Positions 1 through 64,000 of a stretch of DNA of 64,000 bases are shown in pieces. Position 1 is the first letter of the stretch, and the number at the start of each line of letters is the position of its first letter. Source of the stretch: a virus (Duplodnaviria; Caudoviricetes); IMG/VR virus record IMGVR_UViG_2936514734_000001, positions 175,375 to 239,374 of that record; one strand, 5' to 3'. The translations under genes were made by a program, and so were the position numbers. Under the pieces are notes generated by a model. That model saw nothing but the letters and a program-made list of their open reading frames with translations. It was not told the DNA's origin and made no database searches.

Positions 1-68
1 ACCGTATCTGAAGGTATTCCTCCTACAGGTTCCAATGTTTCAATCTCCAAGCTCTTCATCCCCCTCAT
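1..68 (-). CDS. 5' end of a gene that runs off the left edge (partial)
   Basis: Open frame MRGMKSLEIETLEPVGGIPSDT..., with GAGGGG SD ahead of a TTG at 50. Confidence 0.4.
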   Translation of the reverse strand, partial: MRGMKSLEIETLEPVGGIPSDT

Positions 69-239
69 GTTTAATGAATTCTCATGTTCTTAGTTTTTGT
101 AGTCTTTTAGGTTACTAACTATCAATTAGCTTGTTAGTTGTTTTTATGTTCGTTGTGATTTGTGATTTTGTTTAGTTGTTAGTCTAACTGACAAGTTAAT
201 AACCTAAATGGAGTACACAACTGTTTAACAGGTACTTTA

Positions 240-652
240 TACTTTTGGTAAGCTGCCGAGTTACGTTAGACCAGAAGATACACCTATCCCTTGGAAGGGG
301 AAAAAGGTGTAAATAGCTACTTTACTTTTGTATAAGTGCCTGAGAACTTATGAGCCACCGTTATGTTACACGAGATTTCTCTCTAAGTAAGCACAACATC
401 AATCCTCCCCGATGCTGTATCGCTTACTTACTATGTCCCCGTAAGGACTAAGGATTCCTCCCAACCTTTTTATTGCAAGAGGTAGTTGTCACCTCTCTGA
501 GACTCCTTTTCCACAATCCATAACGGTAGATTGCTTGCCTAATGAAAAGTACGCTGATATTATTTGCAGTTGCTTCAGCTCGCCTGACCTTTTATTTTCA
601 CGTCGTTTAAGGGCGATTCGACGATTATGTATTCAGTTATTGTGCCTACATA
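240..652 (-). ncRNA. Candidate large structured non-coding RNA
   Basis: No ORF; dense inverted repeats (taagtaagc/gcttactta, accgttatg/cataacggt long-range, agaggt/acctct, cgtcg/cgacg, acacct/aggtgt). Strand inferred from flanking genes. Confidence 0.45.
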
Positions 653-759
653 AAACAACCCTTTAGTTTTAAAAAGTCAATAGGTCAGGAGTAAGTTATA
701 TAATTTAATTTATTCTGACAATTATAGAAAACAAAAAAGAGAAGGCTACAAAAACCTTC

Positions 760-1185
760 TCAGGAAGATACTTTACGTATAGATTTAACTAATATACGAA
801 ACGGATCATCATCTTGTTTAACCGTTATAGTTGTATTTGCCTCCGATACAAAGTCGCATACTTTTTCGGGTCTAAACACAATACCGGTAGTAATTATAAT
901 ATCCCCAATAGCAATATCCAGTTGGTCCCAAAATACTGGTGGTACCACTACAAGTAATTCTCCAAGAGTATCATCAATTGTTACAAATATAATCCGCTGC
1001 CTTTGATCATCAATCAGCATACCTGTATCGACTATATATTTAACTTTACCACCGCATGTAACTTCATCTTTTTGTTTGCTACTTTTTTGAATAGTATAAG
1101 AGAATGCTGTTATATGTGGCTTAATAGTATCGATAATATTTTTAATCTCTTTTTGTCTTTCTTTTTCGTGATTAGTTAATGGCAA
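760..1185 (-). CDS. OB-fold nucleic-acid-binding protein (resembles the DnaE OB domain)
   Basis: FVTIDDTLGELLVVV...GDIIITTG pattern; likely TTG start at 1185 behind GAAAGGGG, overlapping the RNase H stop. Confidence 0.55.
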   Translation of the reverse strand: MPLTNHEKERQKEIKNIIDTIKPHITAFSYTIQKSSKQKDEVTCGGKVKYIVDTGMLIDDQRQRIIFVTIDDTLGELLVVVPPVFWDQLDIAIGDIIITTGIVFRPEKVCDFVSEANTTITVKQDDDPFRILVKSIRKVSS

Positions 1186-1852
1186 ATTCTTCGCCCCTTT
1201 CATACATATCCATGAGTTGATTAACAAGCGCATCTGTGATTTTATTGTGTTCTCTTGGTACATGCTTCAACTCTACATTAGGGAATGAGTACAATTTATT
1301 CTTTAATTCTAGGGCGTAATCTCTAAATATCTTTTGTGCAGGTAGTTTAGTTGATACATGCTGTACCATGGATGCACTATCTGTTACAAATATGATTCTG
1401 TCTGCTTTAACCTTATATTTTTCTACAAACAATAAAGCTTGTAGTAAGCCATGATACTCCGCAAGAGTCGAATTAATATCTACTGTTTCACCTGTTGGTA
1501 AAGTAATTTTGTCACCAATAAATGTCGCATCATGTTTTAACATCTTTTGATCACCGTAGATAGCAAAAGCACTAGCCGATAATGAACGTAAGTTGTTGTC
1601 ATGATTATTTCGAACACCTCCATCAGTAAAGACAACCACAGTGTTATATTTCTCTTGAAATGTTTTCTGAGTCTTTAAATCTTCTAATAGAGCGCCTACA
1701 TCGTATCCATTTTCCTTCATCTCTTTCAATAGCAAATCTTGTTTTAAAGAAATTTCTTTTGCTGAACTATGATTACCGCTATCAACTTGTTCATAAAAAG
1801 AAAAAAACAGATGACTAAACTCACTAGCCATCTGCTCGACTGTATTAACCAA
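1172..1852 (-). CDS. Ribonuclease HI-family protein with N-terminal extension
   Basis: Motifs FTDGG, AEYHGL, TDS, HVPREHNKITDAL (D-E-D-D catalytic set). Confidence 0.85.
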   Translation of the reverse strand: MVNTVEQMASEFSHLFFSFYEQVDSGNHSSAKEISLKQDLLLKEMKENGYDVGALLEDLKTQKTFQEKYNTVVVFTDGGVRNNHDNNLRSLSASAFAIYGDQKMLKHDATFIGDKITLPTGETVDINSTLAEYHGLLQALLFVEKYKVKADRIIFVTDSASMVQHVSTKLPAQKIFRDYALELKNKLYSFPNVELKHVPREHNKITDALVNQLMDMYERGEEFAIN

Positions 1853-2720
1853 GGTATTGATTAATGATACTTTCTTTATTTAGGAACGTGCGGTAAATTC
1901 CTTTTCGCGTATCAAAAGTGATAGCAAAACAATGTAATCCAGGCATATCCTCATTATCTATTCTTGCAGTTAGGAGGATATTTGCAAAGTTAAACAATAG
2001 GTTAGCAGCTGTAATGTTAGTCATAATGTTTTGTGGGTGAGATACCGCTGCTTCGTCACAACTTAGCTCTGTAGGTAGTTTATCCGCACCTTCTAGTACT
2101 TCAGGAAACATTTCACCTACCATTGGTGTGCGGAACCAAGAGTTTTGACCAAGTTCATTTACATAACCTCTTCCTGGTAAAAATCCGCATACAACTTGAC
2201 CATTCAAGAATTCATTACCACTACTTAATGAAAAAACGCCTCTAGTTTTTTGTTGAAGCTCTAATGCTGCCTCATGAATGAATACGCGTGTTTTATTATT
2301 ATCAACACAATCAACTAATACAGGAATCATAGGAGGTTCATTTTCCAATAAAGATAAAACCAACTTAGTTAACATTTCTGTATTAGTGATATATTCATCT
2401 AAATATTGAATGTTTGTGCTAAAAGCAACACCGTAACGGGTAGATAGAACTTCTGCTTTATTCTTTTCTAAATCCTTTTCTACAAAGTTCTGACGATTAA
2501 GGTTAGATAAAGACACAGTATCTGCATCAATAAGAACTAACTTATGCGGAGGTAGTCCTTCCATTTTTCTTAATTTATTTGTAATTGAGATTTGTCTTGC
2601 TAGGTTAGGAATAAGGTAACCACCTGTTCCACCCGCACCCACTACTACGAATAGTTTAGATATGTGATATGATGTGTCAAGATTGTATGTAGTTTCTAAA
2701 TTTAATTGTAACGTTGACAT
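1845..2720 (-). CDS. ThiF/E1-like ubiquitin-activating enzyme (PRTRC ThiF type)
   Basis: VVGAGGTGG, DADTVSLSNLNRQNF, DCVDNNKTR, GNE..GQV, LSCDEA (candidate catalytic Cys). Confidence 0.9.
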   Translation of the reverse strand: MSTLQLNLETTYNLDTSYHISKLFVVVGAGGTGGYLIPNLARQISITNKLRKMEGLPPHKLVLIDADTVSLSNLNRQNFVEKDLEKNKAEVLSTRYGVAFSTNIQYLDEYITNTEMLTKLVLSLLENEPPMIPVLVDCVDNNKTRVFIHEAALELQQKTRGVFSLSSGNEFLNGQVVCGFLPGRGYVNELGQNSWFRTPMVGEMFPEVLEGADKLPTELSCDEAAVSHPQNIMTNITAANLLFNFANILLTARIDNEDMPGLHCFAITFDTRKGIYRTFLNKESIINQYLG

Positions 2721-2776
2721 ATTAATTCCCCTCTCTATAACCGAAAAGTGTAGGGGCGTTAGCCCCCACTATCTTA

Positions 2777-4042
2777 TTAAATTTGGTTTTGTTTAACCGC
2801 ACCGATTGCGGCTTCAATAATTTGGTTGTAACCTAACTTTGTATAATCAGCTGTGATATCAGCAACATTATCCGCTACATCCAACTTCCTTACTTCATCT
2901 TTTAAGTCTAAGAACTGAACAATTTCTGCGTTTTCAAAATCATTCGTACTGAATGGTAGTGCTGAATGACCACCATATCCTTCATTTAGAAGGTGACTGC
3001 TGTACATAGCTTCCTCCAAGCCGTAGAGATCGCCTTCAAAATCCTCTGGAAATAATGTTGTTTGCCCTGATAAAGGCTGAAGTTTTCCGTTTGCTTTGGC
3101 GAGATAACTGTTACTGGGATAGGTTGATTTCAAATTCGGAACATATTTCTTAGTATGTTGTTCCATCCATTCCGCTGGGTATTCAATATTTTCGAATGGT
3201 CCTCGATAAAGCTCCTCTGTAGTTTCTGTAAACGTCTGTGACTCGAAACCTGGAACAGTAGAGCTAACAACATGAGTTGATGTCGTAACCATCATAGGCC
3301 AATCAAACAATACAGAAGGGCATACTAATTTTTTAGATTTACCTGTAACATAACGAAATGCGAAAGCAGGTTGTTCATTTTTAATCTGACCCCATACTCC
3401 ATAAAACTGCGTGCTGTTTTCATTGGCGTCATCTGTAGAGCTAAAAAATGCATTCATAGTATGGTGTGAATGAGTTTCTGCTAATAAGGATAAGTTTTGT
3501 CTTAGCCAGTCAACCATTGGGTCGCCATGAAATTCTGACAAACTAGCACTATTTTCTTGTCGTGGAACATACACAACTAATTGCCCATCAACCAACAACC
3601 CCTTCATTGGAGTATCATCAGAGTACTTAACTGGCAATGCTTTGTTGTCTTTATTCCAAAAGAAAAGCAATGATGCTTCAGTTCCATCCTTAGCGTGAAC
3701 ATCACGATAAAAGCTTAAAGCCATTTGAAGATACTTGAATGGAATTTTCGGAACAAGTAGTTCTGTTCCTTCAGTCATTTTATTTAAACCAGGGATGCTA
3801 TCTTTAAAATCTTGTACCTTTGTTTTAAATACTGCTGTATCAGTTTTCTCTACACGGAATAAACCGTTAGCTGCTGTCACAAAGTTAATCTTTTTCAAAG
3901 AGTCTGTGTTGTAATTAGAGTCATAAGCTAAGTATTCCGTTACTTGACTTGCAATCTGACTCGCTAGTAGATTTGATAGATTAAGTGTCATTTGTATGCT
4001 CTCCATTCTAACTTTTTCTCTTGTAATAAATGTTATTAACAC
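2777..4042 (-). CDS. JAB/MPN+ metallopeptidase (PRTRC protein A-like)
   Basis: JAMM motif HSHHTMNAFFSSTDD plus upstream Glu (GTEA); start may be 4006. Confidence 0.88.
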   Translation of the reverse strand: MLITFITREKVRMESIQMTLNLSNLLASQIASQVTEYLAYDSNYNTDSLKKINFVTAANGLFRVEKTDTAVFKTKVQDFKDSIPGLNKMTEGTELLVPKIPFKYLQMALSFYRDVHAKDGTEASLLFFWNKDNKALPVKYSDDTPMKGLLVDGQLVVYVPRQENSASLSEFHGDPMVDWLRQNLSLLAETHSHHTMNAFFSSTDDANENSTQFYGVWGQIKNEQPAFAFRYVTGKSKKLVCPSVLFDWPMMVTTSTHVVSSTVPGFESQTFTETTEELYRGPFENIEYPAEWMEQHTKKYVPNLKSTYPSNSYLAKANGKLQPLSGQTTLFPEDFEGDLYGLEEAMYSSHLLNEGYGGHSALPFSTNDFENAEIVQFLDLKDEVRKLDVADNVADITADYTKLGYNQIIEAAIGAVKQNQI

Positions 4043-4134
4043 ATATTCCCCTTATAAACAGTGTTACTTAGTTTATTCTAGGGGAATCTGTTATTTTATA
4101 GGTTAATACAGTGTTTATGAGTTGATTCTCAAAG

Positions 4135-4905
4135 TCATTCAAAGATGCCTGGAAGATAGTTTTTCACTGCTTGTTGCACATCTAATGTTGAAGATGATTT
4201 AAGCGAGTCAAAGGGATAAACAAATTCTTCTCCCGCTTCTTTGCTTGCTTGTAGTTTTCTAGATAAATCAACCATATGATAAACAGCACAATCTGTATTA
4301 AATGGTGAATATTCCTCGGATTCAGGATCTGGATTCCATTCAAATTCTTTTACTCGATTATGAGAAAGATCAAAGTTAAATGGTTGAGCAAAGAAACGTG
4401 CTGGAATATTTTGAATCGATTTACCCGTTGGTACCTCTGGATTTTCATGTCCCCAACAAATACCATGAGCAACACCGATATTAGGAAAAGGCGCATGTAA
4501 GACCTTATCCTTAAATGAAAGCAATTCGTGTTTAAGTACGTACATCATAGAATGTCTTAAACGTTTTCTTCCATTTCCATCAGTAAATACTTCAAAAATC
4601 CAAAGCATTGGCGGTACTGGAATAGTAAACTCTTTAGGAACACCAGTATCACGCGATGCAAAAACAACCTGTCTCTCTGTTGCAGGTGTGGTCATTACAT
4701 AGCCTTCGTAATGATTCTTACGATAATACTTAACAACTCCCCATTGAGAAGGAAGAAGCGGTGTTTCCATGGCCTGCTCCTTCATAAAGATTTCTTGAAT
4801 AGTTTCGATGTTTGTATGTTTAATTGTTTTAATCCCTTGCTCATTAACAGTCGTTACTGTTACCTTTTCTGGTTCTAAAACAATAGTTGTGCTTGGTGTA
4901 GCCAT
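4135..4905 (-). CDS. Prokaryotic E2-like ubiquitin-conjugating protein (PRTRC protein B-like)
   Basis: HAPFPNI...GICWG motif with Cys, followed by FF.QPFN.DL; sits beside E1/JAB. Confidence 0.8.
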   Translation of the reverse strand: MATPSTTIVLEPEKVTVTTVNEQGIKTIKHTNIETIQEIFMKEQAMETPLLPSQWGVVKYYRKNHYEGYVMTTPATERQVVFASRDTGVPKEFTIPVPPMLWIFEVFTDGNGRKRLRHSMMYVLKHELLSFKDKVLHAPFPNIGVAHGICWGHENPEVPTGKSIQNIPARFFAQPFNFDLSHNRVKEFEWNPDPESEEYSPFNTDCAVYHMVDLSRKLQASKEAGEEFVYPFDSLKSSSTLDVQQAVKNYLPGIFE

Positions 4906-5177
4906 TATTTTACCTCCCTAATGTTCAATACGCCTTGAATGAATTCTGCATTTTTATCACTATTAAAATCCGCTTTGATTTTATCAATATCAATTCCTAG
5001 CTCTACTGCTTGCTCAAAGGATATTCCAGCTTCACTCATTACTTCATCCGTAATTTTCTCTTCTAAAAGCTCACCCTTATCTAAAGAGGCGGACTGAATA
5101 GCTTCCTCTTTAGATAATGCCTTTACCTTATATTTTTGTTCAGCAAGAACTAATAAAGTTACCTCATACTCTTTCAT
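4905..5177 (-). CDS. Hypothetical protein in the Ubl operon
   Basis: GGAGG SD; stop overlaps the E2 start. Confidence 0.7.
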   Translation of the reverse strand: MKEYEVTLLVLAEQKYKVKALSKEEAIQSASLDKGELLEEKITDEVMSEAGISFEQAVELGIDIDKIKADFNSDKNAEFIQGVLNIREVK

Positions 5178-5191
5178 TAGTAATCCTCCAA

Positions 5192-6829
5192 TCAGCCTGC
5201 AAAGCTATGAATAGTGAGCAATGCCTGTTGTTTTGTACTGTGTCGATCTACAAATTTATAAATAGAATAAAGACCAGGTGGTAATTGTAATGCACGCAAT
5301 GCCTTATCTATATCTTGATGTATTGTGTACAATCTTTTTACTCCCTCTTCATCTATTCGTATCGCGCCTATTGTACCTGAGCTGTCTCTAACAACTACAA
5401 AGCCATTAGGATGTTTCGCATTTTTTGTAAGTAATTCCTTACTGAAATCTATAGAAGTTCTTTCGAAACTGTATAAATCATTATCAATGAAAGTTGAAGC
5501 TGAACTTGAGTCTTCTTCACTTTGTCCTTCTAACAGTTTAGAAGTCGTAAGGAATTTCTCCACAACCGCTTTAGGATCTAACGATCTATCTTGTTTAATA
5601 AAATCAACTACAGCACTAAATACTGTATTCTCCTGCATTTCAAGTTTTTCTAATGGTTTCTCTAAAGATTCCACTAGTTTCTTACAGATTTCAATTTCTT
5701 CTACTAACTCTTCCGGTATTAATTGTTTAAAATCTTCATGTGATGCTTTTACAAAGATATTATTATTAATAATGTAAGGATTAGCTCCATCTAGACTACG
5801 AGGTGATTCATTATCATAATCAGTGTATTGACCTACTCCTAAATACTTAAGTTCCTCAGTATCAGCGGGCAAAGTATCTGAAATGATAATTGGCTTAGCT
5901 ACATAACTCGCATCATCACTCATATCATGTGAAGAATAGATATGGACAGAAGAACCTAAGAAAAGCAGATCCTCAAATGATGGCTCTTTAACAAACACAT
6001 CTCTATTGTGTTCTACACAAAGATTGCGTAAAGCTTCATCTTCTATAAGTGAAACGGGAACAATCATCTTAGAAAGCAACTCTTTAAGAATAGAAACTCC
6101 AAACTTCATATGTTCTTCACGTAGTGATTCTTTTAGTCGTTCATTAAAAGCATCAACCGCATCATTTAAAGTGCTGTAGTCATCAGATAAATCTTGGATA
6201 TACCTTTTCTCTGATTTAACTACCTGATAAATATTTGAGAAATATGTGCTACCTGCACTTAGTCCAAATAAGCGTCCTCTACTATCATGTGGAAGACAGA
6301 AATCCCCACTTAAAGGAATCTTATTTCTCACGAGAATCAAGTTATCATCTTCATCTTTTGTGCATAGGCTCCTAATACGGTCATAATAGTAATTAGAACG
6401 AAACTTACGCCAAAAACCTGAGTTGTAACTTTGCAAAAATGAATCTCTAAAGCGAGCCATATTCTTATACTTTTCAAACTTCTCAATCATAGCTGCTGTC
6501 TCTTCGTCAATTACTAATTTAAAGACATCAGAATGATTATCGTTACTTACTAATTCTTCGTGAGTAATCTCATAGTATTGATTTAGCTCCTTAAGGATTT
6601 CATTAGTAACTTCAAAGAATAGCTGCTTAGATTGTTCAAGATTATTAGAAGGAACATTCTCCATCTTTTCTTGCAGGATATTAATAATTTCTGTAAAGCG
6701 TTCCTCGGGCATACTATTCTTTAGACTATGTAAAAGATTAAAAACCCCACGTCTATATTCAACTTCTGTAGTCATAAGCTCATTTGACATGTAAACTCTC
6801 CTTTCTTTATTAGATGTAATCGACATCAA
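5192..6829 (-). CDS. Hypothetical acidic ~530-aa protein in the Ubl operon
   Basis: Long ORF; likely start 6790 after AAGGAGAG; no motif recognised. Confidence 0.75.
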   Translation of the reverse strand: MMSITSNKERRVYMSNELMTTEVEYRRGVFNLLHSLKNSMPEERFTEIINILQEKMENVPSNNLEQSKQLFFEVTNEILKELNQYYEITHEELVSNDNHSDVFKLVIDEETAAMIEKFEKYKNMARFRDSFLQSYNSGFWRKFRSNYYYDRIRSLCTKDEDDNLILVRNKIPLSGDFCLPHDSRGRLFGLSAGSTYFSNIYQVVKSEKRYIQDLSDDYSTLNDAVDAFNERLKESLREEHMKFGVSILKELLSKMIVPVSLIEDEALRNLCVEHNRDVFVKEPSFEDLLFLGSSVHIYSSHDMSDDASYVAKPIIISDTLPADTEELKYLGVGQYTDYDNESPRSLDGANPYIINNNIFVKASHEDFKQLIPEELVEEIEICKKLVESLEKPLEKLEMQENTVFSAVVDFIKQDRSLDPKAVVEKFLTTSKLLEGQSEEDSSSASTFIDNDLYSFERTSIDFSKELLTKNAKHPNGFVVVRDSSGTIGAIRIDEEGVKRLYTIHQDIDKALRALQLPPGLYSIYKFVDRHSTKQQALLTIHSFAG

Positions 6830-7085
6830 AAGAGAAAACGTTTGGTAGTCGATCTAAACCAACAAGGTATTTCTTATACTCTTGCAAGTACGTTTTCAAT
6901 TGACGATCCATATTGTTAATAATGTTTGAGTTTTGATTTGTCATGTATTCATTAAATTCAAGAAAAGTCATTGGCTTTGTTAAGGTAGCAGAAGCTTCTG
7001 CAATTTCCGATGGCCAAAATTCAGTTTCTTGCACTTGTTCAAAACCATTTATAACTCTTAAAGTGAGCGGCGCTTGCTTTTCCAT
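6810..7085 (-). CDS. Hypothetical protein
   Basis: ORF with GGAGG SD before MEKQAP at 7085. Confidence 0.6.
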   Translation of the reverse strand: MEKQAPLTLRVINGFEQVQETEFWPSEIAEASATLTKPMTFLEFNEYMTNQNSNIINNMDRQLKTYLQEYKKYLVGLDRLPNVFSFDVDYI

Positions 7086-7254
7086 AAAGGAACCTCCGTA
7101 TCTATTAAAATAAAACAAAATATGAGGGAAACCAGTTTTAAACACCAGTTTCCCTTTCAATAAAACATATTCTGTTAGAATCCACTAGAAATCAGTGGAT
7201 GTGACCTTAAAAAGGTACTGACTATCTATTGGATTCTAGTATTTTCTATTAGAA

Positions 7255-7962
7255 TTAGTTGCCTTTAGTTCCTGCTTTAGCAGAGAAAGTAACTGTGTTT
7301 CCATTTTGAACAACGTTAGCATTTTCTAATTCCGGAAAGTTTTCTGCCATTGCTACTTTAAGTTGGTTAAGGTCTGTTGTTGCTGGCACGTTGATTTTTG
7401 TATCACCGTAAACCACTTCTAGTTGATCTGCACCTTTTGTACCTGCTTTTGCGTTGAAGATAATTTGACCTTCATTTACTGTTACGTTAGCATTTTCTAA
7501 TTCAGGGAAGTTCTCAGCCATTGCTACTTTGATGTCCGCTAATTCAGTGCTTGCTGGTAAGTTAATTTTAGTATCTCCATAAACTACTTCTACAGTTTCC
7601 ATTTCACCCGCTCCTTTAGTTCCTGCTTTTGCTTTAAATACGATTTCATTGTCGTTCACTTGTACATCAGCGTTTTCAAGCTCCGGGAAATTCTCAGCCA
7701 TCGCTGCTTTGATGCTTGATAATTCAGTACCTACTGGTAAATCGATTTTAGTATCTCCGTAAATCACCTTTAAGTTTTCCATGTTTGTTGCCCCTTTCGT
7801 TCCTGCTTTCGCTGTGAATTCAATTACATTACCGTTTACTGCTACATTTGCATTTTCAAGTTCTGGGAAGTTTTCAGCCATAGCTACCTTAATACTTTCT
7901 AAAGCTGTACCTTCTGGAAGATTGATTTTTGTATCACCATAAATTACTTGTAATGTGTTCAT
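7255..7962 (-). CDS. Poly-ubiquitin-like precursor: four tandem Prok_Ub/PRTRC protein C-like units
   Basis: Four ~58-aa repeats, each with YGDTKI, AMAENFPELENA and ending AKAGTKG; AGAGGAG SD before ATG 7962. Confidence 0.88.
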   Translation of the reverse strand: MNTLQVIYGDTKINLPEGTALESIKVAMAENFPELENANVAVNGNVIEFTAKAGTKGATNMENLKVIYGDTKIDLPVGTELSSIKAAMAENFPELENADVQVNDNEIVFKAKAGTKGAGEMETVEVVYGDTKINLPASTELADIKVAMAENFPELENANVTVNEGQIIFNAKAGTKGADQLEVVYGDTKINVPATTDLNQLKVAMAENFPELENANVVQNGNTVTFSAKAGTKGN

Positions 7963-8139
7963 TTGAAATTCTCCTCTTATAGAAACCATTAGTTTTTTAT
8001 TTTTCAATAGGGTTTCGTTAATTTTTTTTATTTTTTTTAGGGCATTGTGTATGCATATAGAAATCTAGGTTAATACCCTATAAAAACTTAGATTCCACTA
8101 GAAATTACTCAAAAAAAATAGACCTGCTTGATCAGCGGG

Positions 8140-8400
8140 TTATTCCCAACCAATCAATACAGGTCCTTTAAAGTCTACAATTCCAGAAACTAATTCTAGA
8201 TGTGCTGTACCGCAATCTGGACAAATAGAAAAGATACTTTCAAATTCTGTTTTTGTATGCGGCATTCCCGCTACATTTAAGAATTCTTCAATAAGCTCTA
8301 AATCATTATTACACATTGTGCAAGTAGATTGATTTGTAGCTCCTACTTGTCTAAGGTGTTTCGTGTAATCCATCGGTACCAATACCAGTTCGTAACTCAT
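8140..8400 (-). CDS. Small zinc-ribbon protein
   Basis: CTMC ... CPDC; GGGAGG SD. Confidence 0.65.
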   Translation of the reverse strand: MSYELVLVPMDYTKHLRQVGATNQSTCTMCNNDLELIEEFLNVAGMPHTKTEFESIFSICPDCGTAHLELVSGIVDFKGPVLIGWE

Positions 8401-8806
8401 TTAATTTTTCCTCCCAATGATAAAGCCCAGCTACAGCATTCTTATTTGTAACTGGCTTCAGCTCTACATATATAGAAACTACAGTTTTATCATTTCTTAG
8501 AGTGACAATATCATCACCAGTAACGTAATAGCCTTTAATTGATATGTAGAACTCTTTAAGCGTTTGTTCTAAGTTGTTTTGATTACAATAATTAACGTAA
8601 TAGCTTTCTAGATTCTTATTAAAAGATGTAATAGAACTTATGAATCGATTATAGTGTGATCTTCCATCAAATAAGCCTCTAGTAAATCGTAATTCATATA
8701 CACCATTTGTATTAATTACTCTTTGTATAAAATGGTCAATTGATGATTCGTTCATTACACTTTCAAAAACTTCAACTGCGTCGAGTTTCTTATCTAATTT
8801 TTGCAA
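8351..8806 (-). CDS. Hypothetical protein
   Basis: ORF with GGGAGAGG SD. Confidence 0.6.
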   Translation of the reverse strand: MQKLDKKLDAVEVFESVMNESSIDHFIQRVINTNGVYELRFTRGLFDGRSHYNRFISSITSFNKNLESYYVNYCNQNNLEQTLKEFYISIKGYYVTGDDIVTLRNDKTVVSIYVELKPVTNKNAVAGLYHWEEKLNELRTGIGTDGLHETP

Positions 8807-8830
8807 CAGGATCCTCTCCCTTTATTATGC

Positions 8831-9298
8831 TTAACTAGCTTCCTGGTACTCGACTTGTTCAGATTGTACTTTTTCTTGAGCTTTTAATCTTACTTGCTTT
8901 GCATACATTTCTTGTTGCTCTTGTTTTCTAACGTGTCGAGGAAGGAACATCCTTGCGCCATTAAGACCATACGCAATGCGGTTCCAATCTGTCAAGATGG
9001 TTGTTTTGAGCAATTTCGGATTTTGTAAAATAACATTGTATGCTTCTCTTAGGGTTAAGTCATCTAAATCAATCCCTTGTTCAGTTAAGAAATCGATTGT
9101 ACTGCCCCGCTGTGTTAATAAGTCATCTAAGCCATCTTCAGTAAGATGTAGTAGTGCTTGAAATTCTTTAAAAGTAAAGCGATCTCGCACAATGTGCTTG
9201 ATTGTGGCATTAAGATTATACTTAGATAGTTTTTCAGCCACTTTTTCTCCTTCGGATGTATTGATTGTGTAAATAGTTATAAATTGATTCTCCAACAA
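8831..9298 (-). CDS. Spx/ArsC-family transcription regulator homologue lacking CxxC
   Basis: LTEDGLDDLL, QNPKLLK..I.TD..R...G, MFLPRHVRK match B. subtilis Spx (MTEDGTDEII, PGLLRRPII, FLPRKVR). Confidence 0.8.
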   Translation of the reverse strand: MLENQFITIYTINTSEGEKVAEKLSKYNLNATIKHIVRDRFTFKEFQALLHLTEDGLDDLLTQRGSTIDFLTEQGIDLDDLTLREAYNVILQNPKLLKTTILTDWNRIAYGLNGARMFLPRHVRKQEQQEMYAKQVRLKAQEKVQSEQVEYQEAS

Positions 9299-9639
9299 TA
9301 ATTCCTCCTGATGTTTTGCTTAGCGACAACATAAGCACTTGGTTTGAAAAATGCTAGTAGTTTTATCAAAGAAACCACCACCTTTCAAAAATTTTTTTAG
9401 CAAAACATCAGTAAACCAAAAAAGGTGAGGGCGTTAGCCCTCAACCCTTATCTACGAAGTATCGTATTTCATGTATAATTCCCACCTTTCTGATAAATTA
9501 CAATATCGACATTTTATATTTCATAATTCGAGAAAAATTGTCGATATTTATCAATCTTTTACATATTTTTTGTAGATTTCAGCGAAAATGACAATTTTGT
9601 AATCAAAAAAAATAACCTTTTCAATTTAGAAAAAGGTTG

Positions 9640-9668
9640 TTGCAATAGTATTTTATCCCTTGTATGAT
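9640..9668 (+). promoter_or_regulatory. SigA-type promoter for repA
   Basis: TTGCAA-17 nt-TATGAT. Confidence 0.6.
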
Positions 9669-9749
9669 TAAAATAAGACAAAAAGATAGCGTATAAAAAA
9701 TTTGTCAATAGGTTTTTAACATATATAAATTTTTTTACGAAAAAAGTAC

Positions 9750-9869
9750 AAAAAAAATAGGCTATCGATGTTCGCTGCATCGTAGCCCGGATAAAAAACT
9801 AAAAAAACCAAGAACACATACAATTTCAGTTACCCACAAAAATTGTGATGTTTAAATAAGAATTTCGAT
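9750..9869 (-). ncRNA. Probable antisense copy-number-control RNA in the repA leader
   Basis: Minus-strand promoter TTGAAC(9904-9899)-17-TAAGAT(9881-9876) with TG extension; terminator hairpin 9760-9787 followed by a T-run. Confidence 0.55.
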
Positions 9870-9986
9870 GTACTAATCTTATCATGACTTTTTTAAAAGT
9901 TCAATAGTACATATAGTTTTTCTTTGCCTTTTTTAGTCTTTTATCCTAGTAAACTACAAAAATACTATGGATTGGAGGCTTTTTTC

Positions 9987-11132
9987 ATGTCAAAAAAGCT
10001 CATTAAACTTAGCGATATTATTAAACAAGAATTCTACCAATTACCTAAACTAGTTGTTTGGAACCAGACATACCGTGAAGGATTAAGCGACGGTGCTAAA
10101 TTGCTTTACATGATTATTCGTGACCGCTTTTCATTATCTGTTCATACTTCTGAACAAGAAATTAAACAAGGTAAACCATTAACATATGTAGATCAAGACG
10201 AAAACGTATTTTGTATTTTAGACAATGGTGAAATCGAATTCACTTTAAATAAAACTAAGAAAACGGCTATTAAATGTATGCAAGAATTAGAAACCTTCGA
10301 ATTAATTGAAACAAAAGAAGTTGAAGGTGGCGCAAACAGAATCTACTTGAAAGACTTAGATTCTAGTGGAATCTCTTTAGCAACATTTATTGGCGAGAAA
10401 GATTATTATAAGCATGTTCAATCTCGCAAGAAAAAAGGCAAAGATCCATCTAAGACTTTGGAGGAATTTATCGAAGCTGCTGAAAGACGATTACAAGGTA
10501 AAGATGAAAGTAATGAATCCGACAAGAGTTCAAAAAACAGGGGTGGAAATAATACACCCCCTAGGGATGGAAAAGATACACCCCCCGGGGAGGAAGAAAG
10601 TACACCTCTAGGGGATGGAGAAACTGCACCCCCAGGGGTGGAAAAACTACACCCTAATAAGAATGACTCTAACTCTAATAACTCTAAATCACCTGAAAGT
10701 AATGAGAATGAGTTTAATGAATCTTCTTCTAGTGATAAAGAGCCTAGCGGTTTAGAAGAAGAACAACCAATGATTATCACAGTTGATAATAACTATGCTT
10801 TATTGGAGTCTATTAAGCCAATTCATGAAATATGCAAAACCCAAAAAGATATTAATGTCGTCAAAAAAGCCCTGATTGAAGCTAAAATAGAGGGTTTCTA
10901 TAAGTGTGATGTACTTAATGCAATTGGTTCACATGCTAAGAACATGAATGCTTACAGAGCTAAAGGTGAAACTATCCGCTATGAGCCTGCATTCTTTGCT
11001 AATAATCTAGTTGACCGTATCATTTCTAATGCTGCAGAAAGACAAGCTAAGTCTGAAAAAGAAGCTAAAAAAGCAAAACAACAAACCTTAAATTCTGGAC
11101 GTATACCCTTTTATAACTTTCTAGAAGAATAA
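9987..11132 (+). CDS. repA: Plasmid replication initiator, RepA_N family
   Basis: FYQLPK...LSDGAKLLY..IRDRFSLS...VD...EL...LI...NRIYL; GGAGG SD before ATG 9987; C-terminal FYNFLEE. Confidence 0.88.
   Translation: MSKKLIKLSDIIKQEFYQLPKLVVWNQTYREGLSDGAKLLYMIIRDRFSLSVHTSEQEIKQGKPLTYVDQDENVFCILDNGEIEFTLNKTKKTAIKCMQELETFELIETKEVEGGANRIYLKDLDSSGISLATFIGEKDYYKHVQSRKKKGKDPSKTLEEFIEAAERRLQGKDESNESDKSSKNRGGNNTPPRDGKDTPPGEEESTPLGDGETAPPGVEKLHPNKNDSNSNNSKSPESNENEFNESSSSDKEPSGLEEEQPMIITVDNNYALLESIKPIHEICKTQKDINVVKKALIEAKIEGFYKCDVLNAIGSHAKNMNAYRAKGETIRYEPAFFANNLVDRIISNAAERQAKSEKEAKKAKQQTLNSGRIPFYNFLEE
10540..10654 (+). repeat. Five ~24-bp iterons inside repA (probable oriV)
   Basis: GGG(G/A)(T/G)GG-A-rich-T(A/G)CACCC units at ~10540, 10564, 10588, 10612, 10635. 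Confidence 0.75.
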
Positions 11133-11285
11133 GATTCTAGGGGAATCCACTAGAATACATTGTTTTGTAACAAAAAATCATATAATGTCGTAAAAATCTA
11201 GTACAATTTATTAGCAATGTATGGTATATTGAGTGAGAACACATACAAATATTAATTGATTTAGAGAGAGGAGTTTCGATTTTTT

Positions 11286-12275
11286 ATGGCATTAAATTTG
11301 ATTTTAGGTGTTGACGCTGGGCTTAACTCAGTTAAAGTTGTAGGTCAAAAAGGTGAAACAAAATTCGCATCTGTTGTCACTAGAAAACCTGCACATGCTA
11401 AGACTTTCAAAGGCGTTTTAAGCTATGAGGAAAAGAATAAACAAAACAGATTTGAATTAACAGTTGATAACAAAGAATATTACTTAGGTGAGCATGCGAT
11501 CTTTGCTACTAAAAACAGCGGTGTAAGACGTGGTGGCGGTAGTGATGGTACTGGCTCTAAGAATAATACTAAAGCATTTATCCGCGCTCTAGGTGGAATC
11601 TGCTTATATATTGATCATTATGAAAGATTCGATGATACAGAGATTAATGTATTTTTAACATATGGTACTCCTATAAACAGTGCAACAAATGATGATGAAA
11701 TCGAAGAAATTGAAGAGCGCTTCAAAAACCAAGGACGTCCTATCGAGCTTACATATAACGGCGTTAAACTAAGTATTTCAATCAAGGACATTATTGTATT
11801 ACCAGAAGGTGCAGCGGCATATTACGCCAAAGAGGATTATGAAGAAGAAGATGTATATATCCTTGATGCTGGATCACAAACTGTTAACCTTACACACTTA
11901 GAAGATGGAGCTCCTGTTCCAAATAGCTCTGACAACTTAACTGTAGGTGTTGAATTCTACAAAGAAACATACCCTGACAATACCGCTGAAGTATTGAGCG
12001 AGGATGCTATTGAGATGTTAAGTGAAGAGTTAAGATGGCCTAAAGGTTCGAAAATTCATGTGTGTGGTGGATATGCTAATCAATTAGCTTTGGCATTTAA
12101 TGTAGTAGCTGATGGTAACTATACTGCAGAAGTATTAGTGCCAGAGATTCCTTTATCAGGAAGACGTGTTAAGACACTTGACCCTATTTATGCAAATGCA
12201 ACAGGTCTTTTCTTCCTTGCTCTAGAAGCTTTCCAAGATTACATCAATGTTGCTAAGCCAAAGGTAAAAGGGTGA
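11286..12275 (+). CDS. parM: ParM/Alp actin-like segregation ATPase
   Basis: GVDAGLNSVK (phosphate 1), LPEGAAA, ILDAGSQTVN (phosphate 2), CGGYA, YANATG. Confidence 0.88.
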   Translation: MALNLILGVDAGLNSVKVVGQKGETKFASVVTRKPAHAKTFKGVLSYEEKNKQNRFELTVDNKEYYLGEHAIFATKNSGVRRGGGSDGTGSKNNTKAFIRALGGICLYIDHYERFDDTEINVFLTYGTPINSATNDDEIEEIEERFKNQGRPIELTYNGVKLSISIKDIIVLPEGAAAYYAKEDYEEEDVYILDAGSQTVNLTHLEDGAPVPNSSDNLTVGVEFYKETYPDNTAEVLSEDAIEMLSEELRWPKGSKIHVCGGYANQLALAFNVVADGNYTAEVLVPEIPLSGRRVKTLDPIYANATGLFFLALEAFQDYINVAKPKVKG

Positions 12276-12280
12276 TTTAA

Positions 12281-12841
12281 TTGGCTAATAACGAAAACAA
12301 ATCCAAAGCTAAAAAGAAACCTTCAAATCAACAGCATAAAACTGTTTACTTCAATACGCACAATGTAAATGATGTTCAGTTGTACAAATATGCTCAAAGT
12401 GTGGGTGTTAGAAACTTTAGCGGTTGGGTTAAAAGTCTAATTTATCAAGAGATGGTTAGACGAAATGGTGCTCCACCTAACCCATATGAATACGCATCAC
12501 TTCCTGCTATGGAAGTTGAACAGCAAGAATCGGTAGAAATTCCTGTTAGATCGATACCAGCTAAAACACAAGGACAATCAATCAAGTTGAAGCCTAAACA
12601 GGAAACGGTACCTGAGCAACCTACGAAACCTGTTGTAGAAGAAACAGAAGTTATTGAAGAAAAACAACAAGTAAAAGAAGAAGAGCCTGCAGTGCAGGAA
12701 GTAAATAAAACCAATGAAACAAATGAGGAAGTAGTTGTAGAGGCTAGTTCTGAAGGGTCTAATGGTGATGAAATAGACATTAGTCGTACTAATCGTGCAG
12801 CTAAAGCAAGAAGCATGTTAGGTAATAGAGCAAGAAGATAA
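12281..12841 (+). CDS. ParR-like DNA-binding adaptor with a long acidic disordered tail
   Basis: Directly after parM; KTVYFN...NFSGWVKSLI RHH-like N-terminus. Confidence 0.7.
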   Translation: MANNENKSKAKKKPSNQQHKTVYFNTHNVNDVQLYKYAQSVGVRNFSGWVKSLIYQEMVRRNGAPPNPYEYASLPAMEVEQQESVEIPVRSIPAKTQGQSIKLKPKQETVPEQPTKPVVEETEVIEEKQQVKEEEPAVQEVNKTNETNEEVVVEASSEGSNGDEIDISRTNRAAKARSMLGNRARR

Positions 12842-12847
12842 TTAGAA

Positions 12848-12887
12848 ATAAGCCCCGTCAAATAATGACGGCGGCTTATTTTTTTTG
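12848..12887 (+). terminator. Intrinsic terminator after parMR
   Basis: aataagcc.cgtca/tgacg.ggcttatt followed by a T-run. Confidence 0.8.
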
Positions 12888-12924
12888 TGAGAAATTACTA
12901 GTTTTTAATAGATTCCACTAGAAT

Positions 12925-13503
12925 CTAGGCTAATAACCTAAGATCCATTAAACCTGTTGCTTGGAAGTTCTTATTACTTTCCGTAGCGTATGACCTTATA
13001 TGAGGGACTAAGTTAATACCTTCTTCAATGTTTTTTAATAAGATTTTTTTAAAAGTATCTAAGTCATTTGTAGAAGTTAATTCAATTATATTTAATATAA
13101 ATTCAGCAGAAATAACTGGGCCTTCTATATCTGGATGTTCTAATTGACTAAATAATTCTTCTGATATTTCAGGACGATACTTATACAAAATCATTTCATT
13201 GCCTTGTATGCTGTCGAATGGGATTTTTTTAGAAATAAGGTGGTTTTCAATATTAACTAAGCGTTCTTCATCCCATATATCATTATCCATGATGGAAAAT
13301 ACTCCATTGTCATCCCATATGTCCATATGTGTAACAGATTCAATAGCATCAATACAGTGTTTAACTAGGGCAGGATCATCCTTTGAGATACCTAAATTAT
13401 TTGCTATTGCATCTACATTTATATTAATAGACTGATCAGAAACAATATATCTAATACTTTCTATATCTAATAACAATGTTGGAACGTGAATAAAAGCGGA
13501 CAT
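12925..13503 (-). CDS. Hypothetical protein
   Basis: ORF, AAAGGAG SD. Confidence 0.65.
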   Translation of the reverse strand: MSAFIHVPTLLLDIESIRYIVSDQSININVDAIANNLGISKDDPALVKHCIDAIESVTHMDIWDDNGVFSIMDNDIWDEERLVNIENHLISKKIPFDSIQGNEMILYKYRPEISEELFSQLEHPDIEGPVISAEFILNIIELTSTNDLDTFKKILLKNIEEGINLVPHIRSYATESNKNFQATGLMDLRLLA

Positions 13504-13562
13504 TTAAAAACTCCTTTCTAAAAATAGGGGAGGGGTAGAAAAGTTACACCCCCCTAAATTAT

Positions 13563-14012
13563 TTATCTGTCATAAGTTAATACTAAATCCATTTCCATTC
13601 GCTCTTCTTCAGACATTTTGTTCAAACCTAATTTTGCTACAGCTGGATTAGCATAATATAGTTCATACACTAATTTCTGTAGTTTAGATAGACCAAGTAT
13701 TCTTTTGACTTTTTCTTTACATTGAAGTTTTATAACATAATTAGATTCTTTTTCAACGGTGAGTTTGTCACTTATAAAAAGTGCTGTATTTAATTCTCTT
13801 TCAAACAATGATACTTCATCCATGGCGAGAACATTGCGTTCACACAATTGGAATAAATCAATTCGGAATGTTTTTCCGGTATTCACAATTTCGTTTTCAA
13901 TCCATTCTAAAGACTTTTTGGCAAGGATACTTACATCATTTGATTCGTTTCTTACAGCAACAATAACTGATTCTAATTTAGTCATCACTTTTTTATCATT
14001 AACATTAAACAT
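13563..14012 (-). CDS. Hypothetical protein
   Basis: ORF, GAGGGGG SD before MFNV. Confidence 0.6.
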   Translation of the reverse strand: MFNVNDKKVMTKLESVIVAVRNESNDVSILAKKSLEWIENEIVNTGKTFRIDLFQLCERNVLAMDEVSLFERELNTALFISDKLTVEKESNYVIKLQCKEKVKRILGLSKLQKLVYELYYANPAVAKLGLNKMSEEERMEMDLVLTYDR

Positions 14013-14220
14013 TATTTGGTTTCCCCCTCGTGGTGATTGTTTCAAGTCATGTTGGATTCTCTGTTGTAAGAGTTTCTCATATAATCTATTGAAAACTACT
14101 AATTTCTATTTAATTTTAGTGGATTAAACTATATTTCAATACATTCTAATTTGTTTCACTAGTATCTACGTTATTGTAGTTATTAGTATGTATAATATGA
14201 GTGCGATTGTTTCAAATATA

Positions 14221-14520
14221 TTAGTTTATTAATGCAAAAATTTCATTACTTAAAGTTGTTAATCTATTGTATTCACCAATAACTGCGTCTTCAATAATCT
14301 TTCTAGCTTCAGCATTGACTGGGTTAGCCATATCTTTAAATTTGCCTCCAGGCATCTTCTTAGAAGGCATAGCAACCATTAATTTACCGCTTCTATTTTC
14401 TACTATGCGGATATCATTCAGAGCAATCATGCCATTGACGATAATATTGCAAATTGCTTTCATTCCATTCCCATCTTTGATTTTCATTTTAATATCTGTA
14501 ATTGTTAGTCCGTATTCCAT
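14221..14520 (-). CDS. spoVG: SpoVG-family nucleic-acid-binding protein
   Basis: ITDIK...MKAIC.I......DIRIVE...L.VAMPSKK...G.FKD.ANPVN.E.R..I..AV..EY. Confidence 0.9.
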   Translation of the reverse strand: MEYGLTITDIKMKIKDGNGMKAICNIIVNGMIALNDIRIVENRSGKLMVAMPSKKMPGGKFKDMANPVNAEARKIIEDAVIGEYNRLTTLSNEIFALIN

Positions 14521-14732
14521 GTCATAATCTCTCCTTTAAAATTTATATCTATTTATATTTTAAGGATAAGTGTAATTGATCATCCCTTATATTATAGTAA
14601 CCTTAGAATATACCCCATTTTTATATATACGTTTTAACTGTTGTGTTGTACCCTAATATAAATTCACAGATGCATAAAAAAAGACCCCCTAGAATTAGGG
14701 GATCATTGAATTTATCGCATCAACTCCATAAT

Positions 14733-15440
14733 TTATGATAATTGCTTTTTTACTTCATTGCTTAATACTTGTTGACGAATAGCTTTTGATAGATCCTGTA
14801 CATTAGTTCCGGCCTGTTGTACTAATGAGTTAGTAGCTTGTTCCGTAGAAGCATCAACCTCGACTGTTACATCTCGGCGTAACTCTGCAATGATGTCACT
14901 CATATTGCGAGTAGTAGTTGAAGTCTCCTGTGGAGCTGAAGGCTCCGTAGATGTTTCAACAGCTTCTGATTGTTCAACAGCTTCTTGAATAGTTTCAGGA
15001 GCTACAACTGATAAGTTTTGTTGTGCTTGAACTTGATTAGCAATTAACTCAGATAAGTTTACTGCTGGCTGAGCTTCTTGTTCAGTAACTTGTTGTTTAA
15101 TAATTTCAGATAAAGATGGTGTCGGAGCAGAAGGGACAACCACTACAGGTTCTGCATTTTGTTGAGCAGCAATTTGACTAGCTATTTGTTGATTTAGTAC
15201 AGATTGGCGCACTCGATCTTCAACAGAAACTTCCTCGTCCTCAAAATCTTCTTCATCATCTTCAAAATCCTCTTCGATGTCCTCGTCGTCTTCGATATCT
15301 TGAAGTTCTGCCATACGATTATGAACAGTATCAAGTAGACCCTGAGTTTTCTCGTTGATGTAACTAATTAATCCTGCCTTAAATGATTCAAGCTCTGATC
15401 TAACCTCTTCTAATACTGCTAATTCTTCATGTTTTTCCAT
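14733..15440 (-). CDS. Acidic coiled-coil/low-complexity protein
   Basis: ORF with D/E tract; GGAGGG SD. Confidence 0.7.
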   Translation of the reverse strand: MEKHEELAVLEEVRSELESFKAGLISYINEKTQGLLDTVHNRMAELQDIEDDEDIEEDFEDDEEDFEDEEVSVEDRVRQSVLNQQIASQIAAQQNAEPVVVVPSAPTPSLSEIIKQQVTEQEAQPAVNLSELIANQVQAQQNLSVVAPETIQEAVEQSEAVETSTEPSAPQETSTTTRNMSDIIAELRRDVTVEVDASTEQATNSLVQQAGTNVQDLSKAIRQQVLSNEVKKQLS

Positions 15441-15544
15441 TGTAAAACCCTCCAATAAATTATATAAAAGATAAATGTTATATTTGGCTTAACAAACATA
15501 ACGGTTTGAACACGAAAGTCAATACTTCCTGAAAAATAATAGGG

Positions 15545-15630
15545 GAATGTGAACGGGATTCGAACCCGTGACCCAAGTACCTAGCATACGCATTATAGGT
15601 CCATCGCTCTACCTACTGAGCTATCACATC
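15545..15630 (-). tRNA. Atypical tRNA-like gene, anticodon not assignable (possibly TAT); no encoded CCA
   Basis: Acceptor GATGTGA/TCACATT, D-arm GCTC-AGTAGGTA-GAGC, T-arm ACGGG-TTCGAAT-CCCGT; 35 nt between the D and T arms. Confidence 0.65.
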
Positions 15631-15727
15631 ATGGAATACAAAAAGGGTAGGGGCGTTAGCCCCTAAACCCCAATGTAATTAATATTTTTAAAAATAAAAA
15701 GCTACGAGCCTCATAGACCCGTAGCGG

Positions 15728-15835
15728 TTAACTAACTTTAGTATTGTATTCACGTGTCTTCCTTTTAGCAGAGGACTCGCTTGTTCTTGGTTTTTTCTTA
15801 CGTGTCGGTTCGCCTTCACGCTTTTTCTTTTTCAT
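15728..15835 (-). CDS. 35-aa highly basic microprotein (not in the ORF track)
   Basis: MKKKKREGEPTRKKKPRTSESSAKRKTREYNTKVS; AGGGGGA SD. Confidence 0.5.
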   Translation of the reverse strand: MKKKKREGEPTRKKKPRTSESSAKRKTREYNTKVS

Positions 15836-15898
15836 TTAAATTCCCCCTAGATTAATCTTCTAGAGTATATGGGATTGTGTCCTGAAATATGAGTCTAA

Positions 15899-16087
15899 TT
15901 ATTCATACTTAACCGTGCCAACAACATTGCCGTTAATATCTAAGAGCTTGCTTGGCTTGTTATTGTTAGCAATATTCTCAGCTAAACCTATCAATATTCT
16001 AGATAATTCAAGATGACCATTATCATCAAATGCTGAATTACATGTTTCTATACTAACCGATACTTTCTCCAAAAATTTCACCTCCAA
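15899..16087 (-). CDS. Small hypothetical phage protein
   Basis: ORF in a co-directional array. Confidence 0.55.
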   Translation of the reverse strand: MEVKFLEKVSVSIETCNSAFDDNGHLELSRILIGLAENIANNNKPSKLLDINGNVVGTVKYE

Positions 16088-16306
16088 TCAATGCAAGGGG
16101 ATTAATGTAATACTGTCTGACTCTGACTTAATAAACTCTTCTAGTTCGCCAAGATTTCTAAAACACTTGTCGTGCTCAAAACCATTGTCGATGTTTTGTA
16201 GTTTAATATGTAAGAAGTCATTAGTAACTTTATAAACTAGTTTTCCAAGGATCCCTGTGTCTTCAATTAACAGGTCACCAATCTCTACATGGTTGCTATG
16301 GATCAA
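16088..16306 (-). CDS. Small hypothetical phage protein
   Basis: ORF with GAGGTGA SD. Confidence 0.55.
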   Translation of the reverse strand: MIHSNHVEIGDLLIEDTGILGKLVYKVTNDFLHIKLQNIDNGFEHDKCFRNLGELEEFIKSESDSITLIPLH

Positions 16307-16625
16307 ACCAACTCACCTCAATTCTATATGTTTTATGTTTGATAAAATGTCTAGCCATTGTTGAACACCTCCTTCGTGTAGAATTAATCATGATAAAAAC
16401 TCCCCAATCAATAGAAAGGGGAGTGAGGAGCTAAATTAAAAAACACTAATTAAAACTAATAATAACTGTTTTCCACTAGAATCTATCAAAAAATAATTTA
16501 TTTTAATTTATAATGTTATATTAAATTGTTTTGTACTATAAAAAACTGAAATCTAATGTGTCGTCTTACCGCATGGTTGGGTGTAAATAGCCGTACATAT
16601 AGCTATCAATAAAGTTACGACACAA

Positions 16626-16919
16626 TTAATAACTCCAATCAGTTTCATATCCATCGTCTGAACGTTCAACTAAAACCCGCACTAAACACTTTTTCTGCTT
16701 AGGGCTTAACGTTTTACGCTTAGCTACTGTAATAAGGATGTCACGAGCAAGGCATTCACTTGAGTCGGACTTATCTACAGGATCATCTTTAAAAGACTGA
16801 ATAATATCATTAATAACTTGTTGATTTGGAACAGTCTTAGTTAATTCATCAATTGTATTGTTAATCATACATGCTTCTTCTAAAGCCGCTTCCCAGCAAA
16901 GGTCTGCCATTTCACCCAT
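16626..16919 (-). CDS. Hypothetical phage protein
   Basis: MGEMAD N-terminus; GAGGTGA SD. Confidence 0.65.
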   Translation of the reverse strand: MGEMADLCWEAALEEACMINNTIDELTKTVPNQQVINDIIQSFKDDPVDKSDSSECLARDILITVAKRKTLSPKQKKCLVRVLVERSDDGYETDWSY

Positions 16920-16930
16920 TATTATTCACC

Positions 16931-17431
16931 TCACGTATTTGCGACCTTCATATTTTGTAATTCATCTAAGCGTGCAGAAACTTTATCGAATTTTTCACGT
17001 ACTTTTTCTATTCGATTTCTTTTATCTAGCCTCTGCTCATGAGTTTCAGCTTTTTCTTCAAATATTTTTTCCATATCATCACTTAGAGAAAAGAAGGTTT
17101 TTAATTGGTTTTTATACTCTGTTGCTATATCCAATGCTTGTTTTCTAATGCCGTTGTCTTCAATCCATTTTTGTACGATAGAATGTTCTTCTTGAGTAAG
17201 TGCTTCATCTTCTCCCCAATGACTAATACTTCCGTTATCTATAAGTCTAGAGACAATACGACAAGATAATTTTTCATCTTCTTCGATTGGAACTATAATA
17301 TTAAGATACGCCTTGCCTTCATCAATAGAAGGGAATCTATCTTTAGGTACTTCTATTTTTACAATGAAGCTAACGCCTCCGGTTGTAGCCGCTGCATAAC
17401 CTAAATATTCAATGCCAATTACTTTAAACAT
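16931..17431 (-). CDS. Hypothetical phage protein
   Basis: ORF with AAGGAG SD. Confidence 0.65.
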   Translation of the reverse strand: MFKVIGIEYLGYAAATTGGVSFIVKIEVPKDRFPSIDEGKAYLNIIVPIEEDEKLSCRIVSRLIDNGSISHWGEDEALTQEEHSIVQKWIEDNGIRKQALDIATEYKNQLKTFFSLSDDMEKIFEEKAETHEQRLDKRNRIEKVREKFDKVSARLDELQNMKVANT

Positions 17432-17445
17432 AAACAGAAATCTCC

Positions 17446-17610
17446 TTATTCTTTAATTAATTCAATTTGACCAGTTTCGTTATCTATGCGAATATCTGAA
17501 ATCCCTATAAAATCGTCAGGGACTCTATTGGAAACAACAACATCTGAATATAATTGATCTTTTGTTAAGCCCATTAACTTTTCTAATAATTCATCACCAG
17601 TTAAGCCCAT
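17446..17610 (-). CDS. 54-aa hypothetical protein (not in the ORF track)
   Basis: MGLTGDELLEKL...QIELIKE; AGGAGG SD. Confidence 0.55.
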   Translation of the reverse strand: MGLTGDELLEKLMGLTKDQLYSDVVVSNRVPDDFIGISDIRIDNETGQIELIKE

Positions 17611-18101
17611 ACTGCTAACCTCCTAGCTATTTTAGGTAAAAGCTTTCTTGAGTGATAAAACATCAGAATCGTTAAAAGTAAATCCAGCAGAAGAGTATTA
17701 AAAGGAGCAGATCTCCGCATTTCAACAATAATAAGAAAGATATAGAACACACCAATACAAAAAGGGAACCAGTCACTGAGGAAAACCTTGCCAAAGTAAG
17801 ATTTGATTTTTTTAAAAGATAGTCCCTTTTTATTGCGATAGTCCTTGTCTAGCTCTAGTAATTTTCGTTCGAAATGATTAACTATCCATTGCAGTTTCTT
17901 TTTCTCTAATTGATAATCATCATACTTATCAGATTCTTCGAATAGCCAAGTTGCAGAGAATCCTTCTTTTAATTCATGTAATTGTTTAGAGAAATGACCG
18001 TATTCTTCAAATAGATAAATAGCTTGCTTATAAGCTTCTTCAGTATAAGTATTAAGATCAAACTCATGTTCATTAATTACACGTATATCAACATTCTTCA
18101 C
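17601..18101 (-). CDS. Membrane protein with two C-terminal TM segments
   Basis: Hydrophobic WFPFCIGVFYIFLIIV and LLLDLLLTILMF; AGGAGG SD before GTG 18101. Confidence 0.6.
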   Translation of the reverse strand: MKNVDIRVINEHEFDLNTYTEEAYKQAIYLFEEYGHFSKQLHELKEGFSATWLFEESDKYDDYQLEKKKLQWIVNHFERKLLELDKDYRNKKGLSFKKIKSYFGKVFLSDWFPFCIGVFYIFLIIVEMRRSAPFNTLLLDLLLTILMFYHSRKLLPKIARRLAVWA

Positions 18102-18125
18102 AATGTTTCCTCCTAGACAATTCAT

Positions 18126-18288
18126 GTACTTAAGCCGGGAGCCGTCTTTACATTAAACGATATGACCAGTCTCCTATACGGATAATCAGTCCGCGATAGG
18201 GGCCATGTGCTATTGCTGATTAAACAATCACACAATATGCTTTCGACCACATAAGGACTCGAACCCTAATAGCTCCCCGCTTAAATAC
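18126..18288 (-). ncRNA. Circularly permuted tRNA-like RNA (YrlA/Y-RNA-like topology)
   Basis: 5'->3' order: closing stem, T-arm (TAGGG TTCGAGT CCTTA), acceptor 3' strand TGTGGTC, ~76-nt insert, acceptor 5' strand GGTCATA, D-arm, closing stem. Confidence 0.6.
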
Positions 18289-18303
18289 ACGAACTTAATC
18301 GTG

Positions 18304-18483
18304 TTATTTAAGAGATAAATACTTTTTATCAATATGAAATTCAATACCATCATCCATATCTAAAACTTCAACAGTATCTTCATTAATTTTCTTTTGAATA
18401 ATAACTTCACCGCTAATGAATTTCATAAACGGATATTCATGTTCAAGTTCACTGGGAATATTAACTTGATACCTAGCGGCCAT
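18304..18483 (-). CDS. 59-aa hypothetical protein (not in the ORF track)
   Basis: MAARYQVNIP...KYLSLK; AAGGAGTGA SD overlapping the cca stop. Confidence 0.55.
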   Translation of the reverse strand: MAARYQVNIPSELEHEYPFMKFISGEVIIQKKINEDTVEVLDMDDGIEFHIDKKYLSLK

Positions 18484-18489
18484 ATGTAA

Positions 18490-20013
18490 TCACTCCTTAA
18501 CAGTTTCTAGGTATTCCTTTATCTTGTTACGACTTTCTTTCATGATAGCTATTCTTTGTTTACGCTTATCACTATGAATTACATAACCTAGTTTTTCACC
18601 TTGATACTTAGTCTTTAGTTCTTCAATATCTAAAGAGCAGGTAACACGGCGGGCATCTTCATGATAAATTTCTAAGATTGCTTTATGTTGAGCAGCTATA
18701 AGGATAGCCATATATACTCGATTAGCAGAATCATAATCCCCAAGAATCTTAATTAGTTCTGAGAATAAACCTTTAATGTAGAAAGGAACTCTATAGCGAA
18801 AGGTTGTTAGTGTGTTTGCTGTTAGTTTTAAAACAGGCCCTAATTTTCTAGGTTCTTTTAGTCGTCCAATAGCATCAGCTATACAAACTATGGAGTAATC
18901 AAGAATATGATTAGACGAAACAATACCTGGTTTTCGAATATAGGAATCCCCGTCCAATTCAAATTTACCTTCTACAAAATCAACTGCTTTTGGTATACGC
19001 ATTGTGGTAAAAGCACCATGAAAAACCATGTGTGCTGATACATTGAATAAGATAGCTTTCTTACACGACTTCAAATTGAAACGCTCCAAGAACTTTTCAG
19101 CAATTGGAACTCCAGCAGATTCATGGGTAATATAAGTAACAGTACCTTTAATAGGATGAATACCTTTTGTTACTGCTTTGCCAACATCATGTAGAAGGGC
19201 AGAGTACATAACAATCAGTTCACTATCAGCAGGTAATTGATCACAGAGATAACGTGCAGCATCTACAACTTGCATTGTATGTTCAAAAACATTTCCTTCA
19301 GGATGATGTTCAGGGTTTTGTTCAAACTCTGATAAACAATCAATCTCTGGAAAATGCACATCTAATACTTCCGCTTCTTTTAATGTGCGAAAGAATAGGG
19401 AGGGAGTATCAGTCATGAATGCTTTGTTTGTCTCCTCAAGTACACGTCCAATAGAAAGAGAAGATAGTTCTGCTTTAAGTGATTTCATCATTTGCATAGT
19501 TCCGTATTCTACAGAAAAACCATATCTTGCACAGAACCTTGCTGCACGATAAACCCGTAGCGGATCTTCCCTGAATGCTTTAGTAGTTGCACGCAACAAG
19601 GAACAATTCAAATCTTCTTGACCATAAAAAGGGTCAATCAATTCTTTTGTTTCTAAATCAATAGCCATTGCATTAATGGTGAAATCACGACGCGCCAAAT
19701 CTTCCTCAATAGTTACAGTAGGAGATGTATGTATAGTGAAACCTTTATGACCAGTAGATGTTTTTCTCTCTGTTCTAGCTAGTGCGACTTCACAGTATTC
19801 TCCGTCAATATCCATACGATAAACAGGGAAGTCTTTACCTTGTAACTCAGCAGTAGGAAAGAGTGATTCAAATGTTTCTTGAGAAATACCAGTTACACAG
19901 TAATCATTGTCTTTAGCTATCTTTCCCATTAGTGAATCACGAACGGCACCGCCAACTAAATAACCTTTTGCATTATTAGTCTTTAATGTATTTACAAAGG
20001 TATCTAATTGCAT
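18490..20013 (-). CDS. cca: CCA-adding tRNA nucleotidyltransferase with HD phosphohydrolase domain
   Basis: YLVGGAVRD, DNDY, EDLARRDFTINAMA, FREDPLRVYRAARF, LLHDVGK. Confidence 0.92.
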   Translation of the reverse strand: MQLDTFVNTLKTNNAKGYLVGGAVRDSLMGKIAKDNDYCVTGISQETFESLFPTAELQGKDFPVYRMDIDGEYCEVALARTERKTSTGHKGFTIHTSPTVTIEEDLARRDFTINAMAIDLETKELIDPFYGQEDLNCSLLRATTKAFREDPLRVYRAARFCARYGFSVEYGTMQMMKSLKAELSSLSIGRVLEETNKAFMTDTPSLFFRTLKEAEVLDVHFPEIDCLSEFEQNPEHHPEGNVFEHTMQVVDAARYLCDQLPADSELIVMYSALLHDVGKAVTKGIHPIKGTVTYITHESAGVPIAEKFLERFNLKSCKKAILFNVSAHMVFHGAFTTMRIPKAVDFVEGKFELDGDSYIRKPGIVSSNHILDYSIVCIADAIGRLKEPRKLGPVLKLTANTLTTFRYRVPFYIKGLFSELIKILGDYDSANRVYMAILIAAQHKAILEIYHEDARRVTCSLDIEELKTKYQGEKLGYVIHSDKRKQRIAIMKESRNKIKEYLETVKE

Positions 20014-20031
20014 ATGTAAACATCCTTTCTA

Positions 20032-22203
20032 TTAATCAACAAATTTCTGTAATTCATTAATTAATGTCTTAATATCTTCTTTATTTAAAGTAGCTTGGAC
20101 CATTTGCCAAAAATGACCGTTATTATCTTTACCATCATTTCTTAATACAATCATCACTTCATCACGAAGACGCTTTTTTAATGTGATATTGTGCTTGTTG
20201 CATCTAAAAGGATTGTTCGAAGTAGGATTGTAAATAATACTACATTTTTTACTTAAACAAATAGCACCATTCTCTGATGTACTTACACTAAATGTAGGCT
20301 TTTGTTTTGTTTCCAATTAATTCGCCACCTTTTCAAAATCCGCAATATTGTTAGGAAGGGGTAGTCCAAATACACGATTCGCATATCGGAAATCTTCCGC
20401 TGTAGGATTACGCATAATATAGTAATTAAAAGACATAACTTGATTGTAGTATTTATCACTTTCATCTTTAAAAAAGGCATGGTCTTTAACGAACGGATCA
20501 TCCATGACACCTTCGTTCTTGCTCATACGTAATAAGTCATCCAAGTTAATTACCTCGGGCGGCTTACTACCATCATAGAAATAATAAACAGACTTCATTT
20601 TTTACGACGCTTCTTTCTAATTTTGTGTTTACGTACCTTAATAGGTTTAACCTTATTTACTTTCAAGTGACACTTAGGATGAACACTTAGTACATGAGGA
20701 TAAGTAGGAAACTTACCAACATTACATACATAACGGCTGCCGGCATCCTTAGCATGATTATGAATACAATCAGCACATATAACCATATATAGGACAACTC
20801 CTTATGCTAAGACTTCTTGAATCTTAAAGCGGTCAGGAACACCATACATAAGAATTTCACCAAGAGTTAAATTACCTGCAGGAGGATATACAATAAAGTC
20901 ATTCATAATAGTTCCAAGATCATTCATCCTCTTATCAATAAACTCTAATGCATCTTCCTTAGTATCATGCTTACTGAATACTTCCTTATTATCTTCCCAG
21001 TAACAAACAATCCACTTATTCATTTTGTCAAACATATGTAGCACTCCATTCTTAGATAGTTGTCATTGATTGGTTGCCTCAAGAGCAACATGTTGTAAGA
21101 TAGCTTCTGCTGTTCCTTCACATAAGAAATGACACCAGCCATTACCTTCATCCCAAATAGCAATACGTACACCTTTATCGTTCTCCCAAATCCAGGTGCG
21201 GTAATAGTTATCTAATACATCTGCAGGTAGAGAAGGGTAAACCTGATCAATTCTCCCTAAGCAATTAAAGTCTTCAATCATATCTTTTTCTTGTTTAACG
21301 TTCTTAACGAAATCGAGTACATTATTGGTAAGCATCTATATCTCTCCTTTGTCATAATAAATGCATGAGACTTCATTCTTCTACAAACCACATTCCTTCC
21401 AGAATCATTCCACCATGTACCTTAAAGGCATCTCTCCATTCTGTATTAGTATCAAACTCATAAAGTCCTTGCTGATAGATACATTTCACTTTCTTATTAA
21501 ATGCATCCCATCTTTTTAAAGCAGTCATAAAGTCTACTTGACGATATCCTTCAAACACATAATCACATCCTTTAACTAGATTGAGACTTTAATAACTTCA
21601 CACTTTAATCTTTTCTCTATATAATCAATAACGTTTTTAGGATTCTTTGTTTTAAGTCCACACGCAATATAAAAAGAACTAAGGCTGATTAATCTAAACA
21701 ATCCAGTTTCTCTTTCAACCACCACTCTGTAATGCAACAACTTACCTGACTTAATATGTCTTGCTGTAATATGACTGCCTCTCTTTATATCCATAAAACT
21801 ACACGCGGCTCCTTTCCATAAGTACTAACAATCAGTGATTAAACTTTACATAATTAAGCTCTCTATTAATAACTGTGTAATCAACATACTTAATAGATTC
21901 AGAACCATCATAGTCATCAATTAACCAAGGCTTTGATGTATCTACTTCAACTATACGAATATGACTCCATCCTTCTTTACCTGTTAGAAGTCCATCTTTA
22001 GCATGTGTTTCTACATGGTTAACATATTGTTCATTAGTACGTCCTTCGATAGACCAAAAAGGTACACCAACTTTATCAATAAGCTTCTGAAGTTTTGCAT
22101 TAGGTTCAAATATTCCATAAGATACTTGTACAATTACTTTTACCTTGCTCATAATATTCACCAACTTTAAAAGTTTTTTTATAAATACACCGAAAACTAT
22201 CAA
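20032..22203 (-). other. Run of eight small co-directional hypothetical genes (20032-20316, 20317-20598, 20595-20786, 20802-21044, 21063-21335, 21373-21558, 21576-21794, 21832-22203)
   Basis: Tightly packed ORFs with SD motifs; no family recognised. Confidence 0.6.
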
Positions 22204-22214
22204 AAGTGTACTTA

Positions 22215-22710
22215 TTATATAGTGGGCGGGGAAAACTCCTCGGGCCTAAATCAATTGCTTCTAATTATGTATAAATCACCACTATATAGACATAGATAAC
22301 CTTAACTATATAGACAACAACTAATAAGACATAAACTATATAGTGCACATCATCTACTACTATATCCACCTATATAAAGACAACAAGTAAGACTAAGATT
22401 ATGTATATAAGGGGAACAGATGAACATAGTAATAGATACGTACCTATATAGACAGAACCTTAACACTTTGATTCTGAATATAGGACAAACCCTTGATACA
22501 TAAGGGTTTAACTGACATAACATGATTAACCTAAGACTGATAAAACTATATAGATTGATTCCCTTACTATATAGAGGAGTACCTATGACTTCTCTCTTTA
22601 TATGCATAGATAACCTCTTATATAGGGGATTACTATATAGACAGAATCAGACACCTTTGTATTATTTGTAGGTAGGAAAGGGGAACTTCCCAGTACCAAA
22701 ACCTATATAG
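22215..22710. repeat. Non-coding tract with clustered CTATATAG palindromes
   Basis: Perfect copies at 22282, 22306, 22336, 22444, 22546, 22567, 22633, 22703, plus near-matches. Confidence 0.75.
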
Positions 22711-22812
22711 TTTCAGAGACTAGGAGAGGGGATTCACCCGCTTCACCCCCATAGAAAGGGTTCAGTTTAGGCGAATCTGAAAAAGCCCTCCTGAGTCAAT
22801 CTGAGAAGAATT

Positions 22813-24421
22813 TTATGCTACCTTATAGGTGATAGCTTTCTTCTTGTATTCAATCTGTTGCTTCCATCGTTCAACCATCTTGTTGGCAACTTTAACAGCT
22901 TTCTTTTCAACATCACCAAAGAGTACGTCTACATGTTCTGTACGAACTGTACCTAGACCAAGACCTTCTTCATCTCTGAATGATACGGTAATGCAAGCTG
23001 AACGTTTACTATACTTCTCTATGTTTACTGTGAACATGGTACCTCCTTAGATTGCTTTTTCTTTTAATTCACCTAGACGGCGTTTGCGACTAGACAGTTC
23101 TTTCATGTCATCACCGCATTTGCTGTATCCTTCCTGGTAACCTCGTGACTTACCTAATTCATACTTGTAGCTACCATATACATAAGCACCAATTAAGAAA
23201 CTAGCGGCTGATGCCACACCTACTGCAAGGATTGCGAGAAAGAATTCAAACATATGATTACCTCCTATATAGTGAACTGAAAGCTTCCGCCTGATGGATC
23301 TTCTGCATCAACAGTAGGGGAAGTCAGTTGTTCCTTAGTCATCCATACTAATGAGTTACCTGTTTCAATCCATTCTTTAGGAACGAACAGTTTTAGGTTC
23401 TTGCTATCTACTTCAACAACTGCACGGTCCTCCACGTCACCTTCAATTAGGTAAGTGAGGTATTGGTTTGTGTCTGATTGGTAACCTGCAACGATTACGT
23501 TTGTTTGTATTTCTGTCATGATTCATCTCTCCTTAATGTTTAATAGTGTTCTGGCATTCCATCTTCATTAGGCATAGCGGTCATGTGGTCCATTGTGCTA
23601 CATGCATTAACAACTAGTTCGTCATGTTCAGCACAAAGGATTTCATCGTAATGTACTTCTTTGCAACAACCTTTCCATGCACAAGTGAATGTCATTGTTT
23701 CGATTGTCATGATGATTCCTCCTATATAGAGATTCATAAAAGGTGAGGGCGGTAGCCCTCCATTAATGAATAACCGGTTTACCTTGTTCCGCTAGATCCT
23801 TAGCAATCTGTAATGCAAAGGATGATTTATAAGAACAGCTACCTAATAAAGGTTTAGGGAATCGGAAAAGTTGTCCTGGCTGAATCCCTTCACTGTCTTC
23901 TAGTAATTTATCTAAAATAACAAAAGTGATTTTATCCTCAGTCATAACATCCTCCTATATAGCAGCCCTATATAGTGTTGGATCCATGTAACCTAGTTTC
24001 TCTAATTCTCTATAGGCCTGATCCGCTTCTTCATAGGTACCGTAATATTTTGAAATTCGTTTTAAGTTCATCCAAGTATCATGAGCGGGCGAGTAGAACT
24101 GTAATCCTATATAGTGACTCCAGTCATTCCGTTTGATAATGGATATTCTCGTTGTATAATCTGTCACGCAACTTCATCTTTCTATTACATCAGCAGTCCC
24201 ATATTGTAAGTAGGTTGAACATAGGAAGCTTGCTGTCTACCACTAGGGCGAAGCAAACACTCTCTAAGTAAAATCAATGCATCTACAATAAGGCATCCGA
24301 CTGACCATATTTGAAAAGGTAATGGTTGTACTGACCATGTAATAACAGTAAGGGATGTCTCAAGTACCAAGCTTGTACCCATCCAAGTCTTAACCGCTCC
24401 TGAAGCTAATATCATAATCAA
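22813..24421 (-). other. Run of seven small hypothetical genes (22813-23037, 23047-23253, 23265-23519, 23540-23737, 23763-23945, 23955-24167, 24185-24421); two are membrane-anchored
   Basis: Packed ORFs, most with GGAGG-type SD. Confidence 0.6.
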
Positions 24422-24643
24422 TTCCTCCTACATTAAAAGGGTTTCTGAGCACAACCTGACCGAACATAACCATAGTCATTGAAAATGTAAATACCCTAAA
24501 TTAAATTTTCCAAAATGACCATGAGCGTCGGTAGTCCTAGTTTAAATCGAGGGGAGATTTCAAAAACTAGGCGAGCGTCGGTAGTGCTGCAGATTAAAAA
24601 AAGAAACAATCAAAAAAAGTGAGGGCGTGAGCCCTCTAATAAA

Positions 24644-25123
24644 TTACTTCTGAACAGCTTGTGCAATCTGAGCCAACATCGCCTCCATATTATTCATCTT
24701 GTTTTCTAAGTTATCTAGACGTTTACTTGTTGTGTCATCCTCTAAAGGAACTTCAACAGGTTGTGGATTAAATAACTGAGATACTTGTTCAGGAGACTGA
24801 ACTTGTTGAGCGGGTTGTGCCATCATAGGTTGTTGCATTGGCATACCCATAGTCATAGGCATAAAAGGGTTCACAGGATCTGGTGCAAAGGCATCACGAA
24901 TCTTAGAGATGAAAGAACCGCTGTTACCTTGATAATGACGTTTCACTACTTGAGCAATCTGACGGTTTTGTTCAGCTTGCATAATACTTTGTAGGTGAGC
25001 TTGTTGTGCAGTCTGCATTAACTGTGTATAGTCGATACCTTTCTCTGTACAAAGCATTTGCGTCATAAGGTTATTTGCAGTACTTGCGATATCTTGTTGC
25101 ATTTGTCCATATAAGTTATTCAA
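24644..25123 (-). CDS. Q/M/P-rich low-complexity protein with C-terminal coiled coil
   Basis: ORF composition; GGGGAG SD. Confidence 0.65.
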   Translation of the reverse strand: MNNLYGQMQQDIASTANNLMTQMLCTEKGIDYTQLMQTAQQAHLQSIMQAEQNRQIAQVVKRHYQGNSGSFISKIRDAFAPDPVNPFMPMTMGMPMQQPMMAQPAQQVQSPEQVSQLFNPQPVEVPLEDDTTSKRLDNLENKMNNMEAMLAQIAQAVQK

Positions 25124-25184
25124 GTGAATCTCCCCATTTCATAGTATTGATTAAACAAAAAGAGTGGGGGCGTAAGCCCACCAC

Positions 25185-25688
25185 TTAGTAAACCCAAACA
25201 TAGTCCTCATTCTGTTTCTGAGTGACCTTGCCTTCCTCTATGTACTCATTCAGATTCTCTACATCTATTAAGATGTTCGATACTTCATCAGCTAAGTCCA
25301 TAGAGATAGTACCTGAATGTGCATTGTGCTTTAAAACCTGTACGGCAAAGTCTGCTTTATCTCTCCAAGAACCTAGCGGAGCAAAAGCAAACATAGATTG
25401 TTCATTAAGCATAATATCTGTAACTTGAACCTTCTTACCAAGATTGTTGTAGAACTTAATAGTAATTGTTTCATCCAACGTTAAGTGACCAACATTAAAT
25501 GTAGGAATCTGTTTATCGTCAACAGTCAAAATACCTTCTACACGATTAAGGCGTTCAAACTTCTGACTTTTTACTTTGTTGTTACGTGGAGTATCTACTG
25601 AAGGAATCAGACAAAGAATCCATACAATAAACAATCCAACAATTAATACGACACTAGTTGCTAGTAGATAACCATTACCTTGATACAT
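25185..25688 (-). CDS. Hypothetical protein with N-terminal TM helix
   Basis: LLATSVVLIVGLFIVWILCLI. Confidence 0.6.
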   Translation of the reverse strand: MYQGNGYLLATSVVLIVGLFIVWILCLIPSVDTPRNNKVKSQKFERLNRVEGILTVDDKQIPTFNVGHLTLDETITIKFYNNLGKKVQVTDIMLNEQSMFAFAPLGSWRDKADFAVQVLKHNAHSGTISMDLADEVSNILIDVENLNEYIEEGKVTQKQNEDYVWVY

Positions 25689-25736
25689 ACACCAATCTCC
25701 TTGTTGAGCTTTAAATAAAAAGAGCAGGGGATAACC

Positions 25737-26075
25737 CTACTCTGATAAACTTTCTACATATTTAAGTACCTGTGCTTTAAGTTCATACTTCAAGTTAATA
25801 TTGTCATAGTAGGTGATTTCACCAGTATCACTATCCACAATCTTATCTTGACCAGGTGTTGCTAAATACAATGTGCCTGGATTGTGCTTTGACTCTCCAA
25901 TTGTGACACGTACACTACCACATATTAAGTCTAGAATACAATTACATACGATACCGTATGAACGTTGAAGTTGATTAGCAGGGAATACTTTAATGTTATT
26001 TAAACCTAATCCTTTGTTGTAGGGACGTGTTGGAACTTTAACTGAACGATACCAAACTTGCTGTTTAATTTGCAT
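25737..26075 (-). CDS. SpoVG-like-fold hypothetical protein, paralogue of 27111-27830
   Basis: Shared pattern I...PA..Q...GI.....L....GS....I..SK...Y...I.LK...KAQ.L...E.L. Confidence 0.5.
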   Translation of the reverse strand: MQIKQQVWYRSVKVPTRPYNKGLGLNNIKVFPANQLQRSYGIVCNCILDLICGSVRVTIGESKHNPGTLYLATPGQDKIVDSDTGEITYYDNINLKYELKAQVLKYVESLSE

Positions 26076-26215
26076 ATGTGACTCTCTCCTTAACAATATA
26101 AAATAGAATACAAAAAAGGAGAGGGGGTTAGCCTCTCGTTATGTTAGCGTTAAGTTTACGCTGATTAGTTAAATTTTCTGCTACAGTCAAGCGGATACAT
26201 AATAACCGCTCGTCT

Positions 26216-27051
26216 TTAGGAATCTGCAACCACTCCCGTGTATTGACCATCATTTACACCACTCCCTTGTATAGGTAAAAATCCAATAACTGAGGCATTA
26301 GTCTTACCGAATGGGGCTGTGTGTTCAAAGGTGTGTTCTTTATTATTTACGAGACACGTCCCAATCAGTGTGTATTCATTCGGAAGATTAAATTCGTGAA
26401 CATCTTTAAAGACAACTTTCTCTGTCCCGCCATCAAGCCTAGGAACATTCAGCGTCATGTTCTTGATTTGTTTCTCTTTCTTGAGTTGAAGACCATTCCA
26501 TACGTTGGACATCATTAAGCCTTCAAATCCTTTGTCCATTAAGCAACACCTCTACTGTGCATTATTCTTTAAATCTGCAAGGATAAATGACTTAACATTG
26601 GTTAAGGCGTCCATCCAATTTTCAAATAGCATTTCATGCCTAGGTGCCCTGTCGTAGTTGGTTACTCCTACTCCACGTTGCCCTCTGTATTTGAATGTGT
26701 AGTATCTCCAAGTAAAAGACTGGAGTTGAATATTTCTTTTTTCTTTCTGGATATTTATCATTTCAATTATTTCTTCAAGTTCAATGTCTAGATTTTCTAC
26801 CATCAGGCAACACTCCTCATTGCTTCATTTACTTTCTTATAGTCAACTCCCATAAGACCTGAAATCAGACGGGAAGCTAAGATACTTGCAGACTTAAGAA
26901 CCTTAGTTACTCCATTACAGAAATAAGTAATCTCAACTAAGCCTTCCTCAATTTTTCTTGCTACTACAGCAACTAAACCTTTTGATTCTTCTTTTGCAAG
27001 GTAAACTGAATTTTCGTGTGCAGATATTTCTAATGTCATGTTGATTCTCAC
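26216..27051 (-). other. Three small hypothetical genes (26216-26539, 26552-26803, ~26803-27040)
   Basis: Packed ORFs with SD motifs. Confidence 0.55.
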
Positions 27052-27110
27052 CTTTCGGATAATAGTTTTAGTTTTTGTATATAAAAAAGAGAGTAGGATA
27101 ACCCACTCTC

Positions 27111-27830
27111 TTAGATTGGTAGTTCGTCTTCTTGAAGACCTACTACTTCTTTTTGTGCCTCTGTACTTTGTTGGTCTGTTTGCTGACCGCCCATATTCTG
27201 AGGTGCAGGAGGCTGATACTGTTGTTGCGGTTGACCATATTGTGGGAACTGCTGTTGCTGTTGTTGTGGCATACCGAATTGTTGCTGAGGCATACCAAAC
27301 TGCTGTTGCATTCCCATTGGTTGTTGCATACCCATACCGTACATAGGTTGTTGACCATACGGCATTTGTGGTTGCATACCAAACTGTTGTTGAGGCATTC
27401 CATACATTTGTTGCTGAGGCATTGGCTGTGGAACTTGTCCAGTTTGCAATGCTTCAAAGAAACGTAGGATTTGTGCCTTAACTTGTGGCTTTAGCATAAT
27501 GTGCTCCCAATACTGACCTTTCTCTTTATCAATTTCAGTAGAGATAGTTTGGACAAACGGAGCATTACTCTTAGATAAGCGAATCTGAAACGAAATACTA
27601 CCTACAACAGATTTAAGGATGCCATTACCTAAAATACCGTGAGGTTGCTGATTAGCAGATGCTGGCTTAATTGAGATGTCCTCGATACCAATGTTCATAT
27701 TGCTAGGTGCAGATGTTACACTGTACAAATAACCAGCGTTTTGACGATACCAGAAAGGATTACCGCCTTGTTGATTTTGGTCTTGCGTGATACCTTGTGG
27801 AGCTACGTATTCTTGAGTTTGAGTTGACAT
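27111..27830 (-). CDS. Putative ssDNA/RNA-binding protein: SpoVG-like core, Q/G/M/P-rich tail, SSB-like acidic tip
   Basis: Repeats of QQQFGMP / QQPMYGM; ends QEDELPI. Confidence 0.55.
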   Translation of the reverse strand: MSTQTQEYVAPQGITQDQNQQGGNPFWYRQNAGYLYSVTSAPSNMNIGIEDISIKPASANQQPHGILGNGILKSVVGSISFQIRLSKSNAPFVQTISTEIDKEKGQYWEHIMLKPQVKAQILRFFEALQTGQVPQPMPQQQMYGMPQQQFGMQPQMPYGQQPMYGMGMQQPMGMQQQFGMPQQQFGMPQQQQQQFPQYGQPQQQYQPPAPQNMGGQQTDQQSTEAQKEVVGLQEDELPI

Positions 27831-28092
27831 AATTGATTCTCTCCATTTCAATAGTAAATTTTTAAATCAAAAAGAGTAGGGGAGTTATCCCCTTGAGATT
27901 ATTACTAAAACTACGGTGTACCGCTATCTAGTAGAACGAACAATCTCAAAACAGGTAAAGGTGTTAACCTTCCTTGGCAATGCACCATAAGCGGTCGTTA
28001 ATCACATATTGCTACAGAACCTATTCGATAAGGGCGTTAGCCCTTTCCATAAGAGGACACGTCCAGTTACAAATAAGCACTCGTACTTTCTA

Positions 28093-28180
28093 GTGCGTTA
28101 GCACGTAGGATAGCGCCCACGTTAGCCTGAGCGTTAGCGCAGGTTGCGTTAGCAATGGGCGATAGCCCAGGCCGAAGGCC
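28093..28180. other. Cluster of back-to-back mini-hairpins with GTTA/GATA/GAA loops
   Basis: gtgc-gtta-gcac, cctgagc-gtta-gcgcagg, ttgc-gtta-gcaa, tgggc-gata-gccca, ggcc-gaa-ggcc. Confidence 0.7.
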
Positions 28181-28271
28181 CGGGAGTTCTTGTTCTTACA
28201 TCTACACTCAATAGAATCAAGTGCACATATAAAAACAAAAAGAGCGGGGAAGATCCCCACTCCATTTATCC

Positions 28272-29666
28272 TTAACGTATAACGACTAGATTTTCTATTG
28301 CACGAGTTACTACAGTATATAACCAACGATTCTGATTCTTGTATCCATCAGCACCGCGTCCAAACACACCACTTTCATCTATAGCATAAACAGTCTTCCA
28401 CTGTGAACCTTGTGAAGAATGCCCAGTAATAACATAACCAAGTTGTACTTCATCACCTGGTTGAATTTCTCTTTCACCTTTAGAACGACGTACATAATTC
28501 TCTTTTCTTATGTCAGCCATTGTTTTTCTTTCAAACAAAATATCCTCTTGTACCTCTAAGTAGCGATAGCCTTCAAAAGCATCAGGTGTAAACTTAAAGC
28601 GAATAAGACCATTATGCGTTCTTCTTACATTTGATACTTTACCACGCATACCATTTGTAACTGCAATCTCACCTTTGTTTCCACCATCAATATTTTCTTT
28701 AACAACAATTGTTTCCCCATTCATAAGAGTAGGGGAGTTAAATCCTAAATGACTACGAATAGCCTGATTTAAATTCTGTCTTGTCTTATTCATACCTGCA
28801 ATGACAACACCGCCATTTGCAACTACTTTTGCATATTGATTAACAGATACCTTACGGCGGTCAATTACATATACTTTCCCACCGATATTTACATCTTTTC
28901 TAGGGAAGCGATAAGCTACACCATCTTCAGTTGCTTTACGGATAGCCATAGATAAAGCAATGATTGGATTGTCAGAAGCTTGACGTAATACTTCAGTAAG
29001 AATAGAGTTTGGATTCTTAAAGAAATACTCTTCATCTTTAACAGGTGGTAGCTGCCCTGGATCACCAACAATAATTACTTTGCAACCTGCTTTTCTTGCC
29101 ATTGGAAGAATCTCATTAGCGGTGCGATTACCTACCATTGAACCTTCATCAACAATAACTAATCTAGTACCATTTAAATTATCAGCAGATGGAACGAATA
29201 TAGTACGTCCAGCCTTTGTTAATTCAGGAACATAAAATAGTTTATGAAGAGTAGAGCATGAGTAACCCGGTGTCTTTTCTTTTAACACAAGAGAAGCGGT
29301 CCCAGTAGGAGCGCATAGACGAACACGTTCATTATCAATATCTAATTCCTCTAATATAATATCTACAACAGTAGACTTACCTACGCCTGCATATCCCGCT
29401 AATTCATATGTTCCGTATCCTGGCGTAGAAGAATACCATAGTTTAATATCTCTAATTACAGCATCTTGAGCACTGGTAGGAGTAATTGATCTAGTCTTTT
29501 TTCTTTTATTAGGCTTAACAGGTTCAACTGTTTGTTCTACTGAGAATAATGGTTTTGAATCTTGAACAATATCATTAGCTTCTTTTATTATAGTAGAGTT
29601 TTTCTTAGTATCTTTTTCTGTATCAAGTAATCTCTTTAATTCTTCTTTAGTAATAGTCGTAGTCAT
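28272..29666 (-). CDS. SF1B (Dda/RecD2-like) DNA helicase
   Basis: GYAGVGKS, APTG, TLHKLFY, IVDEGSMV, VGDPGQLPPV, LTEVLRQA, GYVITGHSSQGS, LYTVVTRA. Confidence 0.9.
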   Translation of the reverse strand: MTTTITKEELKRLLDTEKDTKKNSTIIKEANDIVQDSKPLFSVEQTVEPVKPNKRKKTRSITPTSAQDAVIRDIKLWYSSTPGYGTYELAGYAGVGKSTVVDIILEELDIDNERVRLCAPTGTASLVLKEKTPGYSCSTLHKLFYVPELTKAGRTIFVPSADNLNGTRLVIVDEGSMVGNRTANEILPMARKAGCKVIIVGDPGQLPPVKDEEYFFKNPNSILTEVLRQASDNPIIALSMAIRKATEDGVAYRFPRKDVNIGGKVYVIDRRKVSVNQYAKVVANGGVVIAGMNKTRQNLNQAIRSHLGFNSPTLMNGETIVVKENIDGGNKGEIAVTNGMRGKVSNVRRTHNGLIRFKFTPDAFEGYRYLEVQEDILFERKTMADIRKENYVRRSKGEREIQPGDEVQLGYVITGHSSQGSQWKTVYAIDESGVFGRGADGYKNQNRWLYTVVTRAIENLVVIR

Positions 29667-29761
29667 TGTAAAATCTCTCCTTATAGTCGGCTTTTTAGTT
29701 TTAAGGTTTTAATAAGTAATCTGTCTATATAAAAGAAAAAGAACGGGGAATCCCCGCTCTA

Positions 29762-30682
29762 TCAAATAGGTAGAATCATCTCTCCAAGGTCTAGTGTCGG
29801 TGCTTCTGGTTGTTGAAGAGGTTCAGGTTGTTGAACATAAAAATGTGATTGCTCCATAGTCTGAACAGGTTGAACAGGCATAGGTTGCATAGGAACTTGA
29901 ACAGATTCTACAGCTACAGTTTCTTCTACATTACCTTCTTCTATAGGAGTTACTTTTACAATCTCTGCATACACCCATGTAAATACAGAGTGCGCCAAGG
30001 CTCTTGGATTAGACTGAGTAGAAAGAGTAACAATCTGATTAGAGTACTTTTCTAGCTCCGCTGTAATTGTTTTGTTGTCTTTGTTTTCAGGAATAGATCC
30101 AATTACTACACCATTCTTATAAGCTGTATAAGTTTTCTTCATAGTGTGTGTATCTAGTTCTACATAGACATCAATCTCTCCACCAGACATAGCTTCATGC
30201 TTCATCTGTTGTACAGTAGTTGGGCATTTGCTATCCAAGATTCCTTTTCTTGCTACGTTACAATTATCTTTAAAAGGGCATTCATGACAAGGTTTCTGTA
30301 ATGCAATCTGCATTTCATATAATCGATGACTTAATACATGCTCCTGTGGTGCAGGATCTTCAATCACATCATCAATAACTGGCTCGGGCGGAATTAACTT
30401 AGCTGGTTCTTGTACTGTCTTAGGTTGATTAGCTTGTACAGTATCCATTGCTTGCTTTACTAGTTCAGGCATCATTTCTGCTACCTTCTTCTGAACTAGT
30501 TCATTAATATCTACTTCTGGTGCAGCGGGTTGTTGTACAGCAGGTTCTACTGGAATAGATTGCTGTGTTTTTAATAATTGAACAAAGCCTTTTTGTAGTG
30601 CATCTGTTTGTTTAAGAATAGCTTCTGTTTGGCTGTTTAGTGCTTCTTTATATAAGTTAAATAGATCAATATTATTTGTCAT
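29762..30682 (-). CDS. Hypothetical Q/P-rich protein with a Cys cluster
   Basis: CHECPFKDNC...C; GAGGAGAG SD before MTNN. Confidence 0.65.
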   Translation of the reverse strand: MTNNIDLFNLYKEALNSQTEAILKQTDALQKGFVQLLKTQQSIPVEPAVQQPAAPEVDINELVQKKVAEMMPELVKQAMDTVQANQPKTVQEPAKLIPPEPVIDDVIEDPAPQEHVLSHRLYEMQIALQKPCHECPFKDNCNVARKGILDSKCPTTVQQMKHEAMSGGEIDVYVELDTHTMKKTYTAYKNGVVIGSIPENKDNKTITAELEKYSNQIVTLSTQSNPRALAHSVFTWVYAEIVKVTPIEEGNVEETVAVESVQVPMQPMPVQPVQTMEQSHFYVQQPEPLQQPEAPTLDLGEMILPI

Positions 30683-30794
30683 TTGTAGTTCTCTCTCCTC
30701 ATATTTCATGATAAAATAAGAGGGTAGTGCTGGTAACACTACCCTGGATTTGTTAGAGCTGGAACTCTAACTATAATTCAACTTTTTCTTAGAA

Positions 30795-33700
30795 TTACAT
30801 GAAGCGAACAATAGCAGTTTCGCCAGTCTTGTCGAATGTTACTTCTTGAACAGTTAGGTTGAATACACCAGCATAGAAGTTTTGTGGTGCAAAACCGATA
30901 TACGCTGCGTTTTCACGAGTTGCTTCCATTTCGTTAGCAACTTGAACACCTTTGTTTAAGAAGTACATCACAGGACGAACACTATCTTTTTGTTGCTCAT
31001 GTTTAATTGCTACAGTCACTGTACGATTAACTGCAACAGTTTTGTTTGCTAGTTTTACATTCGGGCTCAATACACGAACCTTAACTTCAGTTGCTGGAGT
31101 AGCTGGAACTACTTCTTCAACTAAATTAGATTGTAAAAGAGTGAACGTAATATCTTGTGGAATGAAATAAGTTTCTGAGATCTTGCCTGAAATTAGAGAA
31201 TTCATTTCTTCCGCAAACACTTCGAATGGTAGAGCAATGAAACCGTTAGATGCTACGAAACGATATTCGCGGCCATCTTTACGGTGTTTTGCTGTACCAT
31301 TTGTTTTTGTTCCGTTAATAACTAGATATAATGCACCTACAAGGGCACGAACATCTACACCTAGTTCTTTAGCAGTTGCATACATTGCTTTACGTAATTC
31401 TGCTTTGTATAGATCACGAGCATTCTTGAATTGAGATAGAGTTGCATCGTAGTTGGCACGGATCTTAGCAGTTTTCTTAGCTTTAGTAAGTGATTTCATA
31501 TTCTTTTTACGGAACACTCCTTGTTTCTTAAGTTCTGCTTCTGCTTGACGAACGAATTCTTTTTCAGCAGCTGAACGAACATTTTCTTTTTGAGAGTATG
31601 CATTGTAAAGAACAGCAACGTGTTGTTTTAATACATCTACATGAGAAGCTGGAACTTCCATGTTGTGCATTACACGAGCACGAATATTGTTCTTAGCAGT
31701 ATTGCTGTGACTAGCTTGGAACTTATTGCAAACTGCAACGATTGCTTCTTCAGCAAAACCAAAAGCCATTTCATATGAGCTATCAGCATAAGCAATACCA
31801 TGTTCATCTTTCTGAGAAGCTAACCATTGTGGCTTCTTCACTTCGAATCCAACTAGTTTGCCTTCACGTTTAACAGGAGCAAAGATGTTGCTATACACAC
31901 CTTTATCTTCTTCTAACATTTCTTGCTTAGCTTCATCAGTTAATTCCATTTCAGCTTCTTCAAAGAAACGAGCATCAAAGTTAGCGAATAATGCTTTTAC
32001 TAATGGCATTGATAGGTAAGCTCCACCGTGTTTAGGACGGTCAATTTCCCAACGTCCAGCAGTACATAATGCTAATAGGTCAGCTTCAACACGTACACGC
32101 TCAGCTTCAGTTAATACTGTACGAGATAGTAGATCAGTTAAAATCATTGCACGGTTAGCAATAACACCGATTAAGCTTGCTTCAATTGTATCTACAGTGA
32201 TTTGTTGAGACATACTAGCAACTACTTCTAAGAATTCATGACGGCGAGCAACACCATTTACACCTTCAAACTCTTTTGGATCAAAGAAGATTTTGTTTCC
32301 TTTTACAATGAATCCGTTAACTTCTTTAGTTTCAGGTTCAACCGCTTTATCTTTAGCTGCTTCAGTCATGTAAGTTGGGCAACCTGTACCAAATTCAACA
32401 GCAACACCATTTTCATACTTAACATAAGCATCAATGAAAGGAAGTACTTCTTGCTCACCATATAAACCAGCTTCTTGACGCATACGAGCATTCACCATTA
32501 ATTCGTCAAAGATAATGATTGAAGTATCTCCATCATGGTCAGCACCTGCTTGTTGAGCAACAACCCAAGAGAAAGCATCAAAGAATGTAACACCTTGCCA
32601 TAAACCTTTGTTTACATACTCCATGTACTCTTTAGAGAATACTGCTTTAACAACTGGAATCTCATGAGTAACTGTTACTGGGAAACGAACAGAGATAGCA
32701 TTACCTTCTTCAAGGAAGAATTGACCGTCTTTCTTAGATGGAGCAATTACCTCATATGGTTTAAGTACTGCATCTTCTTGTACTACTGTGTAACGTCCTT
32801 CTTTAGCTGCATTGTAGATAGCAAACACATCAGAGAACATGTAACGAGTACGAGCTTGTGTAGTGAATAGTTTAGAATCTAATAGTTTGTTAAGTTTCTT
32901 AACTGCTAGTCCTACGATTTCATCTTTGATATATTGCTCGTCTAAAACATCACCAAACTCTTGAGCAAGACGAACATAATCCACCGCGCCGAACTCATTC
33001 TCCGCTTCTTCATCAGCAGCATTAAGCATAGTTAAAAGATCACCAGTTAATTTATCTTCGATAGAGTTCTTAACAAATGATACGCTATTGTTGATACCTT
33101 GTTTTAATTCATCTAATGTTAATCCCATTTGTTGTGTAGCTTGAGATGCAACCCAAATACCATCGTTACCATCTTTACGTTGACCAACAACGAATAATTG
33201 GAAGCCATTATCTTTAATATCTGCTAAGATATCCTCTGATTTGACCATACCTTCAGTAAGAATTAAGTCAGCACCAAATAGTTCACAAATTGGATCAAAC
33301 TCTAGTGAAGCACCTTTAACTGCATTAGACACACGTAATTGGAATGAATCAAAGCTATTGATTACTCCTGCAAAACGTAGAGCTTCAGTTACACGAGAAG
33401 AGTGCCATCCTTGACCATCAGTTAAGTTACGAGTTAACAGTTCTTTTCTAGCATCTTCATTGTTCCAGTGGTTGAACTTTTCAACACCAGTGAATGCATT
33501 GTTTTGATCTAGAACGTTTAATAGGAACTCTTGACCGTTAGCAATTTGAGCGTAGAACTCTTCGATTAAAGCAATAGTGAATTTCTCGCCATTGTTATTT
33601 GTGATAACGATATAAGCAGGCTTAATTTCACCGATAACATTTTTCTCACCAGCGGCGAAGTATTCAACATTAGGATTGTGGCTGAATGTGCTTAATAATC

Positions 33701-35165
33701 CTTTATCAGCTTTAAGACCATTAGATCCTGCTAACATAAAACGCTTATAAGACTTAGCAACATCCATTACGTTGTATCCAGTTGCTTTACCATCTACTTT
33801 GTGCTTCTTAGAATAAGCTCTTTCGTCTTGACCAGTACCTAGGAAGAACTCAATTACATCTTCAACATTCTTGAACCCAACAGCACCATTAGAACGAGCT
33901 TGAGACATTGATTTTGTGTATGTTTTGTAAGTGAATGACTCCATACCTGAAACGTCTGTATCTGCTTCTAATTGACCATCTTCTTTATGAACAACATTAA
34001 CTTTAGAGAATACTGCTTTTAACACTGCACCATTGATTTCTTCACCAAATGGTAGAGAACCAGAACCATCAAATGTGCACATTTCATCAAGAACGATTGC
34101 TTGTTGTGGTTCTTTAATGCTTAATACCATACCATCTTTGCTGTACTCTTTAACTACATTAATAGTTTGAGTCTTTTTGTTTTTCTTCATTGCAAAGCGG
34201 TAAGCCGCTAAGCTTCCAGACATCTTTTGGAATAAAGAGTGGATGCTATTTAAGTTTTCAATGTTTGTATCTTTAGCAATATAGAACTCTACATTGTCAC
34301 GAAGAACGTATTTTGTTTCCTCATTTACTTCGATTTGTTGCATTACTTGTCCAACTAACTCTTCTGTAGAGAAGTCACGTAGCTTACCTACTACTACATT
34401 GTCTACTACTACATAGATGTCATCCATATTAAGAGCAGCCATTAGTACAGTCTCACGAGTCTTCTTACCTTTAACCTTAGCTTTAGCAGTAAGGCGTCCT
34501 TGTAGGTTAAGCTTGTCAAGAGCCTTGAACTCTGAAGACTCCATGAACTTAGGGAATAGACCAGGCACAACTACCATTAAGTAGTCGATGATTTGTTTAC
34601 CATTAGCAGAAGCAAATTGGATAGACTCCTCAGTACCATCTTCTTTAGTTACTACGAACTTGTTACGACGTGCATCTACTGTAAGTCCTTTAGCATTAGC
34701 ACCAATGAATTGAGAGAATAGTGGTGCAGTTACACCCATGTTGAATAATGCTTTAGCGATTTGACCTGATGCATTTTGTACCACGTTTAAGTTAGCCTCT
34801 GTAAATACCACTGTTTTCTTTGTCATTGTTACCACTCCTTGGTTATTAGTATTAGTGTTTGTAGTTGTAGCTGTAGTAGTTGTTGTCATAGTATTGTTCT
34901 CTCCCTTGATTGTGTTGTTTGATTGAATAGTAGTGTTAGTAGTCATAGTTTCGTTCTCTCCTTTAGTGTTTGTTTCTTCTAATTGGTTGATCTCTTCTTG
35001 CATAGCCTTCATAGCGCCCATACCTGCTTCAAGTTGAGCGCTTAATGCAATATCAGTGTTGTCAAAGTCAACGCTTGCATAGATGTCTTGAATCATAGCT
35101 TCATTCTTAGCTACTTGCTCTCTTAATTTGTTAATGCGGTCTTGAGTAGTGTTAATGTTTGTCAT
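30795..35165 (-). CDS. Single-chain two-barrel RNA polymerase (YonO/cellular RdRP-like)
   Basis: Motifs in the expected order: TDGQGW, FQLR...VKG, VRFP, AGADHDGD (DxDGD, ~32526-32546), IGVIAN, EIDRPKHG. Confidence 0.85.
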   Translation of the reverse strand: MTNINTTQDRINKLREQVAKNEAMIQDIYASVDFDNTDIALSAQLEAGMGAMKAMQEEINQLEETNTKGENETMTTNTTIQSNNTIKGENNTMTTTTTATTTNTNTNNQGVVTMTKKTVVFTEANLNVVQNASGQIAKALFNMGVTAPLFSQFIGANAKGLTVDARRNKFVVTKEDGTEESIQFASANGKQIIDYLMVVVPGLFPKFMESSEFKALDKLNLQGRLTAKAKVKGKKTRETVLMAALNMDDIYVVVDNVVVGKLRDFSTEELVGQVMQQIEVNEETKYVLRDNVEFYIAKDTNIENLNSIHSLFQKMSGSLAAYRFAMKKNKKTQTINVVKEYSKDGMVLSIKEPQQAIVLDEMCTFDGSGSLPFGEEINGAVLKAVFSKVNVVHKEDGQLEADTDVSGMESFTYKTYTKSMSQARSNGAVGFKNVEDVIEFFLGTGQDERAYSKKHKVDGKATGYNVMDVAKSYKRFMLAGSNGLKADKGLLSTFSHNPNVEYFAAGEKNVIGEIKPAYIVITNNNGEKFTIALIEEFYAQIANGQEFLLNVLDQNNAFTGVEKFNHWNNEDARKELLTRNLTDGQGWHSSRVTEALRFAGVINSFDSFQLRVSNAVKGASLEFDPICELFGADLILTEGMVKSEDILADIKDNGFQLFVVGQRKDGNDGIWVASQATQQMGLTLDELKQGINNSVSFVKNSIEDKLTGDLLTMLNAADEEAENEFGAVDYVRLAQEFGDVLDEQYIKDEIVGLAVKKLNKLLDSKLFTTQARTRYMFSDVFAIYNAAKEGRYTVVQEDAVLKPYEVIAPSKKDGQFFLEEGNAISVRFPVTVTHEIPVVKAVFSKEYMEYVNKGLWQGVTFFDAFSWVVAQQAGADHDGDTSIIIFDELMVNARMRQEAGLYGEQEVLPFIDAYVKYENGVAVEFGTGCPTYMTEAAKDKAVEPETKEVNGFIVKGNKIFFDPKEFEGVNGVARRHEFLEVVASMSQQITVDTIEASLIGVIANRAMILTDLLSRTVLTEAERVRVEADLLALCTAGRWEIDRPKHGGAYLSMPLVKALFANFDARFFEEAEMELTDEAKQEMLEEDKGVYSNIFAPVKREGKLVGFEVKKPQWLASQKDEHGIAYADSSYEMAFGFAEEAIVAVCNKFQASHSNTAKNNIRARVMHNMEVPASHVDVLKQHVAVLYNAYSQKENVRSAAEKEFVRQAEAELKKQGVFRKKNMKSLTKAKKTAKIRANYDATLSQFKNARDLYKAELRKAMYATAKELGVDVRALVGALYLVINGTKTNGTAKHRKDGREYRFVASNGFIALPFEVFAEEMNSLISGKISETYFIPQDITFTLLQSNLVEEVVPATPATEVKVRVLSPNVKLANKTVAVNRTVTVAIKHEQQKDSVRPVMYFLNKGVQVANEMEATRENAAYIGFAPQNFYAGVFNLTVQEVTFDKTGETAIVRFM

Positions 35166-35511
35166 GATATGTCCTTTCATATGCTCACATTTATTTGGTC
35201 AGGAGCTAGACCGAAATTTGGTGGTCGTTATAGGGGGTGGGCATCGAAAGATCCACCTATAAGAACCCATATATACCACCTTGCGCCTCAAAAAATATAA
35301 AAAAAATTACCCTATATAGGGCATCAGGTCAGGAAGAAGGGAAGTCATCAATCACTAGGTCAGAAACCTAGCGGTCGGTGGCTTCTTTTTTATTTGTTGC
35401 AAAAGTCAGGAGTGAAGGAGCAGGGCATGAAGTGTAAGTATTTCGTTGAGAAAATTTAGGAAAGTGGTTACGGTATGGCGTGAGAACAGGAGCAGGGAAG
35501 GAGGACAGTGA

Positions 35512-35763
35512 ATGCAATACAGTCCACATGAACAAGAGCTATTAAAGAATTGGGTAGTAAGTCAGGAATCAGCAAGGGTGGGAAGAAAGACCACTGTATC
35601 TTGTCTTCAAATGCCTAATGGTTATGAAGTACTTGGAACATCAGCTTGTGTAAATCCAGAACAGTACGACTATGATCTTGGTGTCTTTTATGCTACACAG
35701 GATGCGCTTAAAAAAGTTGAAGAGATTGTTGGTTATCTTGAACATCAACATTTATTCAGTTGA
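35512..35763 (+). CDS. N4 gp49/Sf6 gp66-family protein (probable Acb4-type nucleotide sponge)
   Basis: TTV..L...NGYEV.GTSACVNPE.YD..LG..YA...A...V....GY. Confidence 0.7.
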   Translation: MQYSPHEQELLKNWVVSQESARVGRKTTVSCLQMPNGYEVLGTSACVNPEQYDYDLGVFYATQDALKKVEEIVGYLEHQHLFS

Positions 35764-35911
35764 GGCATTGAGTCAGAAGTAGAGAGCGTGGGAACAATCA
35801 GTGCTCTTAAAAGGTTTTATGTTTTCAAATGAACCGCTCTTAAAAACCCCTATAATCACAACCCCTTATATAGAAGAAAACCAACCACAAAACAATTAGG
35901 AGGAATACAGA

Positions 35912-36184
35912 ATGGATTTTGGACAAGCATTAATTGCATTGAAAAATGGAGAGAAAGTTGCTCGTAAAGGGTGGAATGGAAAAGGCATGTGGATCGTATT
36001 AATGCCTTCACTTTACTTAGAAGCGGGTGTAGTAAATGGCAGAACATCTAAACATCTAGGTCAAGGTGTGGACTTAGACTCACAACCTTATATCGCAATG
36101 TTTACTGCTGATAAGAAATGGCAACCAGGTTGGTTAGCATCTCAAGCAGATGTACTGGCTGAAGATTGGGAGATTGTTGCCTAA
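35912..36184 (+). CDS. DUF2829/Tad2-family anti-defence sponge protein
   Basis: MDFGQAL.ALK.G.KVARKGWNGKGM...WLASQADVLAEDWEIV. Confidence 0.85.
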   Translation: MDFGQALIALKNGEKVARKGWNGKGMWIVLMPSLYLEAGVVNGRTSKHLGQGVDLDSQPYIAMFTADKKWQPGWLASQADVLAEDWEIVA

Positions 36185-36226
36185 CACACTAAGATATCAA
36201 GTCAGGAGAAAAAGGAGGCCGAAGAA

Positions 36227-36934
36227 ATGTCTGTAGAAAAACGTATGGAAGAACTACGTCAGATAGATGTAGAGACACCTGAACAGTTAAGAGAACGAGC
36301 TCTTAATGAGATTGAGTTACCTTCTACATGGAAAGTATCCAATGAGACAAGAGGTATGATTGCTCAATCTATGGAGATTTACAACACAAAGCATGGATTA
36401 TATGCAGCTATTCCTATGATGTGTAAAGGAGAACTTTGTCCTTATGCAGAGGTATGTCCTTTGATTTCAGGAGGAATGGATCCTAGTGGTTCACGTTGTC
36501 CTTTGGAGATTGGTCTTATCATGAAGCGGTTTGAAGAATATAAGAACGAATTTAGCATTGATGAAAATGACATTGTTGATATGGGTCTAGTTAAGGACTT
36601 AGTGGATTACGATGTTCAGTTGTTTAGAGCTGAAAACCGTATTGCTATTCAAGGAGACTTTATTGAGGATGTTGTTGTTAGTGTTAATGACAATGGACAA
36701 GAGATAACTGCTCCTCAAATTTCTAAAGCGGCTGAATATAAAGAGAAGATTATGACGAAGAAACATAAAGTTCTTCAATTGATGCACTCTACTCGTTCAG
36801 ACAAAGCTGGTGACAAGTTAACTCTTACACTTGATCCAAGTACTTATGCTGCTCAACTAATGTCGAAAATCGCTTCTGATATGCAACCAGGACAAATCTT
36901 TGATGCAGACTACGAGGAGGTCGAAGGGGAATAA
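36227..36934 (+). CDS. Putative terminase small subunit
   Basis: KHGLYA motif, Cys cluster, position upstream of terL. Confidence 0.5.
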   Translation: MSVEKRMEELRQIDVETPEQLRERALNEIELPSTWKVSNETRGMIAQSMEIYNTKHGLYAAIPMMCKGELCPYAEVCPLISGGMDPSGSRCPLEIGLIMKRFEEYKNEFSIDENDIVDMGLVKDLVDYDVQLFRAENRIAIQGDFIEDVVVSVNDNGQEITAPQISKAAEYKEKIMTKKHKVLQLMHSTRSDKAGDKLTLTLDPSTYAAQLMSKIASDMQPGQIFDADYEEVEGE

Positions 36935-37079
36935 GCCTTCAGCCTTAGCAAAAAATCTTTTGAAATTGTTAATCGTGCCGGGTGTTTTTCCGGCGCGAGA
37001 AATCAATTGTCGAAGACGTTTGTTAACGCTCTGATTAGCGGCGCTAAGTCAAATCATTTTTATCACACACAGAAAGCAG

Positions 37080-39395
37080 GTGATAGTATTGGCTGAACAA
37101 GAAAAACCAGTCGTTAATAAAACGAAAGTTAATGAAACGACAAACTCCTATCATCAATCCACGGAAACCCGCTCTACGCCTCACTTAAAGACAAATGTAC
37201 CTGATGTAAAAGCCGCTTCAAATTTCCTTAAAAGAAACCAAGGAAAGATTGCTCTTGGTGCTATAGGGCTTGGTCTAGCAAAATCAGTGATAGATGGAGA
37301 AGAAGACGATATCGTATCTTCTGCTGAAAAAGGAATAAAATCTGGTGCTATTACTGCAGGTATTTCTTATGGTGCTCAACACTTATTGAAAACAGAAACT
37401 GTACAGGACCTTGTAAAGGGTGAAGTATCAGATGTTGGTAAGAGCATCATTAAGAAAGCTAATACACAACGTAAAATGCTTGCTGGTGGAGGAAAGCTAA
37501 AAACAGCTTACAAAATTGGTTTGTATGCAATGGGAGCCGCTACTGTTTTGGATGTTGCCCAACGTGCTGGCGACACTTTGGAGTCTGCAAATATAAAAAG
37601 ACAAGAAGAACAAAAGCTTAAAGAAAAGAGAAAGAAGCAACAAAAGAAGAATAAGCAGTATGCATATGGACACATTGACCAGGGTGAAATCGTATTTGAT
37701 TTGTTCAATCAAAGAACAGGACATTACAAAATGGGTAATGCCAAATTTAATTAAAGGCGGTGCCACTTATGGCTACAAGCAATGCAGTTAAAAAAGTATT
37801 AGAAAGATTGAGTAATCGTGGTGCTAATAGAGCTTCTAGAAAAGCCTTAAATACTGAAATTAGCAAACAAAAGAATTTAGGTACTTTCTTACCTGATGAT
37901 GCTTATGATGGCAATTTAATTACTCCTACTCGATTACGTACAAAACAACAACGTACCGCTCGTCAGAATAGTAGAGTTGAAAAGAAGCGAAGAAGAGCAG
38001 ATGAAGGTTTAGCTAGTTTAAATACTATCAATCCACAAGAAAGACGTCTCCCTGCAATTGCTTCTACAACTAAGACCCTCTACGGATCAGCTCGTGCTAA
38101 CTTAGGAGAACCGGGTAGTTTAAAACGTGCAGGAATAGGTGTAATTCAATCCTCAGCAGCCTCAGCAGCAGTATCTGGTGGAATGGCTGCTATTCAAGGA
38201 AATGACCCCTGGGAAGCGGCTAAATCCGGAGCTTTTAAAGGTGCAGTTGCTGGTGTAGGTTATCAAGGTTTAAAGGCCGCTACACACGCTCAGACAGGCT
38301 CTATTAAGGGCAATTTAAAGCACATAGCTTCTACTACTAAACAGACTTATCAAGCTCACACAGTGGCGGGAAACACGGCTATGAGGACAACTAAGAATGG
38401 TGTATCTAATCAATTGAAAAGGGTACTAGATGCTAATCAAGCAAGCCGTCAAACTGAAAGTATTTTTGGTCTTAATAAATAGGAGGTGCATGTATCATGG
38501 CTCTTATTAAAGGCATGAAGAACCTAGCTCGAATAGGTGTGAAAAATACAAAAAGTGTCGTTGCTCAATATGAGAATGGCTTAGTTAATGCTACTGAACA
38601 TATTGGTAAAATGGCACAAATTAAAAAACCAATTATAGATGTAAAAGATAAAGAGGGTAACATCAAGAAAAGCTTAGGTAATTTATATACCGGTAAGAAA
38701 GCTAATCCTTTATGGGTTGGGGCTGCAGGTGGAGCTTATCTTGTAGGAAAGAATCTGTACAAAAGTGCAGATAAGCAAACTATGCAACCTCTTAAACTAG
38801 CAACTATGAATAACTATCAAGAAATTGGTTCACCTGACATCATGATGTATGACGGTGTAGGTCAAGACCGCGCTCCTAAAAATATGAATGCAGACGGTAG
38901 TATTGTATTTGGCTTACACAATATGAGAAGGGGGTAGTTTAAGTGGCAAGTTTAGCCGGATTAGGAGTTAGTGCATTAAAAACAATTGGCTCCGTTGGTA
39001 AAAGAAAAGCATTAACAGCGGGTGGTCTAGCCTTTGGTGCAGATACCGCTATGAATCTATATGGTGGAGATGATCTAGGAACCTCTGTCATGAAAGCTGG
39101 TGTGACGGGTGTTATGGCCGCTTCTAACCCTATGCTTTACGGGGGATTAACAGCGGCTAGTCTAGCAACAGATGCTTACTGGGGAATACAACAATTTAAC
39201 TACCAGAAAAAACAATGGTGGAATGCTCAATATGCTTACAACAATGAAGTCGGCGGTAACTATGTCGATACTCAGCGAGCACAAACTATGAGACAAGCAG
39301 CTGTACAAGCTATTCAAGGAAGTAAGATGAATGCCCGAAGTGCGCTAGGTGGAGAAGCAAGAATACTTAATCCGTATTCAACAAGAAGATATTAA
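37080..39395 (+). other. Four basic Gly/Ala-rich proteins with hydrophobic stretches (37080-37754, 37760-38482, 38497-38937, 38943-39395); possible internal/ejected virion proteins
   Basis: Co-directional ORFs with SDs between the terminase genes; function inferred from composition only. Confidence 0.5.
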
Positions 39396-39408
39396 AGGAG
39401 AAAATAGC

Positions 39409-42300
39409 ATGAGTAAAATCACTAAATATGATCAAGAAATGCTTGATATTATACGTGATCCCGTTAAATGGACGGAACATCATCTAGGTGAAAAACCTCG
39501 TTGGTATCAAGAGCAGATACTTCGCCATCCACATCACCGAAAAGTGTTAAGATGTGGTCGGCGTATCGGTAAATGTATAGAAGAAGATCAGCGGATTATT
39601 AATCCCAACACAGGAGAATACAAGTCGGTAGGCGAGTTATATAAAGCTCAACTTGATGGAAGCCCAACACCGCTACTAACTTTAAATGAGTCTTACCAAT
39701 TAGAAAATAGTGAAGCTTTCTTCATTGAAGATAATGGTGTTAAGGATACATTTGCTGTTGTTACAAAACATGGTGCAAGAGTTGTTTTAACTGGAAACCA
39801 TCCTGTTTTAACAGTAGATGGCTGGAAAGAGGTTGATGCACTCCGAATAGGAGAAAGTATCGCCACTCCTAAATTGCTACCTATTTACGGACAGAAGCAA
39901 GTAGACAAGCATAAGTTACGTATCTTAGCTTATATGTTAGCTGCAGGAAGATTTAATAAGGACAGTATTAGTTTCCAAGCTCGTTATGAGGGTGTTAGAG
40001 AAACCATGCTAGAATCTTGTGAACATCTTGGTATTAATACATACAGAGAGCGTCACAAGAAAGCTACTATTTACCTTATTAATTTTAGCCAATTTGAATT
40101 TTATCGAGAAATTCAAGAAAAGAAAATCCCATCTTTCATCTATGAGCTAGACAGAGAGCATTTAGTTTTCTTCTTAGGTAGCTTATATTCAGCGGGTGGA
40201 TGGTTCTTTGCAGGACGTATTTGTGAAATTGGATATGCTACAAAAAATCGCAAGTTCGCTTTAGACCTCAAACATTTACTTCTACGCTTTGGTATTCAAG
40301 CAAACCTTCTACAAAAGGAAATGAATGATTCAGTTTATTACCATCTTATGATTTATCATCGTTCATCAATCCTATTATTCCTCGAACATTTATCTACTCC
40401 TGAACGTGATTATGAAGAAATTCAAGCGCGTGCTTTAGAAATGACCTCTTCAGAGCCAACTTTACCTAAAGAAGTATGGAAGTATATCGAAGAAGAACGT
40501 ATTGCCAAAGGCTTGAAAAAAGCTGATGTAGTAGGTAAAGGTAACCGTCGTTATCGTACTGAAAAAGGAATCTCATTGAGCAATGCTCGTGTTTATTCTG
40601 AAAACCTTCAGTCTGCTATGCTTCACGATCTTATTAACTCAGATGTGTTATGGGAAGAAGTAGTAGACATTGTTCCTCTTGGTAAGAGACAAACATACGA
40701 TGTGTTTGTTCCAGAGACACACAACTTAGTAGTCGAAGACATATTGGTTCATAACACATGGACAATGTGTGCTCATATGCTATGGGTTGCTTTTACTTGT
40801 AATGGCGGTACTAGTATTAGAAAAGGAGCCGCTTGTGTAGTTGCTACCCCATATGACAACCAAGCACGCTTAATCTTTGACCAACTAAAAACCTTCATCG
40901 ACAATAACCCCGTTTTAGAAGAATCCGTAAAATCCATTACTAAAAACCCATACGTAATTGAATTCAAAAACAAATCCATTATTCGTCTATTTACTGCAGG
41001 TACTCGTTCAGGTGCAGAGGGTGGTTCTCTACGTGGACAACGTGCGGACTGGCTTTATATGGACGAAGTGGACTATATGAGTGATAAAGATTTTGAGTCT
41101 ATTTACGCTATTGTCAACGAAGCTCCAGATCGTATCGGTACAATGATTGCATCTACACCGACTGGACGACGTGGGATGTTTTATAAAACATGTACACAAA
41201 TGAAGCTTAATCAAGATGTAAAAATGAACGAAAAAAACATCTATGATATGAGTACGTATGACCGTAAATCAGCGGAAGGTTGGGCAGAGTTCTACTTCCC
41301 TACAATGGTTAACCCGGAATGGGGACCAAAAATGGAGCGGGAACTTCGTAAACTCTTCTCTGAAAACGCATATGAGCATGAGGTACTTGCAGAGTTTGGT
41401 ACTGAAATGGTCGGGGTGTTCAATAAAGAATACATTGACGAGGCATCAAGCATTGGTTACAACTATACTACCTCTCCTGCACATCATGGTCCTATTGCTA
41501 TCGGGGTTGACTGGGATAAGTTCGGTAACGCTACACAAATTGTTGTTACTCAATATAATCCATTCGAACCGAGACGATTACGGCCAGAGCTTGGAGAAAC
41601 AGAACAAAAATATGGTAGATTCCAGGTTATTAACCGAATTGAAATTCCTAAAGGGGAATTCACATACGATAATGCGGTTAAAAAGATTATTGAATTAGAT
41701 GGAATTTATAATCCGTTTGCTATCTATTGTGACCGAGGTGCTGGTGAATACCAAATCGAGCTTCTACGTAAAACACTAGGTGATAGAGTAAAAGGTGTTC
41801 ATTTAGGAAGTTCTCAATTAGTACGAGATCCACATAGCAGAGAATTTGATAAGAAGCCACTTAAACCATTCATTGTTAACCAAACAGTGTTAATGCTGGA
41901 ACGTGGTCAAATTCGTATCCCTCACCGTGACATAGATGAAACATTAGCAAGACAAATGACTAACTATCAAGTAGTCCGCTTCAGTGCTAAAACAGGTGAA
42001 GCAACATATACCGATGTAGATGAACACGCATTAGATGGCTTAATGTTTGGTTTACTTGCATTTATTAATGAAAAACCTGAGTTAGCTGCTACTGTTATCG
42101 AGAAGCCTCATGCAAAAACGATTGGCAAGATTAAAAAGTCATTTACTGATCCGTTTAAGTTAAAAGAAGAAGTTAGATCCACCGATTCTGAATTACGCCA
42201 AAAACCTAAAAATACAAAAGTTCGTCAAAGAGCTAGTAAGGGTTTTGGATGGGGAAAACGTGGTGGAAATATGAAAATGCCGTCTCGCGGAGGATGGTAA
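39409..42300 (+). CDS. terL: Terminase large subunit interrupted by an intein
   Basis: Walker A GRRIGK|T, Walker B LYMDE, ASTP motif, nuclease IGVDW ... DEHALD. Confidence 0.92.
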   Translation: MSKITKYDQEMLDIIRDPVKWTEHHLGEKPRWYQEQILRHPHHRKVLRCGRRIGKCIEEDQRIINPNTGEYKSVGELYKAQLDGSPTPLLTLNESYQLENSEAFFIEDNGVKDTFAVVTKHGARVVLTGNHPVLTVDGWKEVDALRIGESIATPKLLPIYGQKQVDKHKLRILAYMLAAGRFNKDSISFQARYEGVRETMLESCEHLGINTYRERHKKATIYLINFSQFEFYREIQEKKIPSFIYELDREHLVFFLGSLYSAGGWFFAGRICEIGYATKNRKFALDLKHLLLRFGIQANLLQKEMNDSVYYHLMIYHRSSILLFLEHLSTPERDYEEIQARALEMTSSEPTLPKEVWKYIEEERIAKGLKKADVVGKGNRRYRTEKGISLSNARVYSENLQSAMLHDLINSDVLWEEVVDIVPLGKRQTYDVFVPETHNLVVEDILVHNTWTMCAHMLWVAFTCNGGTSIRKGAACVVATPYDNQARLIFDQLKTFIDNNPVLEESVKSITKNPYVIEFKNKSIIRLFTAGTRSGAEGGSLRGQRADWLYMDEVDYMSDKDFESIYAIVNEAPDRIGTMIASTPTGRRGMFYKTCTQMKLNQDVKMNEKNIYDMSTYDRKSAEGWAEFYFPTMVNPEWGPKMERELRKLFSENAYEHEVLAEFGTEMVGVFNKEYIDEASSIGYNYTTSPAHHGPIAIGVDWDKFGNATQIVVTQYNPFEPRRLRPELGETEQKYGRFQVINRIEIPKGEFTYDNAVKKIIELDGIYNPFAIYCDRGAGEYQIELLRKTLGDRVKGVHLGSSQLVRDPHSREFDKKPLKPFIVNQTVLMLERGQIRIPHRDIDETLARQMTNYQVVRFSAKTGEATYTDVDEHALDGLMFGLLAFINEKPELAATVIEKPHAKTIGKIKKSFTDPFKLKEEVRSTDSELRQKPKNTKVRQRASKGFGWGKRGGNMKMPSRGGW
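39574..40755 (+). mobile_element. 394-aa intein with a degenerate LAGLIDADG domain
   Basis: Starts CIEEDQRI, block B TGNHPVL, ends YDV.V..THN....ILVHN followed by T. Confidence 0.92.
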
Positions 42301-42303
42301 AAG

Positions 42304-42340
42304 ATAGCGACAGGTATCCGCAAAGGGCCTGTCGTTTTTA
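42304..42340 (+). terminator. Intrinsic terminator after terL
   Basis: cgacagg...cctgtcg followed by a T-run. Confidence 0.65.
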
Positions 42341-42352
42341 TATTATAAGGAG

Positions 42353-43729
42353 ATGAACAGTATGGATGAAAAAGAAATGTATGGAGAAGACAATGCTATA
42401 GATACAGAGTTTGAACGCTCTATTTTGGAATATCGTCCGAAAGTGAAATATGAACCTAAAAAACCAATCACTGTTAATTTACAAACTGAAGAAGTTGTCC
42501 TTGATGAAGAAGAAGATGATGAAGATGTAGATAGCAATGATTATGAAGCGGAAGAAAAGCCTGCACAGCAGTATCAGGACTTTGCAGAAACATATGATTT
42601 ACTTAATCAGATGATTGAATATGTAGAAGAAAAGATTAAAGATACTGTAGTTCCTTTATCAGCGGAACAAGTGGAAAAAATCTACGAGTCATTCCCTCAC
42701 TTAGACCCTTCACTACTTTCAAATGGTGTTATTGATTTCCAAACATACGCTAATACATTTGAAGATCCTGAAGCCCCAGCTAATTCACTAATTCAAGATA
42801 TTGTTCATTCTTATGCAGAGGATGTAGATGGATCGCTTGAACTAGAGTTGTATGAAGATTTAAAAGAGCTACAAGCAACCGTTCGAGAAGGTTATTTCTT
42901 ATACAAACAATCTATTTTGAAGAACTACATAGACGGGGAACTACCTGATGAACCTGTAAAAAATGAAGAGTTAGTAAAGCAAATAGATGAAGCGGTGCAG
43001 CAGCAAAATGACTGGTTTGATGATATCTCAAAAAATTACTCAGATACAGAAAAGAAATACTATGACACTCTTAGAACGGCATATGGTACACCTGAATTTT
43101 TTAAGGTGACTGAAGAGTATACTGCTTCAAAACGTCCGTATGATATTGCAGTTAGAGAAAATAAAACTATTCAAGAAATGATTTTGTTAGTAGACAACCT
43201 TCTTCAAGGAACAGAAGATACGTCTGCCCGCATCAAATCGGGATTAGTTTTAGGTAGCGATATTGACACGGAAGAGGTTATGAAGGTATTAGAAAATCAA
43301 GCTACTACTAAAGAAGAATTTGCTGAACTAATGAAAATGACACAGTTATCTCTTAAACTCCAGGTCAATTACCAAATTGAAGATAAAAAGCAATATCGAG
43401 ATGTGTTAAAAAACATAAACAATCTTTCTCGTAAGCAGAGGGCACATGATGAATTACTAACCGCCTTTGAACTTCGAAATAAGATGTATTTAAAAACATA
43501 TGATGCATTGCAAAACTTAAATTCACCTAGTAAGGATTTAGGAGTAGAAGCCTTTTTAAATCAATTGGCTGGAGGACTAAATCTTATACAGGAACAATAT
43601 CACGCATTTGTTAATGACGTCTATGCGATGTATACATCTGATTATGAAGTTCGTAGAGACAAAATTGAGAAAACATTAGACAAAGAGAATGCTAGAGCAG
43701 GCTATTCTTTAGTTTTAGATCATCTATAA
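42353..43729 (+). CDS. Acidic helical protein of the head module (function unknown)
   Basis: Long ORF between terL and portal. Confidence 0.7.
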   Translation: MNSMDEKEMYGEDNAIDTEFERSILEYRPKVKYEPKKPITVNLQTEEVVLDEEEDDEDVDSNDYEAEEKPAQQYQDFAETYDLLNQMIEYVEEKIKDTVVPLSAEQVEKIYESFPHLDPSLLSNGVIDFQTYANTFEDPEAPANSLIQDIVHSYAEDVDGSLELELYEDLKELQATVREGYFLYKQSILKNYIDGELPDEPVKNEELVKQIDEAVQQQNDWFDDISKNYSDTEKKYYDTLRTAYGTPEFFKVTEEYTASKRPYDIAVRENKTIQEMILLVDNLLQGTEDTSARIKSGLVLGSDIDTEEVMKVLENQATTKEEFAELMKMTQLSLKLQVNYQIEDKKQYRDVLKNINNLSRKQRAHDELLTAFELRNKMYLKTYDALQNLNSPSKDLGVEAFLNQLAGGLNLIQEQYHAFVNDVYAMYTSDYEVRRDKIEKTLDKENARAGYSLVLDHL

Positions 43730-43744
43730 GAGAGGTGTACAAAA

Positions 43745-45859
43745 TTGAGTATGTTAGAACGAATTCGTAGAGGAGTTCGATTAAGAACTGTTAGCGAAGC
43801 ACCTTCTTCCGCTAAGCGTGATCCTAAGAAGACAGCCGTTACTCGTTTAGGTCAAGCTGTTAAAAGCGCTGGTGGTGGAGGAGACTTTGAAGATTCACCA
43901 GTAGACCTAGCTGAAATTGGTCGTGCATATTACACTGACAGTTATATTCGTAGAGCAGTGGATAAACACTCAGCTCTAATGTTTAAAAATGGATGGGAAC
44001 TATCCGGCAAAAATGATCAGGCAGTTGAGTACGTTTGGACTCGACTTAAACTAATGGCTGAAGGTACAGGGCAAAGTATTGATTCCTTGCTACAAGAAAT
44101 TGCCGACAACTTAATACTTTATGGTAATGCTTATGTGGTAAAAGCTCGCGCAAAAAACAATAGTAATCCAAGTGGCCTAACCGCTACAGGATACACGTCA
44201 AATAAACCTGTTGCTGGATATTTCGTTCTTCCCACCCAACAAGTAACAATAAGTCGTGATGATGTAGGTAAGATAATTGCTTATCAACAATCAAGCGGTA
44301 CAGGTGGAGATGGTGTTGAATTTAAACCTGAAGACATTATTCATTTTGCTTATCGTAAACCGAGTGGACGAGCTTATGGTGTACCGTTTATCTACAATGC
44401 CTTAGATGATGTTAAATTACTTCGTCAGATTGAGGAAAATGTAGCCCGTTTAATTTACCGCAATTTATTCCCCCTTTACTTATACAAGGTAGGTATAGAT
44501 AAGCCAGGGTTTGAAGCAACTGAAGACGAGATTGAAGATTTACGTGAAGAGATTCGTAATATTCCTGTTGATGGTGCTTTAGTTGTCCCTGAGAGACACA
44601 ATATTGAAGTAGTAGGTTCTCAAGGACAAGCAATTGATGCTAATGGGTACCTTAAATATTTCCGTGAGCGTGTATTCTCTGGTTTAGGAGTGAGTGACAC
44701 GATTATGGGTATTTCAGGAACCGCTAATAAATCTACCTCTGATAATCAATCTTCTGACCTTAACGATACAGTTAAGGACTTCCAAAAAACCTTCTCTGAT
44801 GTAGCCAAATTCGCTATTATCAATGAACTTCTTTTTGAGGGTGGATACGATCCAACTCTAAACCCCGACGATGAAATTGACTTTGTTTTCCACGAAATTG
44901 AATTCGATGCAAAAATCAAACGCGAAAATCATGTTGTTCAATTGTTTATGCAAAACAGTATTGTCTTTGAAGAGATGCGTCAATTACTTGGTTATGACAT
45001 TCAAGTTGATGAATCACGCCTATACACAAATATGTTTAACGCTAGTTCTGCAACGGGTGATGCAGGAACAGAAGGAGCAGAGGCTGCAGCTAATCAAGGC
45101 AACAACAAAGATCAACCAGAGAACCAGAGCGGAAAACAAACTAGTCCAGGTAAACCTAAAACATCTGAAACAAGCAGTAAGAGTGCTTCAGTTTCTGAAA
45201 ACACAAAATTGACCGAGCAAGACCAACTGGTTACTTTGACTGAGACATTACAAGTTGGTGAGTTCACTAAGAAAGTTGAACAGCACTGGTTAGAGACGAT
45301 GGAAGATGTACAGGTTAGAGTCCGACGCAATGAAGATACAGATATGGTCACTTCGTTTACTACCGGATTAATAAGTGGACTAATTAGGGACCAAGTAAAT
45401 CCTTTTGTTGAGCGGGCCTTTTTACATGGATTCCAAGAAGGATTAATCCAAATGGGGAACGACTTAACGAAAATACAAAGTGGCGATATACAAGTAGCGG
45501 TGTCAAAACATAACAAAGCATTTGAACGATTAATGAATGACATTACTCGCTTAGTATCTAGTTGTTATGAAAAAGACAATCCAGCGGCTCATATTACACA
45601 TTCATTTACAGCTAATCGCTATCGTATTGGATTCATTGCTAAACGTATTGCTTATGAAGCCTATAACTATGGAGTTGCTCTATCAGCTGAAAAAAGTAAA
45701 AGAGATAGAGTCTACGTTAAGCACAAACCAAACTGTTGTAAGAAATGCCTAACTGCTTCCTCAGAAATCATCTTATCTGATGGTTGGAGAGAGCAGATCC
45801 CACCTCACCATACCAACTGCGAATGCACTATTGTTCTCAATAATAAGGAGGTCATCTAA
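43745..45859 (+). CDS. Portal protein with C-terminal MuF/gp7-like domain
   Basis: LYGNAY, FKPEDIIHF, YGVP portal motifs; C-terminal CCKKC...PPHHTNCEC. Confidence 0.82.
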   Translation: MSMLERIRRGVRLRTVSEAPSSAKRDPKKTAVTRLGQAVKSAGGGGDFEDSPVDLAEIGRAYYTDSYIRRAVDKHSALMFKNGWELSGKNDQAVEYVWTRLKLMAEGTGQSIDSLLQEIADNLILYGNAYVVKARAKNNSNPSGLTATGYTSNKPVAGYFVLPTQQVTISRDDVGKIIAYQQSSGTGGDGVEFKPEDIIHFAYRKPSGRAYGVPFIYNALDDVKLLRQIEENVARLIYRNLFPLYLYKVGIDKPGFEATEDEIEDLREEIRNIPVDGALVVPERHNIEVVGSQGQAIDANGYLKYFRERVFSGLGVSDTIMGISGTANKSTSDNQSSDLNDTVKDFQKTFSDVAKFAIINELLFEGGYDPTLNPDDEIDFVFHEIEFDAKIKRENHVVQLFMQNSIVFEEMRQLLGYDIQVDESRLYTNMFNASSATGDAGTEGAEAAANQGNNKDQPENQSGKQTSPGKPKTSETSSKSASVSENTKLTEQDQLVTLTETLQVGEFTKKVEQHWLETMEDVQVRVRRNEDTDMVTSFTTGLISGLIRDQVNPFVERAFLHGFQEGLIQMGNDLTKIQSGDIQVAVSKHNKAFERLMNDITRLVSSCYEKDNPAAHITHSFTANRYRIGFIAKRIAYEAYNYGVALSAEKSKRDRVYVKHKPNCCKKCLTASSEIILSDGWREQIPPHHTNCECTIVLNNKEVI

Positions 45860-47299
45860 TTGAATATTTTAAAGTGGAAGGGTCTAGATTTAGACCCTAT
45901 GAAAATCAGTGAGTCTGTAACAACTAAGGTCGATATTGGACAGGTTGATACAGCATTCAATGAATCTACTAACGAGAGCGGTATTACGGTTCTTTATCCA
46001 AAGATTGAAGCCATTCATGAAGGAAGAACCCGTAACTTTAACCGCTACACTGCTGAAAAACTTAAAGGAAACCATGAATTAAAAAGTGGTGTCTATAGTT
46101 GGACACAACCTTTCCCCAAGCCAGTCATCCACAATCATGATGTAAATACAGAAGCTACAGGTCGTGTTTATTCCGCTTCCTACTCCGATTACACTTCTGC
46201 CGGTCGCCCCGGAATTATTGTTACTCCCAAAATTACTCAAGAGAAAGCTATTAAAGATATTTTAGAAGGTCGTTTACTCACTGTCTCTATTGGAGCAACT
46301 ACTAATGCTGCTGTATGTAGTGTATGTAGTACAGACATCATCAATGAAGGTTGGTGCGGTCATATGAGAGGTGAAGAGTATGATGGCCAAATGTGTGAAT
46401 GGGTAGCCGGAGACTTATTCTTTGATGAATTAAGTTGGGTTAACGTACCTGCTGACTCAGATGCCATGATTACTAGTACTTCATTAGCTCAAAATACAAT
46501 GGCTACAGGTGAGAGCATTACTGTGCAAGGTAGTAACGAATCTAAGCCTGAAAAAGAGAAACAAATCGTCGTTGAGGGTACTATTACAGCTGAAAATATC
46601 GATACTTCGACTTCAACGTTGACGACAGAATCAGTAGTGGTTAAAAGTGATAGTGAATCAACTACAAAGGAGGAAAGCATTGTGACACAAGAGGATCAAG
46701 TTGCAACTGAAGCACAACAAGAAGTAACTGATGTTACTGAGCAAACAGATGAAGCTACTCAACAAGAACAAGCTACAGATGAAACGAATGTAGTTGAAAA
46801 TGCAGAAGTAGAAGAGTCAACAGAGACAGAAGAAGAAAACCTTGAAGCTGAAGTTGTAGAAGAAAACGCTAATGCAGAAGAACCTGCTGTAGCAGAAGCA
46901 GATACATCGATTGAACTTCAAAAGGCACAAGACGACTTAGCTGAAGCTCAAAAAACTATTGATGAATTAACAGAGGCGAATGTACAACTTGCAAAAGAGC
47001 TACATGAAGCTACGGTTAATTTCTTAGTAGATTTACGTGTTGCCGTTGGTAAAGAATCTAGCCGTGAAGATGCAGTTACGAAATATACTGCTCGCACATT
47101 AGAATCATTACGTGATTCAATCTCTGACATTCTAGTAGAAAAGCCAGCTATTAATAAGCAGGTTACTCGTAATGTTGAACATGTAGAAAAGCCAACAGGT
47201 GAAAAAATCGTTACCGAAAGTAAAGACTTGTTAACAAAGAAGGTAATGGTTACAAATAACGAAGAAGCATTAATTAGTCTATTAACTGGACGCAGATAA
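45860..47299 (+). CDS. Prohead protease fused to an acidic scaffold
   Basis: PVIHNHD, LTVSIG, ELSWVNVPAD; E-rich coiled-coil C-terminal half. Confidence 0.82.
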   Translation: MNILKWKGLDLDPMKISESVTTKVDIGQVDTAFNESTNESGITVLYPKIEAIHEGRTRNFNRYTAEKLKGNHELKSGVYSWTQPFPKPVIHNHDVNTEATGRVYSASYSDYTSAGRPGIIVTPKITQEKAIKDILEGRLLTVSIGATTNAAVCSVCSTDIINEGWCGHMRGEEYDGQMCEWVAGDLFFDELSWVNVPADSDAMITSTSLAQNTMATGESITVQGSNESKPEKEKQIVVEGTITAENIDTSTSTLTTESVVVKSDSESTTKEESIVTQEDQVATEAQQEVTDVTEQTDEATQQEQATDETNVVENAEVEESTETEEENLEAEVVEENANAEEPAVAEADTSIELQKAQDDLAEAQKTIDELTEANVQLAKELHEATVNFLVDLRVAVGKESSREDAVTKYTARTLESLRDSISDILVEKPAINKQVTRNVEHVEKPTGEKIVTESKDLLTKKVMVTNNEEALISLLTGRR

Positions 47300-47319
47300 A
47301 ATAAGGAGGCACATTACAA

Positions 47320-48585
47320 ATGGCACAATTTCCAAATGTAAATGGTTCTTACAAGGCAAAAGGTAAGTCACATACTGGATTAGTAGTTTCCGAGGGCATG
47401 GCGCCAGCAGAGGAAATGATTATCTCACGTACTAATGGTGCGGCACCTTTTATCTATGAATATGGACCAGAAGGTAATCAAACAGTAGTTTTAGCGAAAG
47501 GTAAGATCGTTGAAGTAGTCGGTTCTGAATACGACTCTGAAACTGGTTATTACAAAACAGCGGTGAAGCAGGCAACTGACGCATCTGAGAAAGTTACTGG
47601 TGTTAACCACCAAAACGTATACTCTCGCCGTCGTGACGGTATGGTTAGTACATTAACTACACCAACTGTAATCACTCGTAACTATATTGAAGTACCATTA
47701 TTCGAAACAGAAGGTACAGCGGATTTAGGAGCTGCTCAAGTTCTTGCAGAAGCAATGAAATTTGGTGCTGCAGTATCTAACAAAGGCGGAGAAAACGAAG
47801 CTCAAACAGTTTTACTTCCTGGTGACCGTGTAGTTTCTGACCGTTCTGGTAACTTCCGTAAATATGTAAAAGGTACAGATTCTCCTGAAGCAATCATTGG
47901 ACAAGTTTGGGCTAAAGAAACTGAACTTCCTCCTGCAGGTTTCCTTCAATACTACTCTGACCTAGTAAACCCTGAAATGGAACAATTCTTAAAATTAATG
48001 TCACGTACTCCATCTCCAGGTCTTCCAGCAACAGGTGACGGTGCATTCCCTTATGGAGCTCCTTACACAGTTAAAGGTTGGAAACCGGAATTTGAAAAAT
48101 TATTAATGGGCGCTAAAATGGCTGGTATTCCGTTCTTAACAGATGGATTCTTCCGTGCTCAAGAAGTTCGTACATTCGCAGCATCTACAGGTACTGCAGG
48201 CTCTATGACTTTAAGTGCTGATATCGAAGCAGTTCGTTCTGGTGAAGGAACTACATTTGATGTAGCAAACAACAAAGTAGTTGTAAACGCTGGTGTTAAA
48301 AACGCTGCTGTATTTGTGAAATTAAAACACAAAATCGACGTTACTAAATTAGCAAACGTTGCTGCTCAAATTGACGGTAAAGCGGTTAATGCTAATGACA
48401 TGCACGTTGATGTACAAAACAACACTATTGTTATCTACTTACCTATTAACGATACGAAAGATCCTGTAGAACATACTGGATTAACTTTCACAGTTCCTAT
48501 GGTTGTAGATCCAATCGCTGGTATTCCTACTGGATGGGATCACAAAGGTTCTGTCGGTGCAGTACGTATCTTACTTCAAAAATAA
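47320..48585 (+). CDS. Capsid decoration/structural protein
   Basis: Between protease and capsid genes; strongly biased codon usage. Confidence 0.6.
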   Translation: MAQFPNVNGSYKAKGKSHTGLVVSEGMAPAEEMIISRTNGAAPFIYEYGPEGNQTVVLAKGKIVEVVGSEYDSETGYYKTAVKQATDASEKVTGVNHQNVYSRRRDGMVSTLTTPTVITRNYIEVPLFETEGTADLGAAQVLAEAMKFGAAVSNKGGENEAQTVLLPGDRVVSDRSGNFRKYVKGTDSPEAIIGQVWAKETELPPAGFLQYYSDLVNPEMEQFLKLMSRTPSPGLPATGDGAFPYGAPYTVKGWKPEFEKLLMGAKMAGIPFLTDGFFRAQEVRTFAASTGTAGSMTLSADIEAVRSGEGTTFDVANNKVVVNAGVKNAAVFVKLKHKIDVTKLANVAAQIDGKAVNANDMHVDVQNNTIVIYLPINDTKDPVEHTGLTFTVPMVVDPIAGIPTGWDHKGSVGAVRILLQK

Positions 48586-48788
48586 TTCACTTCGATTTAC
48601 CCTCAATTTTCTTCTGAATTGCTAGTCAAGACTCCCTTAAACAGATTATCCAAGTTTAACCTTTACGGTCTTTAGATTAACAGCTTAAAAGAATAATAGA
48701 CACTATCTCATTTAAGGTGGGGGTGTTCTCAACATAGAAACCTCCACTTTAAATCCTTAACACAAATTATTAGGAGGATATATATATC

Positions 48789-49895
48789 ATGGAAAATCTT
48801 GAGCTTCATGAGAAGTATACAAAAATGATGGCTTACGCAGGCAAAGTTCCTGTTCAGCAACGTGTAACTGTTAGCGAAGCATTAACATCCGCTGATGCAA
48901 ATATTTTAATCCCGAAAGTAATCTCTACAGTAGTTTTAGAGGCTGCTGAACCTTTAACTCTAGTATCTAACTTATTCCAAAAGGTTACTTTAAACGAAGG
49001 GCGTTCAATGGAATTTATCCATTTTGGAGCTATCCGAGCTTTTGAAATCGGAGAAGGCCGAGAATATCCAGAACAAAACTTAGACCTTACTGGTGGCGGA
49101 ATTGGGTCTGTAGACGTTAAAGTCAAAAAATACGGTTTGAAAATCGCTATTACAGACGAAATGATCTCAGACTCACAATGGGATGTAATTGGATTACACT
49201 TACGTGCCGCTGGTCGTGCAATGGCTGCTAAGAAAGAAGAAGTAACATTTACAGAGTTCCGTAAAGCAGGACATGTAGTATTCGATGCTGATATGTTTGG
49301 TCCAAACCAAGAAGGATACCCTACAGGTCGTGGTTTTGACGGAGAATTAAATGGTACGTTAGCTGCTGAAGATATTATCGACATGGCAGTATCTATTATG
49401 TCCGCTGGATTCCAACCCACAACAATCATCATGCATCCTCTATGCTGGTCACTATTCGCTAAAAACGCCGCTCTTGAAGGTACAAGCGTAGCTGCTTTCG
49501 GACAAGGCTCTTCAAACTTCGATCCTCGATCATTCAACACCTCAAACGCATTAGGCTTAGAAGTAATCTTCTCTCCATTCGTTCCTTTCGATCAAGCTGA
49601 GAAAAAATTCGATTTCTACTTAATTGATAAAAATAACATTGGTGTACTACTTGTGAAAGACGAAATCTCAACTGAGCAATTCGACGATCCAAGCCGTGAC
49701 ATTCAAACTCTTAAATTAAAAGAGCGTTACGGAGTAGGTGTACTAAACGGAGGTCTTGCAATCGCTGTGGCTAAAAATATCCGATTCGCTAAAACTTTCC
49801 CAGCTCCAGAACGTAAATTCGCTGATATGCCACTTCCAAGTGACATGGATCCAAAAAGTGATAAATACGTTAAAGGTGCACATGACGCTATCTAA
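48789..49895 (+). CDS. Major capsid protein (HK97 fold)
   Basis: IGEGREYPE, VKKYGLKIAITDEMISDS, IIMHP, ERYGVGV. Confidence 0.88.
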   Translation: MENLELHEKYTKMMAYAGKVPVQQRVTVSEALTSADANILIPKVISTVVLEAAEPLTLVSNLFQKVTLNEGRSMEFIHFGAIRAFEIGEGREYPEQNLDLTGGGIGSVDVKVKKYGLKIAITDEMISDSQWDVIGLHLRAAGRAMAAKKEEVTFTEFRKAGHVVFDADMFGPNQEGYPTGRGFDGELNGTLAAEDIIDMAVSIMSAGFQPTTIIMHPLCWSLFAKNAALEGTSVAAFGQGSSNFDPRSFNTSNALGLEVIFSPFVPFDQAEKKFDFYLIDKNNIGVLLVKDEISTEQFDDPSRDIQTLKLKERYGVGVLNGGLAIAVAKNIRFAKTFPAPERKFADMPLPSDMDPKSDKYVKGAHDAI

Positions 49896-49970
49896 TCCGC
49901 TTATAAATGAGGCCTGCTAACAAGCAGGTTTCTCATTTGTAATAAATATCATAATCGGAGGCGTTGTTAT

Positions 49971-50315
49971 ATGAAAATTGAAAAGGTTATTTGTAAAACT
50001 GGACTACCAGAGGTTATCGCAACTGGTGTTCAAGGTGGAGGTTATGTTACCATCACTGGATCTATTTCCTATAGTAGTGCCAAAACAACTCTTGGAACCA
50101 AAGAGTATATGGAATCCCCTTCTTCTGGAATGTGTCTATCCATGATTACTGATAAGGAATACACGTTTTATTTAAATGAAGGAGAAAAATTATACGGAAA
50201 CGGTAGTAAAGATTATCCGGGTAACTACACTATTATCTACCTTAATCAAGAACCTTTACCTCAAAATAACAATCCTCTAAGCTTTACTGGCACAATCAAC
50301 CTTAGCCAGTCGTAA
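49971..50315 (+). CDS. Hypothetical virion-module protein
   Basis: ORF with GGAGG SD. Confidence 0.55.
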   Translation: MKIEKVICKTGLPEVIATGVQGGGYVTITGSISYSSAKTTLGTKEYMESPSSGMCLSMITDKEYTFYLNEGEKLYGNGSKDYPGNYTIIYLNQEPLPQNNNPLSFTGTINLSQS

Positions 50316-50387
50316 AACCTACGGGCTCCTACAGTTGATGTAGGGGCTTCTTTTATATCTAATTACAAATTGAAAGGATGTTTCTTA

Positions 50388-50753
50388 ATGAACGAATTAA
50401 AAGTTATCTTATCTCCACACTTTAACAAGGATGAATTCAAGGAGGAAGTAAGCGGAATTGTCTTTCACAAAGTCAATGGCGTTGAATGTTATGCAATTAA
50501 TCTTGAGGATACTAAATTATCTGGTATTCAATCTGCCTTACGGAAAAATATCTTACTACCTTATGATCGCCAAACATTGGAGTTTGTTAATGGCAATAAC
50601 ATTGCAAAAGATGAACAGCCTATTGAAGAAGTACAACCTGAACCTGAGAAACCTGCAGAGCCTGTAAAGGAAGAACCTGTAGAAGTCTCAGTGGAAGAAG
50701 TACCAAAGAAAACAACACGTAAACGTAACACTACTAAAAAAGAATCTGAATAA
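50388..50753 (+). CDS. Hypothetical head-associated protein
   Basis: ORF with E/P-rich then basic tail; GAAAGGA SD. Confidence 0.55.
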   Translation: MNELKVILSPHFNKDEFKEEVSGIVFHKVNGVECYAINLEDTKLSGIQSALRKNILLPYDRQTLEFVNGNNIAKDEQPIEEVQPEPEKPAEPVKEEPVEVSVEEVPKKTTRKRNTTKKESE

Positions 50754-50768
50754 GTGAGGTGGAGGTAG

Positions 50769-52385
50769 ATGCTTCCTTACTCGTATCTAGTGCTAGGTGT
50801 TAATCCAGTTTCTAATGAAATGAATGTGGAGCTAAACACCAAAATCTCTATTACGTTTGCTAAGCCTATCAATATAGACACACTAAATAGCAATACTATT
50901 CGCTTACGTAAAGTAAATGGTGAATATGTGTCATACAGCGGAAAGTATAACAACATTGATAGAGTTTACGAATTAACACCAACTGAAAAACTTGCTCCTA
51001 ACACACAGTATCAGACTATGGTTATAGGTGGAGTTGATGGAGTGCTAAGTGTAGATGGCTCTTATCTTCCTTCTACTAAAACATATGAATTTGTAACTGT
51101 TCAAAAGGAAGGTATAACTGCTTTAGAAAACTTAGTTCTACAGCAAGATTATTTCTTCATAACTGCAAAATGGGATTTACCTATTGCTTTAATTGATGGA
51201 CAGCAGATTTATTTTAATGTAAGACTGTCTACTTCAAGCAATCCAGAGGCTTTTGATTTGTGGCCTAAGAACCCACTAGAAGGCAAAACATCTAGTACTA
51301 ATATTACTATTCCTTATCGTTTAGAACCTGGGAGAAGCTATTATGTGCATGTTCAAGGGGTATCTGAGGATAAAGAAACTGCATGGTTGACTGGGCAGAT
51401 ATATATTGAAGATTTAACACAACCTACTACGCCTACCGAACCTTCAGATAACAATAATTCCTCTAACGAGAATAGTGGTAGTGGAGAAGATGTTTTAAAT
51501 CAGCTATCTATATTGGATCATTTCCCTGAGATGGGTGAACTACAAAAACCTAGTGAAATTGTAGTTGTCTTTAATGACAGTATTCCCGCTACATTGTTTG
51601 GTGATAATCAACCCGAAACAAATCCTCTATTTTACGTGGTTCAAGCCCCATACAAAGAAACTTTAACTCTTATTGATTTAAGAGGAACATATAACCCTAA
51701 GAACGCTTTAAAAGCTTCAATTAGCGTAGATTCAGAGAATCCTAACGTATTAGTTCTAACTCCAAAAGCCGGCTCTACAGCCTTTCTAGAAGGTAAGGAG
51801 TATACAGTGGTTGTATCAAAACAGCTAAATGGTATTAATACTTCACCATTAGGTAGCACATTTACTTACAGTTTTACAGGTACACCGGAACATTTGCACG
51901 GAGATTTGGAGCAAATAAAAGAGACTCTAAGTTCCTTAAACATAGAACCCTCTACTAAATTCATTCAATCTCTTATGCGTAAACACAGTCAGTACGCTTG
52001 TGATATTTGGTATGAATCATCTACTTACGATGAAGAGCTTCATAAAGATGGTGACGCGCCTTATTACATTCATCAATACGTTAATACTCAGGTGTTGATA
52101 GATGCTCTTCTACATGGTGGAGTAACAGCTACTGGTGGTGGAGATGAAACAGTTACTCTTGGAGAATTAAGTATTAAAAAATCAGGTGGAGGTTCAGGTT
52201 CATCTACCTCAATATCTGATGTTATTACTCAACTTCAATCTCAATTGAAAGCATGGCAAGACCTAGTTCATGGTCATCACAATAGAGGTTACGCAACCCC
52301 AGGTAATGTTGTTAAAGGTGAAAATGTCGGTGCATTACCAGCTTATATAACAAGAACGACTATGACAACTAATTTTGATTCGTAG
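50769..52385 (+). CDS. Ig-like (Big_5/FN3) domain head-tail connector protein
   Basis: P...NVELNTKISITF...I...T, LTP..LAPNTQY; C-terminal LGELSI adaptor-like segment. Confidence 0.65.
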   Translation: MLPYSYLVLGVNPVSNEMNVELNTKISITFAKPINIDTLNSNTIRLRKVNGEYVSYSGKYNNIDRVYELTPTEKLAPNTQYQTMVIGGVDGVLSVDGSYLPSTKTYEFVTVQKEGITALENLVLQQDYFFITAKWDLPIALIDGQQIYFNVRLSTSSNPEAFDLWPKNPLEGKTSSTNITIPYRLEPGRSYYVHVQGVSEDKETAWLTGQIYIEDLTQPTTPTEPSDNNNSSNENSGSGEDVLNQLSILDHFPEMGELQKPSEIVVVFNDSIPATLFGDNQPETNPLFYVVQAPYKETLTLIDLRGTYNPKNALKASISVDSENPNVLVLTPKAGSTAFLEGKEYTVVVSKQLNGINTSPLGSTFTYSFTGTPEHLHGDLEQIKETLSSLNIEPSTKFIQSLMRKHSQYACDIWYESSTYDEELHKDGDAPYYIHQYVNTQVLIDALLHGGVTATGGGDETVTLGELSIKKSGGGSGSSTSISDVITQLQSQLKAWQDLVHGHHNRGYATPGNVVKGENVGALPAYITRTTMTTNFDS

Positions 52386-52396
52386 GTGAATAAATA

Positions 52397-52936
52397 ATGA
52401 AGCTTAATATGGATTTAGCTCATGAATTTAAGAAAATCCTTGAAGAATATGGTCATGATGTATTAGTTATCAAACAAAGTAAGAAGCTTTATTGTTCTTG
52501 CTTCAACGAAGTCACTCAAGAGGCGAGTCGGGATTGCCCGCTCTGCCTTGGCCTTGGGTGGACATTCACAGCAGAACGCCATACTACAAGGTCCGAAGAT
52601 GCAACAGGTGCTACCCAACTAATTAAATTGATGAAAGACTCTCATATAGGAAATATCGTAGCGGGCGACCGTAAATACTTTTTCTTACCCAATATGAATG
52701 CAGTTGAGAAAGATTTAATTGTGGAGGTAGAGTGGGACAAGTTCGGAAAACCAAGTTATAAAGATGGTGGCATATGGAGTATAGGCACCATAGATAAAAA
52801 CCTTAATCTTGGAGCAGGTAGGGATGTTTTCAAAGTATATTACGCATCTGAAACACCTGTTAGAAGTCAAATACGTGGTATTCGAATCTCAGAGATTAAC
52901 GGTATTAAACAATACAATATTTTATTGGAGGGGTAA
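52397..52936 (+). CDS. Putative head completion/neck protein
   Basis: CSC...CPLCLGLG zinc motif; position. Confidence 0.55.
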   Translation: MKLNMDLAHEFKKILEEYGHDVLVIKQSKKLYCSCFNEVTQEASRDCPLCLGLGWTFTAERHTTRSEDATGATQLIKLMKDSHIGNIVAGDRKYFFLPNMNAVEKDLIVEVEWDKFGKPSYKDGGIWSIGTIDKNLNLGAGRDVFKVYYASETPVRSQIRGIRISEINGIKQYNILLEG

Positions 52937-52938
52937 GA

Positions 52939-54438
52939 ATGTACACTTACAACCAACTTATCTTCCCTTCCCACATGGAAAAGAATACTCGCTTTCTTGT
53001 GTTAGCGGGTTTTTCTTTGAATGGGCCGGTAGGGACACCTTTTATTATTAAAGATGAAGTGTCTCCTGTAGATGTTTTAGGAGATTGTCGCCTTTCTGAT
53101 AACGTCCGAATGGCAAGGCAATATGGAATTACACCGCTGGTTTTAAGGCTTAATGGCTCTCATGGTGAATGTACAGTCAATCATGATCAATTAGGCATAC
53201 CAGTCCTTCAGTTTAAAACAGTTGAAGCTACAGATGAATCTAACAATATAGATATTCACTTGTTTCCTACCTACATGATTGTAGAAGGTATTAATAATAG
53301 CTTTATGTATTACTTTGCGGATTACAAGAACCTCGATGATTTAGCGGTTGCTATTAAGCGGGATCTGTATTTTGGACAAGGTGAAGTAGATGTAGAAGTT
53401 CTTAATCAAGCACCATTCGAAGGTCTTTGTATTTCAGAACGTTATGTGGGATTTGAAGGTGCAGATGATGGATTTAACTATGTTAGTAATCATGATAGCT
53501 CTGACTCGGCAGAAAAAATTCAAATGCAGCTTGATTTACTAAAAGATAGTTTTATAGATGAAGGTGAAACAGGCTTAATCTTTACAGGTGAACTAAGTAG
53601 CTTTCAAGTAGATACCTTATTGTTTACAGATATAGCATATGAGAAAGCTCCTGCAGAACTAATTCACATATTAGGTGGATTTGCTAAATCAAAAACAGAG
53701 GAACAGGCTGTCTTTTGTTCTATCGTTTTAGGTTCGGATTATTTTTCCGAAGCTCGATTCTCAGAAGAGGGCGAAGATACTTATGCTGAACCTATCCAAT
53801 CTCTACTTGCAATCCCACCAACTATAGCAGGAGAGGCTAGTTATTTAGAGCATGTTGAAGTAGTAGTAGGTATGCAGGATAGTATTAACCCTGGTCAAAT
53901 TGTTATGCCTTGTGCTTCAACTTATGCGTTCATGAGATATACACTACCCAATTTCTATATTTCCGCTACAAATAATCAACTACTATACATTAATACGTTG
54001 TTTAGTAAAGAACTTAAACAGAACGAAGTTGCTAATTTATCAAGTAGTGGTTATATATGTATTGTTCCTTCAATAAAAAAAGGATTCGTACCTTTTTCTT
54101 CAAAGAGTTTATACCCTCAAAACACTCTTCATTCAAAACCTCATTATCTCCGAAGCATTCACTACGATGTGAATCGCATGGCTGATTTCTTCAATCGGTT
54201 TATAGGGGAACCATTCAACAACGGATTATTGCAGTCAGTATTGTCTCAAGTAACTAGCTTTAGAGATCAACTTCTAGAGGATCATCCTATTTATCAAGAT
54301 GTCTCTATAGAAGTATTGAGTTTTTCACAAGTTGAGCTAGTACTATCTATCTCGTTTCAGCTTTATGGAGAGATAGAGATTGTGAGAACATCCTTTCAGT
54401 ATGTCCCATCAAGTGAGGTGAATGTCACATGGCAGTAA
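52939..54438 (+). CDS. Divergent tail-sheath-like protein
   Basis: GPVGTP N-terminus; SATN, FIGEP and C-terminal pattern parallel the sheath at 55082. Confidence 0.55.
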   Translation: MYTYNQLIFPSHMEKNTRFLVLAGFSLNGPVGTPFIIKDEVSPVDVLGDCRLSDNVRMARQYGITPLVLRLNGSHGECTVNHDQLGIPVLQFKTVEATDESNNIDIHLFPTYMIVEGINNSFMYYFADYKNLDDLAVAIKRDLYFGQGEVDVEVLNQAPFEGLCISERYVGFEGADDGFNYVSNHDSSDSAEKIQMQLDLLKDSFIDEGETGLIFTGELSSFQVDTLLFTDIAYEKAPAELIHILGGFAKSKTEEQAVFCSIVLGSDYFSEARFSEEGEDTYAEPIQSLLAIPPTIAGEASYLEHVEVVVGMQDSINPGQIVMPCASTYAFMRYTLPNFYISATNNQLLYINTLFSKELKQNEVANLSSSGYICIVPSIKKGFVPFSSKSLYPQNTLHSKPHYLRSIHYDVNRMADFFNRFIGEPFNNGLLQSVLSQVTSFRDQLLEDHPIYQDVSIEVLSFSQVELVLSISFQLYGEIEIVRTSFQYVPSSEVNVTWQ

Positions 54439-55037
54439 CAAATCAAAAGAGACTTAAATCAATCGGAACTATGGATTATGAAGAGATGATGAAAGTTATT
54501 AAGTATCTCTTAGATGCTTCTTGGGGCTCTAAGTGGGGAACTTTTGCTCCCGACGGTCCTAATGTAAACGAGCCTAAGAACATCACTTACCCTATTATTC
54601 TTCATTACTTATCCATATTGGAGCCCGGTACTATCGGAAAAGACACTAAGGAAATAAAACCTCGTTTTCGCTCCTCTTATGTAAATGAAGATGTAAATGG
54701 TAATATGCCGCCTGTTACTAAAGTTTATGGACAAGTATTTGATGCTCAAATTGTTTTTGAAATTTGGGAAGAAACAAATGCTCAAGTAGATAAGTTAGCA
54801 AAGCAGTTTAGACAGCTATTAGCTTCATTCACGGGTTATTTGATGGAAAAAGGGTTACTAGGAATCAAATTTTTAAGAATGGAACCGGATTTAGAAACCG
54901 GAGCAATACGTGATTCTTATAAAATCCGCAGACTTTATTATGCTGTTAGATTTGAAGAATTATCAGAAGTTCCTGTAGATATCTTCCGAGCATTTGAAGT
55001 TGTAGATAAGAGACTTCAAGAAGAACTTGGTGAATAG
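54429..55037 (+). CDS. Putative tail completion/terminator protein
   Basis: Position before the sheath; KPRFR, FEIW pattern. Confidence 0.5.
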   Translation: MAVTNQKRLKSIGTMDYEEMMKVIKYLLDASWGSKWGTFAPDGPNVNEPKNITYPIILHYLSILEPGTIGKDTKEIKPRFRSSYVNEDVNGNMPPVTKVYGQVFDAQIVFEIWEETNAQVDKLAKQFRQLLASFTGYLMEKGLLGIKFLRMEPDLETGAIRDSYKIRRLYYAVRFEELSEVPVDIFRAFEVVDKRLQEELGE

Positions 55038-55081
55038 CGCTCGTCGCTTTCCATATAAAAATTAAATAAGGGGGCACACCT

Positions 55082-56794
55082 ATGCTTTACGAAAACCTTC
55101 CTGGTATTAACGTCACGTTAAAAGATGGCGGTTTAATTATTCCAGAAACGGGCGGATCAGAATCCATTCTAATCATCGCTCCATCTCTTGCGCCAGATGC
55201 TCCTGAAGAACCGGTATTAGTTCGTAGTTCTAATGAACTTGTATCATATGGCTTCGGTGACTTTTATGTTGGTGGAGAGGTTAACCCAATTGCTGCTGAG
55301 TGGAAAGCCGCTTCTGATGGAGGCGCTAGAGTAATTTACTTGGCTTCTCTTAAAGAAATTGGTTTAGACGAAGCAGGAGAATTAGAACAAGCTGCTATTG
55401 ATGCTGCTGTAGCTAAAGGAGCAACTTTAGTAACTGCACAAGCAAAATATAAAGATGTTCTAAAAGGTTCTACAGAGGCATCCCGTATGCGTCGTAAGTT
55501 TATTTCATTCTACAATCTTTTAATGGGTAATCTTCTTGATTTCTCAGTTGACCATGTTGTTTTAAAAGGAGCAACAATTGAAGATGAAGTAACAGCATTA
55601 GATCCTGCATTCTTCCCTGAAATTCCTAACATTGAGGATTTCCCATTTATCGAAGGAATGGTTAACTCTTCTTACGTATTAACAGGAGATTCAATTAGCT
55701 ATCCTTTAGCTATTACAGCGGGAACTAACGATAAGTTAGTTTTCAAGGTAAATGGTACAGATGTAACACTTACTCTTCCTGCAAAAACTTACGACGGTGT
55801 AGATTTTACGCTATCTGATTTAGTCACTGATTTACAGACTGTTATTAATGCAGATCCATCAGGATTAAAAGCAAGCGTAAAAGAAGACAGCGGTCACTTA
55901 GTTATCTACTTTGCTGAAACTGCTTCTGTAGCTAGTGGAACTACTGCAACCGGTCTTAAATTAGCAGGTACTGCAGTGTGGAAAAAGACAAACCTTGGTT
56001 TAATTACTAAAGGATCATTTGCTCAAACAATTGCAGACTATTGCCAAACTAAGACATTGATGAAAGATGCAAGCATCGGTTACATCGGTGTTAAACCTCC
56101 AGTTGATACAAAAGTATCGACTATCCGCAAATATGTGGACCAATTAACGAAATTGGACACAGAAATTTCTCCTTATCTTCAAGTAATCGCTTCAGAAACT
56201 GGTGTCATTATGCCGGTTACAAACTCTGTTCATTACGTGAACGGAGCTACACACTACGCAGCTTTAATTTCTACATTAGATAAAAAATCTGCCCCAACAA
56301 ACAAAAACGTTAAAGGTGTTAAAGCTATCCGCTTTGATTATTCTCTTCGTCAGTTATCAGTCTTAACAGCTAAGAAAATGGTTACTTTCCGTATGAAAGA
56401 TTCAACTAATCTTGTTGTTACTGATGGTGTAACTACTGCCCCTTCTATCATTATCGGTGGAACTAACCGCGATAGTGATTACGCTCGCTTATCTACTCTT
56501 CGTATCACTCAACTTGCAATTACAGTTGTTCGTGAAGCTGTAGAACCATTCATCGGTGAAGCGAACGAAATGCCTCAATATAACGCTCTTAATACAGCTA
56601 TCAAATCTGCATTAGAGAAAATCCGTGAAGCAGGAGCAATTCAAGGTTACAACTTCACTGTTTCTAACATTTCTTCTCGTTTAGACCAAGCAACGATTGT
56701 ACTAGAAATCGTTCCAGCGTTCGAAATGCGTCGAGTGGAAGTTCAAGTGAACTTAAAGCCATCTGATGACTACCTAGCTAGTCTTGGACTTTAA
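55082..56794 (+). CDS. Contractile tail sheath protein
   Basis: NLPGI N-terminus, SAPTNK, RLSTLRI, PFIGE, VPAFEMRRVEV. Confidence 0.85.
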   Translation: MLYENLPGINVTLKDGGLIIPETGGSESILIIAPSLAPDAPEEPVLVRSSNELVSYGFGDFYVGGEVNPIAAEWKAASDGGARVIYLASLKEIGLDEAGELEQAAIDAAVAKGATLVTAQAKYKDVLKGSTEASRMRRKFISFYNLLMGNLLDFSVDHVVLKGATIEDEVTALDPAFFPEIPNIEDFPFIEGMVNSSYVLTGDSISYPLAITAGTNDKLVFKVNGTDVTLTLPAKTYDGVDFTLSDLVTDLQTVINADPSGLKASVKEDSGHLVIYFAETASVASGTTATGLKLAGTAVWKKTNLGLITKGSFAQTIADYCQTKTLMKDASIGYIGVKPPVDTKVSTIRKYVDQLTKLDTEISPYLQVIASETGVIMPVTNSVHYVNGATHYAALISTLDKKSAPTNKNVKGVKAIRFDYSLRQLSVLTAKKMVTFRMKDSTNLVVTDGVTTAPSIIIGGTNRDSDYARLSTLRITQLAITVVREAVEPFIGEANEMPQYNALNTAIKSALEKIREAGAIQGYNFTVSNISSRLDQATIVLEIVPAFEMRRVEVQVNLKPSDDYLASLGL

Positions 56795-56864
56795 TACCCA
56801 AAACAGCAGAGAGGGCGCTGTCCCTCTCTTATAAAAATAGAATACCAACAGGAGGTTAAATCCT

Positions 56865-57464
56865 ATGAGTCAAACACTTTCTCGTTATAGCCAAACTTAT
56901 ACAACATACGGCGGTGCTGACATCGTTTGTACGTTTAACGGAATTCAAATTGGTGAGTTACAGGCTATTACGTACTCAGTTACTCGTGAAAAGGGACCTG
57001 TATATGTAATGGGTGACCCTAACCCAAAATCTTTCAGCCGTGGTAAACGTGGTATTGCTGGTAGTCTAGTATTCACAGTTTTTGACCGTGATGCTTTATA
57101 CCAACTTAAACAACAAGCGGTTGTTCACCGTCACGGGTTAAACCAAACAGATGCTTTATCTGATAATAGTGCTCAAATTTTAAGTGCTACAGACAATGCA
57201 GCTGCTCTTACAAATCGTAATGACTTAATCAAAGGATGGCAAACAAAGCGTAAAGCTAACTTTATCGACGAGATTCCTCCATTTGATATTACGATCAACT
57301 TCTTAAACGAATATGGACAAGCAAGTAAAATGGAAATTTACGGCGTTGAAATCCTTAACGAAGGTATGGGATTGTCAGTAGATGACTTAACAACTGAAAA
57401 AGCTTGTACTTTCGTTGCACGTAACATTGTTGAAATGAAAGCAATGGACGAGTGGGAAGTTTAA
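56865..57464 (+). CDS. Major tail tube protein
   Basis: After the sheath; GELQAITYS..REK.PVY..G......RGKRGIAGSLVFTVFDR. Confidence 0.8.
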   Translation: MSQTLSRYSQTYTTYGGADIVCTFNGIQIGELQAITYSVTREKGPVYVMGDPNPKSFSRGKRGIAGSLVFTVFDRDALYQLKQQAVVHRHGLNQTDALSDNSAQILSATDNAAALTNRNDLIKGWQTKRKANFIDEIPPFDITINFLNEYGQASKMEIYGVEILNEGMGLSVDDLTTEKACTFVARNIVEMKAMDEWEV

Positions 57465-57580
57465 TAGTTTACTAATCTACTTGAGAGATGCGCTTGCATC
57501 TCTCTTTTGTATTTTGTAGATAAAAACCTACTAAGTGGTTATGTTCCGCTTATAAAACAAAGAAAGAGTGGTGTGTATCT

Positions 57581-58087
57581 ATGGCAAAGAATAAGTCGAG
57601 TAGATATGAAAAGACGTATACGAGCTTTGCAGGTACAGATATTATCGCAGTTATTACTCTTCCAAATGGCAAACCAAGAGTCATAGGGGAGCTACAAACA
57701 ATTTCTTATTCTTCTTTTAGACCTACAACTCCTGTGTTTGCATTAGGGCAAATAGGAGCAAAAGGGGTAGTTAGGGGTGCTCGTACAGTTGCTGGTAGCC
57801 TCATCTTTACCGTATTTGATCGCCATGTATTGTATGAGGTAATGGAAGATTACAATGACAGTCAATCGTACTTTGACATCAATAAATCTGATGAAATACC
57901 CGCTTTTGATATAACAATTAATTTTATGAATGAGTATGGACAATCTTCTCAATTGACAATCTATGGTGTCCATCTTATTTCAGAAGGTCAAACGATGTCT
58001 ATTGAAGATATGATTACAGAAAATACAATGGAATTTGTTGCAATGGATATCGACACTATGATTCCAGATGCAGTTAAAGAAGTTTAA
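57581..58087 (+). CDS. Tail tube paralogue 2
   Basis: GELQTISYS, AGSLIFTVFDR, DEIPAFDITINF shared with 56865. Confidence 0.75.
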   Translation: MAKNKSSRYEKTYTSFAGTDIIAVITLPNGKPRVIGELQTISYSSFRPTTPVFALGQIGAKGVVRGARTVAGSLIFTVFDRHVLYEVMEDYNDSQSYFDINKSDEIPAFDITINFMNEYGQSSQLTIYGVHLISEGQTMSIEDMITENTMEFVAMDIDTMIPDAVKEV

Positions 58088-58098
58088 GAGGTGACAAT

Positions 58099-58845
58099 AT
58101 GAGTGGACCAGATTTAAGTATGCCTTCAAAACCATCAACAAGTACTAATTCTAAACGAGGCTATGCTAGTTACTATTCGGGTACAGACATTCGAATATAC
58201 TTTGGAGACCTATGGGTAGACGAAATTGTGGAAATTGAATGGTCTCTACAAGAACAGATTGCTCCTATCTTTGGATATTCTTCTTATACATGGGATCGGG
58301 TAGCTCGTGGTAATCGTTTTGTACAAGGTTCTTTTTCTATTAACTTCAAGGAAGCTGGATATTTACAAACCGTAATTAATAGTTTAAGTTCTGAAATGAC
58401 AGATGAATCTGAGTGGTTTAGCTTGTCTGAATTTGAATCAGGCGGCGGTAAAAATGAAACAGGATTTAACCATAAGGATACACCTGTCGAATATGTAATC
58501 AATAATTTTCAGAGTCTTGCTGATGACTATGAAAAAGCACTATGGGGTGAATCGAGCAATTCTTCTAGTTTAGTAGATAGCCGACGAACCGACACCTTCT
58601 TTAATGGCCTCAATGCAAACTCCAAAAACAAAGCTATGAAAGATCATGGCTTCAACATCCTATTAACCTACGGAAATGCCCCAGACCCTTCAAGAGGTGG
58701 AGTTGGTTATAAAACCGCTCAAACAATTGTTGGTGTTCAACTTACTGGTGTATCTCAACGAGTAGATCCATCGGGAACCCCTATTTCTGAAGTTTACACA
58801 TTTATTGCAAAAGACATTTCAGGTAACGTGCAAAAAAGCTATTAG
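58099..58845 (+). CDS. Tail tube-like paralogue 3 (tube initiator candidate)
   Basis: YSGTDI, PIFGY, RGNRFVQGSF, YTFIAKDI. Confidence 0.6.
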   Translation: MSGPDLSMPSKPSTSTNSKRGYASYYSGTDIRIYFGDLWVDEIVEIEWSLQEQIAPIFGYSSYTWDRVARGNRFVQGSFSINFKEAGYLQTVINSLSSEMTDESEWFSLSEFESGGGKNETGFNHKDTPVEYVINNFQSLADDYEKALWGESSNSSSLVDSRRTDTFFNGLNANSKNKAMKDHGFNILLTYGNAPDPSRGGVGYKTAQTIVGVQLTGVSQRVDPSGTPISEVYTFIAKDISGNVQKSY

Positions 58846-58885
58846 CAGACTTCTGTAAAACATAAGAAAACAAGGAGGAAGTAGT

Positions 58886-59332
58886 ATGCCTAGAGCACAG
58901 AAAAAACAAGAGGTACATGTGGAAGAAACACAGGAAGAATTAGCACCGGTTGTAAACATCGGTAAAGAGTATGATGAAGATGATGTTACAAAAGCGGAGG
59001 AAGAAATCTTTCCAGGTGGACCGACACACAACGAACTTGAAAAATGGAAGTCAATGTACAATGGAGAAGTATATTTGACTGAATTTGATGAAGAGAATGT
59101 CTTTATATGGCGTCCAATTAAACGTAAGGAATATAAGGATATCGCTAAAATTCCAAATGCAGACCAATTTTATAAAGAAGAGCGTATTTGTGATAAGTCA
59201 CTTTTATTCCCAGCCAACTACGGAGCTATGAATATGAGTGTTGGTAAAGCCGGTATTCCTACTTTATTATCTGAATTAATCTTAGAAAAATCTGGATTCG
59301 TAGCGAAAACAGGCGCAATGCGCTTAAGCTAA
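58886..59332 (+). CDS. Tail assembly chaperone
   Basis: WK..Y.EVY, FIWRPI.R.EY, GIP..LSE.ILEKSGF. Confidence 0.65.
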   Translation: MPRAQKKQEVHVEETQEELAPVVNIGKEYDEDDVTKAEEEIFPGGPTHNELEKWKSMYNGEVYLTEFDEENVFIWRPIKRKEYKDIAKIPNADQFYKEERICDKSLLFPANYGAMNMSVGKAGIPTLLSELILEKSGFVAKTGAMRLS

Positions 59333-59384
59333 CAGCGAAGGAGGCGTATATCGTCTCCTATTTTTTTATTAAGGAGGTAAAAGG

Positions 59385-59960
59385 ATGGACTTAACATTAA
59401 ATCCACATTTGTTAGAAGACAAGCCAGAGGAGTTTCCTATAGAGTTTGATAGTTATGAAGAGGAAATAGCTTTTAAGCAACAATTAGTTGAATGGCATGA
59501 AATGTATGGATCTATTTATGTTACTGAGGTAAACGATGTGCCATTCTATTTCAGAGCTTTATCAAAGAAAGAATTGGATATAGCGGAAAGTATATATTCA
59601 GATGACTATGAAAGAACAGAATATATCTGTAAAGTTTGTGTCATTTATCCTCTAATTGATGATTATTCATTAGATATTTTCGCTGGTGTTCCTGAAATTC
59701 TATGCTCAGCAATCTTAGAAGAATCAGGCTACACAAATGGGCAGAAGACTAAAATTGCTATAGCTAAATGGGAAAAGAAAATGGAAAACGTAGAGAATCA
59801 ACTACGTCTTGTTATCAAAGAAGCATTTTCTGATATTCCTTTAGATGAAATAGAGGGATGGCCAATGCCTAAAGTTGCTGAATACTACGTTAAAGCAAAG
59901 TGGGTATTAGAAAACTTACGTGGCATGAGTTTAGTAAGTCAAGACGAAGCGCAACAGTAA
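59385..59960 (+). CDS. Tail assembly chaperone paralogue
   Basis: W..MYG.IY, FYFRAL, AGVP..L...ILEESGY. Confidence 0.6.
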   Translation: MDLTLNPHLLEDKPEEFPIEFDSYEEEIAFKQQLVEWHEMYGSIYVTEVNDVPFYFRALSKKELDIAESIYSDDYERTEYICKVCVIYPLIDDYSLDIFAGVPEILCSAILEESGYTNGQKTKIAIAKWEKKMENVENQLRLVIKEAFSDIPLDEIEGWPMPKVAEYYVKAKWVLENLRGMSLVSQDEAQQ

Positions 59961-59981
59961 AATAACAGGCGGTGAATTAAG

Positions 59982-62900
59982 ATGGCTGACAATCGTTATA
60001 ATGGCGAACAAGAACAACAGGAAAGGGGTAGTCTACTCGGCTCTGTCGCTCGTACCGGAGCGCTAATGGGTGGAGGTTTAATGGCATACCGGAACAGAGC
60101 GGCAATCAGCAGAGGACTTTCTGAGCTGTCTAGCAATGCCGCTATCGTAGGTAGTCGTACACTTTCTAAAGATAATCATGTAGGTAATGTTTTATCAGAT
60201 GCACGTATCTTTATGACGGGTATTTCCGATGCATTAGGTGACAATCCTTCCGTTATTAGAACATTACGAGCGAGCTATGATAATAACATTCAAGAAAAAA
60301 TGCGTAAGAATTTCGAGGATTCTATACGTAACAATATTAAAAAGCGTCAAATGCTAAACAATAGACCAGGGCAAAACAAGACAGAGTTTGTTTCTCGTTA
60401 CTATAAAGACTTTCATAAGCGGGAAATGGGTGGCTTAAATAAATTCCAATATGCAGCTACTCAACGTTTCCGCCAAAACCAAGTCTTAAACGAGCTTCGT
60501 AAAAAGTCTGAGATAAGGAATAATGGCGGGGATAAAGTCCTTAATGCCCTTATGGATTATCACAACAACAATAAAGGAATCTTAAACCAGCCTGCTAACC
60601 ATATTGATGATTTCCTAAAGAAATTAGAGAACGGTGACTATAAACACAAAGTTTCCTTTAAGGATGATACACAGCGAAATGCTTTTCAGAAGCAGATGCT
60701 TCAAACGTTAGAAAAGTATTCTGACACAAAGAAGGTATTTAAAGCTAATGAAGGTCAACTTGGCAAAGATGCTAAAGCTCTAGAAACAGCTTCTTCATAT
60801 GGATTCATTAAGGATGCTATGGAGTCAACTTCTAAAATAGGAAAAGCCTTAGAGAAGAAGGGTTTTAAACCTACTACCTTAAAAGACGTTGAACATTTTG
60901 ATGAAATGAACAAGCGGAAGTATGGATTAATCATTGATGATGTTGACCATAAAGGAAACACAGTCTCTGTTGATCTTACTAAAGAATTACGTAAATTTCT
61001 TGATTCTAATAAACATAATGATCAATTAAAGACTCTTCTTGGAAACAAAGGTCTCTCGTTTGATTTTGAAAACATTGTCCTAGACAAGAACCTATATACT
61101 CATAAGCAAACAGGTGAAATGATTGATAATCGTCACTTGAAAGACATTGCGGTTACTTCAATTGATAAGTTTCAAGAATCTGTTAAAGTACCTTTCTTAA
61201 ATATCAACCCCGTAGACTTAACTCCATGGCAAGCTATCCGTTCAGGACAATCAAAAGAAGGTTTACATTTACTAGGTGCAGGTCAAGTTCATGGCTTTGT
61301 TAGAAACCTAGGAGATCAAACATTTGAAGACGTTGCAAAAGTCACTCATGAAGGTGCAATTCGTAACCCTTTAAATAATAGCAACCATTTCTATGTTAAT
61401 GGAAATGTATTTCGTCATACTGATGAAAAGGGATTAGAATTAATCGATGAAAACCTTTATTTAGCTCCTTCTCAATTCGGTGCATTCTCACGTATGCATA
61501 AGAATATGACAAACTATAGTGAGCATGAAAAGGTAGACGAACGTGGCTGGATTAAAAAACTCTTCGATGTTGGATATCAAGAAGGGGAAAGTCGATTAAC
61601 CACGTATCGAAAAGCATGGGATAAGTTAAAAGATCCTATGTATGGCCCAAATGCTTTAAGAAGTATGGTCTATGATCTACATACTACTGATGAAGGACAA
61701 GCGGATTTAATAAGGGACGTATACAATGTTATGCGTGTCGGTATAGATAAAAATGCAGAAAGTCTAACCCGAGAGGCAAGTGAAGTATTAGCTCCTCATG
61801 TTAATAAGCTGTTTGAACATATCAAGGTTAATGGTGAAGCATTTGATTTTGCTCGCTTAGCAGACGATGACTATTTAAAAGATGCTGCTTTAGTCTTCAA
61901 TAAAGAGCTAAAAGACCAGAAAACAAATATCGGCATGTTTAAGTCTCAACCTCGCTCAGTATATGAAAGTAACTTAAATGAGAGAGAAGCGGGCAAGTTT
62001 TATGATGATCCATCCGTAAAAGAACTAACTAGATGGACAAATAAGTATATCAAAGACCCTGAAGGATTTAGTGCTTCTAAAGAGGCTCCTGTAGAACGTA
62101 AACTCCCTTCAATGTTTGATTTTGTTGTTCCTCTAATGGGTGACGATCAAAACCTTATTCCTGCTACAGAAAAATTACGTCGTTCATTCCACCAATATGC
62201 ATTACGCTCTTTAGATGACCAAGCGGGAGATTTTGCACCTGAAAAAGTTAAAAATGGAATAAGACAAAGAAGTTCTCTTGCTTATTTAATTGATGCTAGG
62301 AACAAAGGCGTTTTATCTGAGAGTGATGTTAAAAATGCTAAAGACTTAGAGTTATATACAGACTTATTGAGCTATGACAACATTCACGATATAAATGCAA
62401 GACCTGCAGAAGCTAAGACGTTCTTAAATGACATTATGAATATTCAAAGTGGTAATGTTTCTTACGATGAACGTAAATTAGTTTTTGAATCAGGTGGCGT
62501 TCAATTAACAGGATTAGGTCAAGATTTACAAGAAGGTATATTACGTGCTCAACCTATTTGGGGTAAAGCTCCCGAACCAAGCAAGCCTTCTATTAACGGT
62601 GCTGATTTTATCATTATGCGTAAAAGCGGATTGGCACAGACAGGTAAAGAAGTAGTCTCTGAACTAAATTTAAATAACCTTAAAAACTATGGACCAATTG
62701 AGGACGGATGGGATCTTGCAATTAATACTGAAATGTATGCAAGAAATGCCGCTTCAACTCTTCTTGATTCAAGTAAGAGCGTTGTTAAGGAAATGTTTGC
62801 AGGAAGACATAGAAAAAGTGACACACTTGAAAATGTTACTACTGCAACAGGTATCATGTATGGCTTAGCAGAGCGATTAGATAATCAGTTAACTAACTTC

Positions 62901-64000
62901 GGGCTTGGTTTATCTCGTCAAAACTTAGGTTCATTCCAAAGTATTATGACGAACCAATACGTACGTCGTGTTGTATTACCTTATGTAGCTTATCAACAAG
63001 CTGTTTACTTTGATGGACTAACAGGTGATAGCGTTAGTGATACTGCCGCTGATGCGTATGTAACTACTCATGAAACATTAGCTGGTATTAAAGAAACATT
63101 AGGGATTAATAAGGCAATGCGTCCTTGGGCTAATGTATTTAAACAAGCTGGTGGTTTTGATCAAATTGGAGAATGGGCAGGAGTAAAACAGTTAGACTTC
63201 TTAACTTTCGGTCTATTTAGTGACTTCCGAAATGCTGATGAAGTAAGAGACTATTATGAAAGTGGAGAAGACCCAATTCGTAAAAATAGATATTGGGGAA
63301 TAGGTTCTCCTTCACCTTGGGCGGGTGCCGGAATTGATCACTATGAAGCTAACTGGTATCGCAAACTAAAGTCTGATTACAAATTTACAGATACAATGTA
63401 CGGAAGCGAAAGTGAGTATTGGGCAAACAATTGGATGCCTACTCTAACACACCCTTTTGCTCCAATTAAACACTTCTTAACAGACCCTTATCATTATGAG
63501 AAAAAGCATGAAGATGATCGCCCTTATGCTATTACTGGTGGATTTAGTGAGATTCAAAACATTCCTCTAGTAGGTAACCTTATAGACAGTACGGTTGGAC
63601 GTATTCTTAAACCACGTTTAGAGCATAAAGGTTTAGAAAAAGCTCACAAAGAATATCTATCTGCAATTAACGATTATATTAAAGAACAGCATAGTCCTGT
63701 AGAAGATGGTTCATATGTTTCTATTTCTGGAACTGGTGCAGTTGAACAGTACAATATGAATGCTGATCCAGGAACAGAGGATTTATTCGGTGGCACAGCA
63801 GCTGTTTACGGTGAAGATGCAGGAATCGTTAATCACGGTAATGCCATTACTCCTACTTATCGCACTCAAGTATCGGGTGGTGTTGGAAGTGGTGAAGACT
63901 TACATACTCCTGGTGGTCCAAGTTTCTTGGGACAAGGATCTGGAACAGTTGGTGGAAGCATAACTGGCCGTGGTATTAGTGGTTCTTCTAAGTCTCAAAG
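59982..64000 (+). CDS. Giant virion protein, probable tape measure (partial, >1300 aa; absent from the ORF track because it has no stop in the window)
   Basis: ATG 59982 after GGCGGTGA; frame reads MADNRYNGEQ... and appears open where spot-checked; follows the tail chaperones. Confidence 0.7.
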   Translation, partial: MADNRYNGEQEQQERGSLLGSVARTGALMGGGLMAYRNRAAISRGLSELSSNAAIVGSRTLSKDNHVGNVLSDARIFMTGISDALGDNPSVIRTLRASYDNNIQEKMRKNFEDSIRNNIKKRQMLNNRPGQNKTEFVSRYYKDFHKREMGGLNKFQYAATQRFRQNQVLNELRKKSEIRNNGGDKVLNALMDYHNNNKGILNQPANHIDDFLKKLENGDYKHKVSFKDDTQRNAFQKQMLQTLEKYSDTKKVFKANEGQLGKDAKALETASSYGFIKDAMESTSKIGKALEKKGFKPTTLKDVEHFDEMNKRKYGLIIDDVDHKGNTVSVDLTKELRKFLDSNKHNDQLKTLLGNKGLSFDFENIVLDKNLYTHKQTGEMIDNRHLKDIAVTSIDKFQESVKVPFLNINPVDLTPWQAIRSGQSKEGLHLLGAGQVHGFVRNLGDQTFEDVAKVTHEGAIRNPLNNSNHFYVNGNVFRHTDEKGLELIDENLYLAPSQFGAFSRMHKNMTNYSEHEKVDERGWIKKLFDVGYQEGESRLTTYRKAWDKLKDPMYGPNALRSMVYDLHTTDEGQADLIRDVYNVMRVGIDKNAESLTREASEVLAPHVNKLFEHIKVNGEAFDFARLADDDYLKDAALVFNKELKDQKTNIGMFKSQPRSVYESNLNEREAGKFYDDPSVKELTRWTNKYIKDPEGFSASKEAPVERKLPSMFDFVVPLMGDDQNLIPATEKLRRSFHQYALRSLDDQAGDFAPEKVKNGIRQRSSLAYLIDARNKGVLSESDVKNAKDLELYTDLLSYDNIHDINARPAEAKTFLNDIMNIQSGNVSYDERKLVFESGGVQLTGLGQDLQEGILRAQPIWGKAPEPSKPSINGADFIIMRKSGLAQTGKEVVSELNLNNLKNYGPIEDGWDLAINTEMYARNAASTLLDSSKSVVKEMFAGRHRKSDTLENVTTATGIMYGLAERLDNQLTNFGLGLSRQNLGSFQSIMTNQYVRRVVLPYVAYQQAVYFDGLTGDSVSDTAADAYVTTHETLAGIKETLGINKAMRPWANVFKQAGGFDQIGEWAGVKQLDFLTFGLFSDFRNADEVRDYYESGEDPIRKNRYWGIGSPSPWAGAGIDHYEANWYRKLKSDYKFTDTMYGSESEYWANNWMPTLTHPFAPIKHFLTDPYHYEKKHEDDRPYAITGGFSEIQNIPLVGNLIDSTVGRILKPRLEHKGLEKAHKEYLSAINDYIKEQHSPVEDGSYVSISGTGAVEQYNMNADPGTEDLFGGTAAVYGEDAGIVNHGNAITPTYRTQVSGGVGSGEDLHTPGGPSFLGQGSGTVGGSITGRGISGSSKSQ

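What the first reader, a model, noticed from the sequence alone, without database searches (positions are those of the whole stretch)
1845..7962. Phage-plasmid-encoded complete ubiquitin-like conjugation operon (poly-Ubl, E2, JAB, E1)
Seen: one co-directional block with a poly-Ubl gene, three unknown genes, an E2 (PNI...GICWG), a JAMM peptidase (HSHxxMxAFFSxTDD) and an E1 (GAGGTGG, NLNRQ, SC), all with intact catalytic residues. Known: these motifs fit the PRTRC A/B/C/ThiF families, a plasmid-borne system of unknown function normally linked to ParB. Bacterial Ubl systems with known roles (Bil, CBASS Cap2/Cap3) are anti-phage. Inference: here a virion-forming element carries its own write/erase protein-tagging pathway, next to RepA/ParMR rather than ParB. 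It could modify host or phage proteins, or counter host Ubl defences.
Basis: partly seen in the sequence, partly recalled or inferred. Interest (0 to 1): 0.92.

Follow-up and report, generated by a model that had tools for sequence, protein, structure and literature searches.

The report
Phage-plasmid polyubiquitin-like tagging operon
A 239-kb jumbo phage-plasmid of a Priestia/Bacillus-type host carries a complete ubiquitin-like tagging kit whose tag is encoded as four head-to-tail, capped copies, as in eukaryotic polyubiquitin genes; the kit belongs to a family predicted in 2006 and, in the literature I could search, never tested.

Summary
On the minus strand of 1845-7962 lie a 4x tandem ubiquitin-like (Ubl) gene, two conserved unknown genes (91 and 532 aa), one genome-specific gene (90 aa), an E2 (invariant Cys150), a JAMM/JAB peptidase and a single-domain ThiF-type E1.

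All four known parts match PRTRC A/B/C/ThiF only below the curated cut-offs. The 239-kb genome has no ParB. This is a divergent relative of PRTRC (operon type 6d of Iyer et al. 2006), not a member.

The six-gene core recurs in about 220-247-kb Bacillaceae phage-plasmids (pBtic235, pAD3) and in isolated jumbo phages (vB_BceM_WH1, Edson, KLEB27-3).

New here:
- The Ubl gene has 1 to 7 repeats across relatives.
- Every repeat keeps the full C-terminal tail (K/Q)AG(T/V)KG.
- Every protein carries a variable 1-17-aa cap.
- Repeats cluster by genome.
- The model looks like beads on a string.

This fits a polyubiquitin-type precursor cut by the JAB peptidase.

Published RNA-seq shows that the pBtic235 orthologues are induced 16-40-fold by mitomycin C. 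That argues for a role in the replicative or lytic programme rather than standing defence. Targets are unknown.

This scan has already found PRTRC-like cassettes in many other phage genomes. I rate it a new variant of a known kind, interest about 0.6.

The parts
7255..7962 (-). Poly-Ubl gene, 235 aa. It holds four ubiquitin-like repeats: aa 1-57, 61-117, 121-177 and 179-234. Each ends in KAGTKG (nt 7792-7809, 7612-7629, 7432-7449, 7261-7278). The linkers are ATN, AGE and A. A one-residue Asn cap precedes the stop.
   Evidence: Prok_Ub, ThiS and PRTRC_C hits. Strong RBS at the 7962 ATG. The AF2 model gives four beta-beta-alpha-beta-beta units with low-confidence joints. The best PDB match is linear tetra-ubiquitin 7yui_A, E 1.1e-5.
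7125..7155 (-). Terminator-like hairpin (12-bp stem, T-rich tail) between the Ubl gene and p116. It is a possible attenuator that would make Ubl mRNA more abundant than enzyme mRNA.
   Evidence: Consensus scan only; no functional evidence.
6810..7085 (-). p116, probably 91 aa from the ATG at 7085. It is a small conserved partner with an invariant acidic-aromatic C-terminus: D(V/I)D(Y/F)I-COOH, or (E/D)DFI in the lytic phages.
   Evidence: No family hit. It is conserved at this position in all relatives, including WH1 gp212 and KLEB27-3 gp198. RBS.
5192..6790 (-). p545, probably 532 aa. It is a conserved multi-domain protein of unknown fold that sits where PRTRC protein F sits. Its most conserved core is aa 258-372 in the numbering of the 545-aa ORF.
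   Evidence: There are only 22 representatives among 1.84 billion proteins. No Pfam or NCBIfam family matches any of the 14 members. The AF2 model has mean pLDDT 84.3. There is no convincing PDB, Atlas or BFVD match apart from its own WH1 homologue.
4905..5177 (-). p90, a 90-aa ORF with a good RBS inserted between p545 and E2. It is specific to this genome.
   Evidence: tblastn finds it only in the window's own genome and in no relative locus.
4135..4905 (-). E2-like conjugating enzyme, 256 aa. The active-site motif (F/Y)PNIG..xGICWG lies at nt 4450-4488, with invariant Cys150 and Asn142.
   Evidence: Prok-E2_D 32.2 bits, PRTRC_B 26.9 bits. Invariant columns across 14 homologues. Alignable with pMOL28 PRTRC_B around P(F/Y)xN....IC.G.
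2777..3991 (-). JAB/JAMM metallopeptidase, 404 aa from the ATG at 3991. It has an N-terminal JAB-N domain with invariant FRVEKT Arg and FFWN Trp. The JAMM motif is TEAS...HSHHTMNAFFSSTDD (nt 3428-3472). The C-terminal ~150 aa are variable.
   Evidence: Prok-JAB 26.5 bits, PRTRC_A 36.6 bits. Alignment of 9 homologues. Coordinates.
1845..2720 (-). E1 / ThiF-family adenylyltransferase, 291 aa with a single adenylation domain. It has GAGGTGG (aa 28-34), NLNRQ (73-77) and DCVDNNKTR (137-145). Invariant Cys residues lie in VCGF (178) and LSCDE (221).
   Evidence: ThiF 60.7 bits, PRTRC_ThiF 94.6 bits. Alignment of 10 homologues. 27.6% identity to pMOL28 PRTRC ThiF.
1172..1852 (-). RNase H-like (RVT_3) gene overlapping the end of E1. 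It is always adjacent in the phage-plasmid relatives. It is probably part of the replication module rather than of the tagging system.
   Evidence: RVT_3 44.1 bits. Synteny. It is absent next to E1 in WH1 and KLEB27-3.
760..1263 (-). OB-fold protein. It is the last gene of the co-directional block and is followed by a terminator-like hairpin at 739-761.
   Evidence: Weak tRNA_anti-codon OB hit. Hairpin. Conserved in L001 and L002.
8140..9298 (-). Upstream genes of the same block: an Spx/ArsC-family protein (8831-9298), p151 (8351-8806) and a CxxC...CxxC zinc-ribbon protein p86 (8140-8400). They are conserved in the phage-plasmid relatives but not in L005 or the lytic phages, so they are not core.
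   Evidence: ArsC 29.6 bits and weak zinc-ribbon hits. Identities. Synteny.
9924..12275 (+). Divergently transcribed plasmid maintenance genes: RepA_N initiator (9924-11132) and actin-like ParM (11286-12275).
   Evidence: RepA_N 46.3 bits, ALP_N 50 bits.

Best explanation
This is a working E1-E2-peptidase protein-tagging pathway that belongs to the phage-plasmid itself.

Proposed steps:
1. The modifier is translated as a capped polyprotein of four ubiquitin-like units.
2. The operon's JAB metallopeptidase cuts after each KAGTKG. This removes the cap and linkers and releases about 6-kDa monomers with a free C-terminal glycine.
3. The single-domain ThiF-type E1, probably a homodimer like ThiF/MoeB, adenylates that glycine with ATP and takes it onto a cysteine (Cys221 or Cys178).
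4. The Ubl passes to Cys150 of the E2 and from there to lysines of target proteins. The two family-specific partners probably help as adaptor or substrate: p545, which sits where PRTRC-F sits, and p116 with its acidic-aromatic tail.
5. The JAB peptidase can also reverse the mark.

The operon is part of the replication/early block, between repA-parM and RNase H/OB-fold/DnaE. It is switched on when the element leaves dormancy. Its targets are therefore most likely phage or host proteins handled during replication and virion production, not incoming foreign phages.

Shown: the domains, the invariant catalytic residues, the precursor anatomy, the synteny and the induction of the pBtic235 orthologues. 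Inferred: every biochemical step, the cleavage, and the kind of target.
For: 1. Domain hits lie above Pfam gathering scores for Ubl, E2, JAB and E1. They have the same order as canonical PRTRC C-F-B-A-ThiF on pMOL28.

2. Catalytic residues are invariant across homologues of 44-74% identity: E2 Cys150/Asn142, the JAMM Glu/HSH/S..D motif, and the E1 GxGxxG, Arg finger, Asp and two Cys.

3. Precursor anatomy:
- Relatives with otherwise syntenic operons carry 1, 2, 3, 4, 5, 6 or 7 repeats.
- Every repeat keeps the complete tail (K/Q)AG(T/V)KG.
- Linkers are 0-3 variable residues.
- Every protein ends in a variable 1-17-aa cap.
- The single-copy pMOL28 PRTRC_C is also capped, AGAKG+AYAQI.

4. Repeats group by genome, not by position. 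Mean identity is 0.83 within a genome and 0.64 between genomes, and the window, L001, L005 and L006 form well-supported clades.

5. The AF2 model shows four separate beta-grasp-type units, with pLDDT dropping at each joint and pTM 0.31. The best PDB hits are linear tetra-ubiquitin chains.

6. The six-gene core Ubl-p116-p545-E2-JAB-E1 is kept from Bacillaceae phage-plasmids to the isolated jumbo phages WH1, Edson and KLEB27-3, at 32-37% E2 identity.

7. In pBtic235 all orthologues rise log2FC 4.0-5.3 thirty minutes after mitomycin C, and the poly-Ubl gene rises most (5.32). They fall log2FC -2.9 to -4.1 when GIL01 gp7 represses induction (PMC9700832, Supplementary Data 1 and 5). The orthologues were mapped.

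8. There is no rhodanese, ThiG or MoaE partner that would point to sulfur transfer.
Against: - There is no biochemical or genetic evidence for any step in this family.
- The E2 and JAB matches clear their Pfam thresholds only narrowly. No solved structure is reachable by sequence.
- Which E1 cysteine is catalytic, and whether a thioester forms at all, is unknown. MoeB-type E1s and Bub enzymes work without one.
- Cleavage between repeats is inferred from anatomy only. The array could act as one multi-domain modifier.
- Induction by mitomycin C applies to nearly all pBtic235 genes (240 changed), so it shows timing, not function.
- p545 and p116 have no recognisable fold or family, so their proposed adaptor or substrate role is a guess from position and co-conservation.
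Confidence: 0.65

Rival explanations
1. The operon is an anti-phage defence cargo, like Bil. The resident phage-plasmid tags structural proteins of superinfecting phages and so protects its host and itself.
For: [quoted passage not shown] Prophages and plasmids often carry defence systems. The depositors of phage vB_BceM_WH1 label its 5x Ubl protein gp211 'virion structural protein'. That would also fit a Ubl that ends up on virions.
Against: - No PADLOC model matches Ubl, E2, JAB, p116 or p545; only CBASS E1-E2 models match the E1, weakly.
- The E1 is a single 291-aa domain, unlike the tandem inactive and active domains of Bil E1.
- The cassette sits at a fixed place in the replication block of elements that are only 45-70% identical. 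It is also present in isolated jumbo phages. This is the pattern of a core gene set, not of shuffled cargo.
- The pBtic235 orthologues are low in lysogeny relative to induction and rise 16-40-fold with the lytic programme.
Confidence: 0.12
2. The tandem array is not a precursor. It acts as one multi-domain modifier, as ISG15, BilA or the three-domain Ubl3 of Bub/Bil do. Only the cap is removed, and only the last glycine is activated. The extra domains serve oligomerisation or recognition.
For: [quoted passage not shown] Four repeats is the commonest number here, which could reflect a preferred architecture.
Against: - In this family every internal repeat keeps the full C-terminal tail, including the terminal Gly and both Lys, as strictly as the last repeat does.
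- Copy number runs from 1 to 7 among close relatives with the same enzymes.
- In L009 two units abut with no linker.
- The model shows no packing between units (pTM 0.31, joints below pLDDT 55).
Confidence: 0.2
3. The Ubl/E1 pair is a sulfur-carrier system (ThiS/MoaD-like) for a cofactor or a thio-modified nucleoside made by the phage. It does not tag proteins.
For: The Ubl also matches Pfam ThiS (25.2 bits). The E1 matches ThiF/MoeB equivalog models weakly. Jumbo phages carry many nucleotide-metabolism genes.
Against: - An E2 with an invariant cysteine and a JAB peptidase are fixed parts of the cassette.
- There is no rhodanese domain on the E1 and no ThiG, MoaE or sulfurtransferase neighbour.
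- The best E1 model by far is PRTRC_ThiF (94.6 bits against 39.5 or less for ThiF/MoeB).
Confidence: 0.03

Closest known systems
PRTRC (ParB-Related, ThiF-Related Cassette; NCBIfam TIGR03734-03742), which is operon type 6d of Iyer, Burroughs & Aravind 2006 (PMC1779556). An example is pMOL28 of Cupriavidus metallidurans.
   Same: - The same four domains in the same order: Ubl, an unknown protein, E2, JAB, E1.
- The best NCBIfam hit of each part is the PRTRC model.
- The Ubl shares the (Y/F)PEL motif and a capped AG.KG C-terminus.
- The JAB has the JAB-N domain with conserved Arg and Trp, as described for 6d.
- The E2 lacks the His of HPN.
- It is carried on mobile elements.
- Bcer and Bthu were already listed under 6d in 2006.
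   Different: - All scores are below the curated cut-offs.
- There is no ParB anywhere in the 239-kb genome.
- PRTRC E, F and D are not detectable by HMM or BLAST.
- The Ubl is tandemly repeated.
- The JAB is twice as long (404 against 213 aa).
- The His after the E2 cysteine, said to be absolutely conserved in 6d, is not conserved here; invariant Asn177/Asp179 lie in that region.
- The host element is a virion-forming phage-plasmid with RepA_N/ParM.
Bil (BilABCD, types I and II) anti-phage ubiquitin-like conjugation systems.
   Same: Separate Ubl, E2, JAB-family peptidase and E1 genes lie in one operon. Conjugation chemistry is expected to be the same. Some BilA proteins have several beta-grasp domains.
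   Different: - No PADLOC defence model matches.
- The E1 here is a single adenylation domain, not tandem inactive and active domains.
- Internal beta-grasp domains of BilA are not reported to keep a C-terminal tail, whereas here each repeat does.
- The operon is encoded by the phage itself and induced with its lytic programme.
- It has extra conserved partners, p116 and p545.
Eukaryotic polyubiquitin genes (yeast UBI4, human UBB/UBC); comparison from general knowledge.
   Same: - Head-to-tail repeats, each a complete modifier ending in the glycine that is activated.
- One or a few extra residues cap the last unit, so a peptidase is needed before use.
- Copy number varies between lineages.
- Repeats within a genome resemble each other more than orthologous repeats do, which indicates concerted evolution or repeated amplification.
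- The best structural match of the model is linear tetra-ubiquitin.
   Different: - Most junctions have 1-3 linker residues.
- The repeats are not identical (65-79% in the window, up to 96% in pBtic235).
- The tail is KAGTKG, not LRLRGG.
- The presumed processing enzyme is a JAMM metallopeptidase encoded in the same operon.
- No sequence similarity to ubiquitin beyond the fold.
Bub (formerly 6E / DUF6527) operons and their three-domain Ubl3 proteins.
   Same: Bacterial operons with a multi-beta-grasp Ubl, an E1 and an E2. Iyer et al. called them 'polyUbl'.
   Different: - Bub E1 and E2 lack the catalytic cysteines, and a DUF6527 serine protease is used.
- Ubl3 is a fixed three-domain unit that dimerises and forms filaments.
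- Here both cysteines are invariant, there is no DUF6527, and the repeat number is free.

Membership tests
PRTRC (NCBIfam TIGR03734-03742) | Each component reaches the curated cut-off of its PRTRC model (A 101.8, B 131.45, C 45.95, ThiF 144.75 bits). | tested here: not met
   Scores are 36.6, 26.9, 28.4 and 94.6 bits. They are the best NCBIfam hits, but all lie below the cut-offs.
PRTRC (NCBIfam TIGR03734-03742) | A ParB-family protein is linked to the cassette (the 'ParB-Related' part of the name). | tested here: not met
   No ParB_N (PF02195) match at E <= 0.01 in the whole 239,374-bp record, which CheckV rates 100% complete. The control genomes ring. On pMOL28 ParB heads the cassette.
PRTRC (NCBIfam TIGR03734-03742) | Proteins E, F and D are present. 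| tested here: not met
   No NCBIfam hit for p116, p545 or p90, or for 14 p545 relatives. TIGR03742 finds nothing in the genome. Profiles of p116 and p545 do not match pMOL28 E or F. p545 occupies F's position. One weak structural resemblance to a PRTRC_E-containing Atlas cluster (TM 0.45 over 124 residues) is not enough.
PRTRC (NCBIfam TIGR03734-03742) | Gene order Ubl (C), F, E2 (B), JAB (A), ThiF. | tested here: met
   Window order is Ubl, p116, p545, (p90), E2, JAB, E1. pMOL28 order is C, F, B, A, ThiF.
Operon type 6d of Iyer et al. 2006 | A small beta-grasp Ubl with a conserved C-terminal glycine. | tested here: met
   Prok_Ub and ThiS hits. Beta-beta-alpha-beta-beta units in the model. 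Invariant ...KG at the end of every repeat. Here the Ubl is repeated and capped.
Operon type 6d of Iyer et al. 2006 | The JAB has an N-terminal alpha+beta domain with a conserved Arg and Trp (JAB-N). | tested here: met
   Invariant FRV.KT Arg and FFWN Trp lie N-terminal to the JAMM motif in 9 homologues. The feature is described in PMC1779556.
Operon type 6d of Iyer et al. 2006 | [quoted passage not shown] | tested here: not met
   The first half is met: (F/Y)PN replaces HPN. No invariant or nearly invariant His follows Cys150 in 14 homologues. Where pMOL28 PRTRC_B has THPNH, this family has invariant Asn177/Asp179.
Operon type 6d of Iyer et al. 2006 | A rapidly diverging, largely alpha-helical protein with conserved charged residues between Ubl and E2. 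| tested here: inconclusive
   p545 is in that position and diverges fast (16-73% identity in its family). It has invariant Ser, Asp and Gly residues. However, its model is mixed alpha/beta with three beta-rich parts.
Bil (BilABCD) defence systems | Matches to defence-system HMMs for the Bil / ISG15-like components. | tested here: inconclusive
   No PADLOC-DB v2 model matches Ubl, E2 or JAB at E <= 0.01. I did not verify which Bil types that release covers.
Bil (BilABCD) defence systems | An E1 with tandem inactive and active adenylation domains. | tested here: not met
   The E1 is 291 aa with one ThiF stretch at residues 25-158. The Bil E1 architecture is taken from PMC11601596.
Polyubiquitin-type precursor (architecture, not homology) | Head-to-tail repeats that each end in the complete activatable tail, plus a C-terminal cap. 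| tested here: met
   Four KAGTKG tails plus an Asn cap in the window. The same holds in about 30 relatives with 1-7 repeats and 1-17-aa caps.
Polyubiquitin-type precursor (architecture, not homology) | Proteolytic release of monomers by a dedicated peptidase. | not testable with these tools
   This needs co-expression or in vitro cleavage with the JAB peptidase.

The most novel reading that the evidence does not exclude
The tandem Ubl gene is a true polyubiquitin-type precursor that arose outside eukaryotes. The phage uses the released monomers for its own benefit, tagging its virion or replication proteins or host factors during lytic growth. That would be a pro-viral mirror image of the Bil defence, in which bacteria tag phage tails. 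The 'virion structural protein' label on the 5x Ubl of phage vB_BceM_WH1 would then reflect Ubl covalently carried on virions.
Probability: 0.3. Interest if true: 0.85.

Novelty: new variant of a known kind. Interest (0 to 1): 0.6.

Why it matters
Bacterial ubiquitin-like conjugation has so far been demonstrated only in defence systems (type II CBASS, Bil) and in Bub.

The PRTRC/6d branch was predicted in 2006 and is spread over large plasmids, ICEs and phages. In the literature I could search, nobody has tested its function.

This family offers an unusually tractable entry point:
- It sits in pBtic235 of the biopesticide strain B. thuringiensis israelensis. That element is inducible, forms plaques, has published RNA-seq and has a cured host.
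- It also sits in isolated B. cereus-group and B. australimaris jumbo phages.

The capped 1-7x repeat gene would be a second, independent case of the polyubiquitin gene design. It gives a simple first experiment: does the JAB peptidase cut the array into monomers?

If the phage tags its own or host proteins during lytic growth, ubiquitin-like signalling would be shown to be used by both sides of the phage-bacterium conflict.

Tried and rejected
- Expression in the window's own element: no RNA holder was listed among the sequencing runs.
- p545 fold:
  - Foldseek against PDB gave no hit at E <= 0.001.
  - VIA-align wide gave a best Z of 5.7 on helical pieces only.
  - ESM Atlas by shape stayed at TM <= 0.26 by query, with one weak PRTRC_E-type row.
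  - BFVD returned only its own WH1 homologue.
  - Atlas feature searches for p545 and p116 gave no usable hit.
  - These results do not show that the fold is new. The 545-residue model should be split into domains and searched again.
- Sequence searches of E2 and JAB against PDB chains, singly and as a profile, found nothing.
- PADLOC: nothing except weak CBASS E1-E2 hits on the E1.
- Pattern scan of GTDB species genomes with the E2 alignment: no relative found. IMG/VR gave only two pBtic235-like contigs.
- Literature:
  - No paper was found on vB_BceM_WH1 or KLEB27-3, so the basis of the 'virion structural protein' label is unknown.
  - No functional paper on PRTRC was found.
  - No paper on Prok-E2 or Prok_Ub in phages was found.
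- The clear-plaque pBtic235 deletion (about 10 kb, 12 genes) ends at repA and does not list the Ubl operon genes. It therefore says nothing about whether the operon is dispensable.
- Rfam finds no family in the insertions that split the JAB gene of two relatives.
- I considered ClpP-linked degradation, because WH1 has a ClpP. The window's genome has no ClpP.

Full report
**What is there**

The window is the last 64 kb of a single 239,374-bp virus record that CheckV rates complete. Between 760 and 9298 a minus-strand block reads, in order of transcription:
- an Spx/ArsC-family gene;
- p151;
- a zinc-ribbon protein, p86;
- a 235-aa tandem ubiquitin-like (Ubl) gene (7255-7962);
- p116;
- p545;
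- p90;
- an E2-like gene (4135-4905);
- a JAB/JAMM peptidase;
- a ThiF-type E1 (1845-2720);
- an RNase H-like gene and an OB-fold gene.

Pfam places the four known parts above their gathering scores: Prok_Ub and ThiS, Prok-E2_D, Prok-JAB and ThiF. NCBIfam's best models are PRTRC_C, B, A and ThiF. All of them score far below the curated cut-offs.

They shorten p116 to 91 aa, p545 to 532 aa and JAB to 404 aa.

The same molecule encodes a large terminase, portal, major head protein and tail sheath. It also encodes RepA_N and an actin-like ParM, transcribed divergently from the block. It has no ParB_N, no tyrosine integrase and no ClpP.

**Catalytic residues**

Fourteen E2 homologues (44-74% identical) keep the motif (F/Y)PNIG..xGICWG with invariant Asn142 and Cys150. 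The motif aligns with P(F/Y)xN....IC.G of PRTRC_B from pMOL28.

Nine JAB homologues keep four features:
- the JAB-N Arg;
- the JAB-N Trp;
- the TEAS glutamate;
- HSH-x7-S-x2-D.

Ten E1 homologues keep GAGGTG(G/S), NLNRQ, DCVDNNKTR and two cysteines, in VCGF and LSCDE. The E1 is a single 291-aa adenylation domain without rhodanese.

**Relatives and host**

The whole block is syntenic, at 47-87% protein identity, in two places:
- the 235-kb B. thuringiensis israelensis element known as pBtic235;
- the 220-kb B. velezensis plasmid pAD3.

The E2 family has only 27 clusters among 5.8 billion proteins. All that carry a name are from Bacillaceae: Gottfriedia, Priestia, Cytobacillus and Bacillus. Where the contigs are long, they are 220-247 kb.

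The closest E1 (98% identical) lies on a 237.7-kb Priestia megaterium contig, so that is the likely host.

More distant copies of the six-gene core Ubl-p116-p545-E2-JAB-E1 occur in two kinds of place:
- metagenome contigs (L011, L012);
- the isolated jumbo myoviruses vB_BceM_WH1, Edson and vB_BauM_KLEB27-3, at 32-37% E2 identity.

There the RNase H, OB-fold, Spx, p151 and p86 genes are absent, so they are neighbours and not core.

E1 relatives grade into proteins that JGI names PRTRC ThiF. They occur on 129 PLSDB plasmids, mostly from Bacillus and Clostridium, and on Cupriavidus plasmids with annotated PRTRC.

**The modifier is built like polyubiquitin**

In the window there are four 52-aa cores, each ending in KAGTKG. 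They are joined by ATN, AGE and A, and an Asn follows the last Gly.

Across relatives the number of units is:
- 1 in a Priestia contig;
- 2 in L005 and L009;
- 3 in five clusters;
- 4 in most;
- 5 in WH1, Edson and two clusters;
- 6 in L006;
- 7 in P0172.

Every unit keeps the tail (K/Q)AG(T/V)KG. Linkers are 0-3 variable residues. The single-copy PRTRC_C of pMOL28 is capped too.

Units cluster by genome rather than by position. Mean identity is 0.83 within a genome and 0.64 between genomes, and several single-genome clades are well supported. This means concerted evolution or repeated amplification.

The AlphaFold model gives four beta-beta-alpha-beta-beta units. Confidence falls at each joint, and the pTM is low. 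Its best PDB matches are linear tetra-ubiquitin chains; arrays of POTRA domains come next.

I read this as a precursor that must be cut to expose glycines, with the operon's JAB peptidase as the obvious enzyme. The rival reading is that it stays one multi-domain modifier like ISG15 or Ubl3. That reading is weakened by the strict conservation of every internal tail and by the free copy number. It is not excluded.

**The unknown partners**

p545 has only 22 representatives among 1.84 billion proteins. No Pfam or NCBIfam family matches any of 14 members. It has a conserved core around residues 258-372.

Its model is confident (mean pLDDT 84.3). It finds no convincing match in PDB, Atlas or BFVD beyond its own WH1 homologue. 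It sits where PRTRC protein F sits but shows no detectable similarity to it.

p116 is short and variable. It always ends in an acidic-aromatic C-terminus, D(V/I)D(Y/F)I or (E/D)DFI. That looks like a docking tail; this is my inference.

p90 is found only in this genome.

**When it is expressed**

I found no RNA data for the window's own element. For pBtic235, published RNA-seq taken 30 min after mitomycin C shows the orthologues rising together (PMC9700832, Supplementary Data 1):

| Orthologue | log2 fold change |
|---|---|
| Spx-like | 4.9 |
| Poly-Ubl | 5.3 |
| p115 | 4.9 |
| p526 | 4.7 |
| E2 | 4.5 |
| JAB | 4.0-4.2 |
| E1 | 4.0 |
| RNase H-like | 4.1 |
| repA | 4.6 |

All fall by log2 2.9-4.1 when the GIL01 co-repressor gp7 blocks induction (Supplementary Data 5). 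I mapped the orthologues by the tblastn coordinates.

The same paper shows that pBtic235 forms infectious myovirus particles. Its clear-plaque deletion ends at repA and leaves the Ubl operon in place.

The cassette therefore belongs to the induced replicative or lytic programme. Most pBtic235 genes behave this way, so this dates its action but does not reveal its target.

**What it most likely does**

The proposed sequence is:
1. translation of a capped polyprotein;
2. JAB cleavage after each KAGTKG;
3. adenylation and thioester formation on the E1;
4. transfer to E2 Cys150;
5. conjugation to lysines with help from p545 and p116;
6. reversal by JAB.

Several features favour targets among phage or host proteins handled during replication and assembly:
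- the fixed place in the replication block;
- the presence in lytic jumbo phages;
- the induction with the lytic programme;
- the lack of any defence-model match.

A Bil-like defence role gets about 0.12 and a sulfur-carrier role about 0.03.

One lead is worth testing. The depositors of vB_BceM_WH1 call its 5x Ubl 'virion structural protein'. No homologue with that label exists in the phage collection from which the name could have been copied. I could not find the basis for the label.

**Comparison and novelty**

The closest known kind is PRTRC, which is operon type 6d of Iyer et al. 2006. That paper already listed B. cereus and B. thuringiensis.

Membership fails on several tests:
- the curated scores;
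- ParB;
- proteins E and F;
- the histidine after the E2 cysteine that is conserved in 6d.

It passes on gene order, JAB-N, the capped glycine-ended Ubl and the missing HPN histidine.

It differs from Bil in E1 architecture and from Bub in keeping both catalytic cysteines.

Earlier agents of this scan have reported PRTRC-like cassettes in many other phage genomes. Phage carriage as such is not new to the scan. First-stage readers had also noted the tetra-Ubl with its cap on this same genome.

- the family-wide 1-7x capped repeat design with repeats clustering by genome;
- the six-gene core with two fold-orphan partners;
- the link to experimentally tractable elements;
- the published induction data.

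I rate it a new variant of a known kind, with interest 0.6.

Noticed in passing
L003:8450-8757 and L005:7093-7423 (relatives' JAB genes; the site corresponds to window ~3464/3465): In two relatives the JAB gene is split at exactly the same point, inside the JAMM HSH|H motif. The insertions are 308 and 331 nt long and 72% identical. Each follows a T, ends in G and begins with an in-frame stop, so they look like a group I intron. Rfam finds no family. The window's genome has no copy.
   Followed up: partly
L013:4048-4947 (Bacillus phage vB_BceM_WH1 gp211): The 5x tandem Ubl of this isolated jumbo phage is annotated 'virion structural protein' by its depositors. No similarly labelled homologue exists in the phage collection and no paper was found, so the basis of the label (possibly virion proteomics) is unknown.
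   Followed up: partly
window 7125-7155 and 2750-2769 (minus strand): There are terminator-like hairpins just after the Ubl gene and between JAB and E1. The first could attenuate read-through, so that the modifier is made in excess over the enzymes.
   Followed up: no
window 8831-9298 and the intergenic region to 9924: The Spx/ArsC-family gene at the head of the block and the repA-proximal intergenic region are the most conserved parts of the locus. They show 82-87% protein identity and 77.5% DNA identity to pAD3, against 47-70% protein identity for the Ubl-system proteins.
   Followed up: no
window 8140-8400: p86 is a small CxxC...CxxC zinc-ribbon protein directly upstream of the Ubl gene. 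It is 66% identical in pBtic235 and pAD3, but absent from L005 and from the lytic phages.
   Followed up: partly
L012:822-1863: In one distant relative, two signal-peptide-bearing DUF5065 genes are inserted between the poly-Ubl gene and the p116-like gene.
   Followed up: no
L004 (Priestia megaterium GCA_037994625 contig, 241 kb): Here the whole block, including repA, Ubl, p545, JAB and E1, is broken into many short ORFs. This reflects either a low-quality assembly or a decaying copy.
   Followed up: no
window 39349-42300: The large-terminase ORF is 983 aa, but the terminase profiles match only residues ~470-947. The N-terminal ~470 residues are unexplained.
   Followed up: no
window 86-689: Other first-stage readers flagged an ORF-free, highly paired stretch here, downstream of the OB-fold gene and before the dnaE block. 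Rfam at gathering threshold finds nothing in it; the only Rfam hit in the window is a tRNA at 15545-15630 (minus strand).
   Followed up: no

Follow-up and report, generated by a model that had tools for sequence, protein, structure and literature searches.

Four tandem ubiquitin-like units in a polyubiquitin-like gene layout within a type 6d operon of a Bacillus jumbo phage-plasmid

Recent work has established that ubiquitin-like conjugation does take place in bacteria, as in CBASS Cap2, Bil and Bub, and has linked it to immunity. The type 6d operon was described by Iyer, Burroughs and Aravind in 2006, and comprises genes for a Prok_Ub protein, a Prok-E2_D protein, a JAB with a JAB-N domain, a ThiF E1 and a helical protein (PMC1779556). 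It overlaps the TIGRFAM/NCBIfam PRTRC system, and the 2006 table includes Bacillus cereus and B. thuringiensis as carriers (PMC1779556). That study mentions tandem ubiquitin-like (Ubl) proteins for type 6e alone, where there are two or three repeats; the tandem beta-grasp repeats of the type 6e polyUbl (now Bub Ubl3) were there called 'reminiscent of eukaryotic poly-ubiquitin' (PMC1779556). The 6d/PRTRC-type operon is still uncharacterised as far as we found in the literature. Publications on PRTRC, on Prok_Ub and on jumbo phages and ubiquitin yielded no functional study, no tandem Ubls in type 6d operons and no phage-borne 6d operon, and neither a jumbo-phage comparative review nor a pBtic235 paper mentions the tandem Ubl operon.

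In the Bil system the JAB pre-processes the Ubl at a Gly-Ala junction, and the system conjugates the Ubl to lysine (PMC10557695). This JAB (BilC) cuts BilA between Gly97 and Ala98 and also cuts a Ubl-GFP fusion, so that it is tolerant of what follows the glycine (PMC10557695). Among eukaryotic polyubiquitin genes, yeast UBI4 has five ubiquitin repeats followed by an extra Asn, and a review of ubiquitin genes terms it 'enigmatic' why only ubiquitin comes as head-to-tail repeats or fusions (PMC8122580).

The operon and its genomic setting

The window, by which is meant the whole stretch of 64,000 nt analysed here, covers the final 64 kb of an IMG/VR virus record of 239,374 bp that is rated 100% complete and encodes a terminase, a portal and a tail sheath. 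The polyUbl operon resides in a complete 239-kb pBtic235-like jumbo phage-plasmid (Bacillus). The nearest annotated relatives are a plasmid-prophage of the pBtic235 type (235 kb) from B. thuringiensis israelensis and a B. velezensis plasmid of 220 kb. Both have syntenic four-unit genes labelled 'hypothetical protein', in which all units end in AKAGTKG; their C-terminal tails are 17 and 10 residues respectively, compared with the single Asn in the window. Megablast against a phage collection gave no match, and a search for related loci returned none in viral contigs (with alignment A1 as query) and none in genome contigs (with the whole protein as query). The context of the homologous loci is drawn from plasmid records and metagenome contigs.

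All the window genes from 760 to 9298 lie on the minus strand. The polyUbl gene heads the operon and is followed by a small ORF of unknown function (6810-7160, minus strand), which is listed with 116 aa but probably starts, like its homologues, at the ATG at 7085 and then has 91 aa. The listed form overlaps the putative terminator described below, and the ORF has no family match in Pfam, PADLOC or NCBIfam. Next is a large ORF with no assigned family (5192-6829, minus strand; 532-545 aa), located at the place of the type 6d 'novel alpha-helical protein'. It has no match in Pfam, NCBIfam, PADLOC or Atlas, and the Atlas model is of poor quality (pLDDT 0.35). Across the loci examined this position is always occupied by a protein of 530-680 aa. 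A 90-aa ORF of unknown function (4905-5177, minus strand), which is present at homologous loci, abuts the start codon of the E2 gene. The region between the Ubl and the E2 (4905-7160) contains three conserved ORFs of about 91, 530-680 and 90 aa that are always there, and their products are candidate E3, adaptor or target proteins.

The E2-like protein (4135-4905, minus strand) matches Pfam Prok-E2_D with 32.2 bits (cut-off 25), and has Cys150 in the motif PN-x-G-x(5)-C-W-G. In an alignment of 6 loci both Cys150 (F-P-N...C150-W-G) and His210 are invariant. The following gene encodes a JAB/JAMM metalloprotease with an N-terminal extension (2777-4042, minus strand, with a probable start at 4009; Pfam Prok-JAB 26.5 bits, cut-off 25). 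Its residues E111, H180, H182, S190 and D193 are invariant in 34 homologues; in the same number of sequences W118 is invariant and R52 is at least 90% conserved, and these last two residues presumably belong to the JAB-N domain. A genome search finds it to be the single JAB in the 239-kb phage genome. The ThiF-type E1 adenylyltransferase (1845-2720, minus strand; Pfam ThiF 60.7 bits) contains the motifs GAGGTGG, NRQN and DCVDNNKTR, and these together with Cys138, Cys178 and Cys221 are invariant in the E1 alignment. The conservation of catalytic residues supports the view that the operon encodes intact E1, E2 and JAB proteins. PADLOC-DB 2.0.0 assigned neither Bil nor any other defence system, the E1 having only weak E1-E2 (CBASS Cap2-type) matches.

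An RNase H-like (RVT_3) gene (1172-1852, minus strand) comes directly after the E1 in every long locus examined. Wherever the flank is long enough (L003, L013, L014, L015 and L016) it is followed by a few small ORFs and then by DnaE (PHP/DNA_pol3_alpha), which in L016 is split by a LAGLIDADG gene. A small ORF of the window (760-1263) has a weak OB-fold match, below the cut-off. RepA_N and ParM-like genes adjoin the operon at close homologue loci, and their window counterparts are at 9924-11132 and 11286-12275. Partition at the homologue loci is of the ParM/ALP type, and ParB_N has no match across the complete 239-kb record. The Ubl operon lies within the replication module of the phage, together with RepA_N, ParM-like, RNase H-like, OB-fold and DnaE genes. 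The order of its genes, Ubl(n), small ORF, large ORF, E2_D, JAB, ThiF and RNase H-like, is found at loci with 2, 4, 5 and 7 units, synteny having been checked only where contigs were long enough. At the seven-unit locus (L003, 10302-11365) an insertion of two DUF5065 genes separates the polyUbl gene from the remaining operon.

The polyUbl gene and its relatives

The polyUbl ORF is located at 7255-7962 including the stop, as originally predicted, on the minus strand, which had been missing from the prediction. It encodes 235 aa, comprising four tandem Ubl units with a one-residue Asn cap. Starting at the N-terminus, unit 1 (7792-7962) is formed by residues 1-57, unit 2 (7612-7791) by residues 58-117 (linker ATN plus core), unit 3 (7432-7611) by residues 118-177 (linker AGE plus core) and unit 4 (7261-7431) by residues 178-234, all read from the minus strand and each ending in AKAGTKG. 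The Asn codon (7258-7260), the TAA stop (7255-7257) and a Shine-Dalgarno AGGAG (7971-7975), 8 nt upstream of the ATG at 7962, were read from the sequence of the same strand. A longer protein starting at a TTG at 8007 is possible, but homologues start at the equivalent of the ATG.

The units are 57-60 aa, with linkers of 0-3 residues between them. The residue after AKAGTKG is A at each of the three junctions and finally N before the stop; translation and unit alignment thus bear out the four units, their ends and the residues that follow them as originally described. Identity to unit 1 is 67-76%, and 33 alignment columns are invariant, among them those of FPELENA and AKAGTKG; the earlier observation that FPELENA and GTKG are invariant while other positions differ holds. 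In the DNA, Tandem Repeats Finder detects a repeat with a period of 180 (2.6 copies, 74% matches, score 486). The four-unit tandem architecture of the gene is real and far beyond chance, and a tandem-unit architecture is seen again in each close homologue.

A terminator-like hairpin with a 12 bp stem and a T-run (7115-7155, minus strand) lies ~100 nt downstream of the polyUbl stop, before the next gene. With this putative terminator after the gene, the Ubl may be expressed in excess of the enzymes. The intergenic RNA 3′ of the polyUbl stop (7161-7254, minus strand) is predicted to fold as a long imperfect hairpin (-26.4 kcal/mol, z = -2.6), inside which is the inverted repeat GAATCCACTAGAAATCAGTGGAT. 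A listing made from the sequence alone places boxes of TCCACTAGAA elsewhere, around the rep and par genes.

The polyUbl protein matches Pfam Prok_Ub with 31.8 bits (cut-off 25) and Pfam ThiS with 25.6 bits (cut-off 22.5). Its match to NCBIfam PRTRC_C is below the cut-off, with the last profile position falling on the final Gly of the unit. It has no match to the ubiquitin family in Pfam (PF00240), and the tail is ...GTKG rather than di-Gly. Each unit scores above the Prok_Ub cut-off, and in the AF2 model (pLDDT 90.8) a unit folds as a small beta-grasp domain whose 7-residue tail is floppy. The fold matches of the unit are beta-grasp proteins, MoaD among them, with Z values that are modest because the domain is small and with Foldseek E-values that are not significant. 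Together these results support the assignment of the units as Ubl (beta-grasp, Prok_Ub) domains.

A word-indexed search returned 20 close homologues with 3, 4, 5 or 7 units. Including the window protein, all 84 units of these 21 closest proteins end in KAGTKG, and a free C-terminal Gly is present in none of the proteins. An exhaustive profile search of 1.84 billion representatives gave 94 proteins. The combined set comprises 102 intact relatives with 255 units; P0087 (1817 aa, with 9 weak partial matches) was treated as unrelated. A comparison of repeat number among homologues, proposed as a check in the original prediction, finds one unit in 28 of the 102 proteins, two in 37, three in 10, four in 16, five in 9 and seven in 2. 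A K-G end is present in 253 of the 255 units. At the internal junctions (n = 153) the next residue is A in 88 cases, S in 36, M in 12, L in 7, N in 5, T in 3 and V in 2.

The C-termini of the 102 proteins vary. Sixteen end with a free Gly, 43 have one extra residue, 13 have 2-3 residues, 19 have 4-20 residues and 11 carry longer unrelated domains; the two commonest first tail residues in the capped relatives are N (22) and I (15). The free-Gly ends, the short caps and the unrelated longer tails indicate that the Gly marks the end of the functional unit. The one-residue cap noted at the outset is the commonest state (43/102), but it is not a fixed feature, the tails being 0 to 19 residues among syntenic homologues. 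The comparison upholds the polyubiquitin-like layout that had been proposed, with unit numbers from 1 to 7, homogenised units, K-G kept on the units and variable caps.

Some relatives depart from this pattern. In P0037, P0062, P0082 and P0109 the tandem units end in ...VVAQNKS, with Ser in place of Gly. P0037 has five units, and its operon has a weak Prok-E2_D match, followed by an ORF of 405 aa that takes the place of the JAB but lacks a Pfam match, and then by ThiF. As this ...AQNKS lineage occurs in the same operon type, the terminal Gly is not absolute. Other relatives (P0091, P0096, P0098, P0099, P0102, P0104, P0106-P0108, P0110 and P0111) have a single Ubl ending in KAG[RK]KG that is followed by an unrelated C-terminal domain of 48-133 aa, some of these being Cys-rich. 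They have weak PRTRC_C matches below the cut-off, and their layout recalls that of the ubiquitin-ribosomal protein fusion genes.

In the 21 closest proteins the mean identity between units is 81% within a protein compared with 62% between proteins, and for 53 of the 84 units the nearest neighbour is in the same protein. Units that are at least 90% identical occur in 21 of 73 multi-unit proteins, and the identity is 100% in three. Across four-unit proteins, units at the same position are 69.2% identical and those at different positions 68.0%; strong positional orthology was rejected on this difference of only 1.2 percentage points. This pattern of identity is the one that concerted evolution or repeated duplication leaves behind, and polyubiquitin genes show it too. 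The four units of the window are older paralogues, with dS values of 1.4-1.9 (synonymous sites saturated) and omega of 0.07-0.16 between them. Some di-unit relatives have strongly diverged units (17-52% ungapped identity).

All four units of the window are under purifying selection when compared with orthologues, with omega (dN/dS) values of 0.04-0.27; those for unit 2 are 0.07-0.17. Diversifying selection between units was rejected on these values and on those between the paralogues. The idea in the original prediction that the units may have different partners finds no support, given the purifying selection, the closely similar identities at the same and at different positions, and the identical units in several relatives.

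Proposed processing of the array

We consider it fairly probable that the gene is a polyubiquitin-type precursor of a phage Ubl modifier, matured by the JAB, activated by the E1 and carried by the E2. The translation product is four beta-grasp Ubl units connected head to tail. The JAMM/JAB of the operon would cut after Gly57, Gly117, Gly177 and Gly234, at the ends of the ...AKAGTKG tails, and the terminal Asn would also be removed, freeing four monomers that each have a free C-terminal Gly. The ThiF-type E1 would adenylate the freed Gly, and the Ubl would be handed on to the catalytic Cys of the Prok-E2_D E2 and conjugated to phage or host proteins. With the tandem layout, one short gene would provide several modifiers for each set of enzymes, and the putative terminator after the polyUbl gene may lift the Ubl output further above that of the enzymes. 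We infer cleavage, activation, conjugation and the dosage rationale alike.

Cleavage of the polyUbl protein into single modifiers is probable. It is favoured above all by the internal tails, which could be adenylated only after release and yet are conserved as strictly as the terminal tail. Unit number and caps vary freely among the relatives while the internal tails stay conserved. The cap site and the junctions share their upstream sequence, and BilC, the one bacterial Ubl-processing JAB that is characterised, accepts GFP after the Gly, so that a protease that removes the cap should be expected to cut the junctions too. The original prediction had further made maturation by the JAB the gate for the pathway. 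This is not universal in the family, since 16 of the 102 relatives already end with a free C-terminal Gly.

Some observations count against a cleaved precursor. The tail ends in a single Gly after Lys and not in Gly-Gly, the ...AQNKS lineage with its Ser end is found in the same operon type, and the units of the window have diverged (67-76%), unlike those of true polyubiquitin, so that a multi-domain protein would fit too. Such a protein would be a modifier that is used whole, with the JAB removing only the Asn and with attachment en bloc via Gly234. It would be a genetically encoded linear chain, comparable with ISG15, FAT10 and the Ubl3 of Bil and Bub, in which the unit number would set the chain length. 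Bacterial multi-beta-grasp Ubls with one to three domains work without internal cleavage (Ubl2 and Ubl3 of Bil and Bub act uncut, which also counts against the precursor), and Ubl3 makes dimers and filaments (PMC11601603). That the units of the window are old, diverged and each maintained (dS 1.4-1.9, omega below 0.3) would suit an array of this kind, as would the low identity of the units in some di-unit relatives. Yet the internal tails are conserved like the terminal one (253/255 K-G), for which there is no obvious reason if they are never released, and a JAB able to recognise AKAGTKG before Asn would be expected to recognise it before Ala as well, given that BilC tolerates GFP after the Gly. 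Moreover, the unit number ranges from 1 to 7 in syntenic operons and the units are homogenised, whereas the domains of ISG15 and Ubl3 are distinct. An uncut multi-domain Ubl would have a fixed number of distinct domains with a reactive C-terminus on the last only, and this is not what is found here. The full-length AF2 model lacks packing between the domains, but this is weak evidence because it is a single-sequence model with a pTM of 0.32. A cleaved precursor of the polyubiquitin type agrees better with the evidence than does an uncut multi-domain Ubl of the kind seen in ISG15 or Ubl3, and we regard use of the array as a whole as unlikely.

It is also conceivable that the protein modifies no other protein, and is either a sulfur carrier of the ThiS/MoaD type that acts with ThiF, or a scaffold or adaptor that binds non-covalently, for instance within the adjacent replication/partition module, where the repeats would add valency. 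The ThiS score of 25.6 bits, the presence of MoaD among the fold matches and the constant embedding of the operon in the replication module (RepA_N, ParM-like, RNase H-like, OB-fold and DnaE) are in keeping with these roles. However, an E2-like protein with an invariant catalytic Cys is always present together with a JAB, while sulfur-carrier systems have no E2 (PMC10557695), and there are no sulfurtransferase or cofactor-biosynthesis genes nearby. The variable caps after the Gly fit processing and not a structural linker. Roles of this sort we consider very unlikely.

Comparison with known systems

New here, as far as we found, are the tandem Ubl in a 6d operon and the phage-borne 6d operon; the 6d operon itself was already known. 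In the polyUbl family the gene architecture of polyubiquitin occurs outside eukaryotes, in an experimentally tractable form and with unit numbers that naturally range from 1 to 7. The family could serve to address tandem encoding as a dosage device, the JAMM protease as a maturase, and what it is that a temperate jumbo phage modifies. That the operon is always linked to the replication module may point to replication or maintenance proteins as targets, or to a role in excluding rival phages. A workable model would be pBtic235 of B. thuringiensis israelensis, with its four-unit homologue. The wider proposal is that the polyubiquitin gene has a true functional analogue in Bacillaceae jumbo phage-plasmids and in large phages related to them, with 1-7 units, concerted evolution, monomers cut by a JAMM protease and conjugation to phage or host proteins by the phage E1 and E2, and for this we find the balance to be even. 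If it is true, the proteobacterial fusions of a single Ubl to unrelated C-terminal domains would parallel the ubiquitin-ribosomal protein fusions, and both eukaryotic layouts of ubiquitin genes would exist, or have arisen independently, in the prokaryotic virosphere.

The operon has the tested features of type 6d. These are a Prok_Ub Ubl with a C-terminal Gly, a Prok-E2_D protein with the Cys, without the classical HPN His and with a His C-terminal to the Cys, a JAMM protease with the Arg and Trp, and a ThiF E1. Shared with type 6d are the four Pfam families above their cut-offs, the gene set, the large uncharacterised operon protein and the location on a mobile element. The Ubl of type 6d was described as a small standalone protein, whereas here it is an array of 4 (1-7 in relatives); and the operon is carried by a jumbo phage-plasmid in place of an ICE or plasmid island, with no ParB in the genome. 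A strict PRTRC system (NCBIfam TIGR03734-03741) was rejected, all four models scoring far below their curated cut-offs (ThiF 94.6 versus 144.75, protein A 36.6 versus 101.8, protein B 26.9 versus 131.45 and protein C 28.5 versus 45.95) in addition to the lack of ParB.

Bil (types I and II) and Bub share with the present operon the separate genes for Ubl, E2, JAB and E1. They differ in operon family, Bil type II being 6C and Bub 6E while the polyUbl operon is 6d, and an identity with either was rejected on these operon types and the lack of a PADLOC Bil match. Bil and Bub are host defence systems, whereas the polyUbl operon is phage-borne, and their multi-domain Ubls (Ubl2 and Ubl3) are single modifiers that are not cut internally. 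The type 6e polyUbl (Bub Ubl3) has two or three distinct domains in a fixed architecture, and forms Ca2+-dependent dimers and filaments as the intact protein; the units here are by comparison interchangeable, all with the K-G end, and are 1-7 in number.

The eukaryotic polyubiquitin genes (UBI4, and human UBB and UBC) share with polyUbl the head-to-tail arrangement of units, the reactive Gly on each unit and the extra C-terminal residue, which is Asn both in UBI4 and here. The parallel with UBI4 drawn in the original prediction is correct, that gene having five repeats plus Asn (PMC8122580). The repeat number varies between lineages in both cases, with concerted evolution. Eukaryotic polyubiquitin requires a deubiquitinase-type protease before activation by the E1 (PMC8122580), and a parallel need is proposed here, where cleavage would be the work of a JAMM metalloprotease in place of a Cys-type deubiquitinase. 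The ubiquitin unit is 76 aa and ends in GG compared with 57 aa and TKG here, and there is no detectable sequence homology. A further difference is that the polyUbl units are connected by linkers of 0-3 residues and are non-identical in the window (67-76%), while those of relatives reach 100%. The likeness to polyubiquitin is one of gene architecture, and not of family membership.
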